DNA of 54,411 bases, filler included, from Sluysia triapertura (taxonomy: Eukaryota): the NCBI GenBank assembly GCA_046118255.1. It is 4 parts of 4 records of this genome, joined end to end, with 100 filler letters (N's around TTAATTAATTAA, not from the genome) between each part and the next. Parts side by side here need not be neighbours in the genome. Positions count along the whole stretch, not along the records: positions 43,643 to 54,411 come from JBJNIA010193703.1; 3 more parts are not named here. One strand, given 5' to 3'. The notes below the pieces were generated by a model. That model ran no database searches and was not told where the DNA came from. It worked only from the letters and a program-made list of their open reading frames with translations. Below are positions 1 through 54,411 of the stretch, one piece after another. The position numbers were made by a program, and so were the translations under genes. Numbering within the stretch: position 1 is the stretch's first letter; each line of letters opens with the position of its first letter.

Positions 1-80
1 GAATGATATACCATAAGCGCTTTTGAGTACTTTCGCGGTAGATATGAGCGCCATATAAATTAATATATTATTATTATGAT
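1..80 (+). mobile_element. Possible L2/CR1-type LINE or SINE 3' tail
   Basis: AAGCGCTTTTGAG...GAGCGCCATATAAAT (GCGCT/AGCGC stem) followed by short ATT repeats, resembling L2-type 3' ends. Confidence 0.4.
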
Positions 81-454
81 TGTATTAAAAAATAAACTTT
101 ATCAAAAACATTAAAAGAATTATCAACGTCCCATCATTGACATTAAAACAAATATATTAAAAGTATAAAATACTAATGTATAGACGAGTTTTAGTATGGA
201 ACGTGCAAATAAGAAAATCTAAATAAATTCTTTTAATAATTTTTAAAAGTTTTTCATCATTACATATATATAGTCGTTATAACTATAATTTTTTGCACAG
301 ATAAAAATACCTAACAGTGAAATTGAAATATATTGCCGATCTTAGATCCTCGTAAGCATATATAACGATCTTAAAATATTCATAAGATATTTCTACCTTC
401 TTGATCACAAAATGTTTTATACAATTTAACTAAAATCTCCTTAAAATTTTCTGC

Positions 455-542
455 TGATACCGAAAAACCGGTATTTTGAAGCTGCGAATACCAGTATTAC
501 GAAATCGAAAAAAGGTCCGATATCTCGGTATTGGAAACCTTA
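455..542. mobile_element. hAT-Ac-like transposon end
   Basis: Clustered ATACCG/CGGTAT subterminal motifs ending in CGGTATTGGAAACCTTA (reverse complement TAAGGTTTCCAATACCG); no partner end found. Confidence 0.4.
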
Positions 543-676
543 CACTAAAGTTATTGTTATGTTTTTTTACTATTTCATGATTAAATAGATATGGACTCTA
601 GATTTTTGATTTTCAATTGAAAAATCATTCAGATAGATAATAGATTCGAAATCTTTTTAAAATATATTTTCAGTTA

Positions 677-1781
677 TTAATCTATTGGCATATCAATATC
701 AATATAATTCCAAATTTTTATAGTCCAGTCATCTGAACCTGAAACTAAATACTTTCCATTAGATATCCACGATACAGTATTTATATCTTCTTCATGTGCA
801 TTATGTTTTTGCACCAATAGTTTTACACTAATATTAGTATTCAAAATGCGATTAAAAACATTTTCATCATCTAATTCTTCGACATCAAAAACACATATAG
901 AATTATCGCGACCACAAGAAGCTAATACATTTTTGTTACTAGACCACGAAATATCCCATATAGTATAAGTGTGATAACCACCTAAAGTAGCAATACATAT
1001 CCACTCAGTAAAACATTTATCTTAAAAAATAAAGCCATAATAATAAGTGTGTTACTTGTTACCCATAATTTAATTGTAGCATCATCACTACAAGAAGCCA
1101 ACAAATTTCCTGTATAATTGAAACTTACATTTCTCACTATATGATCATGAGCTTTAAAAGTGGCACTTAAAATCCACTCATCAATATCTTGTTTAATAAC
1201 ACCTATTGAATTATCGAATCCACATGATACTAAAATCTTAAAAAATTATATAACAATCACAACAAACATTTCGAAGTGGATGCCAAGTAACACTTTTCAC
1301 ATCTTCAAAATGAACATCATTTGGTGTTTCCAGTATTTCAAATTCTTCATTTGTATCATAAATATTTACGGATGTGTCCCTACCGCAACTAGCCAAATAA
1401 TCACCTTTACTAGACCAAGCCACACTTTTAACTTCCGATTTATGATGCTCTAATAATTCCATTTCAATTAATTCTGATTCTGTTAATTTAAAAATAACAA
1501 TTTGCCCATCAAAACTACACGTGGCTATAGAACAATCATCAGGCGACCAACTTAAACATCTAATAGAACCATGGTGACTAAATGTACTAATCATATATGG
1601 ACACCAAGTAGATAAATGAACATCTATAAATAATTAATAAAAATAATATACCATAATTCCAAATCCTTAGTATTTTATCTTCTCCTCCAGAAGCAATAAA
1701 TTTTCCGCTGTGGCTACATCTTACGCACCATATTCGACCAGAATGATCAGTTAGCGTATCAAAAATCTTAAGGTTATTCAT
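677..1781 (-). CDS. CIAO1: Cytosolic iron-sulfur assembly WD40 protein CIAO1/Cia1; 4 exons (1781-1652, 1623-1268, 1236-1056, 1020-677), 336 aa
   Basis: Manual splicing over GT-AG introns of 28, 31 and 35 nt gives a continuous 1011-nt ORF ending in TAA. It has WD repeats with Cia1-typical motifs: HSGRIW..ASGGEDKILRIW, SIRCLSWSP, HKSEVKSVAWS..LASCGRD, HFEDVKSVTWHP, LASCSDDATIKLW, WICIATLGGYH, AHEEDINTVSW..SGSDDWTIKIW. Confidence 0.93.
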
Positions 1782-3959
1782 AATGTAATTTTAAAATTTA
1801 ACATAGGAAAAAATTAATTAAAAAATTAAGATTATGCTTTTTGTACGTCTAATGCTAAAATAAGTATAAATATTAAATAAAGGACCAAATTATGTAGTAT
1901 AATTATTTTTATATTTTAAAGGTCAAAATAATTTTAATGGGCAACTTGAATTATAATGCGAAATTTTTAGGTAAGTACTAAAACGATAAATATATTAAAA
2001 CAAATGGTAATTAAATATATAAACATTTTTTGCTTCCACTAAAACTAAATATAAGCAATATATTGTTTCCTTTACTTTGTCCATTTGCTAATATTTTTAT
2101 ATCTTATGTATTTATGTACATACAAAGATAACATAAATATATTTATATTATAAATAAAAAATGCGAATTATAAACTATTTGAAATTAAATATTACAAGTT
2201 TTGGTAAATTTAAAGTTGCATAAAATATCTTTGATATGTTACTAAGTTACTATTTAGAATTTCTCATAAATTAGAACGAATTTTAAATAAGTCAAAATCT
2301 TCTACTTTAAAGGTTTTTAAATAAATTTGTGTAGAATTAATTAATTATGTATTTAATTGTTAAATTATGTAAAATTATTTGTATTGTCTAATATAATTAG
2401 ATTTATTGCAATATGATGTTTTCGTTAAGGGTTAAAATTACAATTTAAAAAATGTTATAAAGTAATTAACATATGAATTTCTTAAAGTTGATATTGGAGA
2501 GGAAAAAGTTAATAAAGAAGGATTTAAAACATTTTAAACAGAATGCAATATTTCAACGAGCCTTTATGAAGTTAAAAAATATTTAGGAAAACATTACGTC
2601 TCCGAATCTGAATACTTTTTATCAAGGGTGAAAATGTAAAAATAAAAACTTATGAATAAAGAAAAATGATTAAAACATTTGCTTAATTGATGTGTAATAA
2701 AAATGCATGTAGAGGCGGTTTATTACTTTAAAATTAATTTGTAATGAATAGTTTTGTTGTTTACTTGAACTTTTAATTAGACATTGCATTTTAACTTATT
2801 CTTTATTAATGCTTGATAATTCTTACTCCCTTTAAAGGTATTTGTAAACAAATAGCTATTTGTAAGCAAATATGTTCCACAGTATGGAAGATATAACAAG
2901 AAAATAATGTAGTGTACTGTTGCAGTAAGAATGATGAAGACGAAAACAACAACCAAAGACCCATATAAGGTGTTAGGATCTTGCGGAAGCTTCAGATGGA
3001 CTTGGAAAACCTCTAAAGGGTGCATGTTAATCATTTTAACATGTGAACTTGTTTACAGTGGTATTATGTTATAATACTGTTTATTTATTGTTATTTAAAA
3101 TTCTTAAATTCTTATTCTTTATTTGCAAATTATCTGAGGAGTCGGTCCACCTAATATATACGCTTTATATCTCTTTTGGAGACATATTATTAGAATTTTA
3201 TAACTTTATAAAATCTTAAGCCAAAGAAAAAATACAACTTAATTAGTTACTCAAAACATAATGATAAAATCGATTAATATTAATTTTTAGTTTTAGGATT
3301 TTACAAAATTACCCAACCTTCTTTAACGTGTTGGTAATAAGATTTTGATTAGGATTTTAGTATTCTCACTTAGGATGAATACATCAAAAACTTAATCAAT
3401 AAAAAACTACTTAGTCAACATGGAAAAATTGAATTAACTTCTTTGATTGATGAACAGGAACTTTGCTAAAACCTTTATTAAAAAATTTACTCTGTAATTT
3501 GCTCTAAAAAATTTTTGTTTTTAATATTTTCCTTAATTCTATTTATACCAATTTTCTCTTATCGGCATTCATTTAAAACATTAATTTGACTAAACAAACT
3601 TAATTATTTTAAACAAATCCTTTATTAATTAATTAATATTATTTCTAAATATTTTAATTTGATTGTTATTTCTATATTCCTAAACTTTTTTTTATCATTT
3701 TTTATATTTTTTAGTATTTTTATTAATTTGATTTTTTAATTATAATATATATTTTTTGATATTAGATAAAATAAAATTATATTTTTAATATTAGATATAA
3801 TAAAATTAATAATATTAAAATTTACGCTATTTACACAAATAAAATAAATAAAACATAAATGCAGAATAAAAATATTCTTAACATTTACTTTCCCTCACGG
3901 GAAAATTCGTCCTCGAATGTTACATTATTATAGAAAATCACAATTATTATGAGATATCA

Positions 3960-5417
3960 TCGTAACACTATTATTAGTCCACCGAGTCGTCCTCATTGAG
4001 TAAATAGTCGTAGCGGAATAGGTAGTGAGAATTATTGTTACTTCGAAATTTCTTTGGATATAACAGCCGCAACTCGGGTGCTTCTCGATGATTCATTGAT
4101 GCAGTTGTTAAATTCGGAGTAATCGCTGGCAATTTGGTGAGCGGTGGATTAGTTGATGATGATATTTTAGTAGTTGTGATGATGATTATTTCAACGGTTT
4201 TACCAAATGTGGAATAGAAGTTAATGAAGAGATAGAAAAATAAGACAAAGAAGTAGAAGAAGGGGAAGAAGGGGAAGAAGGGGAAGAAGGGGAAGAAGGG
4301 GAAGAAGGGGAAGAAGGGGAAGAAGGGGAAGAAGAGGATGCAAGTTTTTGCTTTTTTAGAGGAGTAAGTTTGGAATCAGAAGCAGGGGCAGTAGAATGAG
4401 GTTTCTTGAAAAGAACAGGTACAGGATTATTACAGCGAGAAATGAACTGCAAATCTCGCTCCCTTATATAGTCAAGCTGGGTCACCAATTGTGAGGTCAA
4501 CACTGGGCTAACAGGTAAAATTAGTCGCAATGTTTGACGTGTTCTAATAAAAGGATCGTCAGTGGCAAAAGGAACCAAATTAAGGTTCTACAAATTAATA
4601 ATCCCTCTCAGCAATCCAAATGGAATATTCAAGGCCTCAATAAGAAATATGCGCAAAATTCCTATCGATTGGGAGCGGACATCGTGATGTCCTTAGCCAA
4701 CCTAAGATCGACGTCCGGATCGTTTGGATGTTACGCCTAAAATTCTGGATACGACACCGAGGTTTGATACGAGCCTCAGTATGAAAATGACGACTGTACG
4801 GAGTACAGGTCACACAAATTAACTGAGTGTTATTTAGGAGATCCGTGGCGTATTGAAAAGCTACAAGCACAAGTCTATCCTCATCATACGCAGAAAGAGG
4901 CGGAACGTGCGTGTGAAGAGCCGCCTTCCCATCGACTTACATTGTCGAAATCCTTTGCGAATGGAAAGAAAGAGGGAGCAAAAGAGGGTTGGACGGCAGA
5001 ACAAAAAGAAAATCAAGATGAGTTGGGAATTCAAGGGCTTCTCCCATAACTTTACAAGCCTTAGTCAAGTTTGAGAGATGAAGAGTCGAGTGATTCTCTA
5101 AATACAATAATAATGGGATTCCCTCGACCTCTAGAGTGATCTTACCTGCGCCCCGCTCAGATACTACATACATCGTATTAAAGTAGTCAGGCGCATTGGT
5201 TAGCCCCTGCAAAGAAATAAAGGGCAGCTCCGATGATAGAGCAAAGATGTCGGTTGCCACGTTATCAGTTAATTCGGTCTTTAGCTTACAGTCCGTGGTA
5301 AATGAGTTAGGAAAGAATTTAGGGGTATGATTTTCGACACAGAACCTATCGAGAGAAGAATATAAGATTTTGATCTAGCTGATTGTTCTGGCCTGGGGTG
5401 TTTTGACTCGATGTGTG
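3960..5417 (-). pseudogene. Unknown-domain protein, copy 2 (frameshifted, in-frame stops), with Ser/Pro-rich C-terminal tail
   Basis: ORF pieces 4937-5260, 4637-4870 and 4186-4578 are collinear homologues of 5603-6737 (PQAR..SLDRFC..P.FFPNSF..DC.LK.ELT; EALE[FY]PT; EAR[IV]KPRCRI.NF.RNIQ; TDD.FIR.RQTL; LDY[IV]RERD). Confidence 0.75.
4258..4333. repeat. (GAAGGGGAA)x8 pure-purine tandem repeat, encoding (SSP)n on the minus strand
   Basis: Read directly: eight GGGG runs at 9-nt spacing. Confidence 0.95.
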
Positions 5418-5517
5418 CTGGATTACGAAAATAAAATTTAAAATTTACTGTGAGATTTTCGCTTAGGAGGTTGGGGCTTGGTGTAGATGTTGATGATATC
5501 TGCGCTGATGAGGTTGT

Positions 5518-6737
5518 CTATTGTTGGTCATTACTTGTGGTAGCAGAAGATGATGGTAACGGCTCTGGTGATTGTTTTTTTATGGCATTGTGGTTTAATT
5601 GTTCATTCAGAAGGTAAAGATTTAATAGAGGATTTTTTAGAAGAAAAAAGAAAAGGCGGAAGATCATTGCAACGCTGTATAAAAGTAGTATCCCTCTCTC
5701 TAACATAGTCTAAAACAGTTACTAACTCTGACGCCAATTGTTTACAAGAGAATTTTAGGCATACGGGATAGACAAGTTTCAAAGTTTGTCGTGCCCGTAT
5801 AAAAATATCGTCAGTGGAATAAGAAATGAGGTTGTGATTGGACAAGTTCATCACACCTCGCAACCATCCAAACGGGATATCAAATGCCTCTATTATAAAA
5901 CGAGGGTGAAGGGAAACTAAAATTTTATTATTCAGGAACCCAAAAAGATATAGCCGGACATCGTCTATGTCCTTGGCCTCCCTAAGCTCAATATGAGAAA
6001 TATCCTGAATATTTCTCAAAAAATTTTTGATTCTACACCGGGGTTTAACCCTTGCCTCCAAATGAAATTGGCGATTATAGGGTGTGCAGGCTATCCCCGT
6101 GAGGTGAGGCTTATCAAAGAAATCGAAGGCATATTGATATGCCACAAAACAAGACGATCTTCGCCTTCAGCAGAATGGGTGGAACATGGGTGAATGATGT
6201 CCCACTGTTCCAACGATTCATGTTCGAGGAGTCCCCGGAAAAAGGGTTTGAAAGTGAGGAAGGAAAAGGAGCTGGAGGCAAAACGAAAAGGAGGGCAATT
6301 GAAGTTGGATATTCCAGAGCTTCAATGTTGATATCGCAATGAACATTTAAGGCTGAAAAAAGAATAGTGGATGGGCCCTCTAAACGCAAAAGCAATGGGG
6401 AATTTTTAACAGAAAGGATGACTTTTACGACGCCGCGTGCTATGGCTAAGTAAATGGTGTCGAAATTTTCGTGTATTTCTGACAAACCCTTTAAAGAGAT
6501 TTTCAGATTAGCTGGGATTAAGAGGAAAACGTTGGTTGCTAAATTTTGGGTTAATTCACTTTTCAACCTACAATCCATTGAAAAGGAATTAGGAAAAAAT
6601 GTGGGAGCGTTCTTATCTGCGCAAAAACGATCAAGGGAAATGTAAAATGATTTTAACTGTGAGGTGATGCGTGCCTGTGGAAGTTGAGATTGGGGTTGTT
6701 GTTGTTTTTTTTGAGATTGAGTAGTTCTTGATATTAA
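5518..6737 (-). pseudogene. Unknown-domain protein, copy 1 (~400 aa when frameshifts near 6140-6175 are bridged)
   Basis: ORFs 6114-6770 and 5603-6145 join through frameshifts (THVPP/..EDRLV/VAYQYA) where copy 2 reads THVPPLSAYDEDRLVLVAFQYA. Visibly more GC-rich than the flanks. Confidence 0.75.
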
Positions 6738-6879
6738 CTGAAGATTAGGAATAAAAAGATAAGAGAACAAAATAAGAACAAATCATACAAAAAACAAAAT
6801 AAAAAAAAGAAAAATGGCAAAAAACAAGATTTTTTGTTTTTCCGTAAACGGTATTATAATAAATGATAATATTTATAGA

Positions 6880-7359
6880 ATTATTATTTCTTTTTAAGAA
6901 AAGGGTTATTACATAGGTTAGCATTTTGCTTATAGAATTTTCGTAATTGACGTCTTCTACAATTTCGTTTTTTAGACTTAGTTAAACCTGGTGGATAATC
7001 AGGTTTTGGCACCTGAAATCCATTATACAAAATACGAACTTTTTTTAATAGAGGTCGAGAAATGTCAATACTAGAATCTTCCTGTAACTCGTTTGTAGTT
7101 ACTATAGAAGGTGGACCAGGTTCGACGCAATCTACAGTGAATTCATACGATCTTCTAAACTTTTTCTATAATAAATATCACATTCTTTAACTAAAGTGCG
7201 GCACATAGGGCAAGAAGGGAAAGGGGTTGGAGCAGATTCAAACAGAAAATAGAGACAACGAAAGTGGAAACGGTGTTTACAAGGAGTAGTTAAGGAATAA
7301 TATTTTCTAATTTGTCGACGACAAATAGCACAAATTGTAAAACGTAATTGGGTAAACAT
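6880..7359 (-). pseudogene. RING-H2 (C3H2C3) zinc-finger protein, probable E3 ligase; frameshifted after the RING
   Basis: CAIC..CKHRFHFRC..CPMC ligand pattern; ATG at 7359. A second frame continues past 7132 (FTVDCVEPGPPSIVTTNELQEDSS...). The 3' end is approximate. Confidence 0.7.
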
Positions 7360-7567
7360 GATCGACTGAAAGAGGGAATTTAAATACAGTAACAATTTTA
7401 TAAAAATACTTCATTTTCAAAATTAAACTATAGAGTACTATTAATAAAATATTATAGAATGAACATAGATTAAATAGGAAGTAGTAATACATTAAGTATC
7501 GATAAAATATATTATACAATAATCTAACTAAATAAAGAACAAAACAAGGTAAAATACGAGCTATTCA

Positions 7568-7636
7568 ACATCACCCTCTCGCGACCGATAATGGAAAGTT
7601 AACAGCCATCGCATATGGTCAGCGAGCAGGAGATGT
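7568..7636 (-). other. GC-rich ~69-nt imperfect RNA hairpin
   Basis: Minus strand pairs ACATC/GATGT, TCCT/AGGG, CTCGC/GCGAG, GACC/GGTC, ATA/TAT and ATGG/CCAT around an 11-nt loop. Confidence 0.55.
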
Positions 7637-7749
7637 CTCAACTCATACTTTAGATGAATATTTCATGCTTTAATAAAGAGATGATTTCTATGCCTAATGA
7701 ACAGATAAAACTTATGAATTTGACAAGCAATGTGTATTACTGATGTAGT

Positions 7750-10034
7750 TAAAAGGAAACACGTTGTAACATAATAAAAGAATATAGATTGATAGTCTTA
7801 ATATGATGTCCTCTGTGGAATTTCTACATTAGTAATTTTGAAATAGTAAACTTAAACTTTTATTTAACTTAGTAGTATGCGTTAGATTTTTAATATTCTG
7901 TACTGTACTTTTAGTGCTTGCAGTAGTAGTGGTAGTAATAATAGTTGGTGCTGAAGTAGTGACAATATCCTGTTCTCTTAATATTGGTACCATTAGATCA
8001 CATACTCTATATTCTGGCTAAAATCCAAGTGTGTCTTGGATTTCATTGTATCGCAAAATCAAAACCTCAATAAATTTAAGATTAGGTTCTGGTGCAAAAA
8101 ATAGATTCATGCTAATGTTCGGAAGAATTAATGCATAGTGTTGTTCTTTATCAAACATTTCATCGAAATCTTTCTTAGGTGGATCCTTTTTATCTATTTC
8201 GTGACCAATTATTATGGCATGTTCTATTAATGGATTTGTTATTCGTACAAAATTATTACTTCTTCTATACAGTGACATTGGAAATTTAATAGTTGCCGAC
8301 AAGTGACTAAAAATATAAGGTTTTTGTTCTAATTTTGTAGTTATGTAATGATATAACTTTCGAATTTTGATTTAATTCAAAATCAAATTCTAATTCTAGA
8401 GTAAGGTTAAATAACTGATTTTCTACAAGTTCATTACAAATCATTACTCGGTATTTTGTGTATTTACTAATGTCTGATCCGTATTTACACCATTTAGCCA
8501 AGCAACAACTCAAGGAGATATTAGTGATTTTTGCAATGTTGCTTTGTATTTTTGCATATATGGTTCGTTGAAGCGCTCTAAATGTAATTCGTGGTCTCAA
8601 TATTGATTTTACATTAAGTATGCACGTCAAATTTATATAGGCTTGTCATTTGCCAACCACCATACATTAATGGTTAATAATTACCTATTGCATATTCATA
8701 GACATGAGATGGTGCTATTTGAAATCCTGGTGGCTCAAGATTATTACTATGTGGAATAGTATATCGATCGTCATCATCATTATTCGGAGGTAAACATGGA
8801 TATCTACATTTGTTTGAAACAAACATGATGATTACCAGTATAACTATTGATAGAGCAATGATAAATAATGCAGCTAAAATTAATATTAGCAATGCTGGAT
8901 CATTTCTTAACATTTCTGACAATGACAGATATTTTCGAGTTCCTTTTAACGCAAATGTAACTGTTTTAATTTATCTGGTGCTACATATATCCTTCATTAG
9001 CTAATAAATCGGTACATATAGCAATAGGATTTACCAAATTATTAATATAATATTCCTTCACGTTCCAAGAACTAAAATTGAGTCGCGCCTGTTTAAGGCA
9101 CATAAATCTCACTTGAATGTCATTCTCCAATATTTTAACTCTTACTTCGGTATCATAATTTCGAAATTCGAGATATTCGGTTTTGTAGATTCGGACATCA
9201 TACATATTACATTGTATGGTGGTGATTATCATGAATAATATTAAAGGTATTAAATTTTTATTGACTGCGAATATACACGCCTTTCTACTGAAATCAATTA
9301 TATGTAGTATAATCCAAATTGCATATATTACTATGAGAATTACAGATATTGGAATCAGTTTATATATTAATGTAACGACACTGGATAACATATCGTTCGA
9401 TGGGTTATTATTACTTTTAAACTCAGATACACAATTATTCATAAATTTATTTGTAATATTTTGTACCCAACTTTGTACCTTTCTAGCATTTCGTTTATTA
9501 TCTAGCGCGAATGCTATTATCATTGGTCTATATTCGTATTGTAAGCAACGCGGGATTTTATTTATGTGATATGGTTTGCCTATCAATAATGGTTCTAGAT
9601 AAATGCAAATAGTTTAATAATATAATCAAACTTTTTTAATACTACAATGATTTATTAAATACATGAAAAATATACAAATTGTGATAGTAATAAACTTTAT
9701 AATAATTATAATGATTTTACCGACTTAATCCGAATGCTTAGCCGTATAAAAATTGTATTTTGGTTAAGATTTCAACCTAGCCAGTTACGGTTTAGGATCA
9801 ATAAAAAGATTTTGATTGTGTATTTTAAAGAACCTTATATTAAAATTAGGGTTGTATATGAAACTTAAAATAGATATTTACTTCTGCATGGAAAAATATT
9901 GTAATCCAAGGATCTGCTGAAGAATTATCGATACCAAAAATTTCCAGATTGATTGTGTTCACTTTTAATTCCATTTTTTTGTGTGTTTTGTAATTCCAAA
10001 TTAATATGTTTATACTGTTAATTTTATATAACAA
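7750..10034 (-). pseudogene. Decayed run of membrane/glycoprotein-like ORFs (ectodomain-TM-signal modules, Thr-rich stalk)
   Basis: Abutting ORFs 9846-10034, 8981-9586, 8674-8922, 8307-8630 and 8018-8302. Hydrophobic segments LIPISVILIVIYAIWIILHII, LIPLILFMIITTIQC and LLILILAALFIIALSIVILVIIMFV; VTTSAPTIITTTTTAST follows the stop at 8018. Confidence 0.55.
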
Positions 10035-11225
10035 TCGCCTTTTTTGAAAAATGATTAAATTTAAATCTATTAATTCACTTCACAATTATTGAATTTATAT
10101 TTTTATTATTGTTTATTATTTTAATTTCTTAGAATTGAAATAATATTTATAATAAAAAATTATACATTTTTTAAATATTCACACTAAATAATAAAAATAG
10201 ACAAAATAGTGTTAAATCATAAATAAAATAATGTTATTAATATAAATCAAAATCATTAATGTAAAATGATCAAATGTGACTAAATGTAAAATAAAATAAT
10301 TAGAGGATTGGAGTAATCCAATATTAATTGAAATTATGTAAAACATTAAAAATATATCTAATTTTAATCTTAGAAGTTAAATATAATTTCACTGTCAAAT
10401 TTAAATAATATTTTTGTACTAATTTTTTTTGTATATCGTTTGCTTCTGACATTTTATATCACCTTTTATTCGGATTAAATGTTTTGCAAACTAAACTTTT
10501 CTTGTAATCACAATATTCTTTGTATGGTACTGCATAAATATAAAATCTTAATTGGTTACCACACTAATTAAAAATAGATTTTATGGTGTTAATGCTTTTC
10601 TTAGACACAGAAATATCAGGTAATTAAATTCCACTGCAAACGTACCGTGCTTATAAACTTATCTCACATGAAAAATATCCCTTTTCAAAAATCTTGGCAG
10701 TTAACTTCTGAAACAATAAATACGCAGGTTATGTATGATAATTTTATAAACATTTATGTGATTAATATTTTACATTTAATTATTTTTATTCTCTACGAAA
10801 ATAATCATTAATCAGTGATCATTTTTATTAAATTATTCCTAAATTGTTCTTATATATATACAAAAATTACTTTCAAAATGGTTTCCGTTTATAGATAATT
10901 TAAAATAATTTATTTATTATTTTTCTTTATCCTAATTCCTAAAAATAATTTGATTTCCTAAAAATAATTTCTAAAAATAGATTTCTTTTAAAAAATAAAA
11001 TTACCTTTGCTTATTTTAAATTAAAATAGATTTAAACCAAATTAAAACAAAATAAAATTAGAAATTTGCTTATTTTTTGATTTTTTAATTAATTTTCTAT
11101 TTTTTAGTTATTTTCATTCTTATATTTGATTTTTTTATTTAAATTCCTATTTTTTATTTTCGATTTTATTTAATTTTCTATTTATTTATAATATATGATA
11201 ATAGATTTTTTAAACACAATTACGT

Positions 11226-11507
11226 TTATAGATTCTTTACACTTTTTACATACTTTACAAAAGCGATAGAACAGGGGAATTCTTGTGCCTCCGCAACAAC
11301 TTTGTAGGATTTACATGGTAGAAAATGCATAGAACCACTGCGATAGGGTGCATTAGCAAATTCATTTTGGATAGTTCTAAAACTAGAAGGCGTTAGACTA
11401 AAGACACGAGTAGCAATATCTAAATCTAGGTCATTTTAAAGTCTATTAGGGGTGGAAAGTGAGGGTCAAAATAAAGCAGGGTTTATTTCAGTGTTGCAGA
11501 ATTAGCG
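11226..11507 (-). pseudogene. Unknown-domain protein, short third copy
   Basis: Manual translation FCNTEINPALF*PSLS..NDLDLDIATRVFSLTP..KVVAEAQEFPCSIAFV matches copies 1 and 2 (FC..P.FFPNSF..ELT.N[LV]AT.[VI]F.L..EALE[YF]PTSIAL). Not in the supplied ORF track. Confidence 0.55.
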
Positions 11508-14051
11508 CTGAGTTAAGTTAAGGTTAAGTAGTATCACTATTTTCCTTACTAAATGCACTTATGTTTTTAACTCTTAAGTCACAAGTCCTAAGGTATGGCT
11601 AAAAATCAATTGTGTTATGTCAAAGTCTTGCGTAATATCCATATTTGTGTAATTAATATTCTAATACTTGGTAGATGAAATAATTTACTACTAATTTTCT
11701 ACTAATAATTTACTAATAGATGAAATAGTTTCTACTAATAGGAAATCTTAAAAGAAATTAATATTTATTTTTTATGAACTAAAAATTCTCCAAAATACAA
11801 AGGTTCATTTTGTATACAATTCGATACAAAACAACAAAAATTTATGTAACAAGATAATAAAAATTTAAATAGATTATTTTTAAAAGTAATCTTTTATTTT
11901 CTTAGTATTTTAAGTAAATGATTTTACTGAGCTATCTTAATTAAATGATAGCTATCAAAATTAACGAAATTATGGAAGCACTGTTAAATATTGCAGAATT
12001 TATAGAAAATAAAACTAATGATACGAATAGATAAATGTCCAAAAAATTTCTCGTAAATAGTGTGATACTGACTCAGATTTTTCTAACAAAAAACTATGTT
12101 AGCTTAAATAAATATTATATTTAAATATCTTTAACTGTATGGAACTTTTTTAAGTATCTAAAAACTTTTAAGTGTGAGTGCTGATCTAAAAGCTTTAACT
12201 TTTATACTATGACAAAAATTAAATTATTTTAACAATTCAAACAATTAAATTTTAATAATTAAATATAAATTTTTTACATAAATTATAATATGAATTTTTT
12301 ACGTTTTCGAAATGTTTATTATTTTCGAAATTAATTTCATGCGAAAATAAAATTTATAATCACAATTACAACTTAATAATTATAATTATAATAATTTTCT
12401 TATGTTTAATTTTAATTAATCTTAAATTATATCAATATTTATTGTAAAATATTACATGTCTAATAAACGTTATGCTTGTTATACATCTGAGATGGTTTTG
12501 ATATATTTTGTCTCAATTGCATTCGTTAATGTGTTTTGTGATGAATACTGTGTAACTAATTAACAACAATACCGAATATCAATCTCTATTCATTATTGTT
12601 TAAGCCATTGTTTTAAGAACTTACAAAACCCTTGAAATCAAAATTCAAGTTTTATCCAATGATCAAGCATGATTCAATAATAGCCAATCCGTGACAAGTT
12701 AGGATAATTGCATTCAGACTGCGAAAATCTGTTGGAAAACAAAAATGAATAAATAAATAAGATGCAATTGTTATACCACAAATTCCACTTGTTAATGATG
12801 TATTGTAATGTATTTATTAACATTTAATATATTGTGAAATAATGATAGATTATCTTTTATCAGTGCGATCATTTCTTTGTGAAATTTTCAAACAATTGAT
12901 TAATGTCATTGTATTAGGAGGGCTAAAGATAGGGTTGTTTCAATGTAATGATAGATCTGTTACTAAAATTGTATTTTTCTTTGATCACATACGAATTTTG
13001 TGAATGAATGTCTACGTTCTTTGCAAGACCATTATTGTTATGGAATATAGGATTTCAAATTAATTTATATTCGCCAGTTTTTCATAGAAGAACAGCCACT
13101 TTTGAGGAATTTGAAAAATGTGGTGATTAAGAGGAGTTTTTAGAAGAAAAATTTTATAGTTTTGTCATCCAATTGTCTAGTGTGCAGATATTTTTATTCT
13201 TCAAGACTTCTGAGACTTGATTAAGTTTTTCAATAGCTTTAAAATCAAACATGTAGGACTGGTCGAAGTATTTTTTATTAATTGAATAGCAGAATATCAT
13301 TCCTTTCTAGAAACACAACGTTGTTAAAGTCATTATTTGAACTCCAGTATTTTCTTTAAGATTTTTGCTTTCAAATGCAAATTCTTCTAAAATTACACCA
13401 TATTCAGTAAAACCTAAATTCATAAATTCGTATACGGACATTACTTGAATTTTCGCCATCACTTTTGTGTACAAGGTCAGCATTTTGAATCAAAAAAATC
13501 CTTGTTTCTTCTGATATCATTGATAGTTCTTTTTGAAAGTTCTTTTTTAAATTTACCTAAGAAAACCTCTGCTACTCTGTTATCTGAACCTACAGGACAA
13601 GGTTCAATGTATTCCAATTTTTTCAACAATTAACTTTACACACTTTCAATTTACCATAAATAATGTCCAATGAAAAATGTTTCATAAACAATCCAATATA
13701 AAAACAACGTTATTATGTCAAAAATAGAAATACATCATTAAAATATTTTTTAAAAATGAGGCGGTTAACAGAACTGGCAGCTAGCAAGAGTTTTCTATTA
13801 TAATTTTTAAACTTCCCAAAATTATAACAGAAGTAGTCTATTTGTTTAAAATTTGTCTTATTTCATTAATGATTGAAAATTAATAATAAACTATGATTAT
13901 TCTTGATAATTCTGAATCTTATATCAAATTTTGTTTTACTTTAAATTAACTTCTATTGACAGAAATTCGAATTTTTTGAAAGATAAATTTTGTCTCCGCC
14001 GTTCTTCAGTTATTTTGATATTGAAATTTTAATTTACTTTACTATTTTTAG

Positions 14052-14279
14052 GGTGTCATGGCTCAGTTGAGTTCTCGATGTGGTTATCGGCCGCAGAAAT
14101 TCGACGAGATGAAGAAACACATTCAATTTCACTTCGAGGACGAATTCTTCATGGAGTTGTTTCGAAATTTCGAAGATCAAGATAGTGCCAATGGAAACAA
14201 GCAGGATGTAATTGTATGTCGTGAAAACCTAGTGGCGGGATACCAAGTATGTGTGGCACCTGTTCCTACGTGTTCTCAA
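14052..14279 (+). other. Possible coding exon of unknown gene
   Basis: Elevated GC, open frame (MAQLSSRCGYRPQKF...), preceded by TTTTTAG and followed by GTTAGT; no family recognised. Confidence 0.25.
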
Positions 14280-15217
14280 GTTAGTGAGCTAAGTAGATTT
14301 TATTCTATTTTATTAAAACTCGACTCAGTTAAAGCAATTAAATTATTTTATCTACCACGCTATTAAGGGCTTATTTTTGCGTTTCTAGCAGATCAATATA
14401 TGACTTCTCGGATAATGGAAATTCCTGAGATCCCTTCCTCTTTAAGATCCTTAATTGTTCTATGATTGTAGATTTCCTTTATTCTTGAATCTGTATCAGT
14501 TCTTGAGAAGGATGCAAGCATCTAACTGAATGGAATTTTCTTGGAAAATGTAATATCCTTGCTTTCTGGAAATCTTTTGTTCTCGGATGAGAAAAGAGCA
14601 TTATCTTTTAAAAGTTGAATTCGAAGTCTCTTTGTTGGTACGTATGTATGAATTTTGCATATAAACTTATTTTTATGAATTAATAATAATAATAGTAATA
14701 ATAATAATAATAATAAACCAATAATAATAACAGTAATATTAGTTATAATAATGATAATAATAATAAATCAATAATACTAATAATAGTAATCATATTGTGA
14801 TGGCCAACCTACTAGCACAAAATTTTAGTACATCACAATACTCTACATATTATATTTTTACAACATCTAAACACTCATTACATCAAAAATCATCCAAATT
14901 ATATTTAAAATATTAAAAATATTAGTAAAATAAATGGAATTTCTGTAACACTTTAAGCTTCATTAATTTCCTATCATACTTCTTTTTCATATTTATTTAT
15001 TCTATTATAACATACAACTTTTTTTAACAAATATTTGTCAGCATAACTTATTAAGCTTGCGGTTCTTTTAAAAAATTTTAATGAATAATTAAAAAGAATT
15101 AAGTTTTAAAGAAATATATAAAGAATATTAATTCATTATTAAATAGATAAGAAGAGAAAGACATCTATGCGTTTTATTTTATTTTATTATTATCGTTATT
15201 TTTGTCATTGTTAACAC

Positions 15218-15235
15218 TATTATTATTATTATTAA

Positions 15236-15271
<36 letters not shown>

Positions 15272-15300
15272 CATTATTACTAATTATTATTATCATTATT
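15218..15300. repeat. (TTA)n microsatellite, imperfect
   Basis: Read directly. Confidence 0.9.
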
Positions 15301-16977
15301 ATTTTCATTATTTTCTACATAATTTCAAATTTTAATCATCTGAGCTGTCAAGTATATAATAGTTCATCATCATTAAAATTAATTTATTAGTTCATGTAAA
15401 ATTTGCATGGTGACAACTAACTGCTCTTGCTGGTTATAAAAATTGGCTCACAACTTATAATTGGCTCAATACAAACATTCTCAATAAAGGCATTCATAAT
15501 ATATTCTGTCAAAAAACAATATAAGATTCATATTTACGTAATTTTAGTGCAATACAATTTATATTATTCAAAATAATCACAATCTAAAGTTTTAAAATAG
15601 TTTGAACTGTAAATGCTACTACATTCAGAAGATTTAGAGCTGCTACACGAAATCTTGTATGTTTATTTTCCAAATGTATTTTTTTGTCAAATTGATCTTA
15701 TCACTAATGCTAATTTAAAATTATTAGATTTAAAATAACATAAAATTAGTTTTAAGCAAAATCCTTATTTGGCTACTTGTGATATCGAATATTTGATCAA
15801 TTATTACTCAAACTAATTCTATATTTCCCGTTACGAAATAAAGTATTTGTTCTACAAACAGTATTGTCTCACTACGAAACAGAAAAGACAAATCTTTAAC
15901 AAATGTAATCAGTGACGAATACAATTATCAAATTAGTTATAGAGTTATGTATTATACCAAAGGTGTACTCGATCTTCTTTTGGCCAGTTAAGGAATATAT
16001 AAAGCAAGGTCAAGTTTTATGTACATATGTTTTAACGTTTTTATAGAAATATTCTATTTCAATTATTTCAATTCTTATTTTAATATGAAAACAATTGATA
16101 TTAAAAGATTCACTTCAGTTAATACGTATTTTAATATATTTAAATAAAGAGGTTTTTTGTTCAAATTCAGAATTTTCTTTGATAAAATATTTTATATCAA
16201 GACACTAAAGATAAAAATAAATGTATTTTTACGTATTATATTTTAATAAAGAATTATTGAATTGAGATTACTGTTAAATTAAATTGAAATATTATAAAAA
16301 AATAAAATTATTATTTTTAAATAGAATTATTATTCTTATTTAAAAATTATATATTAAAACAAATAAATATTTAACATTTAAAACTAACTAAATATTATTA
16401 TTTCATTATTTGTTTATAGATACTATTTGTTTATGGTTAATACATAACACAAAAAACTATAAAAGCATTAAAATTTTGTAAAATAGTCCCAAATAATAAA
16501 CAAAAACTATAGTTTATTTTTGTTGTATTGGTTATATTTGGAAGAGAAAATTAAAAAGAAAAGAAAAATTTTGTTAAACATTTTGATAATTTTTGGAAAA
16601 TAAAATAATACTTGAAATTAATATTCTGCATTCTTCGAATCACAATAATACTCCATTTATTCAATAAATTGTAAAAGATTAAGAAAAATTTAATTGCTGT
16701 AAGCATCTAGAATTAAGAATAAATATAAACATCTACTTCCAATCTTATTTTTCTTTAAGCTGCAAATCTATGTGCTGGCCCTTCAGTGAGTAAGTCTAAT
16801 TTAAAGCAATATCCATTCTTAATCACACTAATCTCTACAAGATGAACTAAAGTTCATGTACGTAATAATATGTTATATACTTATGTAATATTTTTATTTT
16901 CTTAATGTAATAAAGATTAAAGAACTTAATATATATTACCAAACAACCACATACAATGACAAAGGATAAAAAATTTC

Positions 16978-17077
16978 NNNNNNNNNNNNNNNNNNNNNNN
17001 NNNNNNNNNNNNNNNNNNNNNTTAATTAATTAANNNNNNNNNNNNNNNNNNNNNNNNNNNNNNNNNNNNNNNNNNNN
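16978..17077. other. Artificial contig linker
   Basis: 44 N + TTAATTAATTAA (stop in all six frames) + 44 N. Confidence 0.97.
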
Positions 17078-17670
17078 TTGAAATTATTAAGATTTAAACT
17101 GAACAAGATATTAATAGTGAGTTTAATATTTAACAAGTTTTAAAGACGCAACATGACCATTCTTAGTGTTTCTAACGAAGTATGCCCAGATCTAGTTCTA
17201 GGTATTCTGAAGTTTTCCTTCTATAAATTCGTTTAACCTTTTAATCTTACTTAAATTATGTGGCATACACTTTAAATAAGGAATTTATATATGTAAAAAT
17301 ATATCTTCAATAAAACTTCACTATAGTGTTAAACGCAGTTTACATTTTTAATGAAACTCTAAATCTTTAAAATCAAAACTTATATATTACAGTTGAATAT
17401 TTATGTTAATGCTTTTTAGAGTCCCAATTCGGGCACCAAAATTTTTTAAAGTTTTTATTTTAGTTTTTTATTTATTTATGAAAACACCTATTTGCGAAAA
17501 TTATCGTATCGGAAGGGTTCGCCTATAGCATATGATTTATTTTTCCATGAAAAGAAATACATATAGAATTTTAATTACGCAAAATAAGTCTTCCTTCTGA
17601 GAGTTAAAGTTAAATAATCTTTACTTAGTGTTTCCTTAACGTCAAAAACAATGCGTTAGACTTCATAAAA

Positions 17671-17731
17671 TAGACTGACTGGGAATCGAACCTGGGCCCT
17701 CTCGATGCTCTACCCATTGAGCTATCAGCCT
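17671..17731 (-). pseudogene. tRNA-derived element (tRNA pseudogene or SINE head) lacking a proper anticodon arm
   Basis: AGGCTGA-TAGCTCAATGGGTAGAGC (A box)-ATCGAGAGGGC-CCAGGTTCGATTCCCAG (B box)-TCAGTCT-A; 7-bp acceptor stem, only 61 nt. Confidence 0.65.
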
Positions 17732-20399
17732 CGTCTAACAATTTTGTTTTATTATAGCCAATTATATTATAATTATTCTATGGCATTTTAGGCCTGTAAT
17801 CCAACATATATGTGTCAATCCTTTTATGAATTTTTTTCTTTGGTTGTTAAACTGTTATATGATTAACTATGTCAATATTGGTTATTGATCAATTAAAATA
17901 CGCCTTTTGTTAAACCTTTAATTTATATCAATAATATTATTCAAAAAACACGAAGTCAACAATATGAAGTTTTATTCAATATAATATGAAACTTTATGAC
18001 GCAATAAGTATAATTAATTGATTTTTATTAATAAACGCACTATAAGCAAAAATAAAAAATAACATAAAGAATTTATAACATATTTAATTCTAATAAATTT
18101 GGTATTATTTTAAAATGATTTTATCACTAGCTTAAACCAGTACCATATTGCATAGAGTTTAAGTCGAGTTTGTATCTTACTTAAGTAAGGAAATCCTATA
18201 CAACAAAAACTTACAAATTTTTGTTAAAGCAATGAATAGATGATATATTTCCGGATCAATTTTGGATTTATAAATTAACAGGATAATAGAACCAATTTCT
18301 GCACAAGTGACAAAGTAATCAGATAAAATTTTCCGAATCAATTCAATACCAATTAGTAATCTAAAGACTCAAGTTGAATTTTCCCATTTTTATCGCATGA
18401 TCGATAGATTGAATGGTAACAAAAAATCGCTCAAGATCAAATTAATTTTCTTCTCGTTATTAATGTTGTTGAGTGGTGGTAAATCCATTAACGATCCATT
18501 AAAATTTTTAAATATTTTTCATTAAAAAGATTTATGAATTATGAATCTAAGAATTAAAAATCCATAATTTGAAAAATATCCATTAAATAAATGGGTTTGT
18601 TAATTGAGAATTTTTTCAATAATATTAAAAGCTTTTTAGTACTTTTATTTCAATTTATTTACAAATTTTTTGCACAATTTTAAGTTTTTACCTTCAATGA
18701 TTTTAAGATTTTATTTTCTAACACATACATTCTGGGATATTGATATAATTTCTGAATATCTTACATTGTTATTTGAGAATAGTTGAAAATTACCTATACT
18801 CTTCTGCTCTAAGCTTTGAATTTTATTCTCACTGTAAATTATATGTGATATATTAAGATATATTTAAGTTACACGAAACCCATTCTACTACATTAAAATA
18901 TTCATATAAAGCTTTGGAAGCATGAATTCTGAAATATTTCTATTGAAATAAGTAATTTTATTCATATTTAAAAGTATGAATAAAGCCGCCAACCAAACCA
19001 ATAAACTAGAAGACAATATACATTTTTATATCATATCACTTTCACACACAGTAGCTATCAAATGCAACTTATAGAATGTTACTCCTGTTTATTTTAATAA
19101 TAATATTTGCTAGCGTTTCTTACTACGCGTTTACTATGACTTGAGTAAAATGAATGTCTCTTATATGTTGCGTTTACCTGCAGTTGTTGACTGTTGACGT
19201 TATCGTTGGCACTCATATCGGATTTTACATAATTCGAAATTAAAATTTGCTAACTTGTTTATTTCCGAGTGTATGTTTTCCTTGTTCATTTGAATTTATA
19301 TATATATTTTATGCTACCGCTATGTTTGGTTAAAGCTGAAGAAGAAGGGTTATAGCTTGTAATGTAAAAATAAAGTATTATTAAGGAATCAAGATAAAAC
19401 ATTACGACGACTTGTGTTAGTGAAATAAGTGTATAAAATATTTAAATCAAAGATAAGAAAGAACCCTTTAAAATATAAAAATATAAAATACATTTATAAA
19501 TTCATTTTAATTAACAATTGGTTAATTTAATAATTTCGTGAAAAATGTCTGCACATCATAAAATAATATTAGAATTAGTGTTTACTATTAAATTTTATTA
19601 GTATTCCTAACGTTGAAATGTTACGAAGCATGTCGTCGCAGACAACATAAAAATTAGCTATTTTAATTATTATAATTTAAAATTAAATTTATATGCTTTA
19701 ATACCTAAGAATAATCATTAATTAGTAACGATTTCACGATTACTGAAATAACAATAAAAATTTTGAGTTAATTTAGTTATCAAGTTATTGTTAATAATTT
19801 TTAATAAAGACGCAACAATATAAACAATTAGATTTTTGCAATAAAAACAAAATATTTTAGTTGGACAGGTAAACGAAAAAGACGATATTTAGAAGAAGAC
19901 TTATTAAACTTTACCTTCATTACCTCAATACATATGTGGAAAACCATGTGATTGGGGTTCATATTGTTAATTTATTGTGATATTTAAAAACATATTGAGA
20001 TTCCGTATTAGTTTAATTAGTGAGTTACAATTAGATATTATAAAATAGAAATAATAAAGATGCAACAACTCAAACAGCTTTTATATCAAATATATCGTAA
20101 TAAAATTTGTATTTTTAGTTATTTCTAATTTATCGAACTAAACATATCATTACCTTGAATGTTATTCAATTTTACATTTCTAAGAGATTTCTGAGCTGTT
20201 TCTAGAGTTAATCAAAACCGTTCTACATTTATATTTTCCAATCTAGTTCTAAAAACTGATGTTTAAGCCTATGTTTTCGTTTAATGAATCAATCTCGATA
20301 ATTACTTTAGTACTTGAGTTAAAAGGGAGTTTAGGGAGTTCCTAATGTTTTAATAACTCTTTTATTATTGTTTTTATCATTTTTTACATAAATTTAAAT

Positions 20400-21830
20400 T
20401 CTGGATTAAAACGATGGATTTTCAAATTTTGTTGAACATGGCGTTAAACTTTTGAAGTTTCGGTATCAATTTCAACATTAATTATACCAGGCAAATTCTG
20501 AAAAGTTTTCTCAAATACTATTTTGAAATCAATTCTTAGAATACTTATTAGTAAAATCCTTGATGATTGTAACATATTATATTGTCAAAAATAACAAGGC
20601 TTCCACTTGCAGCTATCGTTATCATATTGTTGGAATTGCCCAACTGTGGATATGGAGACGAAGCAAAACATACAAAATCATAAAGTAAAGGAATAACTGA
20701 TACAAGTGATAGATTGAACCGTTGAAGTAAGAATCATAAAAATTAAAACATCTGCAATAATGGTAACAGCTAAAATATGCCTTGGAGTTCCAAGGACCTA
20801 TCTAAGGTGTTGAGGCCTTGTGAAGACTTGAGATAGACTTGGAAGACCATTAAAATCATTATGATATCTTTCAATTGACAGCCTTAATGTACATTTAATA
20901 TTCTTGAAACCTTGATAAGCATCTAAGATGTTATAGTAATCTTATACAGTGTTTATTATCTCTAAAATAGTTGAAAAATAAAATCATTGTTATTGGTATT
21001 AAGAATAAATCTAATATAGTAATAATTAACATGAAGAAGGAGAAAAGGAATCAGAAGGGTGAAGGTGAATTCCTTATAAACTAGTAAGTAACTTTAGAAC
21101 TTCAATAAAACCTTTAAACATGAAATAAGATTAAGTCTAAAAATGGATTAATCCATTAAGAAAAATTTTGTTTTTGTGAATAACTTTTGAATGCCGAATG
21201 CTATGTTAAATTTGAAACTGTGTATGTATTTGTTTTGAAAAGACCTTTTGATGAATGTATGGTTTGACTGAGTTCATGCAAGGAAAGCCTGAATATTGAA
21301 CAAAGTCAAATTTTAATTAATTTTTAATTATGGAATGTTGAATTTTTTATACTTAGAGTGATATAAATGTAATGAATTGAATATGAGATGATTGCTATGA
21401 AAGAATAGAATCTAGAAGTGAGTTTGAAATGTTTGTAGAGTGGTTTATTTGAGAAGAAGACGCTTAAAACATTTTTCATTCGATAATTGGGTGTGAAAAA
21501 TCGAAAATCAATTAAATTCTAAAAAGTGAAATTAAATTCATTATTTTTATGTGTGTTAATAATATTGTTGATTGTTATTTTAATATGAGAATTAATTTAA
21601 GTAAAAATAGATTGAGTAGAGTAAAAGAAAGTGATGGTTGATAATAAATCAAATTTTTGTGTTTTGTACCTAATGATGTTTGAGAGAACTTACCTTATAA
21701 TTGTCAAAGTTGTTATTCTCGGTTCATTTATCAAATAAGTTTTGATGTTTTGTGTGAGAAAGTGTTTGATTGTGAAACCTAAGATTGATTGGATGATGAG
21801 AGAGTATAAAATGAAAAACATAAAACTTTT
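20400..21830 (-). mobile_element. Decayed repeat carrying signal-peptide ORF remnants
   Basis: 21230-21760 aligns by eye with 29350-29800, and 20625-20700 with 29828-29895. Minus-strand starts MFFILYSLIIQSILG and MILYVLLRLHIHSWAIPT. Confidence 0.5.
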
Positions 21831-23329
21831 AACACACAACAAAAAGCACAAATGCACAATTAAGTTATAATTAATAGAAGATCAGTGCTTTTGGTAAGAA
21901 TTAAATATTTTATTTTATTATTTTAGTATTCTTATTTTAATTATTTTTACTATTTTATTTTATTTTATTTTTTGGGGAAGTTTTCTTAGTTTTGTCGGAG
22001 ACACCCAACACAATTTATTTTTAGAAATATTAATTATTCTATTTTTTAATTTAGATATTATTGTTAAATTTTACGGAGGATCCTTGCCCAAATTTTTGTT
22101 ATAATATTTAATCGTTATTAAGTTAAGTTAAAAATTATCTGAAAATATTTAAGCATTATCACTATTTGAAATTTTCTAGAACTGATATTTTTAGTGTTTG
22201 TTGCGTAAGCTCTGGTTTTTTAGATAGATTGTTGTGTCCCTCATATTATCATAACCATTTTAATCATTTTTATTATTGTTCATTTGAGACTTATATTAGC
22301 ACATTGTATTTTGATGTTTATTGAGTTGTTATTAATTTGATTTAAGAACTTAACCTTTGGGTTGAATATATTATCATCAAAATAAGAAATTTTCTGATAA
22401 ATTTATATTGGTTTAAGTGATTAATTAAATTATTGAGATTTTATTAAGTAAATTATCCGATATTGATTTGTTATCCGATATTATTTGTTATCCAAATAAT
22501 TTTCTAAATCGTAGTATGTAAAAACAAACAAATTTCACCAAGTTACCACAATTATTATCAGATTCATAATAATTCCACTGAAGACTATTCTTAGATTTTA
22601 TTGGATTAAAACTTTTAATTACATTTGATTTAATTGATGTCAAATCTAAAGTCTAGAAATTCTAAAAATAGAAAAATATCTAAAGTTTATGTGCTATTAT
22701 TTTATAATTTTAACTGTTTGTATGTACATTTTTAATCAATAATTGTATTAATTTTATAATTTTAAATTTTTTATAACAAAGTTTAATTTTAATAGAATTT
22801 ATTTTCACTATATTTTTGATCAAATTAATTAAACTATAGTGTTAAATTGAATAAATTTTGTTTAAATCAAATAACTATTTAAAGAACAAAAAATTTGTAG
22901 ATTTTTGCAAAATATTTTTTAATTAACATAGCATTAATTTAAAATCTTTTAACGTAGCTATTGTTACTATTGTTCATTTAAAAAAAATTACATTAAATTT
23001 CACAATCAAATGATCCCGTTGAATTGCATCTTCGAAGACTAATCACATTGAATTTTGCAGAATTATATTACAAGGAATTTATTAGTTAGCTCATTTTTAC
23101 ATAAAGTAAGCTCTCTTTTAAATTAGGTTGCAAATTAACTCGTAAAACTGAAATTTTACTTTTAACTTGGGTGTCGTATTATTTAAATTAAATTTTAGTA
23201 TTAAAAGATTATATAATAATCTTTCAATATTCTTAATCTTTATCATTTTATATTATTGTTATTGTTTTTATTAACACTTTTACTAACGTAAATATATTAT
23301 TTTTGTTACCATAAATTTTGATTATTGTA

Positions 23330-23640
23330 ATGTAAATTTACGTGTATATAAATTTAAACGTAAAATACTTGAAGAAAGTGAATTAGTAAGAACATCGTTT
23401 TTAGTATATGGGTAGAAAAATCTTACTTAAATTGCTAATTACTAATCTAACAAATATCAACTATTGATTTTACCATAAATTAATAAACTAAGCGGATCCA
23501 GAATAAATACCAGTTATTAAAATAATTATAGACTACATCAATCTCCATTAACTATTCTTATTGCTACTTACGACTTAGCCCTTAAGTGTGTAAGTCTGAG
23601 ATAGTATGGAACTCAGAAATTACATTTTAATATAAAATAA
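23330..23640 (+). repeat. Dispersed non-coding repeat (LTR- or 3'UTR-like), homologous to 50640-51000(-)
   Basis: ACTTAGCCCTTAAGTGTGTAAGTCTGAGATAGTATGGAACTCAG versus ACTTAGCCCTTAAGTGAGTAAGTCTAAGATTGTAAAGGACTCAG, plus collinear upstream blocks. Confidence 0.6.
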
Positions 23641-24362
23641 CATACAAAAATTTTACATTGAGAAGAAAGAGAATTCAACAATAAACTCATTGAATAAATA
23701 ACTTTGTTAAACCTATTTCTCATATATACTTTGGTGTTTAATAAAACTTGTGTCTTAAATAAGTCTTTTTATTTCGTTTAAGTTCAGAAAAGAAGAAAGT
23801 GTGAAATTTTAAATTTATAAAATAACTATTATAGCATTTTCGTCTCATACATTTGATATGAGTAGAGACTTTAATATTCAGATTAATTTTGACAAATTTA
23901 AATAATATAATAGAAAGTCAGTAGTAAATTACATAGTAAAACTTAGAGGTAAACTAAAACTAAAACTATGATAGTAAAATTATTTTATTATCTTTTTATT
24001 GCTCATTTATTGTGATATTTACGTAATATGAATCAAAACAATTTGCTAAATTTATATATCTTAAACTTAACTTCAAAGTCTAATGTTTTATTGAAATTTC
24101 TTATTCTTATTATTATATTGAATAAAATTATTAGAGTTTTACGTTAACAATAACAATGCTTACAATGATTAGTAATAATTGTACAAATTTTTCTTATATT
24201 AGTAGTAGTAGTAGTAGTAGTAGTATTGTAAATAATGATCATTATTTTAATTGTACTATTAAATGTGTTATACATTTAGATGCGTTGGACATTTATAATT
24301 TAAAACGTAAATCATTAACTGTATAAAAATTAAACATTTTATGCAAATAAATTCAGCAACTA

Positions 24363-24730
24363 CAGTGGTGGCCAAATTATTAGACTAAAGACCATTTTTG
24401 TGATAAAATTCAACATTTTTCAAGGATACCTTGAAAATATTAATCAAAAGTGTATAAATGTAAAATGTTGGAAAATAACTACTTTCTCCAAAAAAATCTG
24501 ATGAAACTAAAATAATAGATAAAAATACTGAGATCCAAAACATACAAAAATTTTATTCATGTAGAATGATAACACAATTTACAATACAAATCAAATATGT
24601 ACAAAATTGTTGTATCAGTAATTTGTTTGCCCTCCTTTGTTATTCCAATAATTTCCTGATCTTTAAAGGCATGCCACGGATGAGCTTGGAGCACAAATAT
24701 TTAATCTCGACATTGCACTTTATCACCTCT
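24363..24730 (-). mobile_element. Tc1-family transposon remnant (3' end)
   Basis: TA|CAGTGGTGGCCAAATTATTAGA terminal repeat and transposase C-terminus KLIRGMPLKIRKLL..KGGQTNY*, matching the Tc1 SMP.R...KGG.T.Y* motif. Confidence 0.75.
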
Positions 24731-25091
24731 GAAATTTATATTTTATTTCAATATTTTTTTTGTTTTATGTGATAATTATTCTAAAATTTTAAAATTGATT
24801 CATTTTATATTTTAATTAATTTTTTTCACTATTATTCTATTATTCTTCTTTTAAATAAATAGTAATTTAAAAAACAAATAAATGTAAAAAGAATTTTTAT
24901 ATATTTTCTGTTTTTATTTTATTTTTAAGATAATATTATTTACACGTTTAGTGTAAATATTGACTATCAAAGTGAATGGATCATTTTTAAAATTAAATTT
25001 AACCAATCACATTAAAGAACCAATTATATTATTAGAGTGTATAGTTTTTTAATACCCTAGTAATCTATATTAAAATAAAGAAAAAATTATC

Positions 25092-25431
25092 ATGTTAGAC
25101 AGTACAAAAATGAATATATTAACAAATAATACTATTATTGTACATAATGTATTACAAGAATTTTATTATAAACCTTTATCTACATTTCAATTGTCATACG
25201 TTGTTATATGTGGTTTAATAATAATACTGTCATTGTTGGGTAATGGTTTGGTGATTTTGTTGACAATAAAATACAAACGAATGAGAATGTCGAAAAATAT
25301 TTGTTTACTAAACCTGTCTATTGCTGATCTAGGTGTTACATGTATTTGTATGCCAAGTGAGTTATGTAGATCTATATATACATTTTGGATTCTTGGCAGT
25401 GTATTATGTAAGGTATCTTATTATGCTCAAG
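25092..25431 (+). CDS. Rhodopsin-family (class A) neuropeptide-type GPCR, first coding exon (N-terminus to start of TM3)
   Basis: TM1 LSLLGNGLVI, TM2 LLNLSIADLGVTCICMP, ECL1 WILGSVLCK; phase-1 donor G|GTTAGA at 25432. Downstream exons were not found in this contig. Confidence 0.85.
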
Positions 25432-25443
25432 GTTAGAATTTCA

Positions 25444-25500
<57 letters not shown>
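25444..25500. repeat. (ATT)n microsatellite
   Basis: Read directly. Confidence 0.95.
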
Positions 25501-25502
<2 letters not shown>

Positions 25503-26496
25503 TTTATTTGTATAAATTATTATATCTTAAAGACATTTATTATTCCTTCTAAGACTTACATAAAATTACTGTCATAATTTTAAATTCAAGTTTTGTTATA
25601 AGTAACTTGTATATAGATCTTTTTTATAATTATTCCTTTCTGATTAATTCAATAATAATTATGAAAGAATAAATAAATAATAAAAAATAATAACACTGAT
25701 AAATAATCAATACTATAATGATATAAAAATACGAATATCGAATTAACTAAAATTATATAGTATATTTGCTATAACGAAAACAGATTATCATTACTAAACC
25801 AAATCAATGTTAAACTATTTTGTTAAGATTGAAAAATTTATTCATAAATTTATCTATTTATTGTTATAAATAGATATATCTAATGTGATTATTATAGTAA
25901 TTTCATCTGATCTCAAATGAAAACAGTGCATTATAATGGAGATTAATAATATTTTCTAAATTTAATTCTTTTTTAAAGTTTATATGTACACCTTTTATTG
26001 ATTTTATTGACTCAAAAATTAGATACATAAGTTGTGTAGTGGTTAGCATCGTTTCACAGAATTTTAATATTAATTTTGACATCCATACAACATCAAAATT
26101 TATTAAATTTATGTTTTTAAAACCCAAAACTAAAACTAAATGAAATTTTCATTAAATACTTTCAATTTCACTAACTTTCTTTTATAACCTTTTTATACTT
26201 ATTTTTTACTTCTCCATAATGTCTTTCTAACCGTCTACCATTGGACTACAATAAAGAAGTTGCCAATATGACAGAAGATCCTTATAGTTTTGCACGTCGA
26301 AAGAAAACTCCAACTATATCACAATAAAAGAACCTTGCGTAATTTTTATATAACCATCCATACGTTATTTCTCAATATCATCAGTATTTGTTACCGCAAT
26401 TTTTTTATCCTCGCAAATGTATTAATTTAAAACGTTAACCCAAACAATCATTTGGAACATGGAATATCAATAAGAAAGAAAGAACTGACGAATATT

Positions 26497-26511
26497 AATA
26501 ATATTAATAAT

Positions 26512-26570
<59 letters not shown>
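26497..26570. repeat. (AAT)n microsatellite
   Basis: Read directly. Confidence 0.95.
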
Positions 26571-26572
<2 letters not shown>

Positions 26573-26796
26573 GTAATAATTTACTAATAATCGCATAATA
26601 TATGTTTCTTTATATATATGATTCTTCGTATGAACTTTTAAGTTTACATTATTATACATTTTATCGTTTTGTGAAAACTTATACTAATAAATAATGTCCA
26701 GAATCGATTTGCTATGTTTTTAATTTTAATTTAAAACATGTATATATAATAATAATAATAAATAAATAATGTACCAAAAAATCAATGTCAATTAAA

Positions 26797-26909
26797 ATGG
26801 CTTACTTAATTATTTCATTATTGTACCTACCTTTTACCTTGGCTGGCATACTAAATTTTAATGGATCGTTAAGTTGCAACGAAAAAATTTGTCCTGAGGT
26901 TCATACAAG
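26797..26909 (+). other. Possible first exon of a secreted protein
   Basis: Signal-peptide-like MAYLIISLLYLPFTLAG, then GSLSCNEKICP, then a GTGAGT donor-like site. Confidence 0.25.
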
Positions 26910-27069
26910 TGAGTTAAATTTTTTTGAAATGTCCCTTAATCACGATTTTCTGATGCAATTAGTTCGATTATTTATTTCTAAGTTTAGTTTATTATTGAAC
27001 TCTTATCTAACATACCTCAAAATGGATCTACCTAATTACTATCGAGAATCGTAAATGGGCATTGTATTT

Positions 27070-27220
27070 TTTAATAATAACAATAATGATGATAATAATA
27101 TTACTAATAATAAAGATAATTATATTAATAATACTAATAATAGTAGTAGTATTAATGAAGATAATTATAATGATAATAATTATAGTGATAATAATGATAC
27201 TAAGAATTTTAATGATGTCA
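27070..27220. repeat. Compound (ATA/ATG/ACT)n low-complexity repeat
   Basis: Read directly; same type as 27885-28195. Confidence 0.9.
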
Positions 27221-27234
27221 ATTAGAGGGTTTTT

Positions 27235-27862
27235 CAACAGAAGTGGATTTGATAAATTTATGAATTAAAAAATTTTTATTTTCACACTATTATATAACAT
27301 ATTTTTGATTTAAAATTATGCGTTTTCTCTTGCTTCATCATTTTTCTAAATGCAGCAGCATCACAATGATAAGTCTGTTACCTGGCAAATTCATTGTAAG
27401 TTCATTTTCATTTTTAGTACAACTAGGAAGAACATGGTTTTTCCAAACTGTGAATATTTGTTCAATAGGGTTTAGGAAGAGGGAATAAGGTGGAAGGTAT
27501 AGCATTACTAAATTTAAGCTAATCCCTGTAATGATGCATTCTGGCATTGTCAAGGATGAATATAGGATCATAAATTTCTTTCCTTATAAATCCATTCTTT
27601 ACTTTCATCAGTACCTCCTTGAAGAGTTCACTATTCACTGCAGAACGACAAATCTTACCATACTTACTCAAGGCTGCAATCATTGCGCCACTAACAGGAA
27701 TAGTAAACCATGTCCATGAGGCCAGGTAACAGAATTATCATTGTGATGATAAAAATGATGAAGCAAGTAAAAACGCATAATTTTAAATGAAAAAAATGTT
27801 GTATAATTGATTTTAAATCAAAAGTTTTTTATTTCATAAATTTATTAAATCCACTTTTATTG
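27235..27862 (-). mobile_element. Internally deleted IS630/Tc1-like transposon with ~110-bp terminal inverted repeats
   Basis: TIRs CAACAGAAGTGGATTTGATAAATTTATGAA..TTGCTTCATCATTTTT and their inverse ending ..CCACTTTTATTG|TA; transposase motif YLPPYSLFLNPIEQIFTVWK. Confidence 0.85.
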
Positions 27863-27884
27863 TAAAATGATCGACTTAGGCTTA

Positions 27885-28195
27885 ATAATAATAATTATTA
27901 TTATAATTATAATGATACTAATAATAATATTAATGATAATAATAATGATGATGATAATTATAATACTAATAGTAATAATTATAATGGTAATGGTAATAAT
28001 TATAATATTAATAATGATACTTGGAATAATAATGATGATGATAATTATAATAATACTACAAATAATGATAATGATGATAATAATAATACTAATAGTGCTA
28101 ACTATAATGATAATAATTATAATAATGATAATTAAAATGACGATAATAATAATTTTAATAATAATATTGATAATTATAATGATAATAATAATATT
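27885..28195. repeat. Compound (ATA/ATG/ACT)n low-complexity repeat
   Basis: Read directly; source of the spurious poly-Ile/Met ORF. Confidence 0.9.
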
Positions 28196-29189
28196 TTAGA
28201 GTATCGCGATTTAATTAAACTAGATTGCTGTGTTGTATCATACGTTGAAATATGCTGCTACAAATTAACTTTATACGGCCAGTCCCTGGTGTTTATGAGT
28301 ATTTTATTGACAATATTTGCTGTTGTAGTACTGTGGATCTTCTGCATCCTGTATGGTTTTGCGTGTGCCTGCTGTACGTGTACATCGTGTGCTCTGTCTT
28401 GTTTGTGCTGCTGTTGCAATTAATGTCTGTGTTGAAATGCAGTTTATTTATTATCTGGAATCTGTATTTAATGAGTGTATAAAATAATAACTTTTGTATT
28501 TTGATTTTTAATTGTTCCTATTAATGGGATCCAGACGATTTTCCAAAATATTTCCATATTGCTGTTTTTTGGACTTCAAATAAGTTCCACACCGAGTTGT
28601 TGCCAAGTAATATAAGATTTTATACGCAAGATATTAAATTCGACCCTCCCCGTAAAAAAGCAGCAAAAAAGAACAGTAAGCATGTTCAAAAAGGTATACA
28701 TAAAATAATAACCAAGCAGCAAATTCATGGATTAGAAAACATACATAAATTTTCGGCGGGAGCAAATTTAGTCATTTATCGACCTGAGAGCCCCTAGTAC
28801 GTATATTTAGATCTAGAATGAGCTAAAAGAAAATTATACCGCTAAATAGATTTAACAATTATTATACGAAAAGTAAAAACATGAATTGAGAATAAATGAT
28901 TTCAAATTAAAATTTGACACACCTTTGGTAGAAATAGTGTTAAAATACTCTTCATCACTTAAACTTTAAGTAAACAATGTAAGGATTGCGTTTCTTTGAT
29001 CTTATACGATTCCAAAACCTTTTGAATGCTTGATTGGGTATTTTGTGCTTTTTTAGCTAATTTTCCTTGAATGGCTAAAAATGGCCAATCAACAAACTGC
29101 AAAAATAAAGTACTGTCAATGTAGTGGTCAAACTAGTCAAAACATTACAGATCCCTATTTGAGTCCCAGTATGAAGCCTAATATAACGT

Positions 29190-29933
29190 GAAAACATCTA
29201 GAACCCTCGGAGTGCCTTATAAAGTAGCAAACAAAAAGAAAGTCAAAAATTAGATTGATTAATTAAAAGCTTAACTTAATTAAAGAAAAGTACGTTTTTA
29301 TGAATAATGTTTGAATGTTGAATGTTTTATCAAAGTTAGTTTTGTTATATCGGTGTTTGTTTTGAAAAGATATATTTATGAAGATATGGTTTAATCGAAA
29401 AATTCTTAGTTCTGGAATACTGAATTTTTCATATTTAAAATGATGAAAAAATAATGAATTGAAGGAAGAGAATCTAGAAATGCATCTGAAATGTTATTAG
29501 AATGATCAATTTGAGAATAAGAACTTTAAAAATTTTCCATTAGAAAATTGAGTGTGAAATAGTATAAAAATTAATTTAATTCATTATTTTTATGTATGAC
29601 TGATAATACTAATGATTGTTATTTTAATGTGAGAGGTAATTTATATTAAAGTAGATCGAGTAGAGTAGAAGAAAATAATGGTTGATTATTAATCAAATTT
29701 TTAAATTCCTCAAAAAATAAAGTATGACAGACTGTACCACGTAATTGGCAAAGCAGTTATTGTCGGTCTGATTCTCAAAAGAAGTTTGGATCAAGTGTTA
29801 TTATTATTTAATAATTTTGAAGTCAAATGTTGGGATTGCCCAACTTTGGATTAGGAGACGAGTAGAAGACATATAGAATTATAAATAAAGGGAAAAATTG
29901 ATGAGAAGTAGCAGATGAAGTATTATAAACATT
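29190..29933 (-). mobile_element. Decayed repeat, same family as 20400-21830 and 34360-34650
   Basis: GCTACTTTATAAGGCACTCCGAGGGTTCTAGATGTTTTCAC (-) versus GCTACTTTATAAGGTACTCAGGAGGCTCTAGATGTTTTCAC at ~34454(+); the remainder aligns with 21230-21760. Confidence 0.55.
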
Positions 29934-30033
29934 NNNNNNNNNNNNNNNNNNNNNNNNNNNNNNNNNNNNNNNNNNNNTTAATTAATTAANNNNNNNNNNN
30001 NNNNNNNNNNNNNNNNNNNNNNNNNNNNNNNNN
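29934..30033. other. Artificial contig linker
   Basis: 44 N + TTAATTAATTAA + 44 N. Confidence 0.97.
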
Positions 30034-30163
30034 CAAATTTATAATACGTTACAAAATAAATATATTCTGTGACGATAATTATAGTATCAATCAAAATTAA
30101 TTATTATATAAAAGAAATTGCCATACCTAAGAAATTCTTTTCATAATATAATAACGAAAATAC

Positions 30164-30164
<1 letters not shown>

Positions 30165-30218
<54 letters not shown>

Positions 30219-30220
30219 TA
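30165..30220. repeat. (ATT)n microsatellite
   Basis: Read directly. Confidence 0.95.
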
Positions 30221-31919
30221 TAATAATTGTTTATAATGATATAGTTGTTTTTATTGTATGTATTTGTTTTATTATTGGCTTATATTAACATTATTTTTTA
30301 ACATTATTTTCTCGTTTTCTGTAATATAATTTTAACACAATTAGTAGTCATATTTTCTTTTTTATAGGCTTTCCACATTATAAATCTTCCGTAATAATAT
30401 CTGTATATTTTTATTATAGTCAATGGTTTTTCTGGTTTTGTCACTTCCATAGTGATGATCATTTATTACCATATTAATGTATCGGTTTAATAAAATTTTT
30501 GTTGAAACTGTTATTATAAAAATTTAAAATTCCGTTAACAATATATTTGTATGTATCTGTTTTCTAGAACAAAGACAAATTTTTTTGTTGAGTTCTTTAA
30601 TTATGAAGAGAGTTAATATACGTTTATTGTCTTAGAGTATACACTCTTGTCAAAGTTGCTTACTATATAGATTTCTAGTTAATATTATGCTGTACTATTT
30701 TTAATATCTATTATTTCTTAATTTATTTTCTCGATATCAGACTCTAACTAACAAAGATTTTTTGTTTGTCTATCAGATATACTCGACTCAGCTGTTCGAA
30801 ATGGAAGTTCTCGAATCTTATACATACCAATCAAAATTTACTTTTTAGATTCAATTAAATCTTATTTAGTTTTTACTTTCAAACTTTTGTAAGACATATT
30901 TTTGATGTGTTCTGATGTGTGAATGACATATAAATATTTGTGTAAATTATGCGTAAATAATATTTATTTTTAATTTTATTTTAATTTGACTATATTATTT
31001 ATTTTTAACTTTTTTATTTTAACTTATCCGAAAAATATAAATATTATAAATATTATATCAAAATGAATTTAAATATTAATTTAATAAAATTAAGAAATAC
31101 TAAAATAAATTTAAATACTAATTTACAATATTATTAGTTTGAAAAAAATTTAGAAAATTTTCTATACTTTCAAAAGAAAAGATATTATTCATTTGCTATT
31201 GGATATTTCAAATAATTTGTTTTAACGAAGTAAGAGTACAAAAATAATAAATATTCAATATGGCAACAAAGAAAATGGTATAAAAATGATTCTAATAATA
31301 ATAATAAAAATGATTCTGATAATTTCTTCAGACTTATTCGAGAAGACAGTTCTCATGGTGTTTACATGCTCAAGTAATTCGTTTATTATAAGATTTAACT
31401 TTACCATATAAGGAAAGTTTAAAATATACTCAAACTCTTTTAATTTGTGCAAGACCTTAATAAGGCTTGTTTAACTTAATCATTAAAAAATAATATACCG
31501 TGATGATGACGTATTTATGATTATGAATAGTGATGGGACGTTTTAATGTGAATAATGACCACACGTTTTAGTTTTAATTGATTTATTATTAATATTATTA
31601 TTAGTGTACATTATTGATAATATTTTTAACAATTGATCCGATTTTTGGAAAAAATACTATTCTATATTTTAACAATTGATGATATTTTTGGAAAATAATT
31701 CTTTTTAAAGAAATATATGATTTTCGGAAAATGAACTAACGTAAGTGTTTATTAATTTATAAAAATAATTTATTAATTAAATAGTTTTAAATTATTTCAT
31801 TTTTTAAATTAAATAGTTTTTCTTTAAATTACTTCGGTCAAGTACACTACAAAATACACATAAATAAGCATGAAAAAATTTTTACAACACACAATAAAAT
31901 TTTAAAAAAACTACAACAG

Positions 31920-32408
31920 CGTTTCGTTGGTCAAGAACATATAATGAAAACTTCTCCTCATTTGATATTATAATGAATTATAGAATTATAATTCATTATA
32001 ATTAATTATAGAATTATAATTCATTATAATTAATTATGGAATTATAATTAATTATATAATTACACTTTTCAAAGAACACCCAACTGATCAAAAATTTTTT
32101 GTTTAACGATTGAATAATTTAAAGGAAAACGTTAGTTATTTTTGTAGGATTTGATACTTATAAGTATCCAACGAAAAGTCCACTTAAAATCTATTTTTAA
32201 AGATATAGAAAAAATCAGAAAAAAAATCAGATTAAAATTCATTATAAAACAAAATATTAACTCTGGTAGTTAATTCACATAACGTTTTATTACTTAATTA
32301 TAATTATTGAATTTTTGTATAATTTTTATTAATATACATTCAAGGAAAAAGTCTTGTTATTTGAGCAACAAATAATTTACATAGTTTCAAAATCATAAAA
32401 TCGCCCTG
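31920..32408 (-). mobile_element. Possible Tc1/mariner remnant
   Basis: TA|CAGGGCGATTTT terminus (minus strand) at 32408 and a degenerate IISNEEKFSLY (cf. IFSDE.KF) near 31950. Confidence 0.3.
31976..32050. repeat. 28-bp AT-rich tandem repeat (~2.7 copies)
   Basis: AATTATAGAATTATAATTCATTATAATT repeated. Confidence 0.85.
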
Positions 32409-34359
32409 TATTAAAAGCTTTGTCAGAATTTAATCATTTATTACAAATCCTTTTCATAGAATTTACGAAAAATATTCCTTAAATAATTATTTAATAAAAA
32501 TATTTGAATTTACTGTCATTTTTTAAAAAGCACCTCTAGAACTTAACTTAACTTCATTGAGCATTTAGGCAAGCATTGAGTTATATTTTTAATCTTTTTA
32601 ATTGCAAAAATCCAACGGCTAGCCCTAACTGGTAAGCCTAGTACGTTGGTAGACTCACGTTAAAATTCTATTTTAGTCTATAAGTCTCTTATCTTTTAAA
32701 ATCACCTGCAATTTAAACAATAAATTTTAAAATTTTTTCAATTTAAACTTTTTAATTCTATTTTCATTTTATTAAAATTTTTGATTTTAAATTTTATTTT
32801 TTGGATTCCATATTTTCTTTTTTACCATATTTTTCTTTTTTAATTTTGATATAATAATAATTAATAATTAAATATTATATGAGAATTTATATAAATTTAT
32901 ATTCAAAAAATATTTTACAAATTTTACATTCTAACAGTTACATTCTGACAGAATTAATATTGAAAAACAAGAACACTACATACTACAAAAAATCAACAAA
33001 CGCATTCACTGTGTGTCAACAAATACACACAAACCAAAAATAGTATCAACATCAACATTATTAATGTTTCAGTACAGACGTTGATAACACCCAATAGCAT
33101 TCTCACTAAAACATTAAGATTGCGATCCATTATTGGAATTTCGCGTTTTTGGTTACCATCCGTAACTCCGGCTAAAAGCAATGACCCAGCACAATTAATC
33201 TAAAATTCATCAAGAAACAGTTATTTCGAGTATCCGTAATTTGAATATTAATAATTTATCCTTTCTATTAGGAAAGATAAAATATTACTCAAAATCTTTA
33301 ATTGAATGTTTAGTTTAGGCTAAACATAATTTGATTTTTAAAATTTTTAAAATCAATTCTCGTAACAATCCTTTATTTATTATATTATATTCTGTCAAAT
33401 AAAATATTGTTGTACATTGAAAGATTCTCGATTGAATATTGGTATTTGTAGATAATAAATATAAAGGAAAGTCTAGTCTTTTCTTTTAATTAGTGTGAAG
33501 TTTGTATAAATTTAGAGTCAAATTAAAGAAAATAGTTATACGCGAATCTTTTAAAAGATTTCAAATAGATAATTATTTTGCTTAGACTAAATTAACTTTA
33601 ATAATTTAAGTTAACAGTTTATATCTTATAGTCAACAAAAGACCGAAGAGCATTAATAGTTACTTATCAAGAAGAGACAATTGAATAAAAGTCGTTGCTA
33701 TTAATTAAAGGTACTATCAAGTATAAAATAAATTTACTTATCTAGAAGTTATTTTAAAACGCTTTATAAAAGTATACACCAATAAAAGTAATTAGATTCT
33801 GGGAATTAAAAGAGATCTGAATAAAAGTAATTATATAATACAATATTAATTTGTTAGCATTTGTGAACTAATTAAAACTTAAACTACCCCTATAAATTAA
33901 GCGAATCGACATTAAAAGCTGGTGGAATTTTTTCCTATAAGTTAAGTATAACTTTAAAAACGTGAACATTGAATAAAGTTTTATCGATTAAGACATAAAC
34001 GAGATAATTGTAGGGGTTAGATAATCACTTATTGAGGAAAATTAAGATTAATTAAAAGAAGTTAATTTGGTTAATAACAAGGTTAAGTTTAATTTGTGCT
34101 AATAAATATAAGTTACGAGTAGAACGTTTTGATGTTAATTTTATAAGTTAGGTTTAAACCGTATATCGTAGGCGGACTTTGATTATTAATTCCAATTTGA
34201 AAAAGTATAAGAAAAACATTAGCATTTGTTCAATATGGAGGATTTCTTCGCACGAACTCGGTCAGACCTTATTTTCATTGGATGATCTCTCTTTAAAACA
34301 CATACATTCACAGTTACAATTTTAACATAGCATTCCTTATTCAAAAGAAAACATAATTT

Positions 34360-34650
34360 TTCTTAAGTTAATTAAGATTTTAATCAATTAATTAATTATT
34401 TTAACATATTTTATTCTAAGCTTAAAGGTTTTATTATGGTTATAAAGTTGTTAGCTACTTTATAAGGTACTCAGGAGGCTCTAGATGTTTTCACCTTCAT
34501 CACTCTGTTTCCTTTTTATACTTTTTTATTTTAATTATCAATGTATCATATTTATCTTTAATATTATTAACCATGATTTTAATTTTTGAACATTTTACAA
34601 AGTTACTCGAAGGTCTTAAAAGTCTTCATGAGTCTTAATACCCTAAGTTG
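34360..34650. repeat. Dispersed repeat modules shared with 29190-29290 and 20790-20850
   Basis: Collinear near-identical blocks seen by eye. Confidence 0.5.
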
Positions 34651-36297
34651 TTCTCCGGTTTCAAAATTATTATAAATCTTTTACTGTTTATTATTCTTGC
34701 TATGGAAATATTTAATTATGTTTATATTATCATATTTCAGATATTTTATATCACTTTTTATTACATATTTTAAATTCCCTTACCTTTTAATATATTTTCT
34801 ATAGACTAACTGGACAATCTCAACAATAATCCTGATAAAATTCTTATTTTTTTCACCTACTATAGATTCAAGAAATTTATTATTAAAGTCTGTTGTAAAT
34901 TTATTGAAATAATTTATGTTTCATTTATTGAGTTTGAGTTGTATTAAAGTTTAACTGGAATAATTTTATCCAGTATCGGAAAATTTTTATTGTAAACTTA
35001 CTGAAATAATTTATCTTTACATTATACTGCATTTCGTTTATTAAAATGAAATTTAATTGAAAAAAATTGTTTACATATTGTTTACATGTTAATTTAACTT
35101 CAGGGAAAAGTTTTTAATTGTAACATTTAACCCTATCAATACATTAATTTAAGTGATCCTTTGAAAACGAATGAAACACAAATTACTATCAAAATGTTAT
35201 AGCCATAATTCAACAAAATTCATCATTTCCATTTAAAAGAGGTTCCATTTATGAGGAATCCAAATGAAATATTTCTATTCAATTTAAGAACATCCATAAA
35301 ATTTTTAAAAAATTTCGTTTTTGAAGATCTTAATAAACTGTCAATGAAATCTGCACAAAAATTTTTTTAATCGTTAATAAATTTATGAAGTTATAATTTT
35401 ATTTTTAAATTCCATATTTGTATAAAGAAAGAATCAAAATAAATTGCACTTTTTTTAGCGGTTCCATTTACTATATTAACTCGCTGGAAGATGGGCGAAC
35501 TCACACATTGTTTCATAACTTCTTCTTTTAATTGTACCTTTCAATATATTGTCTAAATAAAGTTGCCTTAATTGTGGATTGAAAAATAAGGCTTAACTAG
35601 CACTTCCATCTTTAAGAACGGAGATGAGGTTTTAACTCAATCTCCAATTAAACATATAAAAGAATGTTGAATAAATTAAGCGAGAAGTTATTTAAGATAA
35701 GTCACAAAGATAATTTAATTTTAGTTAAGGAAGGTACTGATTAAGATTTCAAAGAATTATAGATGGTGGACTTTGAAGTTATTCATCAATACAAAGAAAT
35801 CGATTAAATTATTATAAATGAAGTTATCAGTTTTTACATGAAGGACAAGTTGAAAATTTTATATTAAATGATATCAGACAATGATTAAATTTCGACAATA
35901 ATTAAGGCTTAAATCAAACCTAACATACAAATATTTTCAAAGTTTACATAATTAGTAAATATATATTTTATATTTATATTTTATATCAGTAATAATAGAT
36001 ATACATTGATATTATTATTATTATTAGTGACAAAAACAATCGCAATTATTTCCACATTATTTGAATTCAATATTCAGAACAAATGTCAGTAAAAAGTCAA
36101 CTATAATCTATAATCATAATTTATTTGAGTACTTATTTTACAAACAAAATAACAAATCGCTTCTTCAATCAAAATTATTGTTTACAATTCAGTTGAACTG
36201 TTATACTTGATACGACGTTAAATAAGATGATTGCCGTTTGGATATAAAACTTATAAAAATAATTATAATTTTTAAATTATTTTAAAAATTAAATAAT

Positions 36298-36298
36298 A

Positions 36299-36362
<64 letters not shown>
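36298..36362. repeat. (ATT)n microsatellite
   Basis: Read directly. Confidence 0.95.
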
Positions 36363-36366
<4 letters not shown>

Positions 36367-38820
36367 ATTAGCCTTAATAAATAAAACTCAATAAAATTCG
36401 ATGACACAGTAAACAATGAATGAATCCATTTTTATATTGAGTGAAAATTATAATAAAAAATTAAATATTCAATCATATCTTTTGTTGAAAAATATGTGAG
36501 ATAAACGAGAACATTTTCAAATAACACAAATTGATTCAACATTTGTGTTAATAAGCTTTCGAAAATGCTAACAAATATGAATTAAGTTCTGCTTTTTATT
36601 TCAAATGTAAAACGCCACATTTTCATTGTAATCGGTTGCACATTTTGTAATTACACGACGAATGCACACACTGAAAACAATCATTATTTATGTAAAATTT
36701 GTAAATATTTATAACTTCTGTAATTTTATTTTCAGTCATTGTCAACATCGATTGAAAACATTTTTTACAATGCTATACTTAGATAATTTGAAAATTAGTG
36801 CAACACAAAACGTACCTTATTACATATACTAAGATTGCGAAAACTTTACAAGACATGTTCGTTGTTTATCTCACACATACACATACACACAAATCGAATA
36901 TTTCATAAATATTGCTCGGTGAAAAAAGTTATACTAAACTTGGAAATTTATTGGCCCACACAACGTGCCCAGCGCAACTAGACTTGATCGATTATTTATT
37001 CTTAAATTAAAAATAAATCTATCATTAGTAAAACGAAGTAACACATCATAGTGAAGTTCATTTAAGCATTTTTGAAACATAAACTTTAATGTTCAATGTA
37101 CGAGCTAGCACGGGAAAACTAGGAAAAGTTATAGTTAATCAAGCATTCTAATCAATTTGGAGTATTTATTTTTTAGTCCATATTAGTATGTGTCATCATC
37201 AATAAATAATTATGAAGTTAGTTCTGAACTCATCTGTGATGTCAGTTAGAAATAAATTAAGGGTATAATACACTTCACAGCATATCATTACAAACTTGGG
37301 GATCTCCATATGGTACCTTCCTTCAAATTTATTCCAAACACAATGTGTTCCAAAATGAATAAAAGTTATACATAAAACAATAAAATAGTTATAACAATTT
37401 TCTTAAGAATAAACGATGTCAAAAATTTAATTATTTAATTAATACTTTATTATATTTCCATTCAAAATTAGATGCTACGACTACTGGTCCAGCAGATCTA
37501 TCTAATTTCGCTTTGTTATGGTCATTGTTTGATGTCTTCTTTTAATTAGTTGTAGATTTGGTCGAAGCGTGTAAATATTCTAGGAAATCGTTATATGAAA
37601 TGAACTAAAGATGTCGATAATTCGTTATTATATGTTAATGTATAGATGATTGACGATCTTAGAATGGAATTGGAATACACATCGTGCGCTTATGAAATAG
37701 CCAGAAATATGCATAGCTACGAGCCAAATAACAGATTTAAATCTATTTATACAATGCTTTATCACCAGACTTCAAGTATTCATGCTTTCCACTTTCTAAA
37801 TGATGAAGGATGAAGTAAAATGCAGAATAACTCTATTCAACAATATTTATCGATAAAAACGCTGTGGAAGAGTGCTATGTCGCAAGAAAATGTAAATCTG
37901 GATAAAACGACGATTTCCTATTCGCTATCGTCCGATAGAAAATAATAATTGTTTAACCAATAAAGAAAACATGTAAATTGAGAAATATAAACAAAACATC
38001 ATTGGTCTGTAAATGTGAATTGTTGAAAACGACAAAATTACCAACAATGAATTATGCAATTATTCGCTGGCAGTTTCGCAATGAAAAGTACCGATGCCAA
38101 GCACGGAGTTAATCTCAAAATTATCAGCCTTTTTCAAGTCGCTTCACTTAAACTCTATCATATACCACAAAATAATATTTTTGAAACAATTATTTAATTA
38201 TAAGATAGAAATTAAACATTTAAACATTTCTTCATAAAAAAATGAAATTTCTTAGATTTACAGTCGATTGATGATGTTTTGTTTATATTTCCAATTTACT
38301 TATTGTCGTTATTATTTTCCACTGGCTTCTACTATTTGTTAGTAGTTTGTTAAAAACTAATCCGGCTACTTAAAAAGCCTACTAGAGCGAATAAAATCGA
38401 TGAAGGCAGCTAATATCACGTGTCACATTGAAAAATAAAGATGTACCAGTACAAAGTATGAGAAAAGTTCATTGTATCGTGCACACTTACCGATAAAAGT
38501 ACTTATCGAGCAGCAATGTACTTTTTATTTGCACCATGGAAACAACAAATGTAAATTATTAATGGATAAAATAGAAAAATAAAATAGTTCGATAAATGAA
38601 AATATATTAATAATTAATAACAAGTACGAATAATCTCGCGAATCTCACGGAATAATATGTACAATGAAATGTGATGATTGTGTATTAGTAATACATATAT
38701 CAGTTGTGAAACAAAATTGAAAAGTATTGAAATAATATAATGGAAATAGATACAATAACTCTATTATAATACTATTTAAAAAGATAAATAATTGATAATA
38801 TAGATAAATTATTATTATGG

Positions 38821-39515
38821 TTATTCGAATAAACAAACTGCTTGACCGTTGATACAGGCAGCAATAGGTCCGCCAGCGGCAAACAATTTCGTATATGATG
38901 GGTCGTATTCGTGTGTGTATATAGCGGTGTGTGGGTGAATGCCAAGGCTGGCGCGTGTAATATCGGAAATAGGCTCCACAGTTCCCTTTACGAACAATTG
39001 CGCGTATCGACTCGGGTTAAAGTATGTAAAGCTACTATTACTTCCACTACTAGTACTGCTGCCGATATGTGATTGAAAGTTGACATCTTGTAGGTTAGAT
39101 AAAGATCTTGTACGATAAATGCAGTCGTTATTGAAACAACTTGATACTTCGTCGTCAGTACAATTGTGATTGGTAGAAGTAAATCGACAAAGATGCCGAT
39201 TAACTCGCAGATCAAAAAAATTAATGTGACCTTCCGCGGTACCGTAGCTAATCACATAATCTTTGAACGCTAACGATCTGATACCAGCATTTGTGTGAAG
39301 CGCAAGAACATTGAGACATTCAGAGCTTGGAGATCCCAAATAATTGTTGACTGAAGCCGACACTGAAGGAGCAATACGTGTATCATAGATGGAAAAGCGA
39401 GCTTGACCACCCACAGCAAAACAAAAAGGTTGAGCTGGCCATTGTCGAATAGAAACCATATCTTGGACAACCGTTTTATATATCTAAACATTAAAATCTA
39501 TTAAATATTCCATTA

Positions 39516-39568
<53 letters not shown>

Positions 39569-40016
39569 TATTTTTATCATCGCCATATAATAATATAATA
39601 ACATAAGTCGGTTGAATATGATCCGTCAAATTCGTTACATCTATGGAATACAATTTATTTGACATTGTGGCGATTAGTAATTTTGAAGTGCTTGGTAAAT
39701 ATTCCATCGCTCGAAAACGATTGGATGGGTCAGACATACACATTTGTGCTGTGGGATTGCGTAGAACATTAATTAATTCGTCACTATCTATGTATACTGA
39801 GTCACTGTTGCCGCAGCTATTGGTACTGTTATCATCATTCCTACTGAGTGGTTTGCGTTGAGAATAACGTGAAAGACTCTGCCTAGTGTAATAAAACGGG
39901 AAATGGCCGGTATCGGGATTGATATGCCACATACCCATTTTGGAATCGCGAGAACATGTTGCTACGTGACTGTCGTCCAGCCAACATATGTCAAATATGG
40001 CATCTTGATGGAAATC
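38821..40016 (-). CDS. DCAF12: DDB1- and CUL4-associated factor 12 (WD40), last two coding exons (40016-39603, 39483-38821); 5' exons not found
   Basis: HQDAIFDICWLDDSHVATCSRDSKMGMW, GIRSLAF..ISYGTAEGHINFFDLR and C-terminal AIYTHEYDPSYTKLFAAGGP..G..CLFE* match the DCAF12 signature. A phase-0 GT-AG intron at 39484-39602 joins the exons in frame. Confidence 0.85.
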
Positions 40017-40079
40017 CTAAAATTTTATCCAGTAATAATTATTTCATAAAAAGTTCTTCAATTTATTTATAGTCTTTAT

Positions 40080-41200
40080 TTAAACGATTCAGAACGAACG
40101 ATTCGAATGGGATGACGATGGGACATTATTTTGTAGTAAACGGAATCGTCGAAAGATCTATTGAGGATAAAAATGATTAGAAGAGATTTACTTCGGCATT
40201 TGAAAAAAATACATAATTTATCAAATACTCAAATAACCAATGGAAAGATATACAGTGTTTCTCGATGAACGAACAAGTCATTGTAATGGAAGTTAGTAAA
40301 TTTCACGATAGATGAAATATCAGAGTGAATTTATAAGAAAGTCCGATATCATGAAGCTTATCTATAAAAGTTGTTTAAATTTCCAGCTTTAGAAAGAAGA
40401 GCACGAAATAGCTTGATGCTTGACGAGTACATAACTGCTTAAAAAAGCGATACTTGAAGATAAACCTTCATTTCAATAAAAGTAAACTCTGTAATTAGAT
40501 CTTTTCACAGGGAAACTATGTTGAAGCTCAACCAAGGGGAATCGAACTCACAACTAGAAATCAAGTAGTTACTCTTGCTATGAGCACATTGTGCGTACCT
40601 GATGGTCTATGATATTTGAAATAAATAAAATGACTGAAAATTTAACAAAGTATCAGCTTTAAAGAAGAAAGATCTAAACTAATAAATTAAACAATAAAAA
40701 ATAAGAGGTACTGAAAAATTATTCTCCAAAGCCATCTTTCAAAGATGTTTAAAAAATTAAATAAAAGCAGAGTTTACTTATGAAAATGTGATTATTTTTG
40801 ACATCAAAACTCGTTTTATTGAATAATGTGAAATCAAATGAGTTTCTTCAAGGGTCAACACTTGGTCGAATCATATATAGTAAATACCATAAATACCAAA
40901 TATATACTGAATTTGAAATGAACAACATAGAAAATACTATTCAAAGAACAGAAGAACTGGTATCTGATTTGATAAAATGGTTTGGAAATAAATACTTGAA
41001 AATCAATGAGGAAGTCATATTCAGTAATAAAGAAACAGCTAAACTTAATGTTCATTCATTGATAACTAACAACATAGATTTTAACAATAGAAAAGTGAAA
41101 AAATTGATATTTAATAATTAATCAAGCAGCAAGACTAATTCTCCAAGTGGGAAGAAGATCGTTTAAGGAATTACATTGGTTGCCAATAAAAGCAAGAATA
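40080..41200 (+). mobile_element. Degenerate non-LTR retrotransposon (CR1/L2-like): endonuclease and RT remnants
   Basis: RT-like VLLNNVKS..LQGSTLG..LVSDLIKWFGNKYLKINEE; upstream RKRARNSLMLDEYI resembles the AP-endonuclease C-terminal motif. Boundaries approximate. Confidence 0.6.
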
Positions 41201-41204
41201 TAAT

Positions 41205-43542
41205 TCAAAATAATGACAATAATTTACAAATGCTTACATTACGAAAGTACTGAATATCTCTTAGAAATAATAAAAAATTTGGAAAGCAAGATGAATATTT
41301 CATTGAGACATAATAATAATCTATACAGAATCTACTGTAATAATAAAAGCTAGGTACGAACTCGACGACTTTTAGAATTTTTTGAATTATATTTTTCATT
41401 GTTTCATCATCATTTTGATATTTAAATGATACTCCGGTGAAATCAAGAGAATTAACATTCGCGTTACAATAGTTGTACAAATTCTATTGAAGCTTCTTAA
41501 TTGGTTATTTATACAACTAAATATGATTACTTTCTTTAAAATTATTTCAACATAGTTCATTTTCAAGACATTCTTCTTCAAATATATAAAACTGTTTAAT
41601 TTATCCTCTCTACCAATATAGTAAGACAATCTGTAACACTGTACAATAATAAGTTGAATAATAAAACATGCAATAATAAGGGACTTCGATATTTTAAAAA
41701 TTAATTAATTTTTTATTGATTTGATTAAATTTAACAAAATATTATTTAAATATTCATTGTACTTATTAAAAATAATTAGTATAATAAAAATTGATAAATA
41801 TGTAGATAGAAATAATTTTTAATATTAAAGCATTATTGTAAATAATAAATGTCTTAACGATTATTTTATTTTTATTTATATTATTAGTGACTGCGGGAGT
41901 ATTTTTTTATTATTTATAACTGTTTTATATTTATTTTATTATTTACTGACTAAATGAGTATCTTCATATCTTTTTAATAGCCATTTTATTATCAATTGAT
42001 TTCTTTATTTTTACTGCTATATTATTGGTTATTATTAAATACCGAAATAATAATTAAAATAGAAATTCTCGTGTTATATCTTGGACGTCATATTTGGTAC
42101 AATCATCGATCAACTTACTTGCAATCTTTTAATCATTATTCAAATTACCGTGATCGCAAGATTGACTTTTAAGAGGATCGTCTTACATAAAACTTAAAAT
42201 CATTAATTTTTGCACAATTGCAAACTTATTTCTAAAATCCCCAATAAATATTAGAGCAAAAAACTAATATTTCAAATATCATATTATACCTTATATTTTT
42301 AGTTATTCATATGTAATTTATTTGTTTTGTGTTTTCCTTTAATTAATGTAAGATTACATTGAATTATTACCCAGGTACTCGAATTCGAATAAAATATTCA
42401 TAAATTGACCAAGCAAAGTACTGATGCCATTTTTGGGAGACAAATTATTTTTATCTGCATCACTTAATACAGTGATTAAAACAAGAAACATAAAGATGTG
42501 CAAGGAAACATGACATTATGGGGTGTAATGTTGTTATTAATGAATTATAATGATTTAAAGTTGTAAAAGATTTTGAGGGCGTTAATTGATATAAAATATA
42601 AAAATATTCGTGGAATTTAAATTTTGAAGTATTATATTTATCTATATTGTTATCAAAATTCAATAATTTAAATATTCTAATATTAGACTGGACTAGATCG
42701 ACAACTTTTAAAATTCCATAGAATTCAATCGTCCGTTTACACATTATTTTAATGATAAGGTATTTAAAATTACGTTCTATAATTGCTTCTGATACGTGAC
42801 CTACATCCAGAAATGATTCGTTTCTGGTTTTAATTCTATAAAATGAAATTATCTTAAATTTATTAAACAGTTTTTTTTTATTTGCGTCATATAAACAGAA
42901 AAGTTGAACACGTGTAGGATTACAATTTATTAAACTTTGTGAGTTATTTAAAAATATATACAATTTTGGAAAATTTTGTATAAAATCCAGCATCCCTTCA
43001 TCCCGGAATCCTTTTTCGTATTTGAATAAACGATTAGCACTATAATAGATAATATAGAAATAATCATTATAGGTAAAATAATAAATAAAATTTAATGTCA
43101 AAGTATTACTTTTAATATCTTCAGATTTGTCGGACATGACTACTCGAAGCGTATAATCCCAAAGTGTCTTCATCGAATTCGAGACGAATCTGCGGCATCT
43201 TAGCTGAGTATGTTCACCACTATTAAAACTGATCGAGTCAAGAACCTGCTCTTTTTCATGACAATTATCTTCGTAATCTTCATTACCTTCTTCCACTTCT
43301 TCATCAATTGATTCATCATTTTCTTCAACATCAGTTTCATTATTTTGAGATACTATCTTTTTCTTGGGTCGTTCATCAACAAAATTGCTGCAATAAGAAG
43401 CACCGTTTTGATTATCATGTTCAGTTGTAACATTGTTCTGATTAACTAATTCAACATTTTCTTCATCCAAATTATCATTACTACTATTATTCCTTTCACA
43501 TGTCATTACACAACTGGATTTTAGCTCTAGATCTTGACGCCT
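41205..43542 (-). pseudogene. Uncharacterised, probably multi-exon gene with acidic N-terminal region; 3' part decayed, 5' end cut by the contig end
   Basis: 348-aa ORF 42460-43506 is open up to the linker and contains a likely in-frame intron (GTAATAC..TATTATAG, ~43040-43110). Further coding-like blocks at 42060-42230 (in-frame TAA) and 41205-41630 follow AG acceptors. Confidence 0.4.
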
Positions 43543-43642
43543 NNNNNNNNNNNNNNNNNNNNNNNNNNNNNNNNNNNNNNNNNNNNTTAATTAATTAANN
43601 NNNNNNNNNNNNNNNNNNNNNNNNNNNNNNNNNNNNNNNNNN
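43543..43642. other. Artificial contig linker
   Basis: 44 N + TTAATTAATTAA + 44 N. Confidence 0.97.
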
Positions 43643-46053
43643 ATTTAAATGAAAGAAATTGGTTAAAATATATTTTACTTTAATGTTTATTATTGAAATG
43701 ATTTTAAGTACTATTTAGCTATGTTAAAATTAGCGAAATACTTTAAAATATATACAAGTGCCTATTTTTTAATTGCTATAAATTTCTGTGATATTATTTT
43801 ATTTTGTTTACACAATTGAGGCTGGGTACAGTTAAATCGTTCAGTTGGAAATTGTTATTGATTGAATAAAAAGTAATAATGTTCACTTGTGTAAAAATAA
43901 TTATGAATGGAATGCGCTTTTTATACTATTTTTATTGGCTTGTGAATGAATGACTGAGTACGTACTTTCCATGTTAATGCTATTTTATTGGGTACACACA
44001 TACTCTTTGTATTGAATTAAAGTGTATGTGTGTATACTTCACACAAATTTTCCCAACGTACTCTTTGTTTTTCCTAATAGTTTTTCGGGATACAAAGCCT
44101 AATTGAAATCACTATGATTATTATAGAAAATTATTTTTATTATTTAATATTATTATCCTGATGTTTATGGTCATGACAAATTAAAAGTGAATTATGATGT
44201 CTCATAAAATCGAATGTAATTACAACGAACCAGAAACCAATTCTATGCTGGAACCAAATGGCAAATTAAATGCTGTGGTTAGAGATACGGTACTTAACAA
44301 GCAGATTGTCACTGTCATTGATCAACATGATTGCAAAGAATTTTAAGTATGTGATTATACTAACGTCTTGAAGACTTTATTCTTATAATTGAAATTACGT
44401 TTTCGTATATATAACTTCTAAAACTAAGTAATTTAAAAATTGTAACAGTTAATATAAATTATAGTTTTTTGTCAACCCATAAATTTAGTAGAAAGTTCGT
44501 GTTGAAAGTAACATGAATCGACAAAGTCTTACGTTATCTTACTTAAAGATTATCAAAATACTTCATACGTATCAGGGGAAAATTACACTCTTTATTTTTT
44601 ATTTTTGACTAATTTATTCTACATTAAAGCTCTATAATATAGCTCTGGTCATATAATTTATCTGCCTTTATAATTTATGTTAGTATTCATTTTTCGTTTT
44701 TTCGCATTTTATCCATAACTGTTTTAATGTGATAATTAAAAGTGGTGGACTTTGGATTGCTTTCTCTATATTTTGCTTTTTTATTATAATGTGTTATAAT
44801 AAAACATTTATATACGTTTCTTAGCATTTATAAAAAAACTTTCGCAATACGTTCTGGTTTATTTGTAAAAAATGATTCTTTAAATAGTTAATCACATCAG
44901 AATTTTTACATATTTGGAAATTATTAATTAGCAGCTTCTTTAAATTTACTCTCGAAGTATTTTTTAGACTCAGTGTGTAGCACAGAATGCTGTTAAGTCG
45001 CAGTTGATCTATCCAGGGAATTGCACTTTTGCTTTGTGTCATGTAATACATAATTATGGTCACTGTTGAAATATTAGCATTTATCAGGCCACTATTATTT
45101 TATCTCAATTTTTCAGAAACATATGTTACTAAGATACTTATTAAAAAATTATAACTATAACTTTATTTAACTTTATATCACTTTGTTTAGTGAAGACACA
45201 TTTCAAAAATAAATGCATAATTATTGACCGCTGATGCTTTCATAGTTCCATCACATATTAGTTGCTTATTTTATCCAAATAAAATGAAAACACAACCTAT
45301 CTAGTATGTATCTAGTAAAACATTTTAGATTCATTCTTAAATATCTACTCACATCAGAAAGAATAATGGTAATAAAATGTATATAAATAAATGTTTATTG
45401 AAAATTTCAATATTTGTATATTTTTGACAAACAATATTTATCTAACTGCTGAATTTAAATTTCTAAGGAAATAAATTATACATCACTACTTTTAAATGAC
45501 AGCAATGATAATAAAGTAAAGATAAATTTATCAATCTATTGTACATTAAATAAGTAAATTTATATATCTATATTAAAAAAGCTTATAATTTTGTTTCTTA
45601 GATCTAACAAAGTAAAATGATTCCGCAGATCATTAAAAGTCAAGAACTGGCGAAAACAAGAATTTTTGTTTTCTGATGGAAATATGTTATAATGAAAAAA
45701 TAACTAACCACTGAATTGTTGAATACGCTGACTTTTATTATGTAACTTTGGTTCATCCAAGAAGCATTATTAGCTTGGAAAATTTTGCAATTGAGTTGCC
45801 ATTGTAGCTGCAAATAACCCCATAATTAACTATTACGGTATGATCGCGTACAATCCTCACATGTTCATTTGCTTCTACGTTGATATAATGTCGTGTTTCA
45901 TTAATAGTGACTAGTCTGTATATTCGCATACTTTCTGCATTGATAAGCAATGATCAATGTTTATATTCTAAACTTAATTTTTAGTTAAGCTGATTTGTAT
46001 ATTCAAAAATCGTTATATTGTAAACATTAATTTTTATTTAACAAAATTTAAAT

Positions 46054-46378
46054 CAGTGATTCCCAAACTTTTCGGTCATACCGCCCCCATTTCAGAATAA
46101 ATATTACTTAGCGCCTCCAAACAAACCCACACCACATTTTTTTAAACTATAACTATATTTATATAACTCTATATATCATATATAGAGGTATTTTCAGACA
46201 TTTTTGTAAAAAGCTAATTGAAATTCTGACGTAATCAATAAACATCATATTATTATTTGTAAAGGGCTTATTTTATTACAGAATATTTAATATAGTATTA
46301 TCGTGTTATCGCCCTTAAATGAACTTGTATTCACCACCGTCCCCTGGATCCTTGCAGCGCCCACTTTGAGAATCCATG
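46054..46378. mobile_element. hAT-Charlie-type MITE
   Basis: Ends CAGTGATTCCCAAACT ... ACTTTGAGAATCCATG; imperfect 8-bp TSD ATTTAAAT/ATTTAGAG. Confidence 0.75.
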
Positions 46379-46771
46379 ATTTAGAGCTATTTTATGCTAT
46401 ATTCGTTAATTGCAAATATTGATAATTTTTCTCTGAGTTCTAGAAATAAAATTTATTTAAACGTAAATAAATAAATAAAAATTTTAATATTTAAGAAATC
46501 AATAAAATGAATCCAATCTCTATTTAAATTTTAGGAAGAAAAAAATAATTTTCAACAAAAAACTTTACCAAAATATTTTCTCCATATTGCATATTGTTCC
46601 TGCTAAATATTGTTTTATTTTTCCTAACAATGTCAGTTATATATGTCAGTTTACTTTTGGTGTTTTTGTAGATATTTTATTCAACCACAATCGACTATTT
46701 AATAAAAAAATTATTACTATTTTGTTAAAAAATCAAAAAATCACATTTCACATATTTAAGTATTCGTAATA

Positions 46772-47710
46772 CAGGGTTTTAACCTTGAATTTCGAATTTT
46801 TAAACAACAATTTTGAATTTTTTAAATCAAAGAATAAAAAGAGAAAATTAAACATTACAAACATACTAGACCACGAAATTTAAATTAATCAAAATCATTA
46901 CTAAATTTAATAATGGGCTCTTTAGTGATTGATATTAGAAACCACTACAATGTAATTAAACAGTTTTTCGTTTTTCGGTTTTTATCTGTCTAAAATACTT
47001 TTTCCATTTCAAAAAGTCATTTTCGATAGGATTCAAAAACGAAGAATATGGTGGTAAGTTCATAATTTTAAATCCTTTATTTTCGATTAAATTCTCAATC
47101 GCTGGAGACTTATGGAAGCGAACTTTATCTATTATGATAACAGAATTATTTCTTCCTTCTTCAATGAGATCTGTAAGTAGGTTTTCTAGAAATTCTTCAA
47201 AACTTGACGTATTATACAATTTTATACAATATATTTCTTGACCTTACATTTCTTACTTTGTGTGTAGCTCGAGAACCCTTTAAAGAACGACCATAGAGTG
47301 CATTAAAACCGATTTCATCAATAAAAATTATGTTAGATTCATCACTACTTCTATCTTGAGTATATTTAGCCTTCCCTTCAATATTCGCTGCATCATGTTC
47401 TAAAGAAATTCTTTATATATTTTGTTATTGTGACAATAGAAACATTCAAGTTTTTCCTTTTTTCAGTTTCGGTTCTGATAAAATCGATATGAACTTAGCT
47501 AAACATTTTTGAAACATATTACTTATGGAGTAAACTGTTGGTAGTTTTATGTGATATTTTTAAATATATTTCTATCAAAAATGCTTCAATTATTTTTTTC
47601 TTATTACATTGGAAACTTTCATTTTAAGGCTAAATTTCCTTTATTACAAATATAAGTGAGAAATATCAATTTTTTATTTTATAAAAATTCAAAATTACAA
47701 GTTAACAGAA
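46772..47710 (-). mobile_element. IS630/Tc1-like DDE transposon, decayed
   Basis: TA|CAGGGTTTTAACCTTGAATTTCGAATTT terminus with a degenerate inverse near 47680-47710; catalytic-region motifs NIIFIDEIGF, IIIDKVRFHKS and LPPYSSFLNPIE. Confidence 0.8.
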
Positions 47711-48293
47711 AATAACCAATAAAAATTTACCCAATTAGATTTAAGTATTGAATATAAAATTTAAAGTATAAAATACCATTATTAAAATCTTTAAGTAAAA
47801 TATTTATTAAAAGTAAAGTTATTTTATGAAAATAAATAAAAAATAACAAATTAAAGAATTTGATATAAATAAATAAAGTATTAAAACAACTTTTTAATAG
47901 AATAATTAATAATATTTTAAAAACGAAATAATCATTAATTAATAGAATGATAATTTCTTTTGCTCTTATATAATACTAATAAACTCAATGACCTACATTA
48001 AACAGAAATATTGAATTTCTTTCTATATTTCCATGTTTTCTGAGCTGTATTAGTAAGAATTATTATTATTATTATTATTTGTACATTTAGCGAATATTTT
48101 AATTAAACATTATATTAATGTTTTACTACAAGGATATTTTAGAATTTAAAGAAAAACACAATAACAAAATACGACACCTAGATAAATACGATGACTTCGA
48201 TATTTTAATTATCAAAAAATAGAATTAGACTATTACTAATGTAAGCAAGCGTATAAGTAGCAAATAGTTCATTAATTAATAAATTAATTAATA

Positions 48294-48333
<40 letters not shown>

Positions 48334-48360
48334 ATTATTAATTAATTAATTAGCTTATAG

Positions 48361-48501
48361 TAAGTTGCCGTTATTGTTAAAAGAACAACAAATAGAAGCA
48401 ACAGAAAAAGGAATTTCGAAATTATTCAACAGAATTGATAAAGACAAAAATAACAAATTAACTCATGAAGAATTAAAAGCATGGATTATTGATTTATATG
48501 A
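48361..48501 (+). CDS. Internal exon of an EF-hand protein, CREC (reticulocalbin/calumenin)-like
   Basis: AG|..|GT bounded 141-nt symmetric exon encoding ISKLFNRIDKDKNNKLTHEELKAWI; neighbouring exons unresolved. Confidence 0.6.
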
Positions 48502-49261
48502 GTTAGTTATTGAATTGTATTTCTTTCAATAGTTAATTAATTTAATTAGATATATAAAAATTAATTTTTTTTTGTTTTTGTTTTGTTAATAATTCAATTA
48601 ATTTTGAATTTATTTTACTTATTTTAATATTTATTATTTTATGCATAATTTACGTTTGTATATTGTATAACTTGTTTTTACTTATTGTTTTTGTACATTT
48701 TTGGTCCAAAGTTTTAAAAATTATTAAATTATTAAATTAATTTTAGTCACTATGAAATATTCAGTTAACTTTTAATAGAGGGTTTTGAGGGATATCAACT
48801 TGGTTCTATAATTAATTAAAATTAGGGCTGGGACTTTGAAGGATTTTCCCTATTCAATAATTAAACTCGCAGTGAATGATTTAATAATAATGTATTATTC
48901 AGTCAAATATAATATAATAAAAACAATAATGAATTTCGATGGCTTTTTAATAAAATAAAGGTAGAACCAGATGTATATATTATACTATATATGTATATTA
49001 TACAGTATATAATGAAACACCTACAAACAACTATTATTCCAAAATGAGACATGTTTTTTATTTTAAAACATTGATTGCCCAATTAGAAATTTATTGTAAA
49101 TATTCTAGAATTTTATTTCAAAAAACACTCAAGAAGGATAATAAAAATAAATGACCACTATACTGTCATTTATTTATTGATCATGTTCATAAGTTAAAAT
49201 CAAAAACCGGTGCAGAAAACTGGTGCTCCAGCCCCAGTATATAGTTATTCGTAGACTTCAG

Positions 49262-49264
<3 letters not shown>

Positions 49265-49313
<49 letters not shown>
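49265..49313. repeat. (ATT)n microsatellite
   Basis: Read directly. Confidence 0.95.
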
Positions 49314-49314
<1 letters not shown>

Positions 49315-49917
49315 GAAAGAATCCGTCTTAGAAAATCACCACTGGTCATTCAGTCTATCAGTTCTTCAAGAAATTGGATTATTTTCTCACTTTTCACAAG
49401 ATCTATGGTTAATTTTTATTTTAACACAAGATTAGCCGTAAAGAATATTTCTCTGTATGTGAAATACATTATTTAGTTAAATTGAAAAGATTAATTTAAA
49501 ATAATTAAAAATTTAACTTTTAGTATTGAATATTTCTATAAAAATGCTAAATGTAAACATTTATCAATAATATAATTTATTTAATAATAATAGTTGAGTT
49601 AAAGGCAAAGATTGGTTCATTTAACTGGAATATATGATTTTGAGCGTTTTGATTGGTTGAAATACGGTAGTTTAGTGCGGACTGGTTGATTGTAGTGCAT
49701 CAGTTTTTAATTTGAATTTGATGTTAGTAAGTGGTAATACATTTTTTTATTTTTGTGTAATTTTATTCGAAATAATTTTATTTTGTGCATTAATGCTAAA
49801 GTGTTTACATGTTGACGAAAAAGTAGTTAATCAGAAAATGAGTCCAATGACATTACATGTCTTATAATATGCTACCACTTATATTCGTGTACCTATCCTG
49901 GTATTGTTTGTAAATAC

Positions 49918-49941
49918 ACGGGCCGCACTTTGACACCACTG
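49918..49941 (-). mobile_element. Single hAT terminal repeat
   Basis: CAGTGGTGTCAAAGTGCGGCCCG on the minus strand; other end not found. Confidence 0.5.
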
Positions 49942-50639
49942 ACCTATATAATGTAGACAATAATTTTATATATTTCGTTAGATGTTTCTACGGTTAGTTT
50001 GGTCTATGAAGGTATTATGCTCAATTCTGATCTAATCAGTACCTCTGTCATCGCTGTTGGAGAGTGAAGTTTGCCATTATTTTATTTTACATAATTATTA
50101 TAATTGAAATATTCTTAGATTTTCTTAAATCTGAAACAGTTTGTCTTACATAACTTGTTCTACTTCTTTTGTGGTAAAACTGCAGTCAAATGAAGTTAAC
50201 TTGTTTAGCTGTATGACAAAATCTTACATTAGTATATCGTTTTTTCAAGAATTATGATTGTTTGAATTATAATCAATATAAATTTGATTAAATTTAACTG
50301 CTCTCTGAATTTTACTATGAAGTACACCTAATATTGTTTATTTGTAAGAAACTCCAATGTTCGCGAATTAATATTAATTTTTTAACTGTTCAATCTAGAT
50401 TCAGGAACTAAAGGTCAGTCATTTATCTTATTCGGATTAAGTGATAGTAGATCATAACAGATGTTGATTAACTAATTCTAAAGATTGACTTTAACCACTT
50501 AAAATAAATTTATTTTTGAGGGCTACCAATACACAGAGTAAAATTGTACAAAATATGTATATAGCAAGTAAAATAACCTAGTAAAATTCCATTTTCAATT
50601 ACTAATACCAAATCCAAATTTAATACTAAATGTTAAAGC

Positions 50640-51000
50640 TAAGTTTTATATGTTATGCTAAGTCTTTGCTTAAATTTTATTTTCTTGTGCTGAGTCCTTT
50701 ACAATCTTAGACTTACTCACTTAAGGGCTAAGTTGTAAGCAGTATTTTAGAAGAACTTATATAGAGTTACAAGTATGCTTATTTTGAGTCAATTATATAT
50801 ATTCTGAGAAAGGTTTATCGTGGCTTATGCGGTATTTATTTTAGTCCTTTAAAAATTTTATCAAGTATTATGTTCAATCACAAATGACACTGAAACTCAA
50901 ATTACAACTATTATTTTAAGTGAAAAATTTGCAACCGTATATCAAAAACGGTGAACCTTAATTAATAATTTCTCTTTTAATTATAAATTACGTGTATTTT
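50640..51000 (-). repeat. Dispersed repeat downstream of the env-bearing element; candidate 3' LTR or UTR
   Basis: Homologous to 23330-23640; TG..CA ends and a polypurine tract were not resolved. Confidence 0.5.
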
Positions 51001-51489
51001 TCGACCGATTAAAATCAGCGATCTTTAAAAAACAAAATGAATTAAAATTAAATAAATTTAATGTAATGTATTATAGCAATTAACAAAAAATTAACAAGCG
51101 TAATAAATTTTACAAACGTATTTATATAATAACAAAATTTAAGTAAGATTAATATATCATCTTTAAAAATGGATTTTATGAAATGTTTTCACTTTTCTTA
51201 AAAAGGAATGTCAAATAATTTTTAAAAATATTTTGAGGAGAATTTTACGATCTGGTAAAACAGAATGACTTAAATCAATCAAACTAACGATCTTTTTTAT
51301 GTTAAAACTCTTGAGAACAGGAACAATCGCTGAAGTTATATCGGAAGAGCTGCGTGGACAAATTAAACTTTAAAAACCTATTGTATCCACCTTGTGTATT
51401 TATATTTTATTGTGTGGCCTTTGTGATCCAGTTGCAATTGACACTAATAATAATATAGTAAGTAATATTGTCTCGTCGAATATTATTAG

Positions 51490-52190
51490 TTCTTAAGATC
51501 CTATTACAAGTAATAATATAATAAATACTAAATAGCAAGTATATTATGGTAAAAAGAAATTTGTACTATCTTCATTCTTTTTCATTATTGTATTCGTACT
51601 TATTTCTTTATTTGTTGAACTTTCCAAAGCATGTTACTGTTGTTGTTGCTATTGAAGTTTACTTATAAAATTGTCCATTAAGTATGCGTGTAAAAAGTTA
51701 ACTGTTATCAATTTACTATCATAAAACGAAAATCCTATTATGGTAGTAAATTAGATTGAGTGTTCACATTGATAAATATCATCTATTAACAAAGGTTTCT
51801 TTATTAATAATGGTTTCCAATAGATGCAATTTCTATTTCTAAATTGTAATTAGATATTTCATTTCTGTCGTCTATTTCAACTGTACAAAATCGATTTAAA
51901 ATATTTGTTGGAAATATTGCTTGTTTCGTATCGATGTAACTTGTTAAGTTTACTTGATAATGCGTTATCATGGTTGTTAATTGAAATAGCAATAATATGA
52001 AAGTTATATAAAGAAATATATTATTTGGAATTCCTCTTATAAACATTACGCTGCTATTACTATTACTACTATTGTTAGTACTATTGTCATCATTATTATC
52101 TGTTCCTATACCTGAAGTCGAAGAAGCCGTGGTGTCCCACCAATCAAGATTTTCCCAATTTTGAGTTGGTGATGGTGGTATGATTGGATT
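51490..52190 (-). pseudogene. Accessory type-I membrane-like protein (Ser/Asn linker, hydrophobic signal, ectodomain, C-terminal TM)
   Basis: NPIIPPSPTQNW..NSSNSNSSV-MFIRGIPNNIFLYITFILLLFQL; after a frameshift NKKPLLIDDIYQCEHS..Q*QQQQ*H..YTCYLVFIILLLVIGS*. Confidence 0.5.
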
Positions 52191-52620
52191 TAATAAGTAA
52201 TTTGATAATTTTGTGGTAATGGTTGTACTGCTCTTGGTATTGAAGGTAAAACTAATTGTAGTAACACTACATGTGTACCTAAAGGTATTTTAAGGAATCC
52301 TAATCTTCCGTGTATTACTACATTTTCCAATTTACTTAATACATCCATACCTAATATAATTTCATAGGGGCATCTATCCCTAGCTAATATTGTTACAAAT
52401 AGATCCACATCTAATATTGTTAGTTGACATTGTAATATACCATTAAATAAGATATTTGAACCATCTACATCAGAGTCGTATGCCAGCTTGTTTTAATATA
52501 TAAATTTCTAATGCATTTAATGTATTATAATTAATAATAGTATTATTTGAACCTGTATCTATAACTGATCTTTCTCATCCTTGATTGAATTTAATACTTT
52601 GTATTAGATGGTTATATTTA
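52190..52620 (-). pseudogene. Second retropepsin-like aspartic protease
   Basis: SVIDTGSNNTII (DTG at 52551-52559), flap-like DVDGSNILFNG, and CPYEIILGMDVLSKL; interrupted by frameshifting. Confidence 0.8.
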
Positions 52621-52739
52621 TAGATGTTATCATATTTATTGAAATGATTGGTTTAGGTGGTTTGTCTCTATCTTTAGTTCTTGGTTTCACTTTTAGAATA
52701 CTTTTTGTAACTTTTCTATTTCTTAAATTATTCTTCCTT

Positions 52740-52935
52740 AGGTGCTAATTTGCAGCGATTTACATGTACGACAAGTTTCAGCATTTGTATCAGTTATATC
52801 CTTTAAATGATTTGTGTAATTTTGGAGAAAATCCTGGTTTAGAGGTATTGGTTAATCTACTAATATTTTATCTCCAACTTTGAAATTATGTTCTTTAGTT
52901 TTTTTTATCATAAGCATTTTATAAATTTTCTGAAT
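52740..52935 (-). pseudogene. Ty3/gypsy integrase C-terminal (GPY/F-region) remnant
   Basis: Bridging frameshifts: NAYDKK/TKEHNFKVGDKILV/KPGFSPKLHKSFKG/VVHVNRCKLAP. Confidence 0.7.
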
Positions 52936-53489
52936 CAAATTCTACAAACTGAGTCAGGTGTTCCTATATTTAATTTTCCTTGATTAATTTTTGAAGCAAT
53001 AAACATTATTGGATCATTTCTCAAACTTTTTGTTTTTCCTGGTATTATAGATTCGGTTCTACTAAGTAACCATCGAGGTTCTTCTAATATTACGTCATCA
53101 TCATCTATTGGTCTATCAGTATATGTATCCATTAATCTTGCTTTATTAAAATCTAATGAAACTCCTTTTAGTTGAGACAGTACATTCATGCCTAATATCA
53201 TATCTTCGTAGAATTTTCTCATTACTCTACATTTTATTTCAATTTTATTTTGTCCAATTTCACATAATATTTTTAATACTCCTAATATTTCAATTTCGTC
53301 TCCAGAAACTCCTGTAAGGTACGAATGTTGTTTAGCTAGATTATTAAGTTCTTTAGTAGTTAACAATGATTCACTTATTAAAGAAGCTACGGCTCCTGTG
53401 TCTACTAATGCAGATAACATACTTCCATTAACCCTCATATCTACCATAGGTCTTTTTGCACTATTATAGTTATTATTCGTACATATCAT
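52935..53489 (-). pseudogene. Retropepsin aspartic protease fused to a post-deletion fragment
   Basis: RPMVDMRVNGSMLSALVDTGAVASLIS, LTGVSGDEIEILG, DMILGMNVL; no RT motifs follow. Confidence 0.88.
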
Positions 53490-54411
53490 ATAAACTAAAT
53501 TTTTTGAAGGTTGATATAATACTTTTTTCTTCTTTAGTTTGTTCAGAATTACTTACTTGTTCTATGTTAATTGTTTGTAAAGCAATCTCTTCTGTTTGGT
53601 TTCTTTCTTTTTTCCAAGCATTTAGTTGAGCATGAGCATGATGATGTGATGAAAATTTAGCTAGAAACGGGAAGCACCCTAATATTAATTTCCACGTAAA
53701 TCTAGATATTTTAGAAATACCTACTACAGAAAATATTTGTGATATTAAAAGAGCAATATACCTATCAATCCAGAAAAAGTTTGCCCTATTACTAAGAAAT
53801 TTCTCCAAATTTGTTTTAGAGTATTATGTGCTGCCTTTTGAAAATGATCTGGTCCTAATAATAATTCAAAATTTAGTTTTCCATCTTTTTCTATAATTGC
53901 TTTATCAACGATATCGGTTAATACTTTTGATCTCTCAATTGGGAATAAAATTTCGTGCCAAGCTGCTTGTATATCTTCATTAGAATACATTCCTGATCTT
54001 GGAATATTTTTGGTAGCTGAGAATTTTAATTTAGATTTTAATTCTGTTAAACCAATAGTTTCTGGAATTTTAACTTGACTTCTATGCGATAAAGATATTC
54101 AAAGATTATCATCAATTTTATATTCTGGTGCCATTACATTAGAACAGTGTAGTGCTTCGGTTTAAATTTATTGGTTAGCATAATTATTCTCGTAAATAAG
54201 TATTTTGATTTTTATATACTACTGGCAATTCATTTGTACAATCATTTTCTTGTCTAATTTGAACTTCTACTTTTTTACATTTATATGTATATAAAACTTC
54301 ACCCATTAGTCTACCGAATACTCCTTCTTCTAACGGAAGTAATGGTGCTACTAAATCTGGGTTAGTTATTGCTATCGCTAATTTAGTTCTAAGTATTTCT
54401 TTATTTAGTTG
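53473..54411 (-). pseudogene. Chuvirus-like / herpes gB-type (class III) envelope glycoprotein, C-terminal portion
   Basis: Manual translation: QLNKEILRTKLAIAITNPD..GVFGRLMGEVLYTYKCKKVEVQIRQENDCTNELPV..TRII..CSNVMAPEYKI..SGMYSNEDIQAAWHEILFPIERSKVL..IWRNFLVIGQTFSGLIGI..TWKLILG. Matches in order the motifs I recall from chuviral-type glycoproteins (GEV....C..VEV..R....C..ELPV; SGIYS.ED......I.FP.E). Confidence 0.8.

Follow-up and report, generated by a model that had tools for sequence, protein, structure and literature searches.

Positions 3884-9850 of the 54,411-nt window analysed here, the whole stretch of Sluysia triapertura DNA, hold one copy of a high-copy repeat family: a cassette of tightly packed minus-strand genes, present as a dead, neutrally decaying fragment. 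We consider this cassette to be probably what is left of the accessory region of a giant Ty3/gypsy element that bears env and works like the planarian Burro, truncated at its 5′ end and decaying. The original prediction had placed a virus-like unit of ~7.6 kb at 3870..11507; the cassette is real, but its length is ~6 kb (~3884-9850). The features of the window discussed below are as follows.

677..1781, minus strand: host CIAO1 gene, neighbour outside the element (PDB match and open frame)
2902..3017, minus strand: fragment of another repeat, with a second occurrence at 20704-20854
3025..3883, minus strand: candidate 3′ LTR, starting TGTTAA at 3883, very AT-rich
3884..3896, minus strand: candidate polypurine tract that immediately precedes TG at the GC change point
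4186..5374, minus strand: tandem copy B, with Ser/Pro-rich tail (pairwise alignment)
5603..6782, minus strand: tandem copy A, ~380 aa, frame changes near 6150-6190 (pairwise alignment and fold model)
6884..7410, minus strand: RING-H2 (C3H2C3) protein, predicted E3 ubiquitin ligase (Pfam and PDB)
7550..7652, minus strand: imperfect hairpin, long and shaped like a pre-miRNA, lying between genes (folding energy)
7721..8645, minus strand: likely glycoprotein (sequons by eye, hydropathy)
8674..9613, minus strand: likely membrane-protein run (hydropathy and alignment with controls)
9810..9850, no strand: where the high-copy part approximately ends on its 5′ side (depth drop and low-depth exact-match contig)
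11226..11510, minus strand: third paralog of the tandem protein, shortened, in low-depth DNA (3-row alignment)
51373..54411, minus strand: related element with env, retropepsin, second retropepsin-like remnant and membrane ORFs (Pfam and alignment)

Extent, copy number and decay of the cassette

The minus strand of 3884-9850 contains 12 stop-free frames of 90+ codons covering 77% of its length, vs. 3 such frames covering 16% on the plus strand. Coverage in local shuffles (n=200) averaged 10% with a maximum of 30%, which bears out the predicted dense, co-oriented ORFs. All of them point toward the purine tract and TG at 3883. The GC content of the cassette is 0.27-0.42 vs. ~0.2 around it, and its 6 kb have no introns; the adjacent host gene has three micro-introns. 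This neighbour was correctly named as CIAO1: its translation has CIAO1 as best natural PDB match (E 3e-31), and a 336-aa frame is open once introns 1651-1624, 1267-1237 and 1055-1021 are removed. These introns, of 28, 31 and 35 nt in this AT-rich animal, are shorter than the S. mediterranea peak of 45-85 nt given in the available part of PMC13594981.

The depth comparison covers 4400-13400, on which 3,753 contigs of X1, the one run that contains the cassette and possibly the window's own source sample, were placed; 335, 568, 1207 and 1643 of them fall into the identity classes 99+, 95-99, 90-95 and <90%. Summed contig depth, which is not a copy number, was 544-21,169 in all 18 bins of 4400-9817, and four exact-match contigs outside the high-depth part have depths of 9-18. 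The cassette thus reaches 30-fold to >1,000-fold the depth of exact-match flank contigs, a ratio that is not a copy count either. Because of this contig depth and the many divergent copies, 3884-9850 is a high-copy repeat family and not a set of host genes. At the 5′ edge, depth falls from 4154 in 9517-9817 to 356 in 9818-10118, and an exact-match contig of depth 8.9 starts at 9847; the contigs that match 9847-10826 and 11194-11776 exactly have depths of 9-18. The idea of one inserted unit reaching 11507 had to be given up, as the high-depth part stops at ~9810-9850 and 9851-11510 has no 90+-codon frame. A separate repeat starts near 13.1 kb, with ~3 kb of low-depth DNA between it and the cassette and no Pfam match.

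In-frame stops and frame changes were seen across the cassette ORFs, in agreement with the decay originally described. The 26 best-supported differences to other copies within frames comprise 20 non-synonymous and 6 synonymous changes; since 20/26 matches the 77% of non-synonymous sites, this copy decays neutrally. Two further candidates at the flank were rejected. The score of ORF 9846-10079 as a decayed protease was reached by 94 and 142 of 500 shuffles, and the AT-rich 10800-11300 did not clearly exceed shuffles as a homolog of 3400-3900 or 32500-33100 (alignment scores 133 vs. shuffle maximum 157, and 121 vs. 118).

Gene content of the cassette

The two long tandem copies were confirmed by their alignment (45% identity over 161 aa, E 8e-37; 58-60% in later pieces). 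Over 258 codons pN is 0.29 and pS 0.81, with mismatches by codon position of 38/23/63%. Copies A and B diverged under purifying selection and were real genes once. Copy B is now broken: stops interrupt it at 4939 and 4590, and its frame changes near 4650-4700. The short copy at 11226-11510, which has three stops and lacks ~30-45 aa, gives weak single pairwise E-values against the tandem copies (0.019-0.16), but a 3-row alignment of it, A and B shows 15 invariant residues. It is a true paralog, but not part of one unit, as it lies in low-depth DNA (contig 11194-11776, depth 17.7, no differences); it is a separate, older relic outside the cassette.

No relative of copy B was found at E<=0.001 among 1.84e9 protein representatives, and a word-seeded search with the C-part of copy A returned 336 candidates, none passing. 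In these protein searches PHROGs gave matches only at E>=0.009 and the PDB sequence matches only at E>=0.06, and metagenome contigs and the viral contigs of IMG/VR gave no confirmed match.

The N-part of copy A is predicted to be a cupin-like double-stranded beta-helix, according to a weak model built from 3 alignment rows (mean pLDDT 51, core ~70). This model matched cupins with a Foldseek E of 6e-4 and a VIA Z of 8.9 (rmsd 2.8, 92 aligned). Both fold searches place cupins first but level with other jelly rolls, single jelly-roll turret proteins among them (Z 8.0-8.5), the beta-helix being a common fold; AlkB-like neighbours among viral replicases are also matched. The modelled strand order and register appear common to XRE-cupin regulators, the CENP-C cupin and AlkB domains. 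The tandem protein differs from these in having no sequence match to them and in a further 170-aa C-part of unknown fold, whose model (pLDDT 39, unusable) gave no match at E<=0.001. Inspected by eye, His stands at both expected places of the HxD/HxH..H positions, which we take to be the metal ligands of cupins and 2OG-Fe(II) dioxygenases, in copy A only, and at none in B or the third paralog. The fold searches lent no support to reading the N-part as PCNA-like, an idea that came from inspection by eye, and dUTPase/TLP20-like folds are absent among the fold matches listed for it.

The RING-H2 assignment was upheld by a match above cut-off to Pfam zf-RING_2 (PF13639, E 2.1e-8) at 7132-7410. The domain is intact, with the full set of eight C3H2C3 ligands in the translation, and PDB RING matches range from E 7e-4 to 8e-3. 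A basic tail likely continues the protein in another frame, after a frame change near 7160. The predicted hairpin also stood up to folding against shuffles: the minus strand folds with -42.3 kcal/mol (z -5.36, 0/200 shuffles), the plus strand, weaker than the coding strand, with z -2.95 (2/200). Such a long and stable fold on the transcribed strand is what a microRNA precursor would have, and the hairpin is a candidate for one. Rfam had no family for it and no hammerhead, with three chance-level matches in total.

Hydropathy confirmed hydrophobic segments at 9355, 9280, 8883 and 7807, and the membrane proteins of the cassette are likely single-pass. The likely glycoprotein at 7721-8645 has ~7 N-x-S/T sequons (by eye), a Thr-rich stalk and a C-terminal hydrophobic segment; it is damaged by stops at 8020 and 7831 and a frame change near 8310-8370, and its only Pfam match is Baculo_p24 at a sub-cut-off E of 0.0035. 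The order in 8674-9613 is ectodomain, TM, signal-like segment, small ectodomain, TM and Pro/Tyr tail, with a frame change near 8970-9000.

The 3′ edge and the env-protease remnant

The maximum-likelihood GC break (3882-3892) coincides with the purine tract. Under definitions chosen after the site had been seen, the tract with TGT at 3883 is the sole such site in 54 kb by 3/5, and the other 2/5 give zero sites in the window. A candidate LTR starting here could have its matching TTAACA end at 3025 or 2358, judging from the sequence. The fragment at 2902-3017, which could be flank or part of this LTR, has 72-75% DNA identity to 20704-20854 (score 66 vs. a maximum of 54 in 100 shuffles); the repeat at 20.6-21.7 kb was rejected as a solo LTR of the cassette element, as only 2902-3017 aligns.

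The ends named in the original prediction, around 3200-3900 and 11500-12400, yielded no paired LTR, TIR or target-site duplication, and no PBS or second LTR was found for the truncated copy. Among the 25 longest inverted repeats in 2000-14000 only low-complexity pairs of <=79% occur, and none appear in self-blast. Profile scans of the cassette copy and its immediate surroundings detected neither RT, RNase H or integrase nor gag or env, and in the frames scanned of this fragment Pfam gave no match to a polymerase, integrase, ATPase, capsid or Rep/helicase family; in accordance with the original prediction, no transposase, RT, polymerase or capsid passed the cut-off there.

A remnant of a related element lies at 51373-54411, where a class III-type env (PF24664, E 2.3e-15 and 3.7e-16) precedes a retropepsin (PF13975, E 5.1e-11) and a second protease (E 0.0055 and 0.12). 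The cassette ORF 9613-8984 aligns to 51828-51373, behind env and the proteases, with score 77 (pairwise E 2e-5), the best of 70 tiles, the others reaching <=58. This score was attained in 0-2/1000 targeted and 2/60 window-wide shuffles (P ~0.03), and tblastn gave E 0.039 among 19 queries. The likeness is largely a 21-39-aa motif and hydrophobic spacing, and the score is not exceptional without masking, where a reversed query reaches 75. No support was found at the DNA level, and the other six cassette or flank queries had no convincing match to the remnant. Word-seeded protein searches returned 99 candidates for the membrane ORF and 190 for the env piece, none passing. The remnant stands on another assembly piece, 41 kb from the cassette across three assembly joins, and thus gives no evidence of a physical link.

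Comparison with known elements and rival explanations

The predicted accessory region of a giant LTR retroelement is partly supported: the 3′ purine tract with TG and the likeness to the env-remnant ORF are new, indirect points in its favour; the unit is shorter than predicted, the short copy stands apart, and this copy has no linked pol. Burro/GYPSM1 are giant gypsy-like LTR retrotransposons of dugesiid planarians; according to the available part of PMC6431247, Burro has env before protease and carries accessory ORFs as well as RING and further cargo related to ubiquitin. As far as that text goes, the cassette resembles them in high copy number, RING/ubiquitin-related cargo, accessory ORFs beside the polyprotein and decaying fragments, and the window-end remnant in the env-before-protease order, with a mononegavirus-type fusion protein. 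The BIR, ankyrin, BCL2, MATH, SUMO-like and dUTPase-like cargo given there was not found in the cassette frames scanned; most of it lies inside the polyprotein, which this copy lacks. Conversely, the cupin-like pair, the membrane-protein run and the hairpin have no mention for Burro in the part available (PMC6431247). The cassette also differs in having no linked pol or LTR pair, and its host in introns shorter than those of S. mediterranea.

GAG-ENV-POL errantiviruses with HSV/gB-type env are described from Platyhelminthes, Nematoda and Bryozoa, including two S. mediterranea entries with 45 and 215 copies, in the available text of PMC13524379. They share env before pol with the remnant at 51.4-54.4 kb; the text available deals with three core ORFs and with no 3′ accessory block of several genes. 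LTR elements of bdelloid rotifers have family-specific extra ORFs 3′ of pol, including small transmembrane proteins of unknown source, but one such ORF (TM, GDSL or DEDDy) vs. five or six in the cassette, and the main text of PMC5408684 never uses the term RING. Our literature search found no paper on flatworm giant-LTR accessory genes or on LTR elements with cupin/RING ORFs; Grohme 2018 may describe those of Burro.

In an active element, reverse transcription would copy the accessory genes along, its plus strand primed from the purine tract that precedes the 3′ LTR at 3883, and the genes would be expressed in the sense orientation of the element; this copy has likely lost its gag-env-pol half. 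The membrane proteins would go to the particle or cell surface and the RING-H2 ligase would serve the removal of host proteins. The two long-diverged cupin-like proteins may be non-catalytic binding modules, and the hairpin a small-RNA precursor or structural signal. To our knowledge, giant LTR elements with virus-like cargo are on record for few animals, and most of their accessory ORFs lack annotation. We suggest, tentatively and with considerable doubt, a giant env-bearing retroelement lineage, possibly outside dugesiid planarians, with a virus-like accessory genome behind pol (membrane glycoproteins, E3 ligase, new duplicated cupin-fold family, microRNA precursor), selected while spreading to hundreds or thousands of copies. 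If the gag-env-pol link is true, the E3 ligase, surface proteins, cupin-like family and hairpin become candidates for host manipulation, and known Ty3/gypsy cargo moves toward that of complex viruses; if it is false, the cassette nonetheless represents a high-copy family of elements that has not been described before, and its protein family is also new.

If the cassette were cargo from a large DNA transposon (Polinton/Maverick, Helitron, or a Zisupton/KDZ-type element whose passenger is dioxygenase-like) or from a Penelope-type giant retroelement, its high copy number and one-strand ORFs, which suit any mobile element, would be accounted for, and the AlkB-like neighbours of the predicted beta-helix would fit. 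We regard this origin as unlikely: there is no terminal inverted repeat, hammerhead or other Rfam family, the frames scanned hold no Rep/helicase family, and metal-ligand His is confined to copy A. For Polinton/Maverick in particular, no protein-primed polymerase B, integrase, ATPase, capsid or long TIRs were found in the fragment. The unclassified endogenous virus offered at the outset as an alternative found sub-threshold hints only. If the cassette were instead a piece of a large endogenous DNA virus, or of a composite of virus and transposon (nudivirus/baculovirus-like or Teratorn-like), that a DNA transposase had multiplied, its virus-like cargo of RING, glycoproteins and tandem paralogs, free of introns, would be accounted for. 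Besides Baculo_p24, TLP20 (E 1) and ODV-E18 (E 0.06-0.07) hint at baculoviruses, turret proteins tie with cupins, and another repeat starts near 13.1 kb. Yet every baculovirus hint is below cut-off, no core gene (polymerase, pif, lef, capsid) was found above cut-off in the fragment, which may not span any, IMG/VR has no match, and the 13-kb repeat is set apart by low-depth DNA; one-strand ORFs toward a purine tract and TG, at very high depth, also speak against this origin, which we hold to be rather improbable.

A cluster of host genes or a segmental duplication that was amplified and then turned into pseudogenes, with some breaks being assembly errors, would suit RING-H2 and cupin folds, both common in animals, and a cassette copy with no mobility gene. 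It is very improbable and largely refuted by the contig data, and the intron-free 6 kb beside CIAO1, the GC contrast, the lack of relatives in 1.84e9 protein representatives and the in-frame stops in addition to frame changes speak against it. With thousands of divergent contigs in run X1, single-copy host genes with assembly indels are excluded.

Gene content of the cassette

The cassette, a minus-strand gene run at about 3884-9850, lies on the first of four joined assembly pieces (1-16977) from an AT-rich animal (GC about 0.2-0.3) that gives a flatworm-like impression. Twelve stop-free minus-strand frames of at least 90 codons cover 77% of 3884-9850, vs. 16% for such frames on the plus strand; 200 local shuffles never exceeded 30%, and 9851-11510 contains no frame of this length. 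Every cassette gene is interrupted by stops or frame changes. The co-oriented, densely packed, intron-less and decayed ORFs of the original prediction were observed, as were its RING-H2 protein, hairpin, two long tandem copies and, at its multi-TM run, hydrophobic segments.

Features of the cassette and of loci compared with it
677-1781 (-), CIAO1, host neighbour gene; top natural PDB match CIAO1, E 3e-31
5374-4186 (-), tandem protein copy B
6782-5603 (-), tandem protein copy A
7410-6884 (-), RING-H2 protein, PF13639, E 2.1e-8
7652-7550 (-), hairpin, by folding z-score
8645-7721 (-), likely glycoprotein with Thr-rich stalk
9613-8674 (-), likely membrane-protein run, hydrophobic segments at 9355, 9280 and 8883
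51373-54411 (-), env-before-protease remnant, by Pfam

Copies A and B share 45% identity across 161 aa (E 8e-37), and a short third copy at 11226-11510 retains 15 invariant residues common to both. The hairpin, second among 188 windows of the fold scan, gave z -5.36 on the minus strand (0 of 200 shuffles) and z -2.95 on the plus strand (2 of 200); no Rfam family matched it. Another low-energy fold of the scan lies in very AT-rich DNA at 12300-12399 (-) (z -5.3, 15 shuffles), and a 104-aa frame at 14052-14366 (+) weakly matches a zinc finger (zf-C2HE, E 0.0024).

Excision of three introns (28, 31 and 35 nt) from CIAO1 leaves an open 336-aa frame. In a large, repeat-rich genome such introns are very short, and they fall below the 45-85-nt peak that PMC13594981 reports in S. 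mediterranea. The joins of 100 bases at 16978-17077, 29934-30033 and 43543-43642 are N runs around a TTAATTAATTAA linker; because four pieces are joined, distances across them are no evidence for linkage.

Copy number, extent and past selection

To 4400-13400 only, at an 80% likeness threshold, we aligned the contigs of X1, the one sequencing run found to contain the region (0.61 of sampled words; possibly the window's own source sample). In total 3,753 contigs fit, 1,643 of them below 90% identity. Summed depth, which is not equal to copy number, was 544-21,169 in all 18 bins across 4400-9817 and 19-899 in the 11 bins across 9818-13128, where exact-match contigs had depth 9-18. With this depth contrast and so many divergent contigs, single-copy host genes, one refuting case of the original prediction, are excluded; the cassette is a high-copy repeat family. 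Its high-depth part stops near 9810-9850, and the short third copy, covered by an exact-match contig with a depth of just 17.7, is therefore a separate, older relic. The predicted cassette is real yet only partly as described; a single 7.6-kb unit (3870..11507) is too long. A further high-depth repeat at 12850-13700 (-), with summed depth 2,366 in 13129-13400, had no Pfam match; by eye we take it to resemble a decayed transposase end.

Across 258 aligned codons, A and B differ with pN 0.29 and pS 0.81 (saturated), and mismatches fall at 38% of first, 23% of second and 63% of third codon positions. From the 40 best-supported of 1,257 differences between the window copy and other copies in X1 we used 29 (10 outside frames and 1 on a break were dropped); 26 of the 29 lay inside tested frames, 20 non-synonymous and 6 synonymous, close to the 77% non-synonymous expected under no selection. 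The codon pattern together with these neutral-like differences indicates that both paralogs were long maintained by an active family and that the window copy decayed afterwards. Some breaks read differently in other X1 copies and are thus private to the window copy or its sub-family. The cassette is a high-copy, intron-less, one-strand gene block, formerly selected and broken here; what survives in the window is a dead piece of a high-copy element that has not been described before and whose cargo is unusual.

Fold of the tandem protein

The tandem protein had no relatives at E<=0.001 in 1.84 billion representatives, and other searches gave the same result. An AlphaFold2 model from three rows showed a beta-rich core (residues 70-120, pLDDT about 70; mean 51). 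In Foldseek, cupins lead in PDB (best E 6e-4), and plant-virus replicases, which carry AlkB domains, and cupins lead in BFVD (best E 5e-4). The top VIA match was an XRE-cupin (Z 8.9, rmsd 2.8, 92 aligned), tied with the CENP-C cupin, spore-appendage and viral turret jelly rolls; the matched fold is common and Z middling. Judged by eye, copy A alone has His at both cupin metal positions, B and the third copy having none there, which argues for a predicted non-catalytic binding module. The model of the C-part (pLDDT 39) was unusable, and a structure search with it gave zero matches at E<=0.001.

Element class and rival origins

The block probably represents the stretch that separates pol from the 3' LTR in a giant, env-bearing Ty3/gypsy element. 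At 3896-3878 a purine tract of 13 nt runs into TGTTAA; this site coincides with the maximum-likelihood GC break (3882-3892) and is an indirect sign of an LTR element. It is the sole such site among 1,950 TGT sites under our first definition and unique under two of four further ones, the other two giving zero sites anywhere; all definitions were fixed after the site had been seen. Similarly indirect is the env-protease remnant, whose class III-type fusion protein (PF24664, E 2.3e-15 and 3.7e-16) precedes a retropepsin (E 5.1e-11); within about 0.4 kb there follow another retropepsin-like ORF and then membrane ORFs. The space between the proteases is too small for RT/RNase H/integrase, so an internal deletion is likely. 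To our knowledge, it is unusual for another protease to lie behind pol.

The cassette ORF 9613-8984 aligns with 51828-51373 in conserved order (Cys-containing motif, TM, signal-like segment, next ectodomain start). This was one of 56 comparisons; its score of 77 is the top of 70 tiles covering the rest of the window (the others at most 58, apart from two overlapping tiles), with pairwise E 2e-5. Targeted shuffles reached it 0, 2 and 0 times in 1,000, and window-wide shuffles with microsatellites masked 2 times in 60 under each of three schemes; unmasked, the likeness was unexceptional, and DNA alignment gave no support. The likeness of the two membrane ORFs is suggestive.

None of the cassette frames or flanks scanned matched an RT, integrase, polymerase, capsid or transposase family; the original prediction likewise recognised no transposase, RT, polymerase or capsid. 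The proposed check for LTRs or TIRs found no terminal repeats pairing around the cassette. Carriage as cargo of a DNA transposon or Penelope-type element seems unlikely, and an endogenous large DNA virus, or a composite, seems about equally so. Given the depth contrast, host pseudogenes are a very improbable source of the decayed frames.

As part of a Ty3/gypsy element, the block would have been copied via an RNA intermediate with priming at the purine tract, the window copy losing its 5' half at about 9850. Its membrane proteins could act on the particle or cell surface, the RING-H2 protein could ubiquitinate host factors, and the hairpin could serve either as a precursor of small RNAs or as a structural signal. 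By analogy, the block would work like the accessory region of Burro, an element of >30 kb in thousands of copies, with env in frame ahead of protease (mononegavirus-type homology), RING, BIR, ankyrin, BCL2 and MATH cargo plus accessory ORFs, and fragments decaying in D. japonica (PMC6431247). We do not class it as Burro: the window copy showed no second LTR and no pol beside it, and protein searches with its ORFs gave no match. Excerpts of other papers list flatworm GAG-ENV-POL elements (PMC13524379), describe rotifer LTR elements with additional 3' ORFs, small TM proteins among them (PMC5408684), or merely mention Burro (PMC11410931, PMC13238120). A literature search for cupin/accessory cargo in such elements returned no paper; Grohme 2018 and its supplements may already depict some of the cassette's ORFs.

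Elsewhere in the window, 20628-21746, 29185-29902, 34225-34597 and 2902-3017 form one repeat family (about 70% identity), the 29-kb and 20-kb copies being related by circular permutation, as in a tandem unit or tandem LTRs. An intron-less frame at 42460-43590 (-), roughly 360 aa long and acidic in its N-part, is cut by an assembly join and had no Pfam match; further frames without an assigned family lie at 40792-41704. By eye, we take the remnant at 46956-47400 (-) to be a Tc1/IS630-like DDE transposase, 38821-40016 (-) a host-like DCAF12-like WD40 protein, and 25074-25436 (+) a host-like rhodopsin-type GPCR exon.

Follow-up and report, generated by a model that had tools for sequence, protein, structure and literature searches.

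A lineage of GAG-ENV-POL Ty3/gypsy retroelements was found in which the protease has been multiplied and relocated, with one of its sites directly after integrase, in departure from the textbook rule that LTR retroelements and retroviruses have a single protease, before reverse transcriptase (RT). The env-before-pol layout and plant elements with two proteases were already known; what is added here is an animal env-carrying lineage that repeatedly adds intact proteases, including after integrase, and in which Pol ends in a fused, predicted type I membrane protein. The element in the window (the whole 54,411-nt stretch of DNA from Sluysia triapertura analysed here) is a dead copy, so the value of the finding lies in the family and not in this locus. 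For annotators, a protease after integrase need not signal a nested insertion. The lineage also provides natural paralogous retropepsins for specificity studies, and raises the question of how a polyprotein crossing the membrane several times is processed.

Organisation of the element in the window

The decayed element occupies the last 3 kb of the window on the minus strand, so that only the final ~3 kb of its coding sequence is included. At its upstream end is the C-terminal part of a gB/Monjiviricetes-type env (53578..54411, minus strand) with a TM segment and cytoplasmic tail, which is broken into three frames and runs past the window end. Two env pieces match the Pfam family PF24664 (Monjiviricetes_fusion; E 3.9e-16 and 2.3e-15), and in tblastn the pieces are 43-62% identical to the relatives P0002, P0004, P0006 and P0126 (P numbers denote proteins, L numbers metagenome loci). 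This glycoprotein, and not gag, lies directly upstream of the first protease; in relatives, gag domains are found 5′ of env (a zinc knuckle in P0002 and PF03732 in P0038). Because a gB/Monjiviricetes-type env lies upstream, the element is, by its sequence, probably a GAG-ENV-POL Ty3/gypsy element of the Burro/errantivirus-like kind.

The first protease (PR1; 53148..53450, minus strand) is a canonical retropepsin whose reading frame is open in the window copy. Its motif LVDTGAVASLI is present on the minus strand (D at 53402, DTG at 53402-53394), and the domain matches PF13975 (E 5.1e-11) and scores 82.9 bits with an independent protease profile. The flank downstream of PR1 matches, in tblastn, the corresponding flank of the pre-RT protease in P0004, P0011 and P0126, and alignments of P0011 and P0003 continue past the protease into the first ~60 codons of a PR-RT spacer (52962..53147, minus strand). 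The PR-RT spacer of Burro has been termed dUTPase-like (PMC6431247).

The spacer ends at an internal deletion junction (52961..52962). Pol cores of three relatives gave no tblastn match at E<=1 in the window for RT, RNase H or the integrase core, and 886-916 residues (~2.7 kb) of these relatives are unmatched there. In addition, all four listed contig pieces that arrive from the PR1 side (records 6, 10, 17 and 28) end at 52961-52963, three of them with 107-138 unmatched letters beyond. The join between PR1 and the integrase tail is therefore a deletion, which took out RT and RNase H together with the zinc finger and core of integrase, and because of which the order PR-RT-RH-IN-PR is unreadable from the window copy. 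PR precedes the integrase tail in the window, and the full PR-RT-RH-IN order is found in the closest relatives (P0004, P0006, P0011, P0126 and L006).

Beyond the junction lies the remnant of an integrase C-terminus (52740..52960, minus strand; GPY/F, SH3-like), spread over several frames and recovered by tblastn with P0064, P0004, P0011 and P0126. Its pieces are those of a GPY/F-type C-terminus, namely KKTKEHNFKVGDKILV (52905-52858), PGFSPKLHKSFKG (to 52799) and the terminal VVHVNRCKL (52772-52746; VHVNRCKL at 52769-52746), and a motif of the same VHVNRCKL type closes integrase in the four relatives just named. A basic Pro/Lys-rich linker (52611..52739, minus strand), read by translation and bridged by sibling contig records 5 and 27, leads to the second protease (PR2; 52313..52610, minus strand), with DTG at 52559-52551 and ILGMD at 52357-52343, its frame disrupted by a stop (52577-52575) and by a frameshift near 52495. 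With these two lesions and an internal deletion of ~2.7 kb of pol, the window copy, which belongs to a repetitive family, is dead. A Pro/Ser/Thr/Asn-rich spacer (52020..52312, minus strand), seen in translation and covered by sibling contig record 26 down to 52082, follows 3′ of PR2. No purine tract of at least 11 with at least 3 G was found in 49300-52350; the 5′ end of the element lies outside the window.

A second retropepsin after integrase

A preliminary description of this DNA had reported a second DTG...ILGMD retropepsin past the integrase motifs and a basic linker, clearly diverged from the first, and in these respects it was right. Both motifs are present letter for letter on the minus strand, and PR2 and PR1 are identical at 28 of 96 positions (29%; VIDTGSNNTII versus LVDTGAVASLI). 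PR2 has the D[TS]G motif after a hydrophobic strand (VIDTG at 52565-52551) and, ~70 residues on, the hydrophobic-hydrophobic-G-x-D motif (ILGMD), within a single lobe of ~100 residues, as read from profile and alignment. A profile derived from 47 protease domains in other proteins (window rows excluded) gives the halves of PR2 24.0 and 6.7 bits at the complementary profile positions 46-97 and 3-38, PR1 being the sole other notable match in the window. Since both halves outscore the top domain from 200 shuffled versions of the 3.5-kb region (3.7 bits), PR2 is not a chance match. When read with X at the breaks, it matches five aspartyl-protease Pfam families, all under the cut-off (best PF13975, E 2.4e-4, 22.1 versus 28.2 bits), and the domain at the same position in P0064 clears that cut-off (31.2 versus 28.2 bits). 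P0064 also aligns to the window in four colinear pieces from the integrase tail through PR2 (tblastn, E 7e-8). The catalytic D of PR2 lies 70 codons past the VH-NRCK motif of integrase, with 136 bases between this motif and PR2. PR2 is very probably a real, selected domain of the element.

A single frame for integrase and PR2, the subject of one suggested check, cannot be demonstrated in the window copy because of the stop and the frameshift, the latter leaving the halves of PR2 in different frames; in the relatives P0004, P0064 and L003, integrase and protease do share one.

Public contigs were aligned on 49400-54411, and the statements on siblings rest on 32 listed of 9,497 pieces. The integrase motif and linker are represented in record 27 (52599-52791, 17 differing letters), and the linker and PR2 in record 5 (52330-52655, 58 differing letters), while records 4 and 26 extend over 52266-52599 and 52082-52366; two listed joints also connect the linker with PR2. 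Sibling contigs that are 10-17% diverged, and so represent diverged copies and not the window's own locus, chain the integrase motif, linker, PR2 and spacer, with no single piece among the 32 listed of 9,497 spanning the 190 bases from integrase motif to DTG. Neither the absence of PR2 from siblings nor the flanks of a nested insertion, the two observations that the preliminary description had set against its own reading, was encountered: sibling contigs have PR2 beside the linker, and the short distance to the integrase motif is matched by a lack of gag, RT or LTR behind PR2.

In run X1, 8,004 contigs align on 49400-54411, a number in keeping with a repetitive family, although depth gives no copy number. 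Runs X2-X4 contain the same family at ~200-fold lower summed depth than X1; this signal may come from a related species or from carry-over, and for that reason these runs were not counted as independent hosts. Two intervals, 49736-50071 and 50576-50743, have high contig depth in run X1 only and are probably other repeats.

Intact relatives

A HMMER search with the window frame holding env, PR1 and half of PR2 returned 123 proteins, and a DNA scan of metagenomes with the integrase motif alone returned nine loci. Four of these loci, from three families, were real (L001 and L007 were counted as one family), while L002, L004, L005, L008 and L009 were dropped for want of pol similarity. Among the nine families with sequence beyond the integrase motif, three have an intact, in-frame post-integrase protease (P0004, P0064 and L003, the last with two), a count in which the protein search favours protease-rich matches; in the unbiased DNA scan alone the figure is one of three families. 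P0088, which has an integrase tail and no later protease, was left outside the count as no more than a possible member of the lineage.

One open frame of 2,855 aa in P0004 reads env, PR (851), zinc fingers, PR (1138), RT, RNase H, integrase, PR (2307), signal-like segment, ectodomain and TM. P0064 runs from the integrase core through the tail to a PR (356) at which three protease families exceed the Pfam cut-off, and L003 encodes integrase tail, PR, zinc finger, PR and signal in a single 733-aa frame. The layout of integrase followed by protease, part of the PR-RT-RH-IN-PR architecture for which a search of other genomes had been recommended, thus exists in one open frame in all three. P0064, L003 and L001/L007 were placed in the lineage by integrase similarity alone, env not being on their contigs. 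The catalytic D lies 62, 65 and 79 residues past the VH-NRCK motif in the three relatives, versus 70 codons in the window, and all four of their post-integrase domains retain D[TS]G and the hydrophobic-G-x-D motif. The domains of P0064, P0004 and the window are mutually 24-27% identical. Since the other six families (P0006, P0011, P0079, P0126, L001/L007 and L006) are without one, the post-integrase protease is optional and not required.

Word-index searches for longer proteins found none among 1,100 candidates with PR1 and none among 382 with the X-read PR2, and residues 225-450 of P0064 retrieved only P0064 itself among 164. Nothing was found in the viral contigs scanned, and the sole genome-contig match was a chance match in a bacterial genome. 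Three further observations concern the relatives themselves. In L003, an ORF for a hAT-like transposase with a BED finger (PF02892; L003:2339-4159) splits the element just upstream of the integrase tail. In L006, a 607-aa ORF without a Pfam match (L006:158-1981) directly follows the polyprotein stop. The database entry for P0006, an env-pol polyprotein of the lineage, gives it as a hypothetical protein from a bacterial MAG, which is probably contamination.

Extra proteases as a trait of the lineage

Two to four proteases are present in 8 of the 13 env-bearing proteins that reach a protease, in a set that is enriched by the query and in which P0005 and P0126 were counted once. P0002 has four, P0004 and P0007 have three, and P0013, P0038, P0061, P0120 and P0126 have two, and P0061 may be a tandem pol remnant. 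All but one of the extra domains in env-bearing proteins have D[TS]G, an outcome favoured by a profile seeded on DTG-bearing domains. In P0002, P0004, P0007, P0013, P0038 and P0126 the extras follow env and precede the pre-RT protease; an extra also precedes the pre-RT protease in P0011, which may be one element with P0002. Tandem copies stand 35-59 residues apart in P0002, P0007, P0013, P0038, P0120 and P0126, and arrays of two to five retropepsin-like domains occur in P0002 (1565-2217), P0039 (253-1247), P0007, P0013 and P0038. P0039 combines a gag zinc knuckle with five domains, three of them without D[TS]G, and has no env match. C2H2-like zinc fingers accompany one extra-protease lineage, before RT in P0004 (1020-1100) and after integrase in L003 (ORF residues ~295-325).

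In a protease tree of 27 rows, the extra protease behind env in P0004 joins the first post-integrase copy of L003 (97/90), and the post-integrase copy of P0004 joins the pre-RT extra of P0011 and the second copy of L003 (96/87). From these two starred branches it follows that both protease lineages occur before Pol in some elements and behind it in others. A single clade for the four post-integrase domains of the relatives was rejected (p-AU 0.028, formulated post hoc to the tree and with both L003 copies included), and one uniting window PR2 with the P0064 and P0004 post-integrase domains was not (p-AU 0.103). In the protease phylogeny, which had been called for, window PR2 is a long branch without a resolved place, nearest to canonical proteases (29-31%). 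For this reason, window PR2 need not share its origin or role with the other post-integrase copies. An integrase tree of 11 rows is poorly resolved (one of eight branches starred) and requires at least two changes in the presence of a post-integrase protease, and in a tree of env pieces one of 17 branches is starred.

The accessory membrane protein

In eight of the nine families the frame continues past integrase into a hydrophobic, signal-like segment, and in seven a second, TM-like segment follows, L003 being truncated by the contig end; in P0064 no hydrophobic segment was found in the 245 residues past the integrase motif. The six families without a post-integrase protease have the signal-like segment 50-82 residues past the motif in five cases and 533 in one, and in two of the three carriers the protease lies between integrase and this signal. 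A putative type I membrane protein, with a signal, a very variable ectodomain, a Thr-rich stalk and a TM, ends the polyprotein, in frame, in P0004, P0006, P0011, P0079, P0126, L001, L006 and L007. The post-integrase protease is thus located where integrase meets an accessory membrane protein that is encoded whether or not the protease is there. The ectodomains of the relatives showed no alignment among themselves or to the window, and no Pfam family was found for the accessory protein; fibronectin III is a weak lead (Atlas, scores 0.75, below 0.9), and fold prediction gave a pLDDT of 37.

In the window, a signal-peptide-like hydrophobic segment (51963..52019, minus strand; 17-residue hydropathy 2.11) is a candidate start of the accessory protein by its position and hydropathy, lying 250 codons past the integrase motif versus 227 in P0004. 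The broken stretch that follows (51430..51962, minus strand), with hydrophobic windows at 51537 and 51489, is a tentative candidate for the ectodomain and TM. Positions 51807-52289 have no Pfam match, and no sequence match was found between the accessory region of the window and the accessory proteins of relatives.

Possible roles of the extra proteases

The polyprotein of the lineage is ordered, in relatives, as env ectodomain, TM, protease, RT, RNase H, integrase, internal signal, accessory ectodomain and TM. With the env TM before Pol and an internal signal after it, the Pol block would be held between two membrane anchors. Spare protease domains have repeatedly been acquired at both ends of Pol and shifted from one end to the other, probably by template switching during reverse transcription. 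At these ends they would be gathered at the membrane, where they could release Pol. Retropepsins cut their own polyprotein as dimers, and the post-integrase copy would most likely form a normal aspartic protease dimer that acts in cis, together with the canonical protease or before it, to sever the integrase C-terminus from the accessory protein anchored by its signal. Taken as a whole, with its cis-processing role, this account of a duplicated, relocated element retropepsin that frees Pol from membrane anchors is the likeliest of those considered, although it seems to us evenly poised between right and wrong. The chief result against a needed role is that six of nine families share the signal-ectodomain-TM tail without a post-integrase protease, so that cleavage at the junction is within the reach of the canonical protease or of some host enzyme. 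P0064 also counts against the account, since its post-integrase protease is followed by no hydrophobic segment within the 245 residues past the integrase motif. The same result limits the earlier suggestion of a protease dedicated to a 3′ accessory polyprotein: PR2 does belong to the element and, in relatives, the accessory protein is part of the same polyprotein, whereas 'dedicated' in the sense of needed is contradicted by these six families and by extras that lie equally often before RT.

A bolder version, offered tentatively and with a modest chance of being right, is that the protease is a mobile, multipliable module, with up to four or more active retropepsins per polyprotein at both membrane-anchored ends of Pol, their diverged specificities staging processing or cutting host defence proteins. 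If true, the multi-protease polyproteins of RNA viruses would have their counterpart among retroelements, and the lineage would provide a natural series in which to follow how a dimeric retropepsin diversifies or turns into a tethered enzyme with two lobes.

Some RNA viruses have accessory proteases that cut host proteins, and by analogy an extra protease with changed specificity could cut host defence or apoptosis factors. The dispensability of the protease for the polyprotein layout (six of nine families) is compatible with such a target, as are copies that diverge from each other as much as those of different families and the presence of up to four intact copies per ORF (P0002), beyond the apparent need of simple processing. 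Burro has BIR, BCL2 and SUMO-like domains (as described in the accessible part of PMC6431247), and P0015 has a Bcl-2 match before env (E 9.6e-4). The extras nevertheless sit at the two ends of Pol and not in free accessory ORFs, and host cutting is on balance unlikely.

A distinctly unlikely alternative to processing at the membrane anchors is that the extras are nearly neutral by-products of template switching between similar protease-flanking sites, tolerated since a protease excises itself. Patchy presence, with the changes noted on the poorly resolved integrase tree, a number after integrase that varies from 0 to 2, and the several origins implied by the rejected single clade would all be expected of by-products. 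Less expected is that catalytic motifs are kept at 24-36% identity, in all four post-integrase domains and in all but one env-bearing extra, with the DTG-seeded profile favouring this outcome.

It is improbable that the additional copy regulates the canonical protease, pairing with PR1 as a heterodimer or as a tethered two-lobed enzyme and timing maturation in a polyprotein without a dose-limiting frameshift: retropepsins act as dimers and the tandem copies are close neighbours, but the post-integrase copy of P0004 is 1,070 residues from the canonical one. It is highly improbable that PR2 was left behind by an independent element, nested or tandem, or arose as a one-off chimera in a dead copy, and this reading is largely refuted: although PR2 is closer to canonical proteases than to the extra-protease group and the window copy has other rearrangements, only 136 bases separate it from the integrase motif, the window holds no RT or integrase core, diverged sibling contigs have the same neighbourhood, and a protease recurs at this offset in three intact ORFs that are unrelated.

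Comparison with known elements

Nematode NERV elements, attributed to Sacco et al. in 2022, reportedly have a continuous gag-env-pro-pol with env before pro-pol, and we know of no second protease in them. In the openly accessible text of the published literature no protease after integrase and no Ty3/gypsy protease array was found; prior annotation in repeat databases, figures or subscription journals is possible.

Chary and Hayashi (PMC13524379) describe GAG-ENV-POL errantiviruses with HSV/gB-type env from Nematoda, Bryozoa and Platyhelminthes. They resemble the present lineage in the gB/Monjiviricetes-type env before protease and pol and in the Ty3/gypsy integrase tail, whereas the accessible part of the article mentions only a single canonical protease and describes no extra protease or in-frame 3′ membrane protein (PMC13524379). 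Seven of its supplementary files, in which long cells are incomplete, contain no mention of a protease or retropepsin. Burro, an element of more than 30 kb from a planarian host, has an ORF of ~5,000 aa with BIR, BCL2, Smc and AIR1 cargo (PMC6431247). Burro/GYPSM1 shares with the lineage an in-frame env that precedes PR and is akin to the fusion proteins of mononegaviruses, a PR-RT spacer, a huge polyprotein with added domains, high copy number and decayed copies (Arkhipova and Yushenova, PMC6431247). The difference is that one PR is listed in the part of that article at hand, with cargo of BIR, MATH, Smc, AIR1, ankyrin and SUMO-like domains, in a comparison for which the 5′ part of the window element lies outside the window.

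The Wendovirus group of endogenous Caulimoviridae is likewise reverse-transcribing and has two aspartic protease domains, the second without known function (PMC9794742, available in part). Unlike the present elements, it is a plant pararetrovirus without integrase, with both proteases before RT in two separate ORFs, and its authors discard duplication (PMC9794742); in the window lineage the extras flank Pol on both sides within a single frame, with as many as four of them. In bdelloid LTR retrotransposons, ORF3 likewise encodes accessory proteins 3′ of integrase that are often bound to membranes, but as separate ORFs (env, GDSL esterase, DEDDy exonuclease and TM proteins), with no integrase-fused retropepsin in the accessible part of the source (PMC5408684).

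Surroundings of the element

The rest of the window is an AT-rich eukaryote genome with pieces of host genes, which make an animal host probable. A WD40 protein piece at 677-1633, which we take to be CIAO1-like, is accompanied by a rhodopsin-family GPCR piece (25074-25436) and a DCAF12-like propeller piece (38821-40016). An ORF block of 40% GC at 3974-6782 (minus strand, no Pfam match) looks by eye like two copies of one protein, and self-tblastn gave no off-diagonal match for this putative duplicate. At 7900-9613 (minus strand, no Pfam match), disrupted ORFs that contain TM segments and finish in a Thr-rich stretch are possibly a relic of another element; a likeness seen by eye between 9600-9540 and 51800-51760 was unsupported by self-tblastn. 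A possible non-LTR RT fragment was noted by eye alone at 40792-41121 (plus strand), and a DDE_3 transposase fragment is present at 46956-47243 (minus strand, E 4e-16).

Follow-up and report, generated by a model that had tools for sequence, protein, structure and literature searches.

The window analysed here, a stretch of 54,411 nucleotides from Sluysia triapertura made up of joined parts, consists of AT-rich animal DNA (mostly 20-29% GC) and contains a WD40 gene, a GPCR and a DCAF12-like gene, as well as the remnant of a retroelement at its end (Table 1). The introns of the WD40 gene, which we take to be CIAO1-like, are about 30 nt long, a sign of a compact animal genome. Two tandem, diverged copies of a coding region of no named family (48% and 52% identity to one another) occupy positions 4189-6782 on the minus strand in DNA of locally higher GC content, and a Pfam scan of four pieces of these copies returned zero matches. 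Zero Pfam matches were also obtained for an open frame of 360 codons, the N-terminal part of which is acidic (42463-43542, minus strand). A remnant of a Tc1/IS630-type DDE_3 transposase (Pfam E 4e-16) is located at 46959-47243 on the minus strand, a repeat of about 400 bp is dispersed in copies that are approximately 70% identical at 20963-21746, 29279-29791 and 34225-34597, and a segment of 53 bp at 50690-50742 matches 23564-23616. The gaps at 16978-17077, 29934-30033 and 43543-43642 have the uniform form of 44 N, 12 bases and 44 N, and represent filler between the joined parts.

Table 1. Features of the window, with the pieces of the retroelement remnant listed from the window end inwards
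Feature	Position	Strand	Remarks
WD40 gene	680-1780	minus	introns ~30 nt
Env ectodomain, piece 1, gB/chuvirus-type class III fusogen	54187..54411	-	PF24664 340-411, E 3.9e-16
Env ectodomain, piece 2, to membrane-proximal region	53748..54158	-	PF24664 424-559, E 8.8e-19
Env membrane anchor and cytoplasmic tail, third piece	53476..53823	-	stop-free; hydropathy peak 1.62
Retropepsin 1, catalytic DTG ~53402	53166..53450	-	gag-asp_proteas E 5e-11; family profile 76 bits
Linker, precedes RT in relatives	52938..53165	-	aligned with protease to P0051, P0053, P0055, P0056, P0057, P0060
Deletion junction	52930..52942	-	coordinate jump in alignments to six relatives
Integrase C-terminal tail, degenerate GPY/F-module region, three frames	52722..52942	-	profile from relatives
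Retropepsin 2, two frames, DTG ~52559, after integrase tail	52325..52601	-	profile 14.3 + 28.8 bits
Stop-free stretch, 161 codons, hydrophobic segment 52019-51963	51807..52289	-	placed by position only

The remnant lies on the minus strand of the last part of the window, where pieces of an envelope gene (env) are followed by a protease, and it runs off the end at 54411. The second env piece has one internal stop and is in a different frame from the first, which is 57-69% identical to most of its closest relatives. Both pieces score above the curated cut-off of 27 bits for PF24664 (Monjiviricetes_fusion), the match of the second being that of the translation of 54212-53748 with stops read as X. 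The stop-free stretch 53823-53476 gave no match of note in a Pfam scan; within it, 53760-53540 aligns with the anchor and tail of the relatives' env at 31-52% identity. Retropepsin 1 resembles the protease that stands last before RT in the relatives, with the copy of relative P0055 as the best match. The integrase tail scores 18.0, 13.5 and 12.5 bits against a profile built from the relatives, the next match in the window reaching 3.7 bits. For retropepsin 2 the next profile match in the window is 1.4 bits; this second protease has a Pfam RVP_2 match with an E-value of 0.0055 and is collinear with the stretch from integrase tail to protease in P0060 (E 1e-7). The sequence-only reading had identified the C-terminal half of a chuvirus/gB-type glycoprotein with an anchor and a cytoplasmic tail, a protease frame open from about 53550 and a Ty3/gypsy-type integrase tail, and these assignments are borne out by the matches given here and by a protease frame that is open from 53552 to 52938.

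The element was placed by means of env, protease and integrase tail because no RT is present, and the N-terminal half of env, gag, PBS and the 5' LTR would lie beyond the window end. A profile scan of the whole window for RT, RNase H and the integrase core gave best scores of only 2.9, 4.3 and 4.4 bits, respectively, indicating that they are absent. About 2.6 kb is missing at position ~52935, corresponding to approximately 865-890 codons of six relatives, which encode RT, RNase H and the zinc finger and core of the integrase. An assembly collapse of a repeat, rather than a real deletion, could also produce such a loss and would leave the element type unchanged. The stretch does contain three gaps, where filler joins its parts, and the window ends inside the element, but the junction itself has no gap and the pieces flanking it have decayed independently, and we therefore regard a collapse as unlikely. 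Downstream of the integrase tail, no 3' LTR, repeat partner or purine tract of at least 11 nt was detected at 48500-52300. With its broken frames, and with RT, RNase H and the integrase core gone, the window copy is dead.

An overlap between the env and protease frames had also been noted from the sequence. The overlap is real, amounting to 77 nt (53552-53476) between the protease frame and the env-tail stretch. Decay is its most plausible explanation, given that env and protease share a single frame in the relatives. If the overlap were functional, env and pol would be encoded in separate frames, with a programmed frameshift or splicing connecting them. The A-rich runs in the overlapping open frames would be in line with such a mechanism, as would two relatives, P0012 and P0016, that stop shortly past the env anchor. 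However, the two frames are not offset in the usual minus-one manner, further frame breaks are present in env, in the integrase tail and in the second protease, and P0054, which is a close sibling of P0012, continues into the proteases. A functional overlap thus appears improbable.

For the class of the envelope we relied on the intact env of P0012, the structure of which was predicted with a 30-sequence alignment at a mean pLDDT of 75.9. The fold comparison with chuvirus G and herpes gB that had been proposed for the window glycoprotein gave a positive outcome with this relative. In a fold search against the PDB the top matches were all herpesvirus gB (best E 3.1e-14), albeit with TM-scores of only about 0.3, and in the viral library BFVD the top matches were chuvirus-type glycoproteins (best E 1.4e-39). 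When P0012 was used to search the PDB by sequence, zero fusogens were recovered, and weak matches to Bcl-xL at the N-terminus only. Together, the PF24664 matches in the window and the predicted fold of the relative support the assignment of the window env to the class III, gB/chuvirus-type fusogens. Residues 9-82 of P0012, which are helical and precede the env leader, are the segment with the weak similarity to Bcl-xL (E ~0.01), which may be due to chance.

A search of the longer proteins with the window protease as query found nothing. A profile-free search of a protein library with the unbroken 117-aa piece of env yielded 47 matches at E<=1e-3, the best of which were long proteins, and cluster-member look-ups together with a second search brought the total to 60 proteins. 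We mapped 24 of the 60, namely the longer env-linked ones, and excluded stand-alone glycoproteins, short fragments and three unrelated matches. The protease follows env within the same ORF in 22 of the 24 mapped relatives, 12 of which extend to RT and 11 to the integrase; P0012 and P0016 stop just past the env anchor. In 10/24, the same ORF also has a CCHC knuckle upstream of env. In the window, 119 codons separate the protease from the membrane-proximal env motif, as compared to 131-374 codons in the 20 of 22 relatives in which the motif was found, and there is therefore no room for an LTR or a gag gene in between. Furthermore, single tblastn chains for P0001 and P0006 span env, anchor and protease collinearly. 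A tree of 48 rows inferred from the 117-aa piece places the window among the polyprotein-linked envs and the stand-alone glycoproteins apart from these, with a split into 32 versus 16 rows that has a support of 100/98 under a midpoint root. The 117-aa query is likewise 37-45% identical to gypsy polyproteins versus 25-35% to stand-alone glycoproteins.

Because of the shared ORF, the spacing and the env-piece tree, we consider both a nesting of elements and a chuvirus insertion to be unlikely. The env and the protease could in principle belong to two nested or adjacent elements, since the frames of the env tail and the protease differ in the window and since the second protease scores best against the last-before-RT proteases, which could mean that it stems from a second copy. 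Against this, the junction is in one frame in nearly all mapped relatives, its length in the window is short, and the two collinear chains cover both sides of it. A protease after the integrase is, moreover, present in 7/11 integrase-bearing relatives, and P0060 aligns over both the tail and the protease. We therefore judge two separate elements to be very improbable. Even less credence can be given to the idea that a gypsy remnant happens to adjoin a chuvirus gene that became endogenised, or a Bel/Pao capture of the Anakin type. PF24664 is a chuvirus-type family, the BFVD search led to chuvirus-like glycoproteins, and captures of such glycoproteins by Pao elements have been published, as described for Anakin in PMC7642597. 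The nearest proteins are, however, the gypsy polyproteins, with the less similar stand-alone glycoproteins across the 100/98 branch, and the relatives are without any Bel/Pao domain. Thus, the claim that env lies directly before pol in one element holds on the comparison of sequences, and the related suggestion of a single polyprotein agrees with the predicted single ORFs of the relatives, the window copy being frame-broken.

Each of the 11 relatives that reach the integrase is predicted as a single ORF, with lengths of 2,627-4,844 aa; the set includes near-sibling pairs and represents about eight lineages, and the single-ORF status was read from predicted proteins for which the genetic code is unstated. 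The general layout of the ORF begins with Gag (CCHC), a hydrophobic leader, the gB-type Env ectodomain and a membrane anchor, continues with one to five retropepsins that precede RT, RNase H, integrase and zero to two retropepsins, and ends with a second hydrophobic leader, one to three FN3-like modules, a Ser/Thr-rich stalk, an anchor and a tail. The order protease, RT, RNase H and integrase is found in 11/11 integrase-bearing relatives, of which the window keeps the protease followed by the integrase tail. RT_RNaseH and Integrase_H2C2 domains occur in the relatives, the GPY/F motif is present in 11/11 and degenerate in the window, and a Pfam scan of 30 proteins recovered zero Bel/Pao gag or protease families. 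The element type is hence supported, by domain content and order, as Ty3/gypsy.

The number of proteases per relative ranges from one to seven, with at least two before RT in 10/12 RT-bearing relatives and one or two after the integrase in 7/11, and the catalytic motif is intact in 51 of 52 copies. Although the protease tree is poorly resolved (11/31 branches starred), a weakly supported branch (79/81) has the last-before-RT copies together on one side, and the extra copies are scattered in the tree. Other domains are inserted in some polyproteins: ankyrin repeats were identified in P0051 (residues 1895-1963, between proteases), P0054 and P0055, and a C2H2 finger in P0051.

After the integrase, 10/11 relatives continue in frame with the leader, one to three Cys-containing modules, the stalk and the C-terminal anchor of the second membrane protein, the exception being P0057. 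The modules are homologous: when each of seven lineages was held out in turn, 10/10 proteins scored above 200/200 shuffles, in a test that favours a positive outcome in that the training modules were chosen by motif. A contig scan with P0006 found no relative in 21 candidate stretches. A second contig scan recovered 31 gypsy loci, 0 of them with env DNA, and only two loci close to the family, L001 and L002, both of which are short. Both lie outside the training set and have the layout of the relatives at the DNA level; the DNA of L001 has a match to the module profile (E 3e-4), and that of L002 is interrupted by only two stops across the 4.6 kb between the protease and the last anchor. Among the 31 loci, an in-frame hydrophobic stretch after the integrase was observed only in L001 and L002, several of the other 29 being truncated or broken.

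A model of the modules of P0048 is weak (mean pLDDT 42.6, rising to 59-75 at residues 311-360) and displays two beta-sandwiches, the best match of which is human fibronectin (Z 9.9, rmsd 2.2, 84 residues aligned). Many FN3 rows follow at Z 8-8.7, along with other Ig-like sandwiches, and Foldseek also leads towards FN3, as does an Atlas score of 0.89 for the post-integrase modules, which is a lead only. From these models the modules are likely to be beta-sandwiches; that they are FN3 proper has moderate fold evidence and is not proven. In the window, the second membrane protein was undetected by module profile, whole-region profile, Pfam and Atlas. The stop-free stretch listed last in Table 1 sits where this protein starts in the relatives, and 35 of 114 control stretches are equally hydrophobic. 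The one match of the whole-region profile in the window (49041-49319, plus strand) was rejected, as it is an ATT microsatellite and not a second membrane protein. The window copy, which shares the post-integrase protease, may nevertheless once have carried such a protein.

We interpret the remnant, with a probability of roughly 90%, as a decayed, internally deleted GAG-ENV-POL LTR retroelement of the Ty3/gypsy type that belongs in or near the errantivirus lineage of Schmidtea mediterranea. The sequence-only reading had held out the prospect that env before pol is a new arrangement. This did not stand, because GAG-ENV-POL elements with an HSV/gB-type env and Ty3/gypsy affiliation have been published from Nematoda, Bryozoa and Platyhelminthes (Chary and Hayashi, eLife 2026; PMC13524379); the order is already known, and the window adds one dead copy. 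Nor can the Tor elements of Oikopleura, which had been named as a possible precedent, serve as one. They are also env-bearing Ty3/gypsy elements, from an invertebrate chordate, but in the account of Tor in PMC4402516 env is the third ORF, located after pol and expressed via splicing or an internal promoter. Closer in kind are the non-canonical ERVs of nematodes in which the positions of env and pol are flipped (Sacco et al., 2022, J Gen Virol 103:1739), known here by their citation in PMC13524379, which like the window element are metaviruses carrying, in front of pol, a glycoprotein gene acquired by capture. The Anakin elements of mosquitoes likewise carry a chuvirus-like glycoprotein in an LTR retroelement, but these are Bel/Pao elements and not Ty3/gypsy (PMC7642597); they were compared by their description, and in our tree the window env is apart from the stand-alone chuvirus-type glycoproteins.

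The flatworm elements listed in PMC13524379 are nine in number, six of them from Schmidtea mediterranea with 1-215 copies. These six, Smed_errantivirus_1-6 (Platyhelminthes_C1a, 'ancient errantiviruses'), resemble the window and its relatives in having a Ty3/gypsy pol preceded by a gB-type env, and are intact whereas the window copy is broken. In the env domain I-II rows given there for Smed_errantivirus 1-6, the motifs and Cys pattern match those of the relatives, as judged by eye. Eight Smed env motifs occur in order, with 5-8 of the 8 found in 15/17 close relatives (the other two had a wrong start anchor) and 1-3 of 8 in five distant proteins, and among the rows of supplementary file 2 of PMC13524379 five-letter motif matches were restricted to Smed. 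The link thus consists of short motifs located in the relatives' N-terminal env domains, a region absent from the window. The fusion into one ORF, the multiple proteases and the post-integrase membrane protein of the relatives are undescribed in the main text of PMC13524379, in which 'fibronectin', 'polyprotein' and 'single ORF' occur 0 times and 'protease' once; the published Smed elements may well have the same anatomy. A search of the open-access PMC and bioRxiv literature found no multi-protease or FN3-bearing retrotransposons, which may be present in Repbase, in subscription papers or in figures, and the anatomy of the relatives, with one ORF, one to seven proteases and a post-integrase membrane protein, was not found in print.

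How might such a polyprotein work? Viral polyproteins threaded through membranes provide the general model. In the relatives, we infer, the polyprotein would be threaded through the ER membrane. The two leaders would play the part of internal signal sequences, and the anchors that of stop-transfer signals. Leaders and anchors would alternate the chain across the membrane, and therefore Gag, the proteases and Pol would be cytosolic and the two ectodomains luminal. Cleavage by signal peptidase and the element's own proteases would then set the parts free, and fusion of the particle with a target cell would be brought about by Env trimers, by analogy with gB. More speculatively, the FN3-like protein could attach to, or trigger on, target cells, and the extra proteases could cut separate cytosolic segments or form single-chain dimers. 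The lineage would then combine, in one membrane-threaded polyprotein, a gB-type fusogen before pol, a fast-evolving FN3-like type I attachment or trigger protein after the integrase, and several proteases that process the cytosolic segments, a scheme that we put forward tentatively and consider possible rather than probable. Alternatively, the second membrane protein could be an immune modulator or a neutral passenger. Because its frames are broken and its RT, RNase H and integrase core are gone, the window copy performs none of the proposed functions.

In PMC13524379 the entry of gB-bearing errantiviruses is stated to be unknown, and the mechanism is considered open because herpes gB requires partner glycoproteins. 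The second membrane protein with FN3-like modules could be a candidate attachment partner for the gB-type fusogen, and if this is true, the two-part entry machine would address that question. Such an arrangement would be a retrotransposon counterpart, by analogy, of the split attachment and fusion systems of herpesviruses and paramyxoviruses. If the multi-copy elements of Schmidtea also have a second membrane protein, the system would be accessible in a laboratory animal. A single ORF with up to seven retropepsins also raises the question of how the amounts of Gag, Env and Pol, and their cleavage, are controlled. Finally, members of this retroelement family (P0006, HBK71150.1, and the loci L001 and L002) are deposited in bacterial MAG records, including those of Flavobacteriaceae and Turicibacter, and these most likely represent contaminating animal DNA.
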